Below, piece by piece: positions 1-59,367 of a stretch of 59,367 bases of DNA (the stretch's first letter is position 1; each line of letters begins with the position of its first letter). The position numbers and the translations under genes were made by a program. A model generated the notes under the pieces. It did no database searches and was not told where the DNA came from. It saw only the letters and a program-made list of their open reading frames with translations. Origin of the DNA: Catajapyx aquilonaris (Eukaryota); NCBI GenBank assembly GCA_000934665.2, contig KZ538605.1, forward strand, positions 1 through 59,367, written 5' to 3'.

Positions 1-33
1 CCCCCCCGAACAAAAATCCTGTATACGGCGCTG
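1..33 (-). mobile_element. Terminus of a probable DNA-transposon/MITE, truncated by the window edge
   Basis: Minus strand reads CAGCGCCGTATACAGGATTTTTGTTCGGGGGGG, a CAG-starting end followed by a G-run, as in common animal MITE ends. Partner end not visible. Confidence 0.3.
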
Positions 34-439
34 GGCACTGCCACACCCACATCGTCACGCAACACCCACATCTACTCCGCCACAATGCGGACAGTAATGC
101 TAGAACACACAACCCCCAAATTACTTTTAAAATTACTATGCCGATGCCATCAAGCAACAATGAGAGTAATTTCAACAAAGGTACACTTGTTCATTTTCAT
201 TTATTTATTGTTAATTATATACAACAACAACAACACGACATTTCCCTATGAGGGGTAGTCAGCGATGAAGGGAGACGCAAGCTACCCCACAACATATGAA
301 CTAATAAAACTCATGATAATGACCTAAAAAACAACCCGTCCCAGTGGTCCCACCCTCACCCCTTAATTTGTTAATTATATATTACTAGACAAAACCCTGC
401 CTGCATGTCATGCCTGTTCATGTCTGTTGGTGAGGAACC

Positions 440-742
440 ATGGAAGGTGAATTTCCCCCTAGTCTGGCCGCTACATGTGAGCAAGACCTGCAGGTGGTGT
501 CTGGTGAAGAAGATGTGCACACCTTGCTCCATGCTCTGGATGCTGACAGCAAAATGATCAGCATCTCAGACTGCGAAGGAGAAGCCTTTGAGGCTTTGAT
601 TCGGGCAAAACTGCCCCCAGCTGACACCCTGATATATAAGGAAAGATGTGTCTTGTGGACTCAGCAATTTGTGGCTTCCACAAATACAAGCTGGATCTCC
701 CGCAGAAACTTTCCGAATATTTGGAATGAAATAAATAAATAA
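440..742 (+). CDS. Uncharacterised 100-aa ORF, possibly a terminal exon or TE-derived
   Basis: Good Kozak (ACCATGG), globular-looking composition, stop embedded in repeated AATAAA. No family recognised with confidence. Confidence 0.3.
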   Translation: MEGEFPPSLAATCEQDLQVVSGEEDVHTLLHALDADSKMISISDCEGEAFEALIRAKLPPADTLIYKERCVLWTQQFVASTNTSWISRRNFPNIWNEINK

Positions 743-2192
743 TAAATGAAATAAAAATATACCGTAAATGTTTCAATTTAATACTCAGGTCTAGAAGGAT
801 ATTTATTTTCATACAGAACAGTAACTTACACTGGAGGCGTCAATAAGTGAGCAGATTTTAGTGCCTATATCAGCGGTCCAGATATCTGTAAAGACCGGAA
901 CCGGAACCGCTAATTTGTTCTAATGGACGTGTTCATGACAAGTTCGTGTTGGCCTGCCAGTTAGTGTGACTCAAACATATGGTGCCCTTGAACGCCATAT
1001 TGGACTTGCGTCGCAGCCTGAAAGGTGAGGCTCTTCCGTTTATTGCAAGCAGATGTCCTACTTCCTTGAGCTGGATGTTAGGAGGCTGTTCTCACGGTTC
1101 GTTATTGGAAATGGATGATGCATTGTTTAGACTGGAACCGTGTGGAACAATCTCAGGAGGAAAGTTTAGGACCGGATGGCATCAGTTGTAGAGTGTAGAC
1201 GCAGTTGATGTGTCTATTGGGAAATGTTGCAATAAACTTGGCGCCACCGCTTCTAAGAACTACCAGTTGGGNNNNNNNNNNNNNNNNGGTCCATGACGAA
1301 TTTTTGGGTATTTTCTGCCTGGAGGGAGGATGGAGAAAGGGCAGGACCGTACGCGACGGTCCTTCTTTTATGGCCATGGAGAGCCATAAAGATTGGTTGG
1401 AGGTGGCAAGGTTCAAGGACTGAAAACTGACCCTTTCGGGCCCAACTGAAGTTGGTGTGACCACTTTCGAAATTGATGCCCAAGCTATATATGCTGGAAA
1501 TCTGAATTGATTTGTGTCACAATCACATGTTGTACCGGAAATGAAGACATTTCTAAGGCAACACCTGTTTCCATTTCCAGGCGCATAGCAACAGGAACAG
1601 TCTGTGTCCCAAAGGAAAAGGTCGACCCTTTTTTATGGGGGGTGACCAGGGTCTTGGAAACTGGAAAGGCGTCGGCTCCCTTGACCATTGTGTGCAAAGG
1701 TCATCTGGCAGGTTTTAGGCCACTGCGGAAACGATACTAACATTTTGAGGAAGAAGGGGAGGAAAGCGGGGGGGGGGGGGGGGNGGGGACCCTCTATGTG
1801 ACCAAAGCTGCAACAATTCCTACGTCCAGGAGGGGGACTTGAGCTTATCGGTGGTGATTCATGAACAAGTTTCTTCATGTTTCATGAAGCGCCCTGCCCG
1901 GTCCCCGACTCCCACACTTCGGGACTTCTAAAAATAGATAAATTAAGAGAATGAGGGTTGTCGTACACGTGCACATTTTGTACCCAACACTACGGCGCCA
2001 CAAACGGACTTATTGTCAATATTGTTGCGGTTACACAACGCACAAAATAAGAACCCAGCTCACTGAATCTCTAAAATCATCACGCAATACGACGGACCGT
2101 GCCTGGTATGGCCACAAGGCCAGTACTGGTGCGGTCACTTCAACGCCTCACAGATAGCACCAACACAATCAGAACATGAAATGAGTAATAAA

Positions 2193-2420
2193 TAGAGCCC
2201 GAATTTTTTGGCAAATGCCTATTTAACAGTTTTGTGACCATATATGTGCATCTTGTGGAAAATGTAGGTTGTATAGGGCCTAAAATGGCATATTTCGTGG
2301 TTTTGGGAACTATATTTGGCCTATTCTGCCTTTGTGCGACTTATCATGCCTATTCTTTTTAAAGGATAGTTTTTGACCTTTTTGCAGTAATTTTTGGGCC
2401 TATTCCGGACCTATTCCTTC
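2193..2420 (+). mobile_element. Probable hAT-like transposon end with subterminal repeats
   Basis: Starts TAGAGCCCGAATTTT followed by several (G)CCTATT/CATATT motifs. The other end was not found. Confidence 0.3.
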
Positions 2421-3566
2421 AGAAACAGGTTTGGTTTTTTGAGCACTATTTTGTTGTGCTCCTGAAAGGACAAAAATCGTTCAGAAGTAATACGAATCAC
2501 ATTTCCGTGACACATATGCCAAATATATTTTGTCTAAATTTTCCTTTGATTGGAAAAATATTTGGCAACATATTGTGCAAGTCTAGTGTAAGTGGAAACT
2601 GGCTATAAGCCAAGCTATAAGCAGTACAGTCCAGAGCAAATGATATTTGCTTGCACTTTGTATATTTTGCCCAAGTTTTCTGATTTTCTATCAGTTTATC
2701 GTTGTTATTCGGTTTTTACTCTGGTTTGCGACCTTTTTAGGATTTAGGCATATTATTCTCGCTTTTTTATTTGTTGTAACATTTATCCTCCATATGGTCA
2801 AAAAAGTCGGATCGCCGTTACCAATCACAGCTACTTTTATACGCGACGTGATTTTTCTATAATCTTATCTCCACTGCCCGTGGCCAGGTCAAACGGCTGG
2901 AGGCAGAAGGAGAGAGCGGGTGTGGCCAGCGTGGTCTCCATCCCATTGTCCACCTACCATCCCGTCTCATCTTGGCGCAACCCAGACAGACCATCCACCT
3001 GACCATCTAGGCCCGGCGAAGCTGCGGCAGGTAGGTTACTAACAAGTGGTTGTGGTATTTTTGGAAGGTTAGCTACTGTTTGCATGTTAATGGAGGGTGG
3101 TGCGTTTCAAGGACAAGATGGTGGTCGTACTTCCCGGTTTTTTTTGGTGGGACCAGTTCACATGCGTTGTAGTTTAGTACGAAGATGTGGAATCAGGTGG
3201 CTTCGTGAATGAAAATATTTGGTACACAATGGCAGGGGGGAAGTGAGCAGCCTAAAAGCCATGTGGTTATTCTTCCTGATGAAAGGGGAGTTGGCGTACA
3301 GGAGCACTTGGTGAGAGTTGCAACACTACCACCGTGCACTGACCGACATTGGGTCGAAGCTTTCAGTGGATGGCAAGAGGAAAGATTCTTCGGCCACTCC
3401 ATATCGGGTAGATCCTCCACAGCTAGAGTCATTGTTGTGTACAGAAAACTGATGGACAATGCGGAGGTCTGCCATGGATATGGAGTGGCTGAAGAGCATT
3501 GAAAGAAGTGTTGGGAGGGTAGAGTGCTGATAGCTCTCGCAAACTGTTGTCATAAATATACCTAAA

Positions 3567-3738
3567 AGCAGCGTTAACATGTGAGCGATTTGATCGCACG
3601 ATGTCATCGCTGAGTAACCCGAGTAACCAGTATGGTTTGAGGCAAAAATCGATTGTTACGTTTACTTCAAACAATATTGGTTACTGGGGTTACTCGGCGA
3701 TGACAGTGCGAACAAATCGCTCACATGTAAACGCACCT
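3567..3738. mobile_element. Palindromic MITE of about 170 bp, Harbinger-like ends
   Basis: Left arm GCGTTAACATGTGAGCGATTTG..GAGTAACC pairs with right arm GGTTACTC..CAAATCGCTCACATGTAAACGC. The end resembles the AGGTGCGTTCACA TIR at 11467. Confidence 0.7.
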
Positions 3739-4613
3739 TTCTGCGTATACATCCGTCAGTACTCGTCGCCTAGGTAGTAGTTACCATAGTTTTCACTTTC
3801 TGCCTTTAACAATTAGGCGACATAGCGGTCAGAGATGGTGGACCCCATGTCAAGGGAGGCGAGACACGCGCTGGTCATAGTGCCCTGGTGGGTTTGCCAA
3901 CGAGTCTGATACTATTCACAGAGATAGAGATACGAAGTATCTCTCGAGACGACACATCGATGGAATCGGGCCGTCCTGGATGCGTGCGCAGGTCCGCCAT
4001 GACAGTCAGGGCAACTTGCCCGCTACTCCGTGTGTATCATATGGAGTTTTACCTTCCCTTTTGAGACAGTAGCTTCCCTAGAGACTTTCAAATGTCCAAA
4101 TCTGAATGTGTCAAATATTGATCCATATTCATGTCTATCTGTCGGCCATTTCCTCTCTTACATCAGTTCTGTATTGGTTGGGTTGGGCTGTCAAATATGG
4201 GTTTGCTCGGGTTTGCTTGTAACTCTCGATTTTCAGATGAAACAAAATAAGCGAAATGGATTCTTGTGGCACAAGATTTTTGTTTAAACTTTACAAAATT
4301 TTGCAAAATGAAATGTCAATTGATTACGATTTAAGGAGCCGTGCTTTTGTCCTTCGTCCAGTGCTACCTCAAGAAGGGCTTGAAAATTGAGCTTTTTTGG
4401 GGCCTGTCCAAAAATAATTATGGGTCATTTTAAATGTAAGTACTTGCAGATGTCAACGTTTACGGAAGGATCGTTATTTATTATTTATTATTTATTTTTA
4501 TTTTTATTTATTTTACCCCGTGATAACCCGATTAGGGTTTATAGGGGAGTGGATTACCACCATTTTAGAGACAATTTTCCAATTTTTACTTCAATCTCCA
4601 TACAAGGACTTTC

Positions 4614-4851
4614 GGTATAGGATAGGGAAAGGGATTGTTGGGGAGGGGACACTTGTGCAGGTGCATTGTCCTAGCCTTTGGGCCATGTGCAGTCCCCTAG
4701 GGCCTAGGCGGTTAGGTTGCCAGACACCACCTTGGTGCAGGTCAGAGACCCTCCCGACGCAGGTGAAAGGAAGTTCCCCAGGTGGGGATCGTACCTGGGG
4801 CTTTTCACTCAGCAAGCCGAGACGTTACCATCTCGGCCACCACACCTCCCC
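4614..4851 (-). mobile_element. tRNA-derived SINE
   Basis: Minus strand begins GGGGAGGTGTGGTGGCCGAGATGG (Pol III A box) and GGTACGATCCC (B-box-like), then a non-tRNA body and a CCCTATCCTATACC-type tail. Confidence 0.7.
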
Positions 4852-6115
4852 TCGTAATTTTATTTAGTAACATGTCAGTCACAATAATTGCATGTTATTG
4901 TGGATGTGTAAGGTTTAAAGTGAAGCAAAAAAGCTGAAAGCAGAGCTAAAACACAATTTAATTTCTGTTACTGGCAGGTGGTAATATCAGTAGAAGTTAC
5001 CTCCATTATGTACAATGTGTATTTTGAAAGCAGGCGCCTGACGTCTGGACGTCAGGTCTGGATGCAAATAAAGTGCCTGCATACACTGCTGACAATCCAA
5101 GTGTAAACCGGTGTAATACACAATGGGAAAACACAAACATGCTCGCAAACATGTGAAAGGAAATGCCCAGGTGCTTGTTTTCCGGAGTGTCGCGGGTTAC
5201 TGCACTCAAAGGCAGCTCACGACCGTACCATAAGTAGGCGGAATCCAGTGCGGACCCTGTGTGCTACAACATAATGTAGCACCGATGAACACCGGCGCTG
5301 TGACACCCGACCACAGCCACAAATAGCTGGTTGTGCGGTGCAAATCCATAGCGCAGGCAGGGCAGCAGCCATGGCGGATGACCTTACTGTCATGGCTGCC
5401 CTATTTACCTCTCGCCGCGCAGCAGAGTATTATATATATATATATATCGATACTACGATTCATGAATGAACGCTGCTCCAAGTGTGTCGAGCTTGGGCCA
5501 CCTCAGGGTGATAGTGGCTGGGGGGTCATGATCAAGTCATGATCCTATTTGTTTATTGGCCGCATTCCATCTCACCATGATGGGGGGTAGTTGGTGTAGC
5601 CTTTTTTCACTTGGCTCCCATGACATCACAAGTCATGTCCATATCTGTGTTTACACTACTGATTTTGGGACCCATGTTGGGGGCATTCCAGGGGGTAGGG
5701 GTGTCCAATCATTCCCAGACAAGCACACCTGATTTCCCCAGTACCAGGGTGCCAACCAGGCTAATGCTTAAGTCTGTGGTCTTCAACCAGAGTCGTCAAA
5801 AGTGTTAGGTAACAGGGGATTTTATTAGTCAATAGAGCATCTGGGAGTTGAATCTGAAATTTGTAGTCAACATGCAAAATTTGCACCACCATCTTTTGAA
5901 ACAATAATTTTCCAGAATTTTCCCGAAGTAAGAAGAGTTTTGCATGTGCCTGGTATTTGCTTGAGAAGTTAGAGAGGATGTTGGTGGGTGGAGGCAGCCA
6001 GTGTGTACGATAAGGAACTGATATTTGCGGCGGGTGTTGCCAGGTGTTACTATGAACACTCTTCGACACAAACGTGCCAGACTTGGTATTACAGGGAGAA
6101 ACCGTAAGAGCAATA

Positions 6116-6646
6116 CGAGGGGCGTTTGATAAGTACTGAGCCTACCTGTAAAGGAGTTGTCCCAGGTGAATGGAACTTGAACACTTCAATACATAGCCCT
6201 CCTGGAGCATGATGTACACCTCCCAAGCAGTCCTCCAGCTTTGCATCCAGTCGCAAAAAAAAAAAAGATTTGTCTTGGCCATCACACCATTCATGGACAC
6301 TTTCCATGATGGCATCGCCACTGTTGAAAAACTGTTCTTTCAGGTGTTGTTTGAGTGTTGGGAACAGGTGGTTGTCAGATTGTGACAAATCCGTGGGTGG
6401 CACCAATTCATAATATTCAAACGACACCTGAAAGAACAGCTTTTAAACAGTGATGATGCCGTCACGGATGGTGTCTGTGAATAGTGTGATGACCAAGACA
6501 TTTATTTATTTTTGTGAATGGTTGCAAAGCTGGACCACTGTTTGGGAGGAGTACATCACAAGAGGGCTGTGTAGAGAAGTGCTAAAGTGTCATTTGCCTG
6601 GTACAACTCCTTCGCAGGTTGCTCACTATTTATCAAATGGCCCTTG
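6116..6646. mobile_element. Mariner-derived fold-back element (two inverted 3' ends)
   Basis: TA-flanked imperfect TIRs of about 70 bp. Minus strand encodes DLSQSDNHLFPTLKQHLKEQFFNSGDAIMESVHEWCDGQDKSFF (mariner C-terminus, cf. SPDLAPSDYHLF). Plus strand of the right half encodes a decayed second copy (HLKEQLLNSDDAV..CDDQD). Confidence 0.8.
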
Positions 6647-8149
6647 TACTACATGTAATATTTGAACACGTGTGATGTGGCATTTGTAAGCCATAGTAAT
6701 GTAAGAAATTTTCCTTTGCTCCACCGGAAGATGTGGCAGCATGGCTTGGTGATATGAAAAGGAGGTTTAGATAGTAAGGTAGTCTTAGATAATGTTATGT
6801 CATTGTTAGTGGCTGTAATCGGTGTAATGGCATATTCAGATGCTATTTTTGGGGCTTGGCTGCTTGGTGCCTTCTATGGCCTTTTATGTGGGATGGTTTG
6901 ATGATGGGTATGTCAGATTTGAGCTCAGACTCTCAAGGGTGCTGTCAAATTGTATACAACTCCAAGTTAAATTATGTTCAGCTAAGTCCATCCCAGAGTG
7001 GGTTTTGCACACTTCACTGTTGACACCATTTGATAAACTGGTGTCCTGTAGCATGGAGGCTAGCTCCCCAAGCTCATTGGTTGGATGTGGGTTAACAAAC
7101 AGGCAAAGGATACATGTCAACACGTGGCTTGTTTTTGTTACAAAGTGCTCGCCTGGCTGGTTTGGGAACGATGCATTGCGACAATGGAATTTCTAGTGAT
7201 ATCCTTTGCCTTGTATACAGCTGGAAAACAACCTCTTGAGATATGTCAGGGATTTTCGTTGTAACCATGTATGTATCGCAGTAAATTGTGCCGACATTGC
7301 AGCCCAAGAACGTGTCAGTTAGCCGACAACAATGCGGTTTGAATATTTAAAATGTGTTGCAACAGCGCATTTTTTTAGCAGCCGTGATAAGGAACCAGAA
7401 AGCTGGTTTGAGCTTCCAAAATGAGTGACCTTGGACCCTGAGGTAGACTGGCACGAAAGGACCCAGCCCGGATGTTTACAGGGCTCGATATAACTGGTTT
7501 TTCTATGCGTCTGGTAGTGTACTGTACGCGAGACAAAGAACCGCGATAAGGTAGCGTGGGGTCGTGGCAGGGGTGACAGGAACCTCAAATTGCAGCGGCT
7601 GGTGTAGCTCGTGTCCTGCTGAAGTCAGCAGGTGGTTGCATTTTAAAATTTATTTATTGGAATTAAAGTTGGCTGAAACCCCCTAGCAACAACGCCAACA
7701 TTAGTTCCGCCAAAAATATGGCCATTTTTGGCGTGGGGTGGTGGGGAGGCTTTCAGGTTACACCCCCCCCCCCCCCCCGCCAACATGACGCGACCACGTG
7801 GTAATTTTCATGCTGAAACATGCACCTAGCAACAACAGCCAACNACCACCACCACCACCACGCAGTCTGCCCAAAATTTTGACTTATGGGGCCAATCAGG
7901 TGAAAGGTGGGACCAATCAGGTGACACGAGACAACCCAAAACTGGAGAATTGGACGGGGGAGGGAGGGAGGAAGAGGGTTCGGGAGGGCTTTGGGGAGAG
8001 GCGGAGACCATTGTGGTGGCAGACTTCGACGGAGGTGGTGGTCTTAGCAGGTGTTCGGCGTCGAAGGGTCCGCTTTGTTGGGGTTGTGTAAGGTGAGTTG
8101 GACCGGAGTTTCAGGGGCGGCCCCGGGGCGCAGTAGAGGGGGGGGGGGG

Positions 8150-8278
8150 TAGCCTAGAGCATGGCTGCTCCCGTCTCAAAACCTTGGTTTACGGGCCGCC
8201 CAGAGCCCAGGCCAAACCATGCCATGGGGCGGCCCCAGGGCCAGGGTTTTGAGACCGTAGCAGCCATGCTTTAGGCTA
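8150..8278. mobile_element. Short palindromic MITE next to the piwi promoter
   Basis: TAGCCTAGAGCATGGCTGCT..GTCTCAAAACC pairs with GGTTTTGAGAC..AGCAGCCATGCTTTAGGCTA. Confidence 0.65.
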
Positions 8279-8285
8279 GGGTAGG

Positions 8286-8497
8286 CCTAGTGACGTAGTG
8301 CGTGGCTATTGGTCGACGTCATCAGGGAGCGTTGTGATTGGTCGCGGACGGGATGGGGTGGGTGGATGGTTGAGGAAAGTGCGCAGTATTTTGGCCGCCA
8401 TCTTGTGGTCTCCTTCGTTTCGGGGAGCTGCATGCCACATTTGGCGGCTGCTATTTTACAAGTGTTGAGGTACCTGCTGTTAGAGACGCCACGCGGT
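8286..8497 (+). promoter_or_regulatory. Probable piwi promoter and non-coding first exon
   Basis: CpG-rich. CRE-like TGACGT (8291) and GACGTCA (8315), inverted CCAAT boxes (8308, 8337), YY1-like CCGCCATCTT (8395-8404), GTGAGT donor at 8498. The next clear acceptor (12607-8) lies just before the piwi ATG. Confidence 0.55.
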
Positions 8498-8927
8498 GTG
8501 AGTACATTTTGAAGATATGGAATTAAGTTGTGATGGGGATTCAGACTGCGACTCTGCGAAACTATTTTAGGATGGGGTTGCACTTGAAGTGCAATACATT
8601 CAGAAGTGACCGCCCAGCGCACATGTGGCTAGGCCTCAGACACCGGATTGCGTGTTATCATGTGTGTAGCCCATGGTTTATCCCACAGTCTAGATGTGCC
8701 CTCCGAAGTGCAGCCCGGCCTGAGGAAGTACGGGGGGGCTGCATCATCCAGTAGTTTTGGCTCCGTCCATGTGTATGCTCAGGGGAACTAAGCGGGCTAC
8801 ACACGTAGTCTGTAGCGAGTTACTCGGCTGATGATGGGATCATGCTTGCACTTGCTGGGCTGCATAGCTCGCTATGTGTGTATCCTGCTGAAGTGCTGTC
8901 AATGCTGAATGAAACTTGGCACAATAA

Positions 8928-9211
8928 GGCCCGATTCACACGGTCGCTTTGGTTGTTCGCCTTTTCTGCCAGTGACGTCATTCAACAGAGCTGAAAGAGT
9001 GGCAACTTTCACGCCGACCCCTCCCGCCCTCCCACCTCCCTGTCAAAAACCTCCCTTTGCTTGCTGGGTGGGGGAAGGCGGTCGGGAAAGCGCAAGGAAA
9101 ATAGAGCATGGGCTATTTGGTTGAAGGAACTAACTCTGCCCCTTTCGGCCAGGCCCAAATCACCTACTGCGCATGCTCCCAGGACTATTGGAGGCTCGTG
9201 TGAATCGGGCC
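8928..9211. mobile_element. PIF/Harbinger-type MITE
   Basis: 15-bp TIR GGCCCGATTCACACG / CGTGTGAATCGGGCC flanked by TAA on both sides (3-bp TSD). Confidence 0.8.
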
Positions 9212-9299
9212 TAATATAGGTTGATTTCAGCCCGGACAGCTCATCTTACAAGCAAAGATTCAGATATCGTACTTTTAAAAAAGCAGACATTTGATTACA

Positions 9300-10020
9300 A
9301 CACTGGAAAGGGGCAATTACTCGGAGTACAAGTTAAATTGCTAGATAGCAGTTGTATTTGGAAAAGTAGCTTCTGACTTCTCAAGGCGATAAAAGCTGGA
9401 TTTGATGCCAATCGGGCACGTAATTTGAGAAAAAATAATTTTTCACATGTGGCTGTGATCTAGCAATTTGGCTCGTTGTAATTATCCCTTTCCAGTGATG
9501 TAATGGCTGATTTTTTGAGTGATATCTGAAACTTCGCTCGTAAGGTGAGCTGACCGGGTTGACAGACTCATAACTTTTGACTTTGTAGTGCCTTGTAGTT
9601 GAGCTTGTAGTTTTGCATTTTGTTTAATAGCTTCTCTGCCTATATTGTGCCAAGTTTCATACAGCAACTCCATTGACAGCTCTTACAGGTCACTTGTCAG
9701 GTCTAATGTCCTTGGCCATGTTCTTCCCATTGGTTTTTGTGAAAAGGACAAACATCTACTTGGTTGGAACGGGCATGGAATTTGTGCAGCACAAAATCGT
9801 CTAAGAACAAATGGTACTGGCTAAGGCTTGCATTTTGTCTGTAATAAAAAGTGCCGGTGGAAACAGATTGTCAGATGATCTGAGAGCTTGGGTGTGATTA
9901 GATTTTTCGTTGTATGGTTAAGATGGTCTGGTTTGTACCACACTAAAATAAACCTGACAGAACAAGCGCCTTCCATCCATGAACACATCAGGGCCGAAAC
10001 CATACGAGATAGTGATGAAC
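9300..10020 (-). pseudogene. Possible decayed hAT-related (CGGBP1-like) transposase
   Basis: Fragments in several frames: YGFGPDVFMDGRRLFCQV (zinc-finger start), ELLYETWHNIGREAI, EVRSYFSKY (cf. hAT VERSFS). Many stops. Confidence 0.3.
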
Positions 10021-10336
10021 AGTTTTGATATTCAGATTCAGTGTGACAGAAGCAGATTTCCTGGAGCTGCATTAAGCCCAGTCCACAAAAGCAAGTTTTC
10101 TCGTGCGCAAGGAAAGTGTCTCAGGGACTTGCCCACCTCTTGGCCCATCATATCACTTGGCTTCGGAGTTAGGATGAAGGGGGCAAACTTGGGAAGCCTT
10201 GCGCACGAGGGCTTCCACAAAAGAGAACTCGTTCATGTGGACAAGGCTTTCCATGGTGCCCATGTGAAATGGAAAAATCATCTACAGGGTGTTCCAGGGG
10301 AAAAATTAGCTCGAGCTGTAATTAAAGTCACTATAA

Positions 10337-10612
10337 TTATGCACAAAGGAACCAGGCGCCATTTTCTTTACTTACTTGCGGCAGCAGCCATCTTGGAATG
10401 AATACTGGTTCCCTTGAGCAGATTGTGCCTGTTATATGTTCATCATCTGGTAGTTGGTTCTTTAGCCTTAAGGGTAGGCTTGGGGTATTTTTTTTTTCTT
10501 ATTTTTTATTTTTTATTTTTTTTGCAGAATTTAAGTTACTCATTCGCGTACCATCCATCACAGACGGTTATCTCAATATTGTGAAAATGGCGCCTGGTTC
10601 CTTTGTGCATAA
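10337..10612. mobile_element. MITE with 29-bp perfect inverted repeat
   Basis: TTATGCACAAAGGAACCAGGCGCCATTTT (10337-10365) and its exact reverse complement (10584-10612). Confidence 0.7.
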
Positions 10613-10620
10613 AGGCCTCC

Positions 10621-11290
10621 AATGGGGAACTAGCCTTCATTTTGGAAACTACATAATAAATTCGCCCATATTTTTTGGATTTTTTTGGCATATTCCGTTT
10701 TAAGATATCAGTTCCCGTTCCGGAGTAATTGGGGTTTTTATGTAGGGAAATGGTGACGTCACTGTTTCCCTAGAAAATGTTGACGTCACGCGAAGTGAAA
10801 TGAACGCAAAAAGGGTGTTATAGAGCGCGCACCGTCATTGTTGTAAAACGCTTCGCTCGTGTTAGCAACCGTCCCATTCCGTGAGGAAGATAGTGGCCGG
10901 GGCGCGTATTTATTCCAGGCCGCTTCAGTCGCTTCTGTGCTGACAGTGGTGCCAACTGGTAGGAATTATCTGTCACCCGAATTCGGCACATGAAGGCCCC
11001 CTTTCTCCACCTCGATGGCCTACAGCTTCCTTGCGAATGCTTTCCGTCGCGTCCGCGGTTAATTCAAAGCCAAATTCCTCATATCTCGCAGTCAACCGGG
11101 CATTTCGGTGTACCCTTTCGATTGGCCTCCGCGTTTTTCCCGCCAATTTTGAAGGCACTTTTAAATGTGCCGTAATTTATCCAGTAATGTCATTTTGATG
11201 CAACAGAGTGATGGAATGTATGTTTACGGGCATGGGCTAGCTAGTTATGAACAAAAATCCCAAATCCCAGACCAAGGCTAGTTCCCCATT
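10621..11290 (+). mobile_element. Non-autonomous DNA transposon of about 670 bp, copy 1
   Basis: Terminal inverted repeat AATGGGGAACTAGCCTT / AAGGCTAGTTCCCCATT. Highly similar to 13084-13729. Confidence 0.85.
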
Positions 11291-11466
11291 GTTACTATGA
11301 TTACAATATAAGACTAAAACACTACTATGAGAAATTCCTAATAGTCCAGACTTAGGGGACACCTTGTTCTGATGCTGTGGGAGGGGTTATGTTAGCTCAC
11401 CCTGGGATGCAGGAAAACTTATTAACATGCACCATGGTAGTTGAGCCCCCTTCCATTTTTCTCTAA

Positions 11467-12408
11467 AGGTGCGTTCACATATATGCAACTAAACTCTTGC
11501 GAGCAATTTTCAGGTTTTGCTTTTTCGCGTCTATTACGTCACAAATGGAGCGAATTTTTGGACAATTTTTCAGGCATTCACGTATTCACTATGCGATAAA
11601 ACTTACTTGTTAGTTATGGGGCATGCGCTGGCCTGAGCAACAGGGCAGGTAGGAGGGAGGACGGGGTCCGGGTGGGCAGGGGGAGGTGTTGGGCTGAGAA
11701 AGATGGCGGAGCCCTGTGCTGCAGAGGCAGCCAGCATGGGAGTGAAAATGCTGCTGAACCTACCTCGGAAGGGCGTCCAGGTCACAGTGCACCAAGTGGG
11801 GCAATAGCTGGATATGGTGCGGAGGCTGACCGGGTCAGGAGATTGCGACAAAAAAATAGATAACTTCGGAGCTTGGGCACCCGCATTCCTAACATGGCCG
11901 AGGAAGGCCGACAAGTCCGCATGGTGGTGCTGGGTGGCTCGAACCAGCTCGAAAATGTGCTCGCGTCAAAAAATAGCTTCTATCTGGCTCTGCCAGATGT
12001 GCGTGATTCTTAGTTTCGTCGCGTGAGTGACCAAAATTGCTCGTGTCAAGGAGAAAATCGCTGATACATGAATGCCTTTAGCCAGACGTGAATAAGCTGA
12101 AAGCTGAAATTTGCTTGCATTTGAGCAAAATCGTGTACAGTCCTTTTACTGAAAGAATGAACACACGTCACAGTTGCCCGCCCCAACCCCACTGCAACTC
12201 CTTCCTCCCCCCCAGATCTTCCGTAGATAGTGCCAACCTTGCGGGTCAGGAAATCCGTTGGGAACGCGTCACTACTGTTTACGGTTTGCGGTGGCATGCC
12301 TGCGTGACGTCACACGGGGTGCACCAAGTCCATGCATAAAAAATCGTGACGTCAACTGTGACGTGTGTTCATTCTTTCAGTAAACGGACAGTATATGTGA
12401 ACGCACCT
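11467..12408. mobile_element. PIF/Harbinger-type non-autonomous element
   Basis: TIR AGGTGCGTTCACATATA / TATATGTGAACGCACCT with TAA TSD at 11464-66 and 12409-11. Confidence 0.8.
12138..12391. mobile_element. Tc1/mariner-type MITE nested in the Harbinger element
   Basis: TA-flanked TIRs of about 40 bp: CAGTCCTTTTACTGAAAGAATGAACACACGTCACAGTTG / CAACTGTGACGTGTGTTCATTCTTTCAGTAAACGGACAG. Confidence 0.75.
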
Positions 12409-12619
12409 TAAACTGTAGCGCCCAGTTCAAAACCCCCCAGTACCTCATATCAGGCATGTAGCCCTCAAAGGGTTCAAGTGCCCAAGGTGTCCTGTCAGGG
12501 GGTATCTATGTATTGTTTATTATTCAGAGCTGCGGTGAATTTACGAGCATAGCAGAGTCATTCCACACTGTACAACCAATTTTCACTCAAACCAATGTAC
12601 AATTTCAGAAACCAAGAAA

Positions 12620-15600
12620 ATGGACGGACAAGGTCGCGCAACCCGAGGAAGGGCTAAGGGACGCACCCGGACCCTCGTCCCAGCAGAAGGTGCAGCGAGG
12701 CCTGGGGCTCCACCGGCAACAGCCCAGGTCGGCCCTCCAGTAGGAGGAGCAAGAGGAGTAGTTCCACGCCAGGTGCCGTCTGCTCCTGGGATGCCCCAGG
12801 GAGCAGCAGCAGTACCACCTTCGCAACCACGACAACAGCCAGTTGCAAGTTCTCAGCCATCCCTGGTTCAGGAGATGGCTCGCCTGGACGTGAAGTCAGG
12901 TTAGCTACATACCTGTTTGCTTTCGTTACTTTTTCTTTTTTGATAGCCTGAAGGTTGGTTCAGTTTTGTGGCAGCGGCAAGTACTCTTGTGACACAATGC
13001 AATGCAGTTCACAAATCACCTGGGGTGCCAGGGCTGTTTCTGTAGATTGTCTCTCAAGTCAGGTTACTCCTTTCTGTCAACACAATGGGGAAGTAGCCTT
13101 CATTTTGGAAACTACATAATAAATTCGCCCATATTTTTTTGGATTTTTTTGGCATATTCCGTTTTAAGATATCAGTTTCAGTTCCGGAGATATTGGCGTT
13201 TTTTCGTATGCAAATGGTGACGTCACTGTTTGCCTAGAAAATGTTGACGTCACGCGAAGTGAAATGAACGCAAAAATGGTGTTATAGAACGCGCCCCGTC
13301 ATTGTTGTAAAATGCTTCGCTGTTAGAAACCGTCCCATTCCGTGAGCAAGCTAGCGGCCGGGGCGCGTATTTATTCCAGGCCGCTCAAATCGCTTCTGGG
13401 CTGACAGTGGTGCCAACTGGTAGGAATTATGTCACCCGAATTCGGCACATGAATGCCCCCTTTCTCCACCTCGATGGCCTACAGCCGCCTTGCGAATGCT
13501 TTCCGTCGTGTCCGCGGTTAATTCAAAGTCAAATTCCTCATATCTCGCAGTCAACCAGGCATTTCAGTGTACCTTACGATTGGCACCACCCGGCTGCCCA
13601 GTTTTTCCCGCCAATTTATCCAGTAATGTCATTTTGATGCAACAAAGTGATGGAATGTATGTTTACAGGCCTGGGCTAGCTAGTTATGAACAAAAAACCC
13701 AAATCCCAAACCAAGGCTACTTCCCCATTATGCAAATTTGTCATGGAATTGCTGCATTTGTCAGTGTTTCTCAACAGCACATTGCAACATGCGAGCTGTA
13801 CAAATCGTGGGAATTCGGTAAAATGAGAACTAGAAAACCTGAAGATGACTGTTTTTTCTTAAGCTGGGAATCCACGTAGAAGTTTATCTTGCCTGAGTCC
13901 TCTGGCGCGAGAAAACATTGTCGAGACACACTCTTTCGCCCCTGAGGCCCCTGGAAGAGGGATTAAAATTGACAATTTTCTACTTCTCTTCTGCTCCGGG
14001 CATGCGCAGTTGGCTTTTCCTGCAAGAAAAAACTGATCGAGTTGGCCTTACTGGCGTGCGGGAGGGGGGTAGTAGTCGGTTAGGGCAGCGGCCAACCGTC
14101 ACAAAGGGAAAAATAAAGATTAGGTGTGTATCCGCTGAAGATAGGTCTGTATCCACAAGGAAGGAGGTTAGGCTTGGTTAGGTTAGGTTGGTACACCATA
14201 CCCCTTCCATAATCCAAAAAATCCATCCTTGAATCTTCGCCTTTGCGACACAGCCAAGCTGCCCCCAGTCACCACTCACCCTGACGCCTCCCGCACGCCA
14301 GTTTCCGAAAAAACTTTAACGTGGGTACCCAGCTGTAGGTTTACTAGACATCCTGTACAGTGAAAGGGGAGGGGTTCCCAGCTTCTCCGACTAATCACAT
14401 CCCAGGTCGAGATCCACTGATCAGTTCAAATATGATTTTCCCTTACCCATGTGTCACCATTCACTTCAATGAGCTGATATACTTCATTCAGCCTTTTAAA
14501 ATATAATCTTGAGTCACAATTATTATTTGGCTGTTTGATCGTGTAGTAATGTGACCACATTCTGTGTTCGCTTCCAACAGCACATGTAGTTCAAGTTAAT
14601 TTCTCATTCTTAAGGAAACGGAAACGGCAATGGCAACGGCAACGGCAACGGTGGTGATGTACCAGTTGGCAGGGGTGGCGTCCGTGGTCGTCGCGAACAG
14701 CGTATGGAACTGGTCCGTACGCGACCAGATCATATCACCAGCAAGCAGGGCACAACTGGGCGTGTTATCCAGCTCATGGCCAACTATTTTGAAGTGCTGA
14801 AGCGTCCTGAGTGGACTCTTGTTCAGTACAGGGTTGATTTTTCGCCTGAAGAGGATCGCACTTCGGTGCGTAAGGGCATGCTGCGGGCATGCAAAGATCG
14901 CCTAGGAGGCGATTACATATTTGATGGCACTGTGCTGTACATGAACCGTCGTTTGGAAAACGACAGACTGGAAACCTGCTGCGAGAGAGCAACAGACCAA
15001 GCCAAGATTCAAGTGACTGTTCGAATGGTTGGGGAATTGCAACCGTCGGATCACATGTATCTGCAAGTCTTCAACATCCTCCTGAGGCGTACAATGGGCC
15101 ATTTGAACCTCGAGGAGATTAATCGTCATTTCTATGATCGCCATGCAAGCATCAAGCTCTCCGATTTTAACTTGGAGCTCTGGCCAGGGTATATAACATC
15201 CATTCGGCAACATGAGCATAAATTGCTTTTGTGCACAGAGATTCATCACAAAGTATTGCGCCAGGACACAGTTCTCTCGCAACTCTATGCATTTTACAAC
15301 CAAGACAGTCGCAACTACCAGAAGATAGCTGCTGAGGCCTTGCTAGGCACAATAGTGATGACTCGTTACAACTCAAAGACTTACAGGATTGACGATATTG
15401 ATTGGAATAAGTCTCCACAAGACACGTTTCCAAAGCGCGATGGAACAGAAATTTCGTACATTGAGTACTACAAGCAACGGTATGGAGAGATTGTTAAGGA
15501 CATGAGGCAGCCACTGCTTGTGTCTCGTCCTCGCAAGAAGGATGTCCACCGTGGTCAAGTTGAATCACTTTATCTTCTCCCGGAGCTCTGCTTCATGACA

Positions 15601-17981
15601 GGGCTGGACCAAAACATGAGGGAAAATTTTCAACTCATGAAAGCGATGGGTCAACATACCCATCAGGCTCCAGATAAGAAGGTGATGGTTCTGCAGCGTT
15701 TCATGAGCCGCATTCACAGTGAGCCCAAGTGTATGGCAGAATTATCAGGCTTCCAGCTTGATTTTTCCAACAAGCTGATCGAGTTCCAGGGCAGGATGCT
15801 CGAGCCGGAAGGCATAGTGCTGGGCAATAATAAGAAGGCGAGCGGCGGACCACAAGCTGACTGGACTCGTGATCTTCGCAGCAATCCTATGCTGAAGGTG
15901 AGAGAATTCTATATGATAAACATGTTGAGGGGGAGGAGAGTTCAATGAGGAGCATGCATTGTACAGTACCAGTCAGAAATGAAGTACTGGTGGTGCCACT
16001 GTGTTTTTGCCGTCACCAGTACTTAACCACTTCTGACCAGCACTGTGCATGATAACGTTTTAGGTGAAATGGGGGTGTGAAAAGTTCAAATTTAGTTACG
16101 TTGTTTTAAATTGTGACATTCCATCCCTAGGTGGTCCCTCTGCACAATTGGGCTGTGATTGCACCAGAGCGCAGCCGCCGAGATCTGCCTGGTTTCCTGC
16201 AGACACTGAGCCGTGCTGCTTCAGGGATGTCCTTCAACATGCAGGAACCCCAGATTGTATACCTCACTGAGGTCCGCCCACAGCAGTATGTTACTGCCAT
16301 CGATAAGTGCTACAGCAGCATGGGCCCTCAGATGGTGATGATAATTTTGGGAACCAATAGGAAAGATCTGTACGGAGCAGTCAAGAAACGATGCTACGTG
16401 GAACGGGGTATGGCATCTCAGGTGGTGGTGGCAAGGAACATGACTTCCAAGGGTGTCATGTCCATTGCTACAAAGATAGCGATCCAAATGAATTGTAAGC
16501 TTGGAGGAGAACCATGGTCAGCGGAAATCCCGCTGAAGAATTGTATGATGGTTGGGTTCGACGTCTATCATAACACAGCGCAGAAGGGGACATCGGTCGG
16601 GGCACTGGTAGCATCAATGAATCCAGTCTACACCCGTTACTACAGCACAGTGGCAATTCATCGCCATCAGGAGGAACTCTCCAATTTCATTTCGACCAAC
16701 ATGATGCAGGCCCTTCGCAAGTACCAGACTGCCAACGGGAAGCTCCCATCGCAAATCATACTATACCGTGATGGTGTTGGGGAGGGACAGGTGAGCAAGT
16801 TCACTTTTTATTAATGTACTGTCTTCTAACAGTAGAGGTAATTGGTTGGTTCCATAGGTTTTGAAGAACATGTGGATGGATTCAGAGAGATGTTCCAGAC
16901 CATGTATTAGAATGTCTGAAACTATACCAATTATCCGGGTGCAGATTATCTGTCCCTTGCCAAAAAAAATTTGAAAGTCTAAAGGAATGTCGGTATGTCT
17001 TGCAAGCAAATAAATTTAAAATCTATTATTTGGACTGAACTACATATTTAAAGCAGGATTCAGTATGTACAGTAGTTCGTTAAAAACCTCTAAATAGGTA
17101 GGTCATTTTTATAGTGTCGAGGAGCGTTTTGTGGTCAGGAGTACGGGGTACTTCGTCTTAAAAGCTACTACCCAACATGCCAAGATGTCGAAACTAGGGT
17201 GGCTAGGTAAATGGAAAACCGAAGTTCATAGTACTGGCAACAACATGAGCCACGGTGGCAAAAGAGTGAACCTGATCGGGCCCAATCTTATTAATCAGTC
17301 CGATCCACTACGGCTCATGTCGCTGTCGACCATTAATGTTCAGCACTGTACTGGCTTGTATACTCCTGGTCAGGCCCCTGACCCAGTCATGTCTACCTCT
17401 CTTATGAAGCCAGCTGTTCATATGATTGTAATGTAATGGTGCAGTAAACAGTGTCTACTTTCTCCAAGCTAGGAACTACTCGCTGACAAGACGCAACAGT
17501 GACTCATGATTTTCTCTTGCCTCCACAGATCGGATACGTCAAGGACCATGAGCTTGCCCAAGTGAAGGCCTCCCTGGCCACAGTCTATGGGGGGGATTCC
17601 TTCAAGTTTGCATTCATCATTGTCAACAAGCGACTGAACACCCGCATCATGACTGCTCAGCAGGGAAATCCCCTGCCAGGAACCATAGTGGATGACATCA
17701 TAACTCTTCCGGAGAGATATGACTTCTACCTCATCTCTCAGACCGTGCGGCAGGGTACGGTGTCCCCGACCTCGTACTCGGTGATTGATGACAGCTTAAA
17801 TCTGGAGCCAGACAAGATCCAGAGGCTGACGTACAAGATGTGCCACCTGTATTTCAATTGGAGTGGTACCGTCCGGGTGCCTGCACCCTGCCAATACGCC
17901 CACAAGCTGGCCTACCTTGTGGGAGAGTACATCCACAGTGATGTTCATCCTGATATGAGCGACACCCTTTTCTTCCTGTAG
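12620..17981 (+). CDS. piwi: PIWI-clade Argonaute (Piwi/Aubergine-like), about 891 aa
   Basis: Exons 12620-12899, 14615-15897, 16131-16790, 17529-17981 join in frame at GT-AG sites. RG-rich N-terminus, PAZ (TRYNSKTYRIDDIDW, LLPELC), MID (QMNCKLGG), PIWI with D-E-D-H (GFDVYH, QEELS, YRDGVG, AHKLA), PIWI-clade C-terminus LFFL. Confidence 0.96.
13084..13729 (+). mobile_element. Non-autonomous DNA transposon of about 650 bp, copy 2
   Basis: TIR AATGGGGAAGTAGCCTT / AAGGCTACTTCCCCATT. Colinear with 10621-11290. Confidence 0.85.
13862..14334. mobile_element. MITE with internal inverted repeat and TTAGG-like repeats
   Basis: Outer imperfect IR AGCTGGGAATCCACGTAGAAGTTT / AAACTTTAACGTGGGTACCCAGCT. 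Inner IR ACTGGCGTGCGGGAGG (14051) / CCTCCCGCACGCCAGT (14287). GGTTAGGCTTGGTTAGGTTAGG near 14166. Confidence 0.6.
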
Positions 17982-18718
17982 GCATGCTGGCTGTGGGAGC
18001 TAGCAAGGTCACGTTTCAGATCAGATTTTGGATTAGTTTTTTTTATATGTCTAAACAGGAAAAAGATTAAGTTCAGTTTTTATTTGAAAGTCTTACTCGG
18101 ATTTGGCCAGGAAAGTGTTGTTGGTCATAATCATGTTGAGAAAAAGTTCTGTTTTTTTCTTTTTGATTTGAAGTTTTCTTTGTAAGCTTAACTGGATATA
18201 AGTTGCCAATAATTGGCAGAGTGCCTAGGGATATTGTTGTTTGGAAACTGGACCATTCCAGTCAGACGAGGCTGATGCACTGCCAAACTAATGATACGGG
18301 TGGTGTGACTTTTTTTATATTGCGGTCATGAACGGCGTTGTTTATCAAGTGCCTTGTAATTAAAGTACAGTTTTGAAAGATTCTGTGTATTAATTTATTG
18401 TCAATTGTCACTACCAGTTTACAGATTGCATGTGTTGGGCCCTGCGAGTGTAAAGTCAACGTGGGGCCATGTTGAGGAAATGTGGATATCTGATATCTTA
18501 AGAATGATTGCCTCGAGAGGAAAAACTAAAGCAGCTGCAATTTGTTAAGCATGAAAAGTTGCAACCGTGTGCTTGGACCTGTGGATACAAAGAGTTGGGT
18601 AGCAAATAGAGAAAAGTACAAGTAGCCCCAAAATATTTACTTCCTTTATAAATGTAATTGGTATTCAAATGTGTAATACACTGTAAAAAATCCATAATCC
18701 CAAATGCCACTAATACAT

Positions 18719-19988
18719 TTACTTTCCAACCATGGATAAAATGCGTGCTTCTAGATCCTGCGAATACGTTTCATAAGCGAGCAGGAGTTGATGACGAAAT
18801 TCACCACGGTGGGCTTGAGCAGCTTCTCTGAACAGGCTAATGAAGGTGGTCCTGAATTCCTCATAAGTTACTTTGCTTTGATCAGGAATGCGATCATCTG
18901 GAATGTGTTTCATGCCCAATGTGCAAACTGAATAGATAAGGATAAGAGGGCGGAGGTCATCCAAGGCTTGTTGCAAGGAGGCAAGAGAGGGACATTGCTC
19001 CGGACAGCCTAGTTTGGTTAAGGTTTTGTGCAGGTGGGAGTGGTACAGCTTCGTGAGGTCATGAAGGTGCATCTTCATGAACTCCGGCTTCGTGGAAGAC
19101 ACCAGGAGCTCAACAATTTCTGACATGGGATGGGCCGCACGGATCATCTGAAAAGAGAAATAGGTCACTGAGCAATCCTGACAGTAAGCTGGCACAACGC
19201 ACCTGGAAGTCGACAAGTTTCATTCGCTTCACTTCAGAATCAAACAGAAGGTTGTGCAGCCATGCATCTCCGTGACATATAACATCGTCTGGATGGCCAG
19301 GACCCATTGCATGTTGGCCTACATCACGCATGTGGGTGTACAACAGCATCAGTTTAGACATGACTTCGGCATCAGACTTTTCCAGTGTGGACAAGGCCGC
19401 TTCATATGGTGTCTTATAAAATAGTGTCAAGTGTTCATCTGTTTTAGGGTCCCATGTCCTCTCTTGCAAGACTGGATACATCTCAATCAGGGGTCGTCCA
19501 GTTTTCTTTCTTAGTGCGTACGATGCTGAGTGAAACTCTGCCAATGATTTCACTGCAACCTGAACATGATTCAGGTCAAGCTTTGGTGTACTGCGGTATC
19601 CAAGCTTGGTCAGGTCTTCCAAAAGCACCAGGTCTTCAGTGGCCAAGTAGCAACGAGGCACAAGCGACTCAACCAGTCCGGAGCAAGCAGAATTCAAGTC
19701 CGCCATAACTTGATTGTAAAAAGCCGGCTCCTTTTTATACATTTGCAAAGGCTCGAACAGCAATGATCGGTATGGTGATGAAAATGGCGGACTACACTTT
19801 ACAAATATATTAATCTGATTCGGTGCATGTTCAGACTCCACATTCAAGTGAAGCAACGACACATGACTAACCAATCCAGTACCACCCCCTGAAAGTGGAG
19901 CCTCCTTTGTACTCCTTATTACCAAAGACTCATCTGAGTATTGGATGCGGAGGGAATGCTCCAGTACGGCCACCGATGCTGAATTCAT
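18719..19988 (-). CDS. Ecdysteroid kinase-like (EcKL/DUF227, choline/APH-kinase fold), about 404 aa
   Basis: Exons 19988-19203 and 19147-18719 with a 55-nt GT-AG intron. Motifs IFVK, KEPAFYN, VPRCY..LVLLEDL, LAEFHSAS, CHGDAWLHNLLF, LVDFQ. Confidence 0.9.
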
Positions 19989-20530
19989 TGTGCCGCACCA
20001 GCTTATCCGCACCAACAGAAAATGGCTTTCGTGCTCTTGACTATTATCATTGGATTCTCACAGACGCTTGACTCATATCATGTATCCAATATGTAATCCA
20101 AGATGTAATCTCATGTAACAATGTACAGTCTATTTCACATATTATAAAAAGCTGCTATTTTTGTAGCTAATATACAAATATAATAGCTATATACAGCGCC
20201 CCTATTATGTATTATCAGAACTAGTAGCTTCATCTGTCAACCCCTCTAGCCTCATGCGTCTGGTCACTCTGACCGAACGTGTCCATTGCTCTCTCGGCAT
20301 ATTTATTCGGCACTTATTTTTTACGCTTTCCCCCATAATTTTGAGGATCGGGTAGAGTGGTAAGGAGAGGACCAGAGGGGAGACGTGGACCGATTGGAGA
20401 CTGGCAGGCTACCACGTAGCTGTGACGGAAGTGCATGAATAGGTGAAAGGGGCAGAGTCACGCCAAAGGGGCTTGTCTTGCCTGCTGTGTTGGAGGGACA
20501 GTTTTTGCAATACCTTATTATAACTGAGAG
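19989..20530. promoter_or_regulatory. Divergent promoter region, EcKL / TMED2
   Basis: About 540 bp between opposite start codons, with a CpG-richer segment from about 20250. Confidence 0.5.
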
Positions 20531-22759
20531 ATGCATTTGGACGGAGCGGCGGTGGCGTTTCTGTTGGCCTTCCTTTGGTCGGCGACTAGCAGGGTAGATG
20601 CGTATATCATCACAGTGGATGCTCATGCGGAGGAGTGCTTCTACGACAGGATCAAGTCGGGGACCAAGATGGGTGAGGAGCCTGGCAGATGGTTGGGTTG
20701 CGCTTGGGATGTGACACATAGCTTGTATTGGCAGTTGTGGTAACGGTCTTACGGGTTGTAACCTGTTGCAGATATGATAGCTTCTCAGGCAAAACTTAAA
20801 GGGGTGTTCAAATATGGGTAGGCATTTGAACGCAACCGGCTTCCTGCCGTAAGAGAAGGTGGGGAGTAATAATGGCACCGAAAAATTGGGGAAGAATCTT
20901 TGTTCGTCAACAACCCAACCAGAATTTGTGTCAGGGATCTCAGGTTATGTTCCCGAAGTTATAAATATTGTGGCATACAGCACTCCATTCAGTTATGTGG
21001 CAAGTTTTCCTTTACGTATAATATTGGCACTGTATCAAAAATGCAAATTACTAATGTTGGTGGAGCACAGGGAATTCATTAGTGACATTACCGTGTAACT
21101 TATGAAACTGCCAAGTATTCCTTGCTATGAAAGATGAGCATGGTTTCTCTTTGTGACATCTGATTTACCTGTCATATAACGGGCATAATCTAATTATCTA
21201 CAAGTGCCAGCTGATTGGAGTGCCATCTGTAACATTTTCATCGATATACAATGTCACATAGTAAAACATATGGTTTGACATTTTCATGTTCATAATACAA
21301 AACCTTTTAATTACTTTGCAGGGCTGACTTTTGAAGTAGCTGAAGGTGGTTTTCTGGATATAGACGTGAGGATTGTGGGCCCTGATGGGAAGACCATCCA
21401 CCAGGGTGACCGTGAAAGTAATGGGAAGTACACCTTTGGCGCTCACATGGATGGCGTATACACCTACTGCTTCAGCAACAAGATGTCCACCATGACCCCA
21501 AAGATCGTTATGTTTTCCATGGACGTTGGAGATGCTCCACAGGAAGGAGAGGGTGGTACAGAAGGTCAATATTCCTGCAGTATATCATCAAAAAATATCC
21601 TCATTAATCTCAGATAATTATTATAATGACAACCTTGTGTGGGCTATAGCTACTCTGAGTTCAACAGAAGTTTGGCAGTTATCCTGATAATTCATTATTC
21701 CCATCTTTGTGATTGTTTATAATCAGGCCCATGTCACTTCTGCTGTCAGATGTAAGAAGACCTTAACTCAAAAACTAGTAGGGTGAAAGTCGCATGCATG
21801 CCCTGCACTAATACCCCCTGACACAGTGTGGATTAGTGCAGGGCTTGCATGCGACTTTCACCCTTACTCGTTTTTGAGTTACGGTCTTCTTACATCTGAC
21901 GGCAGACTTCCCCCTTAGACGTATAGCTACAGTAGGGTAATTATTGTGTCACGACCAGGGTGAAAATTGACACTGGCGGCACTACATCATTCGCCAAACC
22001 GCCATCTTGTCTAGGTGCATCTGATAGTAAGTCTTGAGATCGAACCAATCGGCAGACTCACCTGCTGCCTATCACTTGAGTGCACCTTGACAAGATGGCA
22101 CATGGCAGTATGGCGAATGATGTAGCGCTGCCAGCCCCAATTTTCACCCTGGCCGAGACACAATAATTACCCTACCGTGTTCGAGGGGTTATAATGTTAC
22201 GGTTATGCTAAAACTTATGCTGTGTTCTTGGAGTAGGCAGCCTACACAGTGGGAGTGGAGTTCTTGCATGAAATTTACACTTCAGTGCTGAAACTGTTAG
22301 CATTGCAGAAGTGGAAAAGCCATGTATCTCATGAGGATATGTGACACTGTCAAGAAGAAAATACATGACGTCTGAATAACTGAAATTTTTTCAATGGACA
22401 ATTATTAAAAAAATTACTGTGTATTATGAGTCTGAAAGCCCAGTTCTACTCCTGTTGAATAAAATACAGTAACTATTACAATAATTGCAATATGATAATA
22501 CAAGAACAATTTCCAATCAATTTCAGCTCATCACAACAAGCTGGAAGACATGATTCGAGAACTGTCTACAGCACTGACTGGAGTTAAGCATGAACAGGAA
22601 TACATGGAGGTCAGAGACAGGATTCACCGAGCCATCAATGAGAGCACAAACTCCCGTGTGGTCATGTGGTCATTCTTTGAGGCACTTGTGTTGGTTGCCA
22701 TGACCCTTGGTCAAATCTACTACCTCAAGCGCTTCTTTGAGGTGAGGAGGGTCGTCTGA
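20531..22759 (+). CDS. TMED2: Transmembrane emp24 domain protein 2 (p24 beta), 205 aa
   Basis: Exons 20531-20672, 21322-21564, 22527-22759. Signal peptide, [41 protein letters not shown]-terminal [13 protein letters not shown]. Confidence 0.96.
21740..21905. mobile_element. Hairpin MITE family A, copy 1 (TMED2 intron 2)
   Basis: Arms of about 75 bp: CTGCTGTCAGATGTAAGAAGACC.. / ..GGTCTTCTTACATCTGACGGCAG. Near-identical to 33460-33626. Confidence 0.85.
21930..22177. mobile_element. Tc1/mariner-type palindromic MITE
   Basis: TA-CAGTAGGGTAATTATTGTGTC / GACACAATAATTACCCTACCG, with pairing extending about 90 bp inward. Confidence 0.75.
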
Positions 22760-23398
22760 AGAAGAAGTGAAGGCGTGGACTATCTCTTGGGGGGGTGGGG
22801 GGAGGGGGGATCCAAAGTGGGCTTTTTCTGGGGGAGTGTGTTTTAAAAGTGTGGCATGAAATTTTTGGGACTGGGGAGAGTGGAGATTGGCGTTTTCTAG
22901 GTGAATAAATGTGTTGGCCCTATTTCTGAATTTGCCTTCTAATTTAAGTGGCTGTGACTTATAGACAACAGAATTTTCAGGCACTTTTTTCATTAAAATG
23001 CGTGCTCAAAACTTAGTCGTTCTAGGATGAGGATATTGGAATAATGGTCAGGACGGGTCAAGAGAGTTAGACTTTTTGAGTATTGTAAAAGGATCCTTTC
23101 CAGTGTTGTTGTTGGCTACCATTATGATAATTTGTAGCGAGTGTGTTTCTAATGATATAGATGTGTAAGTGAAACTGATTATTTGAAATGTAGGGAAGGA
23201 TAAACACTATTTCACACATTGTGTGCCCATTTAACACTTAATGTATTTGAAGACATGCAAGACACACCCCCATTTCAGAAGATCATATGCAGGAAAAAAG
23301 TTTGTAAGGTATTTTCGCATATAAGCCCCAGGGCAATTTTTAAAGCCTTTTTGGGGGGGGATAAGTGCATCTTATATGCCATTCAATACGGTAGCAAC

Positions 23399-23533
23399 AG
23401 TGCGGAAAACGAAACGGCGATCTGACGTCATCAAGGTTTCCGTGGAAATACCCTCACACAACAGTATGAGTAAACAATGTCAACAAGAAAGAACAATGTA
23501 AGAAACGACGATCGCCGTTTCGTTTTCCGCACT
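23399..23533. repeat. 24-bp perfect inverted repeat, MITE-like
   Basis: AGTGCGGAAAACGAAACGGCGATC / GATCGCCGTTTCGTTTTCCGCACT. Abuts a pogo-like MITE end (CTTATATGCCATTCAATACGGTA). Confidence 0.65.
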
Positions 23534-23786
23534 TACAAATTACCAACAGGAGTTTTGTTACAAATGAACATCAATAATTTTGTGTTTAGCATTTAATACA
23601 TATGTACAATTTGGAGCTGCAATTTTGACATTATACTTGATACATCAGGTCTAGGTACTATCAGCACAATATTCTTCCAGACACTTTCACATACTGTGTC
23701 GATAGTACATGTTCAGTAATGTGTTGGTGTTGCATAAGTTCATCACGTGATGAATTTTGGAGAAATGTGTGGTCAGCATTTGAAAT

Positions 23787-24155
23787 TTAATGAGTTAGCC
23801 ATGCAGGAAGCAAAGGTGTGGTTTCAAGCGTCTCATGAATTGCAGATTGGCTGTTAATGTCATGCCGTCTTTCATAAAATCTTCTTGTGCTAATAGCACC
23901 CAGAAAGGCACAAATTGCCATCACAGCAAACGTGATACCAATGACTTTCCCCTCAAAGGAATCAGGATTTGCATAAACCACTGGTACAAGAGTTACAAAT
24001 GACAGGACAAATCCCAGGAGAGATCCTACGTACATGCTGTTCACCACTGCTCTTTCTTCGGATGTTAGAGTCTGGATATGTTGCACTGGCACATGCAGTT
24101 CTGTGCCTCCTTCATCACTGATAAGTACTTCAATTTGTTCATATTGTGGGCTCAT
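23787..24155 (-). CDS. Orphan 2-TM protein, paralog A (122 aa)
   Basis: Single-exon ORF with two hydrophobic segments, LTSEERAVVNSMYVG motif and C-terminal ETTPLL. Homologous to B and C. Confidence 0.75.
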   Translation of the reverse strand: MSPQYEQIEVLISDEGGTELHVPVQHIQTLTSEERAVVNSMYVGSLLGFVLSFVTLVPVVYANPDSFEGKVIGITFAVMAICAFLGAISTRRFYERRHDINSQSAIHETLETTPLLPAWLTH

Positions 24156-25573
24156 GTTCCTGTTTCACATGTATAGTTTTTCACTGGAAACTAGGTTGAT
24201 GACGAATGAGTATTAATGAGGCATTTTTATGCAATTAAACAAGCAGTTTTCACAAGTACTCTGTTCCCAACCTTATGATGATCCTTCTTGTAATTGAGAT
24301 GTTCCTACAACATCATAAAGACCCTTGGTGCTCACTCCCTGTTGCACATCAGAAAACAAGCCAATAACTGCAGAATTAATCACGCAAGAGTTAGCCGAGC
24401 AGGTGAATGCCCAATGCCAAAGTAGCAAATCCAGCAGAAGGCAATGCTCACATTATCAGTGTAAGATTAACATGTGAAGGGTACAGGTGGTGTGCCACTT
24501 AATATCTGTCAGTGACACTGAAAACTGTTTGTTTTTTAATTGCTGGGTGCAGGATGGGCGATGGGGTGGGGGGTTTATTGATACTTATTTTATGACATCA
24601 ACATTTGATGACTGACTGATGATTCTTATTGCTGTGTAAGAGAAGTGACTTGCATTGAAAACTGAATGAAAGTTGATACCTCCATAGCAATTTATTAGTG
24701 TGTAGTATGTAATAATGCTTTCCTCTTGCAATTAACCCATTCATTAAACCAAAAATTCATTAGATTATGCACAATTTCAACTAATGATTCAGCATAGCAC
24801 ATATTTGCATCCTTAGTTTCTTAGCCCTTAGCAGTGCAGTCCAGCTCAGCTTTCAGTTGCTACATGTGAATCACTAATGACTAACTCCAAAAACACATTA
24901 AAACATGCATAGTAAATGGCCCTGAAAACATGCGATAGTCGTACTCCAAGAATTCTCAGAAGTGGTACTGCTGTGACGTAAACAATTGTGCCACTGTTCC
25001 ACCCACTGGGTGAAGTGTAAAAATTGCTGAGTTATTGTCCAAGTCCCAATACCTGTCTTCATAGTAAATAGTAAAAACATAGTAATAATAATCCAGGAGG
25101 TATTCCTCCGCAGAGGTATATCACCAGGACCTTTATTATGACTTCACGTTACACATTGGAACCTTTTACGATGATTAGTCCCAAAAGTGATGGGGAGATG
25201 CTAGTGTTAGTAGTGTACTTGTTGTAAGGGGCAATTATAGTACATTTCTTCACATAGTTAGTCAACTGGAAGTCCCACCAGATGAAACTGAAGAAACCCT
25301 AAGCTAAGGGAAAGGGAAGGTAGGCTTGGGGTCATTCAGGATATTTATTGGCAAATTTTGCATTCATCCGCCAGTTATCAGTATAACTGCTAAGTCCAAG
25401 GAGCACTAGGGATATATTTTTAGTCAGGTTGAATAAGGTGTTATGGAGTGGAAGTGATATTTGAAAATGCATCCATAACCGACTTTGCGGTGAACATACA
25501 GAATTTCAGTGTGTGTTGTAATACCTGTTTGGAATGTGATAAAGCAGGTATTCACTTCTAGTTGCACTATTCA

Positions 25574-25972
25574 CTAACACAGTGTTTTAGGAAGCAAAGG
25601 AGTGGTTTCACACATTTCCGGATCTCGTGGCTTTCCTCCCTGATGTCGGTTGTGATATTCATAAACAATGATCGTACCTAGAGAAGCAGTGAATGCCAAC
25701 AAGCAAAATACAATTCCACAATATTGAATTGGGAGCTGAAAAAAGTGAATAACTAATGGAACACATATTATGAAAGCCAATGAGAAAATGATGAACCCTA
25801 AATAACCAATGTACATAATGTTTATAACAGTTTTTTCTGTGGAGGACAACACTTTCTGATGATCCAGGGGGCTGTGCATTTCCATGCCATTGTCTGGAAT
25901 TATGTAGATGCCAGCAGGTCCTTTCATTTTTTTTTGAGAAGTTGTGTCACTGTTGAAGTAGGGTGTCTTCAT
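25574..25972 (-). CDS. Orphan 2-TM protein, paralog B (132 aa)
   Basis: LSSTEKTVINIMYIG, two hydrophobic segments, ETTPLLP. Confidence 0.75.
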   Translation of the reverse strand: MKTPYFNSDTTSQKKMKGPAGIYIIPDNGMEMHSPLDHQKVLSSTEKTVINIMYIGYLGFIIFSLAFIICVPLVIHFFQLPIQYCGIVFCLLAFTASLGTIIVYEYHNRHQGGKPRDPEMCETTPLLPKTLC

Positions 25973-27054
25973 TGTTTGTACTTGAAGGAGTCGATTCAGA
26001 TCAAGAGTTTACGAGGGAGCGTTGTAGATAACGTTGCACATTCACCAGGGTTTTTTCTTCTTGCTCTCTATTTCTGCAATCATTAAGAGACATATGCAGA
26101 TATGCAGAAATATTACAATAACATGCTGGCAAAATGATTTATAGCCCTACCTCATGAGAGATCTGGTTTCAGATACGGGTCCACTGATGTGTGTTTGCAT
26201 CCAACTTGCACACTGTCATGATTTACTACACTGCACAACAGTGCCCATTGGTGACTGCAGGCTAGTTATCAGTTGGAGATTAAGATGTGAATGGGTACAG
26301 CCAGGCACAGCTCATTTGTTGGCTACTATCAGCCAGACTCAGGAATTACAGTATTATGGTCTGCAAGTTGGACATTAACATTTTACTCCTTGCTGGTGAT
26401 TCAAAAGCATTACAGTTTTATGGCCTGCAAGCTTATTAGCATTTTCAATGACAATGTCACCGTGCGTTCTCGCATTCTTGGTGTGTGAGTCATTGACATT
26501 TATGCTAAACTTGACGTTAAGCTATGGAGTGGTATAGGAGTTATGTAGTTGTGGTAAATAGTTTTATCATTACGAGAAGGGTGCATCAACCTTTTGCATC
26601 ACCAGTTATTAAAAAGCCTTGAGCTAATGTTTTGCATTATAATATGACTATATGAACCAGTTTACATAGTGTACACAGCAAATAATGGCAGATGTTTGCC
26701 TGCTGTTGCGCACACTGTCCTTGGATTTGTTTGGACAAAGTAACACAAATATATCAATTGTGGAATTGGTGCAGGTGTAGCAATCTGGTGATATTAATCT
26801 TAGATATGACTGCTACATACCCTTATGTGTGAGAAGAATACCAAAGTTTCACAATTAGTTTTTTCTATGCACCCAGTTCACTTATCAAACTAACAGTAAT
26901 AATATTAAATGAAACAGTAATATATTGAGCAACTTGAATCAGAATATTGCGATTAAACTTTTGGTATAAAACTAGAAATCGATCAAGCTTACAAGAGAAT
27001 TTTGCTGTTATAATTTCTTACTAAATGCACGTTATTAAATATAATGTTTCAGCG

Positions 27055-27390
27055 TCATCCAGCAAGTAGTGGAGTAGTTTGAGACCACCTGCAGTTTTTC
27101 TTTTCAAAATGCTTTTGCAGTGCAGTAGCACCAGCGACACAGGCTAGAGACAGGAAGCAGGTTGCAATCACTAGAAATCCCATTATATTGATGTCTGCTC
27201 CATAATAAGCAATAGGTCCCACTATTATGAGTGAAGTTGTGGCCACTAGAAATGATGACACATACATTATTCTCAGTACTGCTCTCTGGGTAGAAGAGAG
27301 CAAGTGATGGTGATGGACCATGTTATGTTGCACCTGATAGGAGCTTCCTACATTTAAGACATCCTCGGTGTATTTACTTTGAGGGCTCAT
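27055..27390 (-). CDS. Orphan 2-TM protein, paralog C (111 aa)
   Basis: MSPQ start shared with A, LSSTQRAVLRIMYVS, two hydrophobic segments, QTTPLL. Confidence 0.72.
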   Translation of the reverse strand: MSPQSKYTEDVLNVGSSYQVQHNMVHHHHLLSSTQRAVLRIMYVSSFLVATTSLIIVGPIAYYGADINIMGFLVIATCFLSLACVAGATALQKHFEKKNCRWSQTTPLLAG

Positions 27391-28490
27391 GTTGTGCCAG
27401 TCTGTCTTGTGCTTGGCAGAATTATGAAGTTATTAGCAGTAATCCAGGTATTTTTTGCGTTACTGCTGGTGTCATGTTCCGGACAGGTGGAAATGCTGCA
27501 CAGGAAGACCTCTGAAATTGAAGAGCACTTAAAAGTAACCTGCTGTAATATGCTAGGAGTTTAGTTGGTAATTGTTGGAAAATAACCCCGACATACTGCA
27601 TCGCTACGTGTCGCATTTGAATTCACCAATCAGTAGCTGCTTAACTTGATATCACCTGCATTGATTTGAGATTTTATCTAGTGCAGTAGGTGGCATTGAG
27701 TGCAGCAAGTGTCATGGCAAATATGTTGACGGTTATAGAAGGCAAGCATGTTAATGATGCATATGAATACCAATGAAAGTGGCAAGCAGGTGTTTCAGCC
27801 TTTGAAAGGAGCAGCTGGTAATGTTAGGCCATACACAACCTTGGAGTTATGTTTCATACCGCAAATGTTATTCAAAAGCAGCAATGCACACTTGCAACAT
27901 TTCCCTATGAAAAGGTAGCGAGCAATGAAGAAAACAAGGCAGTTAGCAAAAGTGGGCTTAAACATTATCACAATGTTTCTACTGTGCATATTTATCGGGA
28001 CATATTGAATTTATTGACCTCATTGAGAAATTGCCAATGTTAGGTGTTGGTCAAAAGAATAATTTATATTTACAAATTCAGGTGAATGTCACATGCCAAT
28101 ATTCCTAATAATGGGGTATGGATTAATAACTTTGCAACTTATTGAAACCACTTGAATTTGAGTGTACTCACAGCTTGCAGGTCAAGTTGGGATTGGCAAG
28201 GCAGTAATTACAGGATCATACAATGTGATATGTAGAAGACTGTGCTCTCGTATTTTTGATATACACAAACTTTAGTGTGTTTCAATGATCAAGACTAGTC
28301 AACAAATGAACAGGCAAGTCTTAGATAGTGATGTTGCAACTGGATAGTAAGCGTCTGTCAGCACTGCTGCAGTGTTATCAGCATGACCTTAAAATGAGAT
28401 TAACAGGGCACAGGTGAAATTCAGGGCATTAACACTGACCCTGTATAGTCAGTATCTTTATTCGAATGTACAGAACAAGTAAATATAGAC

Positions 28491-28557
28491 CAGTGATTCC
28501 CAACCTGTGGGTCGCGACCCCAGTGGGGGTCACGAATCACATTGGTTCAACACACTG
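28491..28557 (+). mobile_element. Degenerate hAT MITE
   Basis: CAGTGATTCCCAACCTGTGGG terminus, the same family as 32223-32339. Confidence 0.5.
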
Positions 28558-28978
28558 TATAGTTATTGAGGTCAGCCCATATTTCACAACATGCAATGCT
28601 AGCTATGTCCACAAATATTTGTCCACAAAAGATACTTTTCAGTGAGCTTTTTATGGAAATAGTTACCTCTGCATATAAATAAAATAGCTTTAGAATTTAT
28701 TATTACAGTCGAATATACTTGGTTAGATGTTACTATATCCAGTTAAAATTGTTTATACAAGTACTGACAAATTACTGTTGTCATATGATTAATGCGGATT
28801 TACTTGGTCATTCCAATAATTCATCTCATTCTGCATGTTGCTTCCAGTCAAGTCACATGTTTTTATCTGTCTTGTTCACTCTGCTTCTGTGACATGATAC
28901 ATTTCCTGAACCCAATATGTGTTCCCAGTACTAGCCCAAGTGTTTTCATTGCTTTTAAGCGTGACTAATTCAAGGATA

Positions 28979-30384
28979 TTAGTTCTTGAGTTCACAGCTG
29001 GTTGCCTCTGCTGGACAGCCTGGGTAAGATTTCAGACGAGGGTCTTCCAGGTCAGGTGTGTTTACACAGACGCAATTTGGTTGCTTCTTGCCAGCATGAT
29101 ACATGCGCCGAGGTACTCCTTCCCAATCCCGCTGTATGCCTCCACTGAAACAGGGTAGTGAATGAGGTAAAATTATCACAGATTTTCATTATAGTTCCAA
29201 CCTGAGTTTTGTACACCAGAATCGGCGCCCAGTTTCCTGGTTCCATTCAATGTTACAAGGTGGGAAACGCTTCTTCTCTTGTTCCTCATCTGATTTCTCA
29301 TGACGAGCTGATTCTATATAGCTGCGGACCATCCGTCTGTATTCAGTCTCTGCACCAGTTGAATCGTAGTAACGACCTATTAGCTTCCCTAATGGTACAA
29401 TAGATACAGAGTTATGAAATCACATCTCTGTTATTTGCAGAACAGAAAATTAAATATATGTCGACTTTTAAACCCGTTTCGGAAAATATATTATAACGTT
29501 AAACCTACATGCTAAAATCAGATTAATCAAATACCATTTCATCAGATTATCTCCTGCAAAAAAATGATTTTAGTTATACTTCTTGATAATGTTTTATAAT
29601 GAAACTTCCTGAGCGACAAGGTAACTCTGTTCTTTAAAATAACAATAATTGCTTTTCAGTACTATGGTTCCTTTAGTGGCTGATATTTAGTCCCCACCAA
29701 GTGAGTGCCGAGATACATGTGGGTTCAAGACCGAGATCTGATAAGTGGGATGATTACAGCCAGATTACATGACTTGAAAGGCCACACTCAAGGCCACATA
29801 TGAAACTCTTACGTATCATTAAAATAGGCAAATGTGATGGGTATATCCCAATAACATTGCTGCTGATTCATCAGATTGGGTTGATAAAATACAGTGAATA
29901 GCATACCAACATAAACATAGTCCTTTTTGTAGAAGTCACTCCAGTCTTGCAATGCCAAGTAGTCAGAAGCTGCCAGTCCATCAACAGCATCTGTGACTGC
30001 CTCCTCAGAGAAGTCTCCAGTAACAAACGACCGAGAAGCATCCCGTCCAGCCAGACCACTATAATGTCCTCCAGGTCCATAGTGCTTCAACCCTCTGCTG
30101 ACATCAAACACCTGCCCCAGAATAGCCAGATACGGTCCTCCACTCTCTCCACCCTTGAACATGGCCAGTTCTTCTACAGTAAACATCCTTGACTGCTTGG
30201 TTCCATCCTGCTGCTTCTGCTCATCAGAGGACAACCATGAGTGTATGAACCTAGCCACTGGTGTAAAGTGTGGCACTAGTTTGGCCATTTGCTGAACGAC
30301 AGCTGGTTTGTCATGAAGCCAGACGATCAAGGCAGCAAAACCCGCCACTGTCAACGCACTGATCAATACTACTTTACCCAGCAT
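28979..30384 (-). CDS. CYB5D2: Neuferricin (cytochrome b5 domain-containing 2), 276 aa
   Basis: Exons 30384-29907, 29388-29202, 29144-28979. N-terminal TM, YLAILGQVFDV..HYGPGGHY..AGRDASRSFVTGDF, GKLIGRYYD, FPPCNIEW, SGGIQRDWEGVPR, C-terminal CVC..YPGC..C. Confidence 0.93.
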
Positions 30385-30807
30385 GATTTCAAACAACCGC
30401 ACCGCACAAGCCCACACGCATTAATGCACCGCCATATTGGCCACACCAATGTTGCCAACATGAACAGGCAGGTACATAAAAATATGCTACTTTATTATTT
30501 AAACTGCAGAGTACACCCAATATTACTATTTATAACATGTATAATTACATATTGATTGTAATTAACACATTTTAGTATAATTTGGGAACAGTGTTCCGCA
30601 AGATGGCGCGTGGAAAGAGACGCACAAGAAGAGAAGGGAAAAAAGTGGGGAATAATCGTGTCCTGCGTGACGTTCAGGCGGGTGGCGACCGGCCGGATGC
30701 TTCGAGATACCATCCGTGGTAGAGGAATCGATTGATTGATTGAGCTGGTCATATCCCACCCTGGATAAGCCAGTGGGGATTATCAGGAGAGGTCCTGTTG
30801 TCTGAGG
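30385..30807. promoter_or_regulatory. Divergent promoter, CYB5D2 / INO80E
   Basis: About 420 bp between start codons. CCAAT near 30446 and YY1/TISU-like CAAGATGGCG at 30599. Confidence 0.55.
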
Positions 30808-32690
30808 ATGGTGACGACGATGGACGGAGGCGGCGCGGATTCGGACGAGACGCTCAACTATAAGCAGAAGTATAGGAACCTCAAGAGGAAGCTCAAGCTG
30901 CTCATTTACGTAAGGGGATAACACGTTCAGATGTCGGTGCAGAATCGTTGGCTGTTAGTGTGACAGGTGTTGGACTGCGCTTCGTAGTCTCCTTGAACGT
31001 AATTCCAATATTTCATTTTTTTTTAGGAAAATGAGTGTTTCCAGGAGGAGTTACGCAAAGCACAGAGGAAGCTGCTCAAAGTGAGCAGGGATAAAAGTTT
31101 CCTGCTGGATCGGCTCTTGCAGCATGAGAAGGTGGAAGCCTCGAGCAGCGACAGTGATAATACTGAGTCATCTGATGCGGAAGCGGATATAGCCAATAAG
31201 GCCGCAGCTGAGGCTTTCAAAAAGTATGTGCATAGTGAAGCTCAAATACCTGTCCTGAAAAAGTATTGGCACAATATTATCATGGACAGTGAATGTGTTT
31301 TTTTTACAATGAAGTGTGTGATAATATTGTGTTGATAGTACATTCATTTAAAATGATTGTGAAAACAGCTGATTATATTAGGGAGAATCAAATGAAGATG
31401 CTGACTAACTTTTCCTTTCAGACGAAAGAGTGAGACTACTAGCTCTGGGCCTGCTGCTGTCTTCAGTAACAAAATGCATGGGATGCCCATTAAACGTAGA
31501 AAGACTTCTACCCCCCGTCAGCCGAAGCAACAGCAACAACAGCAGCAGCAGGCAATTGCCAACCACCAACGACAACAACAACAAATTGCTCATCACCAGC
31601 AGGTGACAACTGTGGCACAGAAGATGCCCCAGACATCAATGGCAGCAGCAATGTCAGCCATGGCTGCTCCCACCTCCTCATCTGCTACATCAGTTACCCT
31701 TGGGGTTGCATCAGATGGACATATGACCCCAGAGGAAGTGGAGCGGCACCTGGAGTCCAGGCACTTGGAATCGCGCCATCACTACCTTGACCTCTTGCAT
31801 GAAAAAGCACCATTGACAGTGCCAAATGAGATGTTCAGCAACGAGGCCTCCCTCGATAGGTAAAATGCTGGAATTACTTGTGATTATGTAGAAAATGAGG
31901 AAGCGCTTGATATAGAGCCATGAGGGGGAACCAAGTAATTTTTACACCAATCTTGAAAGTCCATGTAACAAAAATCAGGGGCTCTAGGTGTTATTAATAG
32001 TTACAAACCAGAAATTAATAGCAAGAGATATCCTTCAATATTTATACATTAGTGCCATCCTCATGTCCCCATGCAGTATCAACCAAAAGTGTCCTGATAC
32101 TTAATTTAATCGCTCAATAGAACAAGGCACATGTCCACCCCGTTTCAACCTGGACGTGGCCCCATGTTCTATTGGGTGATTTAATTGATTTTCGATGTAA
32201 TGTAAAATTAGTTCCTTTAGCACAGTGGCTCCCAACCTGTGGGTTACGAAGACTTTTACAGAGGACGAGTGGTGCTGCGGTAATTTTTACTTTCAATCAT
32301 ACAAGGGGGTTGCGACCCGAAAAAGGTTGGGAACCGCTGCTTTAACATGTAACTTTAGAGTGTGTTCAATAACTAAGTTTACAATCATACCAGAGAATAT
32401 GTTGTGGGTGCTTATGTGTCAAGTTGGTATTCCTAAGCCAGTCAATTTGAGTTGGCCAGAAGAAGCAAATGTGAAACTCCCCACCACATCACATAATTTC
32501 TTCTCTCCTGAAACCTTGATGAGCTTAATTATGAAACACCATGTGTGTCAGATGTAATTGACGACATTTTTTAACTAAAAAATGTTGACACTATCTTTTT
32601 ATCTATTCCAGTGATTCAAATGAAGTTGAATGTGAGACATCTCCCAGCAATCTTGGTGACGACAGCATCAGCATTGATATTCCAGAATAA
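30808..32690 (+). CDS. INO80E: INO80 complex subunit E, 271 aa
   Basis: Exons 30808-30909, 31027-31223, 31422-31859, 32612-32690. [49 protein letters not shown], poly-Q insert, PLTVP..MFS, C-terminal IDIPE. Confidence 0.93.
32223..32339. mobile_element. hAT (Charlie/Buster-like) MITE in INO80E intron 3
   Basis: TIR CAGTGGCTCCCAACCT / AGGTTGGGAACCGCTG with 8-bp TSD CTTTAGCA / CTTTAACA. Confidence 0.85.
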
Positions 32691-32751
32691 TATGTAAATA
32701 ATTATGATCAATTAAACAGTCACAAACAAGATGAGGTACTTTATTCAATAT

Positions 32752-33787
32752 CTAAACAACTGACGTGCAATATCCACATCCTGAGCAGACCATAATTATT
32801 CCAGGATCTTCCGGTGGGCAGGCAGTGAAATTTGGAATGCATGAACAACGTGCCGAGTGTTCATCCACCTTCTCATTCACTATAGTGGACACCTCCTCCA
32901 GTGAAAGCTGACAAGGTATGGTAAACCCACACTCACAAGTCAAGGTTGCCATTCCCTGCTGCATCGCCCTTATATGACATGCCGGACAAAAGACTTCATT
33001 TGATTGTAGATGGCTGACAACCTGGTTCATACCCTGCTCATACTCCTGCAGCATTTCCTGCTCTGTAAAGAGATAGTCCGTATGTTAACTGTTCAGTTCT
33101 CATAAAAATGCAGGTGCAGTACCTTGTAGGGCTAACTCTCGCCTGAGATCTTCCATAAATTCCTCCGGGTCCTCTTCTTTGCCGAAAAGAGTCCGGCGAC
33201 TCGTTGAGGAAGCTCTGAACCGCCGCATTTCATCTTTGATGATCTCGTCCAGTACACTGGCCACGTACAGTGTAGAACCACTCATGCGTCGAGCTTCAAA
33301 CAGCTTGTCACGATTAGCACTCATCCGTTCTTGGCATCGCTGTAGAAACAAATCCGTAATGGTAGTATTCTGATTATGTTACGCATCCACAGCAGGGGGA
33401 TGTTGACAATATTATTAGATAATAGTGACTTTTTATATTGTTATGTGTGCGGACAGCCGCTGCCGTCAGATGTAAGAAGACCGTAACTCAAAAACTAGTA
33501 AGGGTGAAAGTGGCATGCACGCCCTGCACTAATCCCCTCTGAGTCGGGAGGGATTAGTCCAGGACATGCATGCGACGTTCACCCTTACTGGTTTTTGAGT
33601 TACGGTCTTCTTACATCTGACGGCAGAGCTGGACAGGGTGTAACAATACCTGTCGAAAGGAGTCTTTCCAGTCACAAGACTTGCTCCCTTTCTTGTACAT
33701 CTCTCGATGGGACATAGCCCTCCTGTTGCTCTGGCCCCGGGGCGGAGTTCCGAGACAAGCGTCCATCTCCTCACTCAACGGCAACAT
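32752..33787 (-). CDS. RPAIN: RPA-interacting protein, 214-221 aa
   Basis: Exons 33787 (or 33766)-33650, 33339-33123, 33062-32752. HREMYK..WKDSFRQRCQERMSANRDKL, and a C-terminal zinc finger VFCPAC..CECG..HSARC..CSGC. Confidence 0.9.
33460..33626. mobile_element. Hairpin MITE family A, copy 2 (RPAIN intron 1)
   Basis: CTGCCGTCAGATGTAAGAAGACCGTAACTCAAAAAC.. with the exact inverted partner ..GTTTTTGAGTTACGGTCTTCTTACATCTGACGGCAG. Confidence 0.85.
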
Positions 33788-34422
33788 CTGTATCGTTCCT
33801 AATTGTAGTTCCACCCGTTCCTTTGTCTGGAACGGTCTGGAAAAGGAACAGTCCCGTACAGTGCTGCCATCTGTGGCGCTAAATTCAAAAAGGTATGAAT
33901 TGCTTTAAAAAAATAAAATAAAAAAATGCACATTAGTCATCCAGACTGGTCGTTAAGCCACATGTATGTATTCCATCTTTCTAGTCCCATCCCTTTGATA
34001 TTCGTCCGAGGTCCTTGGCAAGCCCCCGACGTCGGATTGCAAAATGTGTTTCCTTCATGTCTGTGCCAAATGCGCTCTCCTTCATCCCGAACCTCCCTCC
34101 CTGCGATTATTCGCTTTGAGGATCTTTTTACGCCCGCGCATATGTGAAGGCTCTTTTCCCGTCTGGTCTCAACCCCCACACATTCTCCCCCATACACGTC
34201 ATGCTTTGAAGTCAACCCGCCTCCCGCTTCTGTCATCCCCACGCCATTCACAGCGCCATTTCGGTTGCCAAGTTGCGATTTTAAAATCACGGCTATTTTT
34301 CGGGTTAAACTGCGATGCGATTCTTGGCAACTAACCAGTTCAGTCTAGGATGGGCGGTTGTTCGGATCGGATGTGTGCGTGTTGCTGCAGTATGGGCAGC
34401 TACAGCAGCTGATGTCGCAAAC

Positions 34423-37400
34423 ATGCGGAGCATACTGGTGCTGCTGATGCTGGTGGGGCAGCTGATATGCTCCCCGCCACCGAGACCCACCCCGTCGCCC
34501 CAACCAGCATCTGTGGTGGTACAGCAGCACGCAAGTTCTTCAGATACAGCTAAATTGGAGGTGGTTACTAAACTGGAGACCAACCAGGACGGGGTCTATA
34601 AGTCTTCCACGCTGGAGATATACGGTACCTTCTCTGGAGCAGGAGCTAAACTGTCCGCTGAAGGAACCATGATCCAGGTCTGTGTCAAGGCTGGCAAAAT
34701 ATAACCTCAACAAACATATCGATCCAAACCCACCCCTAACCATCCATCAGGATGAAGTGGACAGACTGGGAAGTCATTTCTAAAAGCCAGCTCGTTTATA
34801 GCCAACTGAATTGAAAAGGATCGATTTTTTTTCCATCTGTATTGTTCATCGAGATGAACAATACGGATGGAAAAATCAGGAGATCCTGATTTTTCCATCC
34901 GACTTTTCATTTTGAGTAACAATCATACGGCCGTATGATTGTTACTCAAAATGAAAAGTCAATTCTGTTCATTAAAAAAAAAATAATTACATTCCTATAT
35001 GTATGTAAGTTTTTTTTATATAAATGAACGCAGTACCACCGACACCAATTTGGTACACACTGGTACAGTACGCATTTATTCACATATGTAATAATAACAC
35101 ACCCAACATTTAGAGTGAAGATAGAGGTCAAGTGGGGCTTATCAACAGATAGTGTCCTTTGGCGGGATGCCGTTGAACCCGCCTTTGAGCCGCCCGAATT
35201 AATTGACCAGGTCAAGTCCAGCTGCTAGGCTTTGCAGGTGATCATAACATATGTTTGATAGCACGAGGTCAAAGGCACATGACTTTAATTGCTGAAGGAT
35301 CACCGTAATCCCTAGAGTTTTTGATAGCGGCATCGTTTCATGGTCATCATGTTAAAAAACCTGTGTTTGACCTTCGATTAAAAATGTGTCACGTGCGTTA
35401 GCTATTTGCATAGCGGTTTTTTAAAATCAGATCCAGCTTATCTGCGGGTGACTAAAGGGTGTTTTCTAGATGTGATGGTTAGGCCATATGTTGGGATGCT
35501 TTTGATTAGAGCCGCTTGCATTTTTATCAGGATGGCGGCTTGTTTTGTACCTGTCAACCTTGTTTACTATTGCTGGAGTTTGATCCCTGATAGATTTGCC
35601 ATTCATCCCGATGGGCTAAATTGCACTAGGAAGGTTATCGTCGTGGTTATAAGTATGTAGTGAACCGTGTTTTTTTTACGGTTGGATTGTTGACTTTCAT
35701 TTCCGGGGGGGGGGGGGGNATGTCAACTGTGTCAAAAGTTCTATTTGAAGCGACCATTCTTCGCACTCAAACCGGATACAATCTAGAATTTCGGATAGGA
35801 CCAGATCACAAAGTCTGGTAATAATCCACAAAGTTTCCCTAGAGCTGCCCCCGAAACAATGGTTGGATCCCCCAGAACAATGGGTATTAAATGCTAATGG
35901 TTGGGGTTGGGCCATGGAGCGAAATGTGGTCCTCGACAGTTATTCAACTTTTGGCTGTCATAAAGAGTGGCAAATATAGTCTTCAAAACAAAGTAAACAT
36001 AATTTCCGGGGTAGTGACCAGAAATTCTTTAAGAGGGGGGATTGGGCGGGGAGGAGGGGGGTGTTATCTGGCCACAATAGAGTTCGCTAATCTTTTACGG
36101 CAAGCCAAATATTGATAGAAGAGCCGGTAATGGTTTTATGGTTAAGTGGGAATGATTTTACAATGTTGACGAACTTGGAGTGGAGATGATGGATGGACTT
36201 GGTACCGCGCCTTTTTGGGGGAGTTGATGGGGACACTTTTTTGGGGCAGGGTGTAACATGTACGCGGTTCACATATGATGTCGCTCTACAATTTTATTAA
36301 ATAATTTATTTATATATGGAAATACAGTCTTTACTTAAATATTATTATAGTTATTTTAATATTAATGTAATTGTTATTGGAATGAATATTTTGGCTAATT
36401 AAATTGTTGGGTTGTTCGAATCTTTTTTTTTTTTGCTCGGGTGTGTACAGTGTGTACGGGTCAGTACAATGGTGCACGTGCGATGGCGCCAAGGAGGCGC
36501 CGGGGCAAGTTGGCTGCCATTTGATTTAGTGCACGAGGAAGAGGCGGCGCCACTTCTTTTTCCACCTTTCTCTTTGCCGACGCCATAAAACTCTGTCCTT
36601 TCTGCCAAACCTCACAACACACTCTCCCTTTTGCCGCTTTCTGCCTGCCTTTTGATCCATCTCCACTACGGATCTTAAAACATCTCGAGAATTGAAAGTG
36701 ATCTTGCATCACATGCCGACCATTGTATGGGGCAGACGGTCCGTTACTAAAATGCATACAAAGAAAAATTGGTGCCAATGGCCCCATGGATGCCACCATG
36801 TTGTGGTCTGATCCGCCCGGAACAGCAACATGGTGGCAGCGGACCGAATTCGGCCGGAACGCATTTTAAATTAAATGATATTTTAAAAATAAATATGCTG
36901 AATCGTTCTACACAACCAAGCATAGCCGGATAGGCATACGAATGAGGTCGGAACCGTCTGATTGGAAGGCGAGGCAACTAAGGCCACGACCCATGGCGGT
37001 TCCAGCCTTATGACTCTAACTGTTGTGAAATCCGTTTGTCTCAGGCCAGCCGTGATAAATGTGCGAGGAAAAAGCCAGTGATGAGTAATCCAGAGGCAGA
37101 TTTGGGAGTACGGAATCCCAACACACACCCATGAGGTGAATGTACCCCACCCACACTCCTTGACATGTGTGTGTGTTCATTCGTATTCAGAGAATGAACG
37201 CTCTGTTTCATTCTATACCATAAGGTCACTTTCAGGGTGGGGTCAGAAGGTTACTAAACTTTAGGTAAATTAACGAGTAGGAATTGTGCCCAAGATTTTT
37301 AACTAAGATTTTGAGACCATGGGGCGGGCTCGGGGCCAACCTAGGTTTAAAAGTGGCCTATGAGGACTTGTCGGATGAATGGAAACACTCTTGCAAACCA

Positions 37401-40400
37401 GACAGCTCGCTCTATTTTCATTTTTATCACCTCTTTGTGCTTACCCGCCTCCTAATTACGATTATGTCCACGTGACGTATTTTTTATGTCAAAAAATATT
37501 AAGGTGTTGCATGCAAATGAGAGTGAGAGTGCGATTTCTTTTGAGAGCGTGTTAATGTCCCGTTGGTGAGTGGCCTAGTTCCCTCTTTTTTTAAAAAAGT
37601 ACAGCAAGCCTATCTAAAAATAAGATTTAAAAAAAAACTAGAGAGTGGGGCCTAAGTGGTGAGATGGCTACGCCCCTTCTTATTTTCTGTTTTCTTTTGT
37701 TTTTTTTTGTTTGTTTGTTGCTTCAAAGAGATTCCCAGCTGGTTCGAAGTTTAGGACCGCACGACATGAATCCAGGCGTAAATGCTTTTTGGGTCTGGCT
37801 TTGTTTTTTTATTTGTAGAGGTTCTTTTCTTTAAGAGAGATTCCTGTGGTTGTATGTTAGAAGGATTGGAAGAGAGCCATATGCTTATGCACGCACGTAC
37901 CGCGAGCATTTATTCTGGTTTGTGGGCATCACTCGGTATGTGACAAGTATATCTTTATTGCAGCTTCATCCATTTGTGTTCTGCAACAAGTTCGTGGACC
38001 ACTCTAAATACAACTTCGGCTGGGTTGGAGTGGTCAAGCTGGAAGACCCTTCCATCGATGCCAAGCAGTGTCTTCCGCTCTTTGGAAAGGTAAATATTTG
38101 TTTGAAAATTTTTTGTTCACAAGATGGGGCTAATTGCGAGTTGGATGTTTCGCCAAGAGATGGTGGGATGCTGGGGGCTGACCTGGGTGGAGACTACAAG
38201 TTGTATAACAGTCCCGAGATGAGGCTAGTTTAATAAATAGGGGGTTTGACAACATGTGTGACCTACTGTCAGACTTCATAAAGAATCTGTCGAAAAATAT
38301 TTTATAGTGCTCCAGGTCGCATATATTGTACAGTATATGCTCTGTGAACTTTCAGTGTACCCAGTACTAACTATTAATGCTCTACAAATGGTATTCGTAA
38401 GTCGTGGCCTATTTTGGCCAGTATGTAAACACAACCGATGTTTGCATGGTCCGTGTGCGAAGCTTCTGACAAATCCGCCCAAATCCCTGAGGCGGAGAGC
38501 ACCCATGGTGTTTTTTTTTTTTACAGAAAAGGAGGAATCCTAGTGCGTGAGCCAAGCTTTTTAGTGTGCCAAGCGCACACCTCACAGTCGTCCCAAATAT
38601 ATTTTGATTCAACAGCAAGCCTCTGATTGTGCAGGGAAAACTAAAAGGCTCGACGTCAAGGGCATCGATTTTTGGAAGAGAAGGTCCTCACAACGGCAAC
38701 TGCGCCATCAGGTCCATAGGACGTCATGGGACGGGACCATCCCAAACCTGGTACCCCCTCCTACCCCCTACCGCATTTCGCACAGTTCTGACCACCCTGA
38801 GGGAACAATTCTTCTATGGCCTCCACCGACCCAATTATGTTAACAAGACGGGGGGGTCCTCCAGAATATATAAGAAAGAATCGATATGGATTGTGGGTCC
38901 TAACCTTGGACCAATCAGGGGGCTGTTCTGAAACTAAAAATATTGCAGATTTTTTTAGCACTATTGCTGAAATTAATTTTAAAAATAAACTAATTGGCAC
39001 TGCATGTTTCTGAGTTGGAACTGGTCTCGATGGCGATCTCAGGGTTGTAGAATGGGTGCCCATATTTGGAAGGTCCTGTGAATCCAATATGCAGTCTTGA
39101 CGCATCGACTTCCGTATATAGCGCTATGCAGCAGGAGATGGAGTCTCGGCTGATAAGGGATGTGGGTCAAAAAATAAAAGGGGGCTCCCAATATATCTCA
39201 AATGCATGTTATGGACTGTTATTGCTTGACTAGTCATATAAAACGACGTAAAACTGGCCCTAAGATAAGATGGGAAGGAAATCAGTAGGTGGCGCACGCT
39301 GCTGATTCCGAAATTCCGCGGTACATGACGGAGGCTGTTAGGATTTTGCATACAATTTGCACACATTAAATGTATATTGCACTGGCAATAATAGGTGCAC
39401 ATGTTGGGCAGGCATTTTTAATAAGAAGGCGGAACCTAATCCGGCTCAACGTTGATACTGTAATCTGCTGAGCTTACAGTTACATTATCTGACAGTAGGA
39501 TCTGGGGTAAAACTAATGTGAAAGGAAGCGAAAAGCCTCTTAGTACTTAATATTGATTAAGCTGGGCTTATTTTAAAAGTTGGAAGGCCCTGGGTTTCAT
39601 TAAAAGTATGGAAATAAGGGTGCAGACATATATGCAGTAATGTGCTGTCATGTACAGTTAAATCATTTTTTGTGTTGTTCATCCAGACGTGTTGATTAAG
39701 TGTGTGTAGACCTGCTTATGACGACATGAATGTTGATCCTGCAATATTTTCATTTCTGGCCAAGAAAAATGAGCATGTGGGCGTCAACATACACGCTTGT
39801 TGCTAGAAGTGGAACATGCTTGTTCGACATGTATCACATTATTTCATTCTTTACATTATTTTAAAATATATTTAAGGGGCATGAAGTGCTTGATCAGACA
39901 CCTACAAAACTAATAAGGGTGAAAGTCGCATGCAATGCCCTGCACTAATTCCGAATGAGTCAGGCGGGATTAATGCAAGGCAATGCATGCGACTTTCACC
40001 CTTACTGGTTTTGAAGATATGGTGTTCCTCCTTGGGACGGCTACCATGCTAGTAGTTTCAACACAATATTTCCTTACTATGGCCAAATGTTCCCCACAAG
40101 TCGCAACAAGACACCCGTCTCCTCCCCTAGAAAATAGAGACAGCATATCGTCTGATCATCATTCTGAGAAGTCCTGAGAGAGAAAAAGGGACTTCTTCTC
40201 TTCCATCAAGCAAACCTTCCTTGGGACTAAATTAGTTTCCCTTTGCAGGGGCGGCTCGTTTGAGTCCTCCGCAGTACCCTCCCCTTTCAAGACGACTATT
40301 GTCGGCAGTCTTTATCATGGCGTATAGCCGCATGTCTCGGATTCCACACGCACTCTTCCGCTACTGACTCACTAGAAGACTAGACCATTGCTCCCAATTT

Positions 40401-43400
40401 TTTACTTTATGGATGAGACATGACTTTGTGTTTTTCAATATCATTTTAAAAAATTTTCATTCAAATTAACAATTCGATTATTTGATTGCATTTTTGGTGC
40501 CAAAAAGGTGCCGACAAAGAGAGGCTTTGCTAAGAGACAGGGTGGGGAGGGGGGGGGGGGGGNNNNNNNNNGGGGGGGGGGGGGGGGGGGGGGGGTGGGC
40601 TAAATCTGGGCCTTCCTCCTTTTGCTGCCGGATTTAGCTGCAGGCCTCCGGTGGCGATGACAGGTGCCCACGAGACCTAACTTCCTCTAGTCGTCTCCAA
40701 GTGCCATCTGTTTGGCCTTGTCGCCTCGGGGCAGAGGATGGGTGGGGGTGGCCTGAGGGGGGGGGGGAGACGACCCCACCCAACACTTCTGAAGTCTGTG
40801 CCGCCAATTTCCACATGACAGCCTCAGGCTATGGGAAGACTGCAAACACTTTTTTTTTTTTGTAAATAGGACTGAGGAGGTCACGAACATTTCGCCGAAT
40901 TTAAATGCAATTGCGCCGAATTCAATTGCGCCGATTTTTTTTTCGGCCGAAATTTCTTGCATGGTGGAAGAGGCCAAAAGACGAGTTTGAGCCCCATTTT
41001 TCGTGAGTTGGCCCTATGCCCGACAGCTGGTCTCTTGTGGAAAAACGGGAAGAGACGGATTCCGGATCCACTTTCAGTTAGTGGAAGCGAAAATAAAAAG
41101 AGGAAGCTAAGGTTTTTATGAGGGAAGCTCCCCGACACTCGTGGTAAAACCGGGCCTCGAAGAAATAAGTGTCCGTAATAATATTTGGGCCATTCCCGTT
41201 GAAGCAAGTTACTGTTCGTTACAATGGGGTTGGAAGATGAGGGGAGGGTATGCAAAACCTAATGTTTGGACACCTGCTTCCGCCGCTCATATGTTTTCAG
41301 GGGGGCTCTAAGAATAGGCTACCTTACTGATGGACCGTATCCAGAGAGGAAATTAACTCGCGAAACTTTGCAAAATGTGGCGGAAATGATATCCTGGAGG
41401 TTACATTAGCAAGGGGTCAAAAGCGGGCAAACTTTGCGAAGTGTGTGGCCTGAATAAATAGGGACGTCTGTTTGTGGTATGGCCTCGAAAATGTAACAGT
41501 GTTTGTGTGCTTTCATTCGCAAGTTTCGTGATTAGGTCGTTAGCGAAATGTGAATTGTGCATAAAAAAGATGCGGGAGGCTACTGGGAAAGTTCTTGTGA
41601 AATACTGTTAGATGGCGGAACTGTATTCCACTGATGCAGTATCATAACTGGGTTTTTGAATTTGCTTTCAAACTAAATTGGTGTCGTATTTTGGGGACTG
41701 AGAAGGGTTGACACACATAGGGTAATGCAGCCAATTTATGGAAATCTCATACAATATATTAATCAAATATCGTTGTTGTTGAACCGCAGCATATGACATT
41801 GGTCATTATGCCGCATCATGCGATACGTATGAACCACCCAATATTGATTCCGAGTTTTGTTGTAAATCCAGTTGGCACACTTTGAATGCAGACACTAGAA
41901 CATTTAGTTGAAACCACCGTGGCTCTACCTAGCTGCTAAAACCGTTTTAAATATTAAAACCTTAGGGGTGGAATAAACCCCAGGTCTTTTCCCTCCCTAT
42001 GTAACCTGGCAATCCTCCTGACACGCTAAATGTTGAATCTTGCGAATGGTTACCTGGGCATGGGGGGGCTGTCACATGCTTGGAGCCTTCTGGGCGACAT
42101 TAGTCATCACTAAGTTATGATCTTGTTTGTGGAAGGGGAGAGCCTAGCTAGTTCTTGGTAAAAGGAGCCGAAGAGTAAGGACTCTGAGGGAGATAACTAG
42201 TCAAATAATAGGGGTCCTTGCTATCATTTTCCTGGCCGACCAATTAAGGAGGCGCCACCCTTATCACGATGGTCGGGACATATTTTTTCCATTTGGGTAA
42301 AAGCAATGTCCGGATGTGTCACATGGCATCTGGGATATATTTTGGGACACTTTTATTAGTATGTAGATATGCAATAATAACGGCTATTGTTGGGGGTGTT
42401 TCAGGCAAATCGAGCTATCCAAAGAGGCGCCACAGCCGTGGTCTTTGATGTCACCGACAACATTCCAGCGGCCAAGGAAGTAAGTCAAGTGCTCCACTTT
42501 TGCTTCTTTACCTCGTTACGAGCACGTCACTCAAACTCCATCAAAAGCAGAGGTTATTTTGCATAATATTGCGGACAACCCGAGTTCATTTCCTGGTCAC
42601 ATGCCCCCCATAATAGGAATTTTAAAAAATGTATGATATTAAAATCATATCCATACTTGTATTAGTTGTATAAGACCTGTGATTGGTCCGCCGATTTTGG
42701 CCGGCGTTCCGCGCATGCGCAATGGCATGAGTAACTCAGTCGCAATCTGGATGGCGGCGAGTACACATCGTTCTCTCCCGTGTGATACAGTAATATGTCT
42801 TTGAATTTGCCATATTTGGAATCTGTATTCGTGACCCCCCTTTTGCTGCATCATATTAGAGGCAAGGCCATCAGGAACTCGATGTTGAATCGATAACCAC
42901 TTTTTTGGGGGTCCAATTCAATCGGGACCATCGACTCATCAGCTGTTCCGCATGTGGGCCAAGATGCTGCAGTCAGGTCCGGCATCTGGACCCGTTTTTG
43001 CTAATTAGAATATCAAAGGAGCCGGAATTTCGGATAAGGACCCGGCGGGGGCGGCAGGAAATTAAAACTCGAAAGAGTTTTTTTTTAAAGAGCGGAAGTA
43101 CGGTTTTTGTGCCAGTTTTTTTTATTTTATTTAAATGAGACCGTCTTGATGTTGGCGAATTACAAAGGAGGAAGATGGGAGTGTGCAAAAAGAGCTGAGG
43201 TGTATTGTGGGCCAGTGGAAAAGAAAGAAGGGGATTGGCGCCAGGCGGCTTCTTTTGAAGGGTCCTCTACCCGCTTTTTTTGGATTTTTTTTTTAGGGAG
43301 GTTCCTCTCGGTGCTCGGGGCCTTTAAAAGACGCAGGAAAACAAGGAGGGATCTATCTCCTCTTTGGAACACTTGTGCCCCCCCCCCCCCATATACTTCT

Positions 43401-46336
43401 CCACGCCTATGCTTTTGTAACTGCAGGATGTACCCCTCCTACCGACAAGGAGCATTAGCTGTGTCTACAGAAGCGGTACATCTTAGGTTACAGATCCATG
43501 TGAGATAGGCAGGTTAGCTGTGGGGAGGACCCCGGAGCATCAGGGATAAATAATTACAATATAGAGCAAATGTGTACGGGAGTTTAACGATGGCTCTACA
43601 TAGCGGATATCATATAAACATAGTCCGCTCCAATGAGAGTATGGTATACAGTAGCAGACATTTATATGAGCGGGACATCAGTCATTTTTTGCTCTCCATG
43701 CATGTACTGATGATGATTGTTCTTGCAGCTGCTAAACCGGAAGCTGGAGCACCCTGTGGTGGACCGGCCCATCATAGTGATTCATGGGGAGCAGGCGCAG
43801 AAGTTGGCAGATGTAATTAGGACTGATCAGCCGGCGCATGTTAGGATCGTCTTCTTCTTTGATAAGGAGGATGGTGGCACGCAGCCTGATAGGGAGTATG
43901 TGGATGTAGGAATCTTCACGGCTGTCTTTGCCCTCATGTTCCTCACGTCGCTGCTTTTCATTCTCAAAATCAAGAGAGGAAGGAGGTCCAAGCAGGTGGG
44001 TTTGAAGATGGTTAGGAAAAATTCTTCATAAATGTATGACATGGAATATGGTATAAGTTTATGGAGATATTTAAAAACAATTGATCAAAAAGAAGACCTT
44101 ATCATACGGTAAATTGGAAATTGGGTGATGTTTTTCTATTTCTGTGGCATAAAGAATTGATTATTTGCATAATTATGATAAAATTAGTTTTATACACTGG
44201 AGAAGTATCGCATAGATAAATGTATGGTGCTGTTACATGTTCAGAGGCTAACAGCTTGAATTTTACAGAATTCAGTGTACCAGACCACAAAGAGCAGCAT
44301 ATCCAAGTTGGAGATCCGGAGGTATAGACCGTCAGCCATGTCCAGGCAGTCTGTGACAAGCAATGACTCTGAGGGCGAGAGCTGTGCAATATGCCTGGAG
44401 GAGTACCGGTCTGGGCAGGAGCTACGTGTGCTACCATGCAAGCATGAGTTCCACAAGTCTTGTGTTGACCCGTGGCTGCTCAGCAACCGGACCTGTCCAC
44501 TCTGCCTCTACAATATTGTGGGTAAGACCAATTTATAATGGAATGATCCTTTCTCATTTGTGATGTATCAGTATTTTCTAGAATTTGAGATGACATTTTA
44601 AAATGAATCATAGACTGCACTGGAGGTAACTTACCCACTGGGTAACTATCGAGGAAACATATCTAAAATATTAAAAGGAAACAACAACTTGCCACATAGG
44701 TAAGTTATTTCCTGTGTTCAGCCTAGGGCTGCGAGTGGGCAACTAACATTTGAATCATTGTTGCACTTGGTGTTTCTGGAGGATACACCACAGATAGGAA
44801 AGGACAAAGATGGCAATCTAATTAAAACTGACTCTAGTAACCAAGCTTTGATGCGTTCCCCTTGATTTTGTCTTATGTTAGAGGGGAAGAGAGAGACAGA
44901 TGTGCCGCCTTGCACCAGTTCGTCGGGTCAGGTTCGAGATCAACCCCTGATGACTGAGCTGCAACCAGAGGTGCTCTTCCAGGGGGCAGGGATGGGGTCG
45001 ATGGGGTCACCACTGCCCCCGTCTCTGCCCCCAGCAAACTACATTTATGCTCCTCAGTCAATCAGGAGGCAACAGCATCCCCCACCTTATTATGCAGAGC
45101 AGCCGTTTTGGAGTCCTACAGTTGGAAGCTATCCTAGAAGGTATGGATAATAATATTTCTGACATAATTGGAATTGCAGTGCATGTTGTTAGAAAATTCC
45201 AAGAGAGACATGCAGGAATATCATCTAGAAAAATACTTCCTAACTGAAAACAGCACTTGTTACAGGATACCATGGCGCCGCTCGCATTACTACCCCGCAC
45301 AACAACAGCAGCAGTCAAGCAGCAGTAGTAGCGAAGATGTTGGCTTTACACAGCGGGTGGTGTCTGTACAATGTGAGGCCCCTGCAGTTCCTTCGGATGT
45401 GAGCAATCGTGGCACCTGTGGCTCCAGCTCGGACACATTCCACACTGACCTAAACTCCAGCTTTGAGGCTGGCCGGCATCTGGCCAGTCTTCGCCCACCT
45501 CCATACTCCTATTGGAGTGACTCAGAGCTGCCTGCGGTACATCTTCGCCCGTCATTTGCACGGCAACTGAGTTGCTCATCTGAGGCAGCCTCTGATGATG
45601 TGGCTTCCAGGACAGCTACCAGGGCAGACTCAAGCTCATTAGGAGCACTCTCAGACTCGCCTTTAGCAACAAACAAACGGAGGCTGGCACCCCTGTCATC
45701 CCACTTGGATGGATACAGCACTGACGTGTCATCCAATGGGCAGAGCTGGAGGGTAGATTCATCCAGTGGGGAGGCAGTGGGGCCGAGTGACTTGGAGGAG
45801 AATCTTAGGGGGTCGCAGGGAATGTTCAGGGTCAAAGGAGGTCAAGGAGTGGCCGGGTTGGGGTTGGGTAGGACTATGAGTTGTGCACATGTGGGACACA
45901 ATCCTGGCCGACATGTGGGACACCATGTGGTGGGTGGCCACAGAACTAAGTTTGCGGCAGGGAGGAGTCGAAGGGCAAAGTCACCTCTGGCAATGCCTAC
46001 CAGGTCGACATTGGTGCACACTGACACTAGAGGTCAGTACACTGGTTAATTATGCCATGCATGTATGTGAGGAAAGAGTAGGCAAAGGGCAATGCAAAAC
46101 GCGAACATGTCATTTGGTTTCCAAAATAAGTTTGGTTCAGATCAAGAATACACAGGCTTTTGGATCATTGCTTGATTACTCCGCACCTACTTCTTCTTGT
46201 GTCCATACATGGCAGCTATAACTAGCTTATCCATCATAGCTTTGTGATGAATGATTTTTCATTTCTCTTTTCAGGACATGTTATGACTGTGTCAGTGGAA
46301 GGGTGCAACCAATTTCAAGAACTGGCTCTAGTCTGA
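34423..46336 (+). CDS. ZNRF3: ZNRF3/RNF43-type PA-TM-RING E3 ubiquitin ligase, about 687 aa
   Basis: Exons 34423-34677, 37964-38089, 42405-42479, 43729-43995, 44269-44521, 44882-45140, 45266-46032, 46275-46336 (or read-through to stop at 46049). Signal peptide, PA domain ([35 protein letters not shown]), TM, RING-H2 ([36 protein letters not shown]), Ser-rich tail. Confidence 0.88.
34823..34960. repeat. Cluster of three adjacent/overlapping palindromes
   Basis: A 34828-34875 (23-bp arms, one mismatch, GA loop). B 34864-34901 (18-bp perfect arms, GA loop). C 34901-34960 (perfect 60-bp palindrome, no loop). Confidence 0.9.
39905..40013. mobile_element. Hairpin MITE family A, copy 3 (internal part only)
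   Basis: AAGGGTGAAAGTCGCATGCA..TGCATGCGACTTTCACCCTT core shared with 21740 and 33460. Confidence 0.75.
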
Positions 46337-47362
46337 AAAAAAAGTCAGTCTGAAGTCTAATCCCCGTTAACCGAACATGTCAAGTATCAGGGGTGCCAAC
46401 TGATCACCAGTTTTAAATGGGCCGCTTAAGCATTGCAAAACACAGGTGGTAGGAACCAAAAACTCTGTAGTTATCGGTCCCTGGTGGATCATTAACCCTC
46501 GTCAATGTTGTTAGTGAACATAATACTGACCCTTAATTCAGAGTTGAAAATATCGATTAAATGCATTTGCTTCAAGCTGCCCAGACTAGCTTAGGATGAA
46601 ATTGGCATAGGCTGAAGCATTTTAACGAAAGGAACATGATTAGTTGGCGTTCCCAACACATCGCAATCAAAGTCGGAGGTCCAAAGATTCACATGTGGGA
46701 GATTATAGCAGTGCGAACGAAGATATTTTTGTCCCAAGAAAAGTATATATATCAGAAGAGAAATAGTTTAAAAACCCAATCATTTTGCTCTACTTTATGC
46801 AGTCACATATTACAAGTACATCTCCGCATATCGACTTGGATTCTTGCTGAGAAAACAAGACTTTATAATGATCTAGTCTACCTCACAGGTTGGGAAGATG
46901 CAGGATTTTCTCTCTTTCTCTCAATCCCTCTCTTTAAACAAAGTGGTGCTTGGTTTTGAAAAGTAGTGGACAGAAAAAAAATTAAGAGTGTGCATGTGGT
47001 CTAAGGTTTATTTAAGTCTCCCCTCCCATTGTTAATTAGTAGTCGGCAATAAGTTATGCAAGAAAGCGTGAGTGCCTTGTGGAGCGAGTGAGTTTATTTA
47101 AATGGAAGTGTCCCACTGGTTTTTTAACAATGCAGTATGCTACTTTTTTGTTCAGGGTCAAAGGCATAGAAGAATATTTTTGACAATAATAGATCAGGAG
47201 ACAATATCACATTTTGCGAAAATAATAAGAAAGAAATCCTGATCTTCCAGAAGGTTTGAAAAAATGGCTGCAAAAAAAGTGCCAAACCCATGATGGACGA
47301 GTTTATTTATTACTCATCTTTAACTGTTACATGCATTTTTTAAATGGCTGTTTCTCTCCTCA

Positions 47363-47384
47363 GTGTGTGTGTGTGTGTGTGTGT
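47363..47384. repeat. (GT)n microsatellite
   Basis: GT dinucleotide run. Confidence 0.85.
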
Positions 47385-47479
47385 ATTGACTCTCGGTGCT
47401 CATGTTTTTTTTTTATTTAAAAAAATGACAAAACAAACACGTAGGTCAATAAATTATAAGCAGCAGCATTTCTGGATCA

Positions 47480-49840
47480 TCACTTGCGCCATCTGCACAG
47501 AAAAATTAATAGTGACACCTCGTGGTATCTCCTAATAATGAACGAACTTGATTAAGTAATGCTTACATTTTCAAGATTTTGTCCTTTCCTCCACTGACTA
47601 CCCTCTGACCATCTGGAGCCCAATCGACTGCATAAACTTCATCTGCATGACCTGGGAGATCAAGTTCCAGTTTTTTTGCCTGGATATTCCAAACTTTGAG
47701 AGTGGAGTCAGCACTTCCCGAGACCAGCAGACGGGAATCTGAGGACCAACTTATTTGGTAGACTGCTTGGACATGCCCTCGCAATACACCAAGGAATCTG
47801 CAACAAGAAGCAAAGCATGTAATAGTTGCATTTTAAATTTCTTCCTAGTGGAAAGTGATGTGAGATTGAGTCATTCATCAATAGAGAAATGTGGTTCAAT
47901 TTTCAACTTACTTTCCAGTACGTCCGTCCCACAGTTTTACAGACTTGTCAAAGGAAGCTGAGGCAATAATTCGTGTATCGGGTGAAAATCTTACATCATT
48001 GATTAGCTGTTGATGGCCTGTCATCCTAGCTGAAAGAATAGCATGATTATGGGGTAATTCTGGATATAGGATATCTCTCTGGCAGACACGTTCTCAGGCT
48101 CAACAAAACTCATTAGTAGAAATTCTGGTTCACACAAAAAAAAGGACAGCTCACCAACAGATTTCCCATCTTTCTCTGGTGTCCACAAGAACAAGGTATA
48201 GTCATCTGAACCAGATACAAGTTGTTCCTCTCCAGATATATTTCGTGCCGTCTCATATCTGGCCTTTGCTTTCTTTTGCATTTCTTCTTCATTCAGATCA
48301 CCATGGCGATAAAACTGAGCTTCCGATGGTTCAAAGGCCCCCGTGCGCATCACATAATCAGTACTTAGGGCTAGAGTGTTAACCCAATGGGCATGACCCT
48401 GTAGTGTTCTCTGAAGGACACCCTGTAGAATTGAAGATGACAAAATGCACCAGGTGAGATGACCAAAAATATCAAATTCTTCCCAAGGTCACAAACAACT
48501 TGAAAAACAAAAGCGATACCTTGTCATTCCAAACTTTGACAGTCCTGTCCTGTGATCCAGTGTAAATGAGTCCTGTGCCACCCCATCTCAAGCACGAGAC
48601 TGACTGCAAATGTCCACTGAGTGTCACTAGAGTCTGTCCCAGCACCACATCCCACAACCGTACATCTCCATCTTTGGATGCACTTGCCAGCCGTCTGCAG
48701 CTGGGACTCAAATGCAGTGGCTCAAAGCTCAAGCAGGTGATCCATTTCTTGTGCCCCAGCAAGGGTCGCCCAGATTGGGTTCCAGTGTCAGGGTCCCAGA
48801 GCAGAATCTTTCCTGATTTGTCTCCCGAGGCCAGGCGACGACCATTTGGAGCCCAACATATGGCCAGGACCCAGGCATTGTGGCCTTTGCCCGTATGGAG
48901 AGGTGTCTCTGTCGAAAGGTCCCAGAAACGAACAGTTGTGTCTCCTGATCCACTGGCTAGCTGGCTGCCATCAGGACTGAATGATGCTGATATCACTGCC
49001 TCTGAATGTCCAGGTAGTGTACTGAAATGTATTCGTTATGATAATAAGTATCCAATAATAACTTATGGCTAGTTGCATGAATACAAATTAAGGAGAAAAT
49101 CTTATATGGGGATCTGATGTGCATGTACCAGTACTGTACTACACTGCTCAAAAAGGCAGACGACATTGAATTTCGTTTCAATGATAATTATTGTCTCAAC
49201 ATTTTTGAAAAATACAGTACGTAATCAGATGTTTTCTCTAATTTCCGTCTGTAAGTACTGAACCAAGTCAGTTTTCAGCAATGCACTTGCTTACCTGGTA
49301 CATCTGGTGACGGGCCTAACTTTAAATACAGCCTGTGGCTGATACACGATGTCCAACACTTTTTCAGAGTTGTGCTTGATTCCGTCCACTGCTTTTTCTA
49401 ACGTGCTGTTCACAATCCTGTCTTGCACGTAAAAAGCATATGGCACAGTCTCTTCCTACAAAAATCATTCATTATATAAACCATCACATATTGCACGTAA
49501 GCGTGACTCTCACCTTTTGTAAAAACGCATTGCAAATTACAGCAAGTTTGTCTACTGTCACATTCAGTGGCAGATCAAACGGGGCTCCACACACTTCCCC
49601 ACTCTCGGACTTAAATTGCGCCAAAACATGGGAAACACTCCCATCCACATCCATCGCTGTAGGCCTGGAAGCAAAAACATACCACTGCCATCACTTGCAT
49701 ATTATAACACCAACATAGCATTGGGTATGCCTAGCATTGTTATTAAACGACAAATGATTCCACCTAAGAAAATTAATCACTACTAAATTAAAACCGTAAT
49801 TAAAACCCTGAAATGAAACTCACGTGGACACAGCAGCCAT
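47480..49840 (-). CDS. NLE1: Notchless homolog 1 (WD40, ribosome biogenesis Rsa4), 486 aa
   Basis: Exons 49840-49824, 49664-49514, 49455-49295, 49021-48520, 48422-48155, 48029-47912, 47797-47567, 47492-47480. NLE domain, YQPQAVFKVRPVTRC, LASGSGDTTVRFWDLSTETP, LPGHADEVYAVDWAPDG, ending IWRK. Confidence 0.96.
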
Positions 49841-50010
49841 CTTTGAAACTACTTCTCTTTCATTACAAGTTGCCAGATCATTCAATCAGACGCCTTTAGC
49901 CTGGTACCCCTGCACAGAAATGGTTGAGCGACCTGTGACACTTGCATATAGGTCACCCTGTTTTCATTCTTTTTAGCAGTGCTTTTTAGAGGGCTGTAAA
50001 AAGGGGTAAG
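49841..50010. promoter_or_regulatory. Very compact divergent promoter, NLE1 / MED15
   Basis: 170 bp between ATGs. Both starts sit in AAGATGGC (YY1/TISU-like) contexts. Confidence 0.7.
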
Positions 50011-53000
50011 ATGGCGGCGGTGGACGACAACAACTCCTGGAGGACACCTTCCTTCAGACAAAGCGTCATCACCAAGATGTGAGTTGGATCAGGTTCCTAG
50101 GAGTTCAGGTGGTTCAGGATAGCATTTTCATTTGAGGGATGAAAAATGAGGTTTAGGAGTAAAGGTTGTTGGATGTCAGTGGTTTGGAACAATGCAGTGT
50201 AATGATAATATTACTGGGTCTAGATATCAGGTTTAAACTTATCTGGGGCATTCCGACAGATCATTCCCTCGTGATAGCCAACCTAATCATAAGGAAAGAC
50301 TGTAAAGGTATTGGTACATAATTAGGAGATTACTGTTCCAAGAATGTCCAGATAGCATGTGTCACTAGTGTCAGTATCACATGCTGGAAATGGTATACCG
50401 TGCCATTTATCACACACCTGCAATAAAGGGAACTAGGGTCAGTGAATTGAACTTGAGCTGACTGTATTTCTATAAGAGTGGCTCCTATCCCGCAAAGACC
50501 TGCTTAGTTTGGAAGGCTCCAGTCATAGCCTGATATTTGTAACCTTGCGGCTGAATCTCCCCTCTGCAAATCTTACGACCTGTTCACATGTGGCCACTTT
50601 AGTCGCACGCCACAGCAGCTGACCACTGCAGTTGCTTGGGCCAGTTCACACGTGGCCACTTAAGTCGCGCGCCACAGCCACAGCCTACTGTGGTAAACTG
50701 CCCTTTCCTCGTGGCATGAAAACAGCATCATCAAAATAGAATGTCCCATTTAAAAACCCCTATAACTCGAAAACTTGCAGACATATCTGAATGATTTAAG
50801 TTTTGAAGTACTAAGAAAGGTCTACAGTTTTGGTTTCAGGTCAGTTTTTTTTCGATGCGAGCTTCATTTATCGCTAGGCAGATTTAAAAGCCCTATTCGG
50901 TGTCGGGACAAACCCTATCAATCACATCTGCAGTTATTGTTGCAATCCTATCCCGTAGGTGCTGGGTATCTCTGATATTCACAGCACAGACATTGATCTT
51001 GATGATTCCAATGTAAAAAGTCACCTCATTCATGAAATAAACCTGCCGTAGAAATTTTTTATTTGTTCAGCTTCCCAGTGTGAGAAGTCTTGTATTAGAA
51101 ATTTCTCCATGCCTAGCCCTCCAGAAGCCCAGATTTTACCCCGATGGACTTTTTTGTGGAGATACATGTATGGTGACAAGATTACCATCATCACCCACAA
51201 GAAAAGATTTCAGCGGAAACGCCAGACATGCCTGAGCAGGTTAGGCAGGACATTGATTACCATATTTACATTTTTTGAGCGACAAATGGAGCTCATATCG
51301 AAACAAACTATGGTAAGACTAGAACTTGAGACATTTCTTAACATTTCAAAACTTAAATCATTAATGTATCTCTACAAGTTTTCGAGTTATAGTGTTTTAA
51401 AAATGGGACATTCTCTTTCGATGACCCTGTAGCGTGGACATATGACTGGGCCTGTGGGCCTGTTTGGGTGTGAGTGGCCTGTGGCTGTGGCTCCGTGTGA
51501 ATTCCCCAATGCAAACCAATGGTCCGCTACCGAGTGGTGCCTGGCCTTGAGCGCTTGTAGGAGCAAAGACGCTCGGGCTTGCCACTCAATTGAGAAACTT
51601 CCAAGCCACTCCGAGCCCACAGACGCCTACCCTCACCACTGCAGCAGCCACGTATGAATGCTCCCATTAAATCCTGTGTACAAGCAACTGTGGCCAGTTG
51701 CTGTGGCGAGTGTCTACCACTAAAAGTGGCCAAGTGTGAACCAGGCCTTACCATTGCTACACCCTACAGCCGGGCCTCTTTCTCGTAGCTGCTGCTACAC
51801 CTGAGAGAAGTTCCCTAATTGCATTCCAGCAGGATTCCATTCTGATACACATCTGCAGAAAAGCATTTGCTTATTGGAACTGGATGAAATGGTGATAAAA
51901 TTTTGAGCTCCATTTTTTCTCACGTATACAAAAATAGCACAGAAAATAAATACTGAAGTTATGCTAATTCTGCATCAGGTGGAACAAAAGTCAGCCCAGA
52001 TCCACATTGAACCTCTAAATTATTATATGCAATGCATGACAAATATCCGTCTTTTGGGCCACAAATCTTCTTTAAGTTATCAGGGTGGGTGGGCGATCTG
52101 AAGGTGGTGGGTGAGAGAAAGGTTGGGCAATATGTGTGACTCTGTTGGAGGATGGCACGTAACCTATGGATAGCAATGAGTTTGTCCCCTGGCACAATGC
52201 AACTCACATTTTTCCTCAAAATTAATGTCTTATTTGGGATTATTCTTTAGTGTAAGTTTGCAATACTATGATGCCTGCTGCATTTCACAGATAAATGTAA
52301 AGAGTGAACTAGCTCATTCAGAATAAGCCATTATGATAGGATTAAAGTTGAATTTATTGCATTTAGATATAATTACGTGTAGAATCATCATTTGAGCTTT
52401 AAATGCTTGCATTATTCAAACCTGTGTAATAAATGACTTCATTTCCATACTAATGTGACGTTTTCTTTTCAGAGATGAAGCAATACGCCAGGCTGGTACC
52501 CCAACCAGTAAAAACAGTGGGGAGATGGAAAATCATGTTTTCGTGAAGGCAAAAACCAAGGTAAAACACGTACCATTACCTTCATTTTTGAGATCATTCC
52601 ATAATCCTCAGAAGGTCTGGAAATATTAATTATACATTGTGCCGGTGTTACTTTTGTTTCCCTGTATGTGCTATGAAACTGCACGAGCCATAATCAGATA
52701 CATGAAATTGAAAGTGCCTGACTTTTAAATCCTCTGGGGCCACAAAAATGTTTCTTTCAGGAACATAGAATAGTTTTGACCATGTCTATTCCAGGAACAG
52801 TGTGGAATAAGAACTGTTAGATAGGGGAGCTGATAGTTTGACATGGAATAGGGCTGAATCATATGTGACGTTATTCAGTATTCCTACGAGCCTGTCTATA
52901 CTGCTGTACTTTCAAAAAATGACACATCTGCACATAGAGCTATGGTGAACTTTCTAGGTGGATTTCCTGGAAGCTCGACCTTACCACTATGTTCCGATGC

Positions 53001-56000
53001 ATTGTTTTTTGTAGTGTATGGCAGTGTAGGCAACTGATGGTCTGAGTACGTTTAGCCCACATTATAAATTTATAACCGAACTCCTCTTAACTGCTGTAAT
53101 CATGGACCAGTATAATTATTTCACTGCTTTAAAGTGTAACAGAGCACTTTTAGTGATGTGTTGAATGTTACTGCTGACATTTTCAGTATTTCCACATTGT
53201 GCCAGGGAATAACTTTGACTGTGTTTCTGAATGAGTCTGTTTATTGGTGGTCCTATTGCTCCCTATTACCGAAGTCCAGGAATAGCTTATTCTCCCTTGT
53301 CCCCTTAGCACAGAAGAGTGACAAGTTTCTGAATATGACCCCATGCATTCAAATCTAATTTTGCAATCAGATACACTGCATGAGTGGTACCCTGATTATA
53401 TTGGTGCACATGTGCTACCCTATGTAAAGGTTTATCTTTTGAAGAAGAGGGAAAAAAGTCTTTATGACCACATCCTATTGGCGGGAGGGGAGGGGGCATG
53501 AGAAATAGCTTGTCTCCTGTTCCCTCTATCTGTACAGTGTGAATGCATCCTTTTTCCTTTAGCTGACCTTGAAGAAGGATAAGGAAAGGGGACATTCTGC
53601 TCTAGAAGGTTGTCAGTGCATTAAGTCAGAAGAGTGTTGTGTAACTGACTTTAATTTTAAACATTCTTGAGAAGAGCATAATTCGGGTATGTGAAATGTG
53701 CAAGTAATAAGTCTGTGCCTCTCGTGTAACATCGCCTTTATTTTCTGAAATTACAATTAACTATAGCAAGCATTTGGAAAGCATACCTTTTACGCAGAAC
53801 TATCAAATAGTGTTGATGCAACTGTCAAGTGTGAGTGTGTTCAGGCTTCAATTGCGTGTATTCACATAAGGTAGTTGTGACATACAGATGGGCCATGGGT
53901 GACCCTGGATTTTAAATATAACTTGCTCTTAGCAATAGAGGGGATTACTTTGTATTCATGCGACCCTGGAATTTTTTCCCTATAGAAGTGCAATTTCTTG
54001 TGACAAGTAAAAAGAATCTCAATATACAAGTAGTAGCATCATGTACTGTATTGCTACAACTTTAGTCCATGCATTTGTAGATGAATGATGCACTCAAAGA
54101 GGGATGGAAAAGACACCAAAAAGTCAAGTTTGCTATGATGGGAGAATATCAGCTCTCTGATCAACATCTCAAGTTGGCTAATTTAATTATCACAATGTGA
54201 TTCTGCCATCACCCAGTCGTACAATTGAGCAAGACTCGAGTTAATTTCATAGAATTAAAATGGTATTTATTGCAGTGCAAAGTTGGTTTTTGGACCTCAT
54301 GTGGGATTGAACATCTTAACCAGGCTGATGTTTTAACTGTTAAGGTCACTCATTGTCATTACATGTAGATGCCACATTTCCACTGGCTGGATTATTTAAA
54401 CAGTATGTGTACTGCAAGCATTAGGAGAAGCCAGGTGACACTGCTGCAATTAAAAAAAAGCATGATGCAAGGCATTGTTGAAGTTTATGCAATACATCTA
54501 GCTATGTTTGACACAACTGGAGGATGTACATTTAATGGACAGTGGATGTGAAATATTCGTAAGTGCATATCCTTTGATGAATGTCAATTGAATTTTTCTT
54601 TCATAAATATAAAGGATGGTCATGGCTGTGTCTTCAAAGGATCTATTGAACTTATCCAAGTTTATCCGCAAACCAAGGTTTGCTCATGTTCTGAATTGTC
54701 ACCAACCTCATTATGAACCGAACAATTAATAGCACACAACACAAAGGCTGCCGATCCTGAGGTATCTCCTTGATTAGATTTTATTAAAATTCGTGAAGTT
54801 TTGAAATTTTGAAAATTGGAAGAAATAGGAGAAATCCTCCCATGAAGTGAGCCCATCAAAACCCTATTCGTAGCAGAAAATCCTCTGCCTGACTTAGGGA
54901 CATCCTCATGGTATGGCATGGCCCAAATCAGAAGTTTTAACACATTTAAAGTTGCAGACGATCATTTTGTTCTTTATAAACCATTGCAGTATTGCCATAT
55001 ACCGCACTACAGAATCTTGTGCCATAAAAAAACCAAGGCACTGAAGTATGGTTCCTTCTTTACATTTACATATAAACATTAGTCTAATTTAGCATGCAGA
55101 ACATACATAGGTGTACATGTGAAGATGTGACGTACAATGTCAGCACAAACATTTCCTTCAATTTTAATTGCATTATTTGCTGGAAAATCCTGCACTGTTG
55201 AAAACCCTTGACTTTTTTTTTTACAGTGCATGCACTCCTGACTTGGTATAGTGACACCTGTGTATTGCGGAATCGTACGGGACCTCAAAAATGGTCCATA
55301 ATCGATAGGTTTCCGTTACATTCAGATCAAGGACGTTACTGATATTTTTTTGCCAATGAGAGGGGGGGAGGAATGGGACAGCAAAAGTAAGCACCTCACC
55401 ACAATATGGTGAAAAATCAGTCCATACAGTAGCATTTTTGTTGAAGAGTGTTTTGCCTGGCTTACAGCACATATAAAACTGGCAGTTAGATGTGCTGTAC
55501 GCCAGTCAAAACACTGTTCGACAAAAATGCTACTGTATTCCAAGGAGTACATTTCCAACTGCAACGAAAAGCTGGCAGTTTCGTTGCAGTTGGAAATGTC
55601 CTTCTTGGAATAGCCCGAACAAACGCTTCCCACCTTCTTCCAATTTTTCACGACACCTGTATTACCACACACTGTTTTCCACGAAATTCTGTCCCTGTGC
55701 GGAAACTTTCCAGCCACTCATTTGAAGCACTAAATTTTGCCACACCAAGTTTTTGGTGTATTAATTTTGCCTGCTCTATTGGACCATTGGCCATGGCATG
55801 GGCAGTACGTTGAGCCTGTGTCAATCTGTTCCTCTTCCGTGACATTTTAAAAGTGGAGTGAGCAGTGCACTAAACTTGAAGGCAGGGCACCTATGAATCA
55901 CTAGTCAAAATAATCTTGGTCCTCCCACAACTCATCTTTCCATTTTCCAACCAAAATTAGTCCCTTTTCCTCACCTTTTATCTTCAAGGCCATGGGCCGG

Positions 56001-57152
56001 TAGCAATTCCAGCAATTATGAGACACAGTATGGAGTATGGTGTCGAATGATCCAAAAAGGGTTACTCAGAGGCCTCCTGGGAGGGCCAAGAGTGAACCTG
56101 GCTGTAATTTCTATTTTTGTGAATCGCAGGAGATAATGTGAACCTTTTGATTTCTGTTATGAACATAGATTTTCTCAGAAGGGAGCCAAAAATCCCTTCC
56201 GTTTCCGCATTGGGTAGGTTCCATAATATCCGTCACAAAACACATTGCATGCCCTATGCATACGCCCATTCCCAGAAAAATGTCCGAAATGGATAGGTTT
56301 CTGCTATACCCAGGGTCCGTAATGGGCAGGTTTCACTGTAATAGGATGCTACTTGCCTTCAGTCTCATCTCTTGGGAAGTTTCCAAGAGATGACTGGAAA
56401 GGAATCGTATGACACCTACAACCCTGATGCTTGGAAATGCTTCCATTACTAACTTGTCAAATATGTGCACTTGAGGTCTGGAGTCAAGTTTAATGATTTA
56501 TTTTTATTAGTGAACTGTTGTTACATTGGAAAACAATTTTTGCTAATACTGTATCTCTTTACATGAGAATTATGATATGATATGGCCTTATGAATCGTAG
56601 AATATTTACTGGACTAATAAAACGTCCATTTTTCATGTAACAACTTCACGGAACCCTTTGGGCACCCCAGGTTTCACTGGTGGAAGACTGTATAAAACTC
56701 TCTAGTGCTCCATATAGTCCATAATCGAGATTAAAATATAAGGAAGTTATTTTACTATGAACAGGTTTACACTTATTTCTGAGGATTGTGGAATATTCCA
56801 TGTTATGATTTTAAAGTGCATCATTGTGTCCAAAAAGTAAGCCCAAGCGTTCGATGTTGGAAATCACGTATATGCCTCTGAGTCATACTGGCATCCAGAC
56901 TAGCAGGTCCGTTGAATCTGTAAGCACTTCAGTTGAGTGACTATTATGCAGGTCTGTCTCAGGGAAAAACGTGGGATGCATTCTGACCTAATCTAACGCT
57001 AGGGACATCTATATAGGTAGGCCAACATCAAGGTCAGTACTGGAGTAACCACAATGTATTCATGTATGATAATTTTAATGCTATGTAAGGGAGGGGTCAT
57101 TTATTATTCTCATATTGAGGAATTTCTCATGTGGGAATAGCTTTGATGGGTG

Positions 57153-57230
<78 letters not shown>

Positions 57231-58199
57231 GCTATCCAGTTTCCTGTTGTACTTGTGACAACTATACCTAGCACATTTGTTTTACAAGATATACCGGCAG
57301 TAGCGGCTACAGTGTTTGTGTAAAGCGTGGAATAATGCAATGCCGGTGCCTCTAAGTTTCCAGTATTTACTCCTGGAGAATTATCCTAGCAATAACTCCA
57401 GTATCGATCATGTTTCGCAAACTTTTCAAACCAACTTTCCCATCTCATATCGTACCGGCATAACCCCCCGGATCAATTCCTGGACGCATCCCACATACCA
57501 AAATTTCTTGCCTAAAATTTGAATGCAAGTGTGTGTGTGGATGCAGGAGAGTCTGGTGCAGCTGGATACATGGGCCTCCCGAAATTGTTGGGTCGATAGA
57601 GCCTTAGCCCTCCCCTACCCCCCTCTCACCCCTTGCCCTCTCCCAAGCCTTGGAAATGTAGCACGTGCACCGCTTGCGGCTTTGTCCTCTCCCAGCCAGA
57701 TCTCGATTCGGCATCACTTTCCCAGCAGCCTCAGCTTTTTGCAAAACTATTTCATTATACGAAGAACTTCCCAGCCTGGAATGCGGCTATGGAGATACTT
57801 TTTGGATCACCCTGTACTGAAACATGTCGAGGGTGGCTGGGGGGGACGGGTCGAAAAAGGTCATAATGGTAAAAGGCGAGAGTGGCAAAGCTTGCTTCCT
57901 ATTGATTTCCGTTCATTCATGATCTGGTTTTGGCGGAGAGGACCCCCCCAAGATTTGGGGGAAAGAGCGTAAAAATGGCGGACGAAGTTCACGTGCCTGC
58001 CTCTCGGTCAAATTGGAATGGACATGCCCGGCGTCTTTTGATTACCCAGCATGTGGGAATATAAAGGAAAATTTGCATTTCATTTATTATGCGGCATTGT
58101 GGGCATAAAAATTAGCAACATATGATGCCTTTTTTTTCGAATTTCAGGAGGAGTACCTGGGGTACGTCGCACGGCTTATCCTGCACGTACGTGAAATGG
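50011..58199 (+). CDS. MED15: Mediator subunit 15, KIX-domain exons (partial, continues beyond window)
   Basis: Exons 50011-50078, 52473-52560, 58148-58199 give MAAVDDNNSWRTPSFRQSVITKIDEAIRQAG..EMENHVFVKAKTKEEYLGYVARLILHVREM. Confidence 0.9.
50576..51747. mobile_element. Harbinger-like element with a nested mariner-type MITE (about 50723-51429)
   Basis: Outer imperfect TIR ..TGTTCACATGTGGCCACTTTAGT / ACTAAAAGTGGCCAAGTGTGAACCAGGCC, TTA-flanked. Inner IR of about 140 bp AGAATGTCCCATTT..TATAACTCGAAAACTTG, ending ACCCTG-TA. Confidence 0.7.
55249..56338 (-). mobile_element. Decayed pogo/Tigger element in MED15 intron 2
   Basis: TA-flanked ends (CAGTGAAACCTG.. and degenerate TAGTGACACCTG..). Minus-strand CENP-B HTH fragment GPIEQAKLIHQKLGVAKFSASNEWLESF and YSKKDISNCNET (cf. 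IFNxDET). Confidence 0.8.
57154..57230. repeat. (TAT)n microsatellite
   Basis: About 25 perfect TAT units. Confidence 0.95.
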
Positions 58200-59367
58200 G
58201 TGAGTACAATCTTTTTGTGTCCCAATAAAAATATGTACCACAAAATATATATTCGATTGGTGTCGAAATTTTTCGGAGCGATAATCTCGTTTCGATCGTG
58301 GGGCGCAACGTGTGTTGGCATCGCGCATGTCGTGTGCAGGAGAAGGCGATTCGGTGGCGGGAAAAAGCCTGAGGGGCGCACACACACACACGGACAGTGA
58401 GAGCAGACGGAACCCGGGATTACGCAGCTTCATAGTTGGGGGGGTCTGACACGTCGAGGATGTACTACATGAGTCCGTGTAAGTACCGGCGCCGATGGCC
58501 CCTTTTTAACCAACCCGCAGGCTAAAATCAATAGGCGGAATCACCTCGGGTCGTATCTCGTGGGACGTTGTGTGGACATATGGATGGGGGACATGTATTG
58601 GGACTGTGGAGGTGAATTCGACCCCAAAGTATTCTGGCCATATGTTGGCGTTACTTCCTGGTTTACGTAACTGATGGATATCATAATCAAGGTTACCTGT
58701 TGCAGGTAAAAATTGAAAGCAAAATGACAAGCCATATCTAATTACGTATGTAGGTAATCTATTCCCATCAGTGGCCTTTGCGCTGTAATGAAAAGAGTGG
58801 GAGGAATGGCTGCGGGCTATCCTCCCACCAGGTCATCCATATTCACAAAGGTCATTCGATGCAAAAAACACAAATCCGCTCATTTCTATTCCGTGTGCTC
58901 ATGTTGCGCATGCAGTCACTTCAACGACCTACACATTTTGATGGACAACGGGGTATAAATTATCAAATCTGCTTATAAATCATATGGGATTTGACTGTCA
59001 TTCGAATTATTATTTGGGGGGGGGGNGGGGGGTGTGACACAGTCAAAAGTGGGCGAATATATTTGAATACAAGGTGCATGAGTCATTTTCATTCGGCGGA
59101 AAATGCTTGAGGAATTTATGAAGATTGGGGGGCGTGGCGGGCTTGAAAATGTCGAAGTTCGTGGGATGATGCTGCAGATGGCGCTTTTGGGACTGACGCG
59201 CCATCTGTCGCATGGTGGGGCCAAGTATTCGGTGGTCCGCTGCGTTTGACACGGATGGGGAGAAGAGCTTTAGTTATCCTTTCCATCTGCTACATCGACC
59301 ATGCAAACATGTGCTTTAATTAAAAGTGCACTCGGGGTCACACCCCTTTTTTTCGAACCCACCAATC

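Follow-up and report, generated by a model that had tools for sequence, protein, structure and literature searches.

Annotation often overlooks small membrane proteins, although a few microproteins of this kind are known as regulators of endosomes, lysosomes and channels. Among the two-helix proteins, TMEM100 (PF16311) and PIRT (PF15099) are vertebrate regulators of TRP channels, and in the CD225 proteins (PF04505) the first helix is intramembrane and conserved cysteines are palmitoylated. Tyrosinase/LIMP-2-type [DE]xxxL[LI] sorting signals, which reportedly (2003 review by Bonifacino and Traub) carry a proline before the leucines, usually lie nearer to the membrane than 17-24 residues. A dileucine signal with the sequence ETTPLL is present in a cytosolic region of human ATP10B, where L30 and L31 were both required for late-endosome localisation and the E26A exchange was without effect (PMC7530900).

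Here, we compared these systems with three open reading frames (called paralogs A, B and C) located on the minus strand of the window, i.e. the whole stretch of 59,367 nucleotides of DNA that was analysed. The hexapeptide of ATP10B (PMC7530900) is identical in A and B, whereas ATP10B itself is a P4-ATPase with ten TM segments and an N-terminal motif. Because there is no homology outside these six residues, the likeness is that of a shared short linear motif and not of common descent. With the tyrosinase/LIMP-2-type signals the tails share an acidic residue at -4 (in A and B), a proline at -1, the LL pair and a short, predicted cytosolic tail. TMEM100 and PIRT resemble the three proteins in size (around 110-140 residues) and in the two-helix hairpin, the IFITM/CD225 dispanins in being small, with a pair of hydrophobic segments and with motifs (here candidate ones) for endosomal sorting, and the LITAF-like proteins (PF10601) in their hairpin membrane anchor, which would here too be endosomal/lysosomal. 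The locus is a clean case: three diverged copies with one conserved short motif and RNA for one of the copies.

Three paralogs in tandem

The initial annotation had described three minus-strand open reading frames of 122, 132 and 111 residues, and both their coordinates and their lengths were exact (Table 1). By sequence comparison, A, B and C are true paralogs: BLASTP aligned A with B at 35% identity (E 8e-19), A with C at 28% (E 2e-11) and B with C at 25% (E 9e-9). An HMM of the three proteins, applied to all 2584 six-frame fragments of the window, recovered the three reading frames at E 5e-53 to 3e-59 and returned no fourth copy in the window, the next best fragment having an E value of 4.8.

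Table 1. Coordinates of the three paralogs, of their tail motifs and of the features upstream of the coding sequences.
Feature	Position in window	Strand	Remarks
Paralog A CDS	23787..24155	-	122 aa, ATG-to-stop ORF
Paralog B CDS	25574..25972	-	132 aa; sole copy with RNA support
Paralog C CDS	27055..27390	-	111 aa; His-rich N-tail HNMVHHHH
ETTPLL codons, A	23808..23825	-	candidate [DE]xxxL[LI] signal
ETTPLL codons, B	25592..25609	-	candidate [DE]xxxL[LI] signal
QTTPLL codons, C	27064..27081	-	tail SQTTPLL; Q replaces E
RNA contig over B, 933 nt	25196..26205	-	at least 378 nt of 3'UTR, CDS, 5'UTR exon 2 (25973-26073) and 55-nt exon 1 (26151-26205)
B 5'UTR intron, 77 nt	26074..26150	-	GT..AG (CT..AC on +); contig joint 26073 to 26151
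Candidate A 5'UTR intron, 75 nt	24261..24335	-	splice-site strings only; position matches B intron
Candidate C 5'UTR intron, 74 nt	27466..27539	-	splice-site strings only; position matches B intron
Upstream element, A copy	24453..24486	-	contains ACTGATAA
Upstream element, B copy	26266..26300	-	61-95 nt upstream of RNA contig 5' end

Transcription and upstream sequence

Paralog B is transcribed and spliced. The RNA check proposed in the initial annotation placed B under a spliced 933-nt contig of run X1, which contains the entire coding sequence, carries an in-frame stop upstream of the ATG and differs from the window at four letters, all of them in the 3'UTR. Run X1 is of unrecorded kind and was taken as RNA from its spliced contigs only (GT..AG or CT..AC ends at 12 of the 12 joints listed). 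The RNA support consists of one contig from this one run, which may share its project with the assembly, and concerns B; the contigs shown leave C and most of A uncovered, which says nothing on the expression of these two copies. The description of the genes as single-exon holds for the coding part and fails for the B transcript, since its 5'UTR is spliced. Likewise, the flanks had been described as showing no obvious similarity, which has to be amended for A and B: a 35-nt element common to both (86% identical, E 1.9e-5) lies around 295-330 nt upstream of each ATG, and the flanks are therefore not wholly dissimilar. This element is GATA-like and a candidate promoter-proximal element.

Predicted architecture and topology

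All three proteins carry the motif L-[ST]-S-[ET]-[EQ]-[RK]-x-V-x-x-x-M-Y-[VI] before TM1, two hydrophobic helices (two 19-residue windows each with a Kyte-Doolittle mean of at least 1.8) and [EQ]TTPLL near the C-terminus, just as first noted from the sequence. In A, the N-tail is followed by TM1 (around residues 42-62), the loop NPDSFEGK, TM2 (around 71-90) and the C-tail with ETTPLL. Modelling with AlphaFold, a comparison with Foldseek and TM prediction had also been proposed; they gave a hairpin model, the two hydrophobic windows and no Foldseek match at E ≤0.001. The AlphaFold2 model, built on three sequences (mean pLDDT 63, pTM 0.36), consists of helices 32-62 and 67-111 with a core pLDDT of 80-86, i.e. 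a helical hairpin, and of tails with pLDDT below 50 at residues 1-28 and 101-117, which are predicted to be disordered.

In each protein four K/R residues directly follow TM2, compared with none or one in the loop. According to the positive-inside rule, both tails are thus predicted to be cytosolic, which would leave TTPLL exposed, and we infer a hairpin with both tails in the cytosol. The loop of B, QLPIQY, carries no charge, so that B might instead be a monotopic hairpin that does not cross the membrane. The conserved S-x-E-R-x-V-x-x-x-M-Y block would form a helical cytosolic entry into TM1, and the C-tail, in which [E/Q]TTPLL is conserved more strongly than any other block of these proteins, would be disordered. 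An invariant His-x4-His pair, which has grown into a run of histidines in C, is also predicted to be cytosolic.

The TTPLL tail as a candidate sorting signal

The alignment has 16 invariant columns, and 5 of these belong to TTPLL. The acidic residue at -4 together with the L[LI] pair is present in A and B, and C keeps LL without the acidic residue. LL is separated from the membrane by 17-24 residues, more than in many lysosomal signals. A second signal, YxxPhi, had been noted as YEQI in paralog A; it is confined to A, the matching place being YFNS in B and YTED in C, and YxxPhi is hence not conserved as a family signal.

Adaptor-mediated sorting to endosomes and lysosomes is the best candidate mechanism for the tail, because exactly ETTPLL has been tested by experiment as a dileucine signal of human ATP10B (PMC7530900). 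Most likely, clathrin adaptor complexes (AP-1, AP-2 or AP-3) would read [E/Q]TTPLL as a [DE]xxxL[LI] dileucine signal, leading to internalisation of the proteins or to their delivery to endosomes/lysosomes. There, the hairpin would probably assist a larger membrane protein as its small accessory subunit. As the E26A exchange in ATP10B was without effect, the Q of paralog C would be tolerated. By analogy, sorting via the dileucine tail is plausible. For the complete reading, i.e. a real, old tandem family of hairpins with cytosolic tails in which TTPLL is an adaptor-read dileucine signal for endosome/lysosome routing, we see a little less than an even chance.

Alternatively, the genes may be real and taxonomically restricted and TTPLL may serve to bind a partner or be regulated by phosphorylation (T-P), in proteins residing, for example, in the ER, the Golgi or the plasma membrane, which we consider possible though somewhat unlikely. 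The same paralogy, RNA and constraint evidence for real genes fits here too; moreover, T-P in TTPLL is a possible proline-directed kinase site and the tail could be a docking motif. The Q in place of D/E at -4 in C and the spacing from TM2 also point this way, whereas the location of the motif in a disordered, predicted cytosolic tail, its standing as the most conserved block and the action of the exact hexapeptide as a dileucine signal in ATP10B (PMC7530900) argue for adaptor-mediated sorting.

Search for relatives

Pfam searches with A, B and C at E up to 10, a range in which the HMMER filters may lose matches above around 0.1, returned sub-threshold and inconsistent matches only (MgtE, Claudin_2, DUF202, SUR7, LITAF-like and COA2). 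A large protein library was searched with a three-sequence profile, and of the 636 candidates that shared words with it none reached E 0.01. Among representatives of 1.84 billion proteins there were two matches at E ≤0.001, both of which were rejected: P0001, a repeat protein of 5841 residues, matched through its repeated 'ETTP' segment, and P0002 (951 residues) consists of recurring TM segments with 'KYFE[RK]K' after them. The reading frames of A, B and C themselves were also not returned from these two libraries. The Atlas feature search reached 0.84 for B and 0.82 for A, below the lead level of 0.9, with clusters that were unrelated between the paralogs and, for A, were unrelated bacterial and viral ones. 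Against PDB sequences the best E value was 1.1 (PsbZ), and none of the 104 matches listed by Foldseek against the PDB had E ≤0.001, all being generic helical hairpins. Pattern matches in viral contigs (118) and metagenome contigs (216) yielded no confirmed relative.

The statement that the family cannot be placed in any known one is borne out by these searches. 'Orphan' here means that no relative is detectable in the libraries searched, in which the clade is poorly sampled (Piwi at most 48% identity; neuferricin best 58% over half of the query). Because these libraries are without a close relative of the source organism, the label 'lineage-specific', and with it a lineage restriction, is putative.

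Short and fast-evolving proteins could also be missed as very divergent members of a described two-helix family such as TMEM100, PIRT or LITAF-like, an explanation that we regard as unlikely. Clusters of TMEM100 (0.78) and PIRT (0.77) are among those given by the Atlas for B, both below 0.9, but for A these are unlisted, and PF16311, PF15099 and PF04505 were absent for all three proteins even at E 10. At best, the likeness to TMEM100/PIRT would be one of function, with the proteins acting as small accessory subunits. The relationship to IFITM/CD225 that had been suggested likewise found no support in Pfam, and the alignment is without conserved cysteines of the CD225 kind. LITAF-like weakly matched the hydrophobic region of B (E 0.02; 15.5 bits versus a gathering threshold of 23.8) and neither A nor C; since the match is below gathering and the zinc-binding CxxC pairs are absent from the alignment, including the knuckles that would flank the hairpin of B, membership in the LITAF-like zinc ribbon family was rejected. 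Membership in DUF202 (PF02656), matched by A at 14.1 bits versus 23.4 and by neither B nor C, was rejected as well. All these matches lie under the noise levels of the tools themselves and none recurs in a second paralog, in line with the PDB and Foldseek results, which argues against a described family.

Coding constraint

In pairwise comparisons of A, B and C, silent sites were saturated (pS 0.66-0.79) versus a pN of 0.47-0.51. In the pairs A-C and B-C, pS exceeds 0.75 and leaves the Jukes-Cantor dS undefined, and dN/dS is hence given without a figure. Identity was highest at second codon positions (0.55-0.59), followed by first (0.38-0.47) and third positions (0.33-0.42), and the invariant L, V, S, H, T and P residues are encoded by codons that differ among the three genes. 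Each of the three start codons is preceded by A at position -3. The next longest ATG-initiated reading frame in 23000-28200 encodes 75 residues, and at least three reading frames of at least 111 residues occurred in 0 of 500 mononucleotide shuffles of 22900-28400. The three reading frames are real genes, old tandem duplicates conserved at the protein level; with silent sites saturated and amino acids kept, the earlier description of an old, diverging family conserved as protein holds. That they are untranslated, as chance reading frames in non-coding transcripts or as decaying pseudogenes, is scarcely credible: the evidence here is at the level of sequence and RNA, the 5'UTR of B has a 40-codon upstream reading frame, and the GC3 of the three frames (0.34-0.39) resembles intergenic GC (0.38) more than the exon GC3 of Piwi and EcKL (0.55 and 0.47), but all three frames have stayed open despite the saturation, and the codon-position pattern, the differing codons of invariant residues, the shuffles and the ATG contexts all stand against it.

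Possible role and genomic neighbourhood

If sorting through the tail is true, a new family is added to the short list of invertebrate endolysosomal microproteins; if it is false, A, B and C are one of the many lineage-restricted families of small membrane proteins in any animal genome. Either outcome would be of little surprise to a specialist, the family being real but fairly ordinary. Decidedly unlikely, in our estimate, is the broader proposal that the three are founding members of an undescribed crustacean/arthropod-restricted family of endolysosomal hairpin microproteins, in which the His-x4-His pair and the juxtamembrane helix would regulate a lysosomal channel, a transporter or metal handling and the tandem copies would have diversified through specialisation by tissue or in immunity, being comparable to IFITM, TMEM100 or PIRT in role and not in descent.

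The three genes lie between a p24/EMP24 gene and a cytochrome-b5 (neuferricin-like) gene, ordinary neighbours that agree with the initial annotation of an insertion between two housekeeping genes. In keeping with an arthropod-like genome, an EcKL kinase gene lies next door, and the best matches of Piwi are from arthropods.

Three minus-strand ORFs encode homologous proteins

ATG-to-stop ORFs (standard code) were listed for the region 23000-28200, and the three minus-strand ORFs of the initial annotation, called paralogs A, B and C, were recovered at their exact coordinates (see table). The next longest ORF has 75 aa, and three ORFs of at least 111 aa were found in none of 500 mononucleotide shuffles of 22900-28400. 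Pairwise comparison indicates that the three proteins are homologous (A-B: E-value 8e-19, 35% identity; A-C: 2e-11, 28%; B-C: 9e-9, 25%). An A/B/C profile run without filters against 2584 six-frame fragments of the window matched A, B and C only (E 5e-53 to 3e-59), and no fourth copy or recognisable relic was found there, the next best match having an E of 4.8. The MAFFT alignment contains 16 invariant columns: the initiator Met, two N-tail histidines five residues apart, leucine and serine within the 'L-S-S' block, V, M and Y immediately preceding the first hydrophobic stretch, one proline towards the end of the first hydrophobic helix (TM1), Ile and Gly in the second (TM2), and T-T-P-L-L close to the C-terminus. 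The pre-TM1 and C-terminal motifs described earlier were both present in all three paralogs.

Synonymous differences among the paralogs are saturated (pS 0.66, 0.77 and 0.79); the Jukes-Cantor correction gives no defined dS for two of the pairs and, because of this saturation, dN/dS takes no numerical value. Non-synonymous differences amount to 0.47-0.51. Identity is highest at second codon positions (0.55-0.59), followed by first (0.38-0.47) and third (0.33-0.42) positions, and invariant residues are often encoded by differing codons (L by CTA/TTG/CTC, V by GTG/GTT/GTA). Such a pattern marks old duplicates maintained by selection on the protein. All three ATGs have an A at -3. We consider it very likely that A, B and C are real genes.

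Features of the window
Feature	Position	Strand	Details
Piwi-family gene	14613-18325	+	PAZ, Piwi_N, ArgoN domains
Ecdysteroid-kinase-like gene (EcKL, PF02958)	18626-20057	minus	55-nt intron 19148-19202 in RNA contigs
p24/EMP24 gene	splice joints 20671-21321, 21562-22525	+	RNA contigs
Paralog A ORF	23787-24155	minus	122 aa; ATG-to-stop
Candidate 5'UTR intron of A	24335 and 24261	minus	75 nt; plausible sites opposite B donor/acceptor (MAFFT)
Paralog B ORF	25574-25972	minus	132 aa; ATG-to-stop
Paralog C ORF	27055-27390	minus	111 aa; ATG-to-stop
Candidate 5'UTR intron of C	27539 and 27466	minus	74 nt; plausible sites opposite B donor/acceptor (MAFFT)
Cytochrome-b5 neuferricin-like gene		minus	neighbour of the family
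RPA-interacting protein C-terminal domain gene (PF14768)	32752-33378	minus	60-nt intron 33063-33122 in RNA contigs

Paralog B is transcribed and spliced

Contigs of X1, the single public sequencing run containing this stretch, whose library type is unrecorded, were compared with positions 14000-33500. They bridge 12 listed gaps in Piwi, EcKL, p24, cytochrome-b5 and other genes, and since each of these gaps is bounded by GT..AG or CT..AC, X1 contains spliced RNA. Transcript evidence, proposed earlier as a check on the family, was found for B, whose entire CDS is spanned by a 933-nt contig joining 25196-26073 to 26151-26205. The gap of 77 nt has GT..AG ends on the minus strand; B is therefore expressed as a two-exon mRNA from that strand. 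The claim that the genes are single-exon accordingly holds for the CDS, which lies wholly within exon 2, and fails for the B mRNA. An in-frame stop (26009-26011) precedes the ATG, the 3'UTR measures at least 378 nt, and the four letters by which contig and window differ all fall in this 3'UTR. A and C may share the structure with a 5'UTR intron, as their upstream sequences suggest. Read from the RNA contig, the B 5'UTR also holds a 40-codon upstream ORF (26001-26200, minus strand) that crosses the splice junction and terminates 29 nt ahead of the main ATG.

A and B share an upstream element

Flanking DNA had been described as free of obvious similarity, which has to be amended for one short element. 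Comparison of the three gene units (blastn, word size 7) gave two significant matches, both between A and B. One, an element of 35 nt (86% identity, E 1.9e-5), lies at 24453-24486 in A and 26266-26300 in B, 294-331 nt upstream of the ATGs and, in B, 61-95 nt upstream of the RNA contig end; allowing up to 3 mismatches, no further copy of it was detected in the window. It is a candidate shared promoter-proximal element. It includes ACTGATAA, a GATA-type core. The window contains four exact matches to ACTGATAA (2.48 expected for its entire length), all inside 24117-26273 (2.2 kb): two in the shared element, one in the B 3'UTR and one inside ORF A on the opposite strand. These clustered copies may be GATA-type sites.

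The other match covers the ETTPLLP codons of A (23805-23826) and B (25589-25610), with 21 of 22 nt identical (95%) and 6 of 7 codons the same. This near-identity stands against the saturated synonymous sites elsewhere and could reflect an additional constraint at the nucleotide level, or micro gene conversion.

The family has no detectable relatives

In Pfam (E up to 10), no match exceeded the gathering score and none was common to two paralogs, leaving the proposed IFITM/CD225 likeness without sequence support. A library of 5.8 billion protein clusters yielded no match at E <=0.01 among 636 candidates, and no relative was found among PDB sequences, by Foldseek against the PDB, or in viral and metagenome contigs. 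An exhaustive HMMER scan of 1.84 billion representative proteins returned two matches, both repeat proteins matching via composition, which were rejected. An Atlas feature search returned clusters including TMEM100 (0.78) and PIRT (0.77) for B, and bacterial and viral clusters for A; these scores lie under its lead level, the A and B clusters differ and are unrelated, and they were likewise discarded. The initial view that the family cannot be placed is thereby upheld across these collections.

Neither library search returned A, B or C themselves, so both libraries lack the organism's own calls for these proteins. The best library identities of the neuferricin-like neighbour were 45% at 72% query coverage and 58% at 52%, and the 120 matches listed for the Piwi neighbour were arthropod proteins only (33-48% identity). 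These Piwi matches, together with the EcKL gene, fit an origin from a non-insect arthropod. Judging from sequence matches, the clade is thinly sampled in protein libraries, and at such distance a protein of ~120 residues that evolves at the pace of A, B and C would escape detection, so the term 'orphan' is to be read operationally. A, B and C are a genuine, expressed (the RNA contig being that of B) family of hairpin membrane microproteins, old and arranged in tandem, without detectable relatives; as a sequence family they are new, and of a type already familiar.

A predicted hairpin with a putative dileucine signal

Each paralog has two 19-residue hydrophobic windows (Kyte-Doolittle mean >=1.8) 5-8 residues apart. 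The AlphaFold2 model, built on a three-row alignment (mean pLDDT 63, pTM 0.36), is a helical hairpin with helices at 32-62 and 67-111, pLDDT of 80-86 in blocks 41-90 and low confidence at residues 1-28 and 101-117. The conserved block S-E-E-R-A-V-V-N-S-M-Y forms the start of the first helix, ahead of membrane entry. By the positive-inside rule both tails are predicted to be cytosolic, because each paralog carries four K/R in the first dozen residues past TM2 versus none or one in the loop. TTPLL, 17-24 residues from the membrane and followed by 2-6 more residues, is predicted to lie within a disordered cytosolic tail.

Signals of the [DE]xxxL[LI] type are read by the adaptor complexes AP-1, AP-2 and AP-3, and a TTPLL tail read by adaptors would route A, B and C to endosomes or lysosomes. 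The identical hexapeptide ETTPLL was assayed at the N-terminus of human ATP10B, a P4-ATPase; with L30A and L31A the reporter stayed at the plasma membrane rather than localising to late endosomes, whereas E26A had no effect (PMC7530900). In ATP10B, ETTPLL is therefore a working dileucine signal, and a variant without the acidic residue, such as the QTTPLL of C, may still function. Adaptor-mediated endosomal/lysosomal routing is the best-supported mechanism and falls a little short of probable; it is favoured because the ATP10B hexapeptide coincides with a predicted cytosolic, disordered setting and with the most conserved block of the family. The putative dileucine sorting signal is credible and directly testable; the YxxPhi signal also claimed occurs in A only. 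Judging by size and architecture, the hairpin, once delivered, might serve a larger membrane protein as an accessory subunit. Speculatively, the N-tail H-x4-H, which is invariant and extended to HNMVHHHH in C, is a possible metal or pH-sensing site.

Neighbouring genes

The p24/EMP24 and cytochrome-b5 neuferricin-like genes flank the family as described. The Piwi-family gene has an RG-rich start and an N-terminal GN-repeat, and a 3034-nt RNA contig is spliced over 15895-16129 and 16786-17525. At 23265-23427 several RNA contigs stop; their loose ends continue into unlike sequence, and variant letters occur locally. A repeat may account for this, or else the p24 gene and paralog A may converge here with their 3' ends. 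The window contains 29 N letters (assembly gaps) and, at 57110-57385, a long trinucleotide run that the minus strand reads as ~25 codons for Asn.
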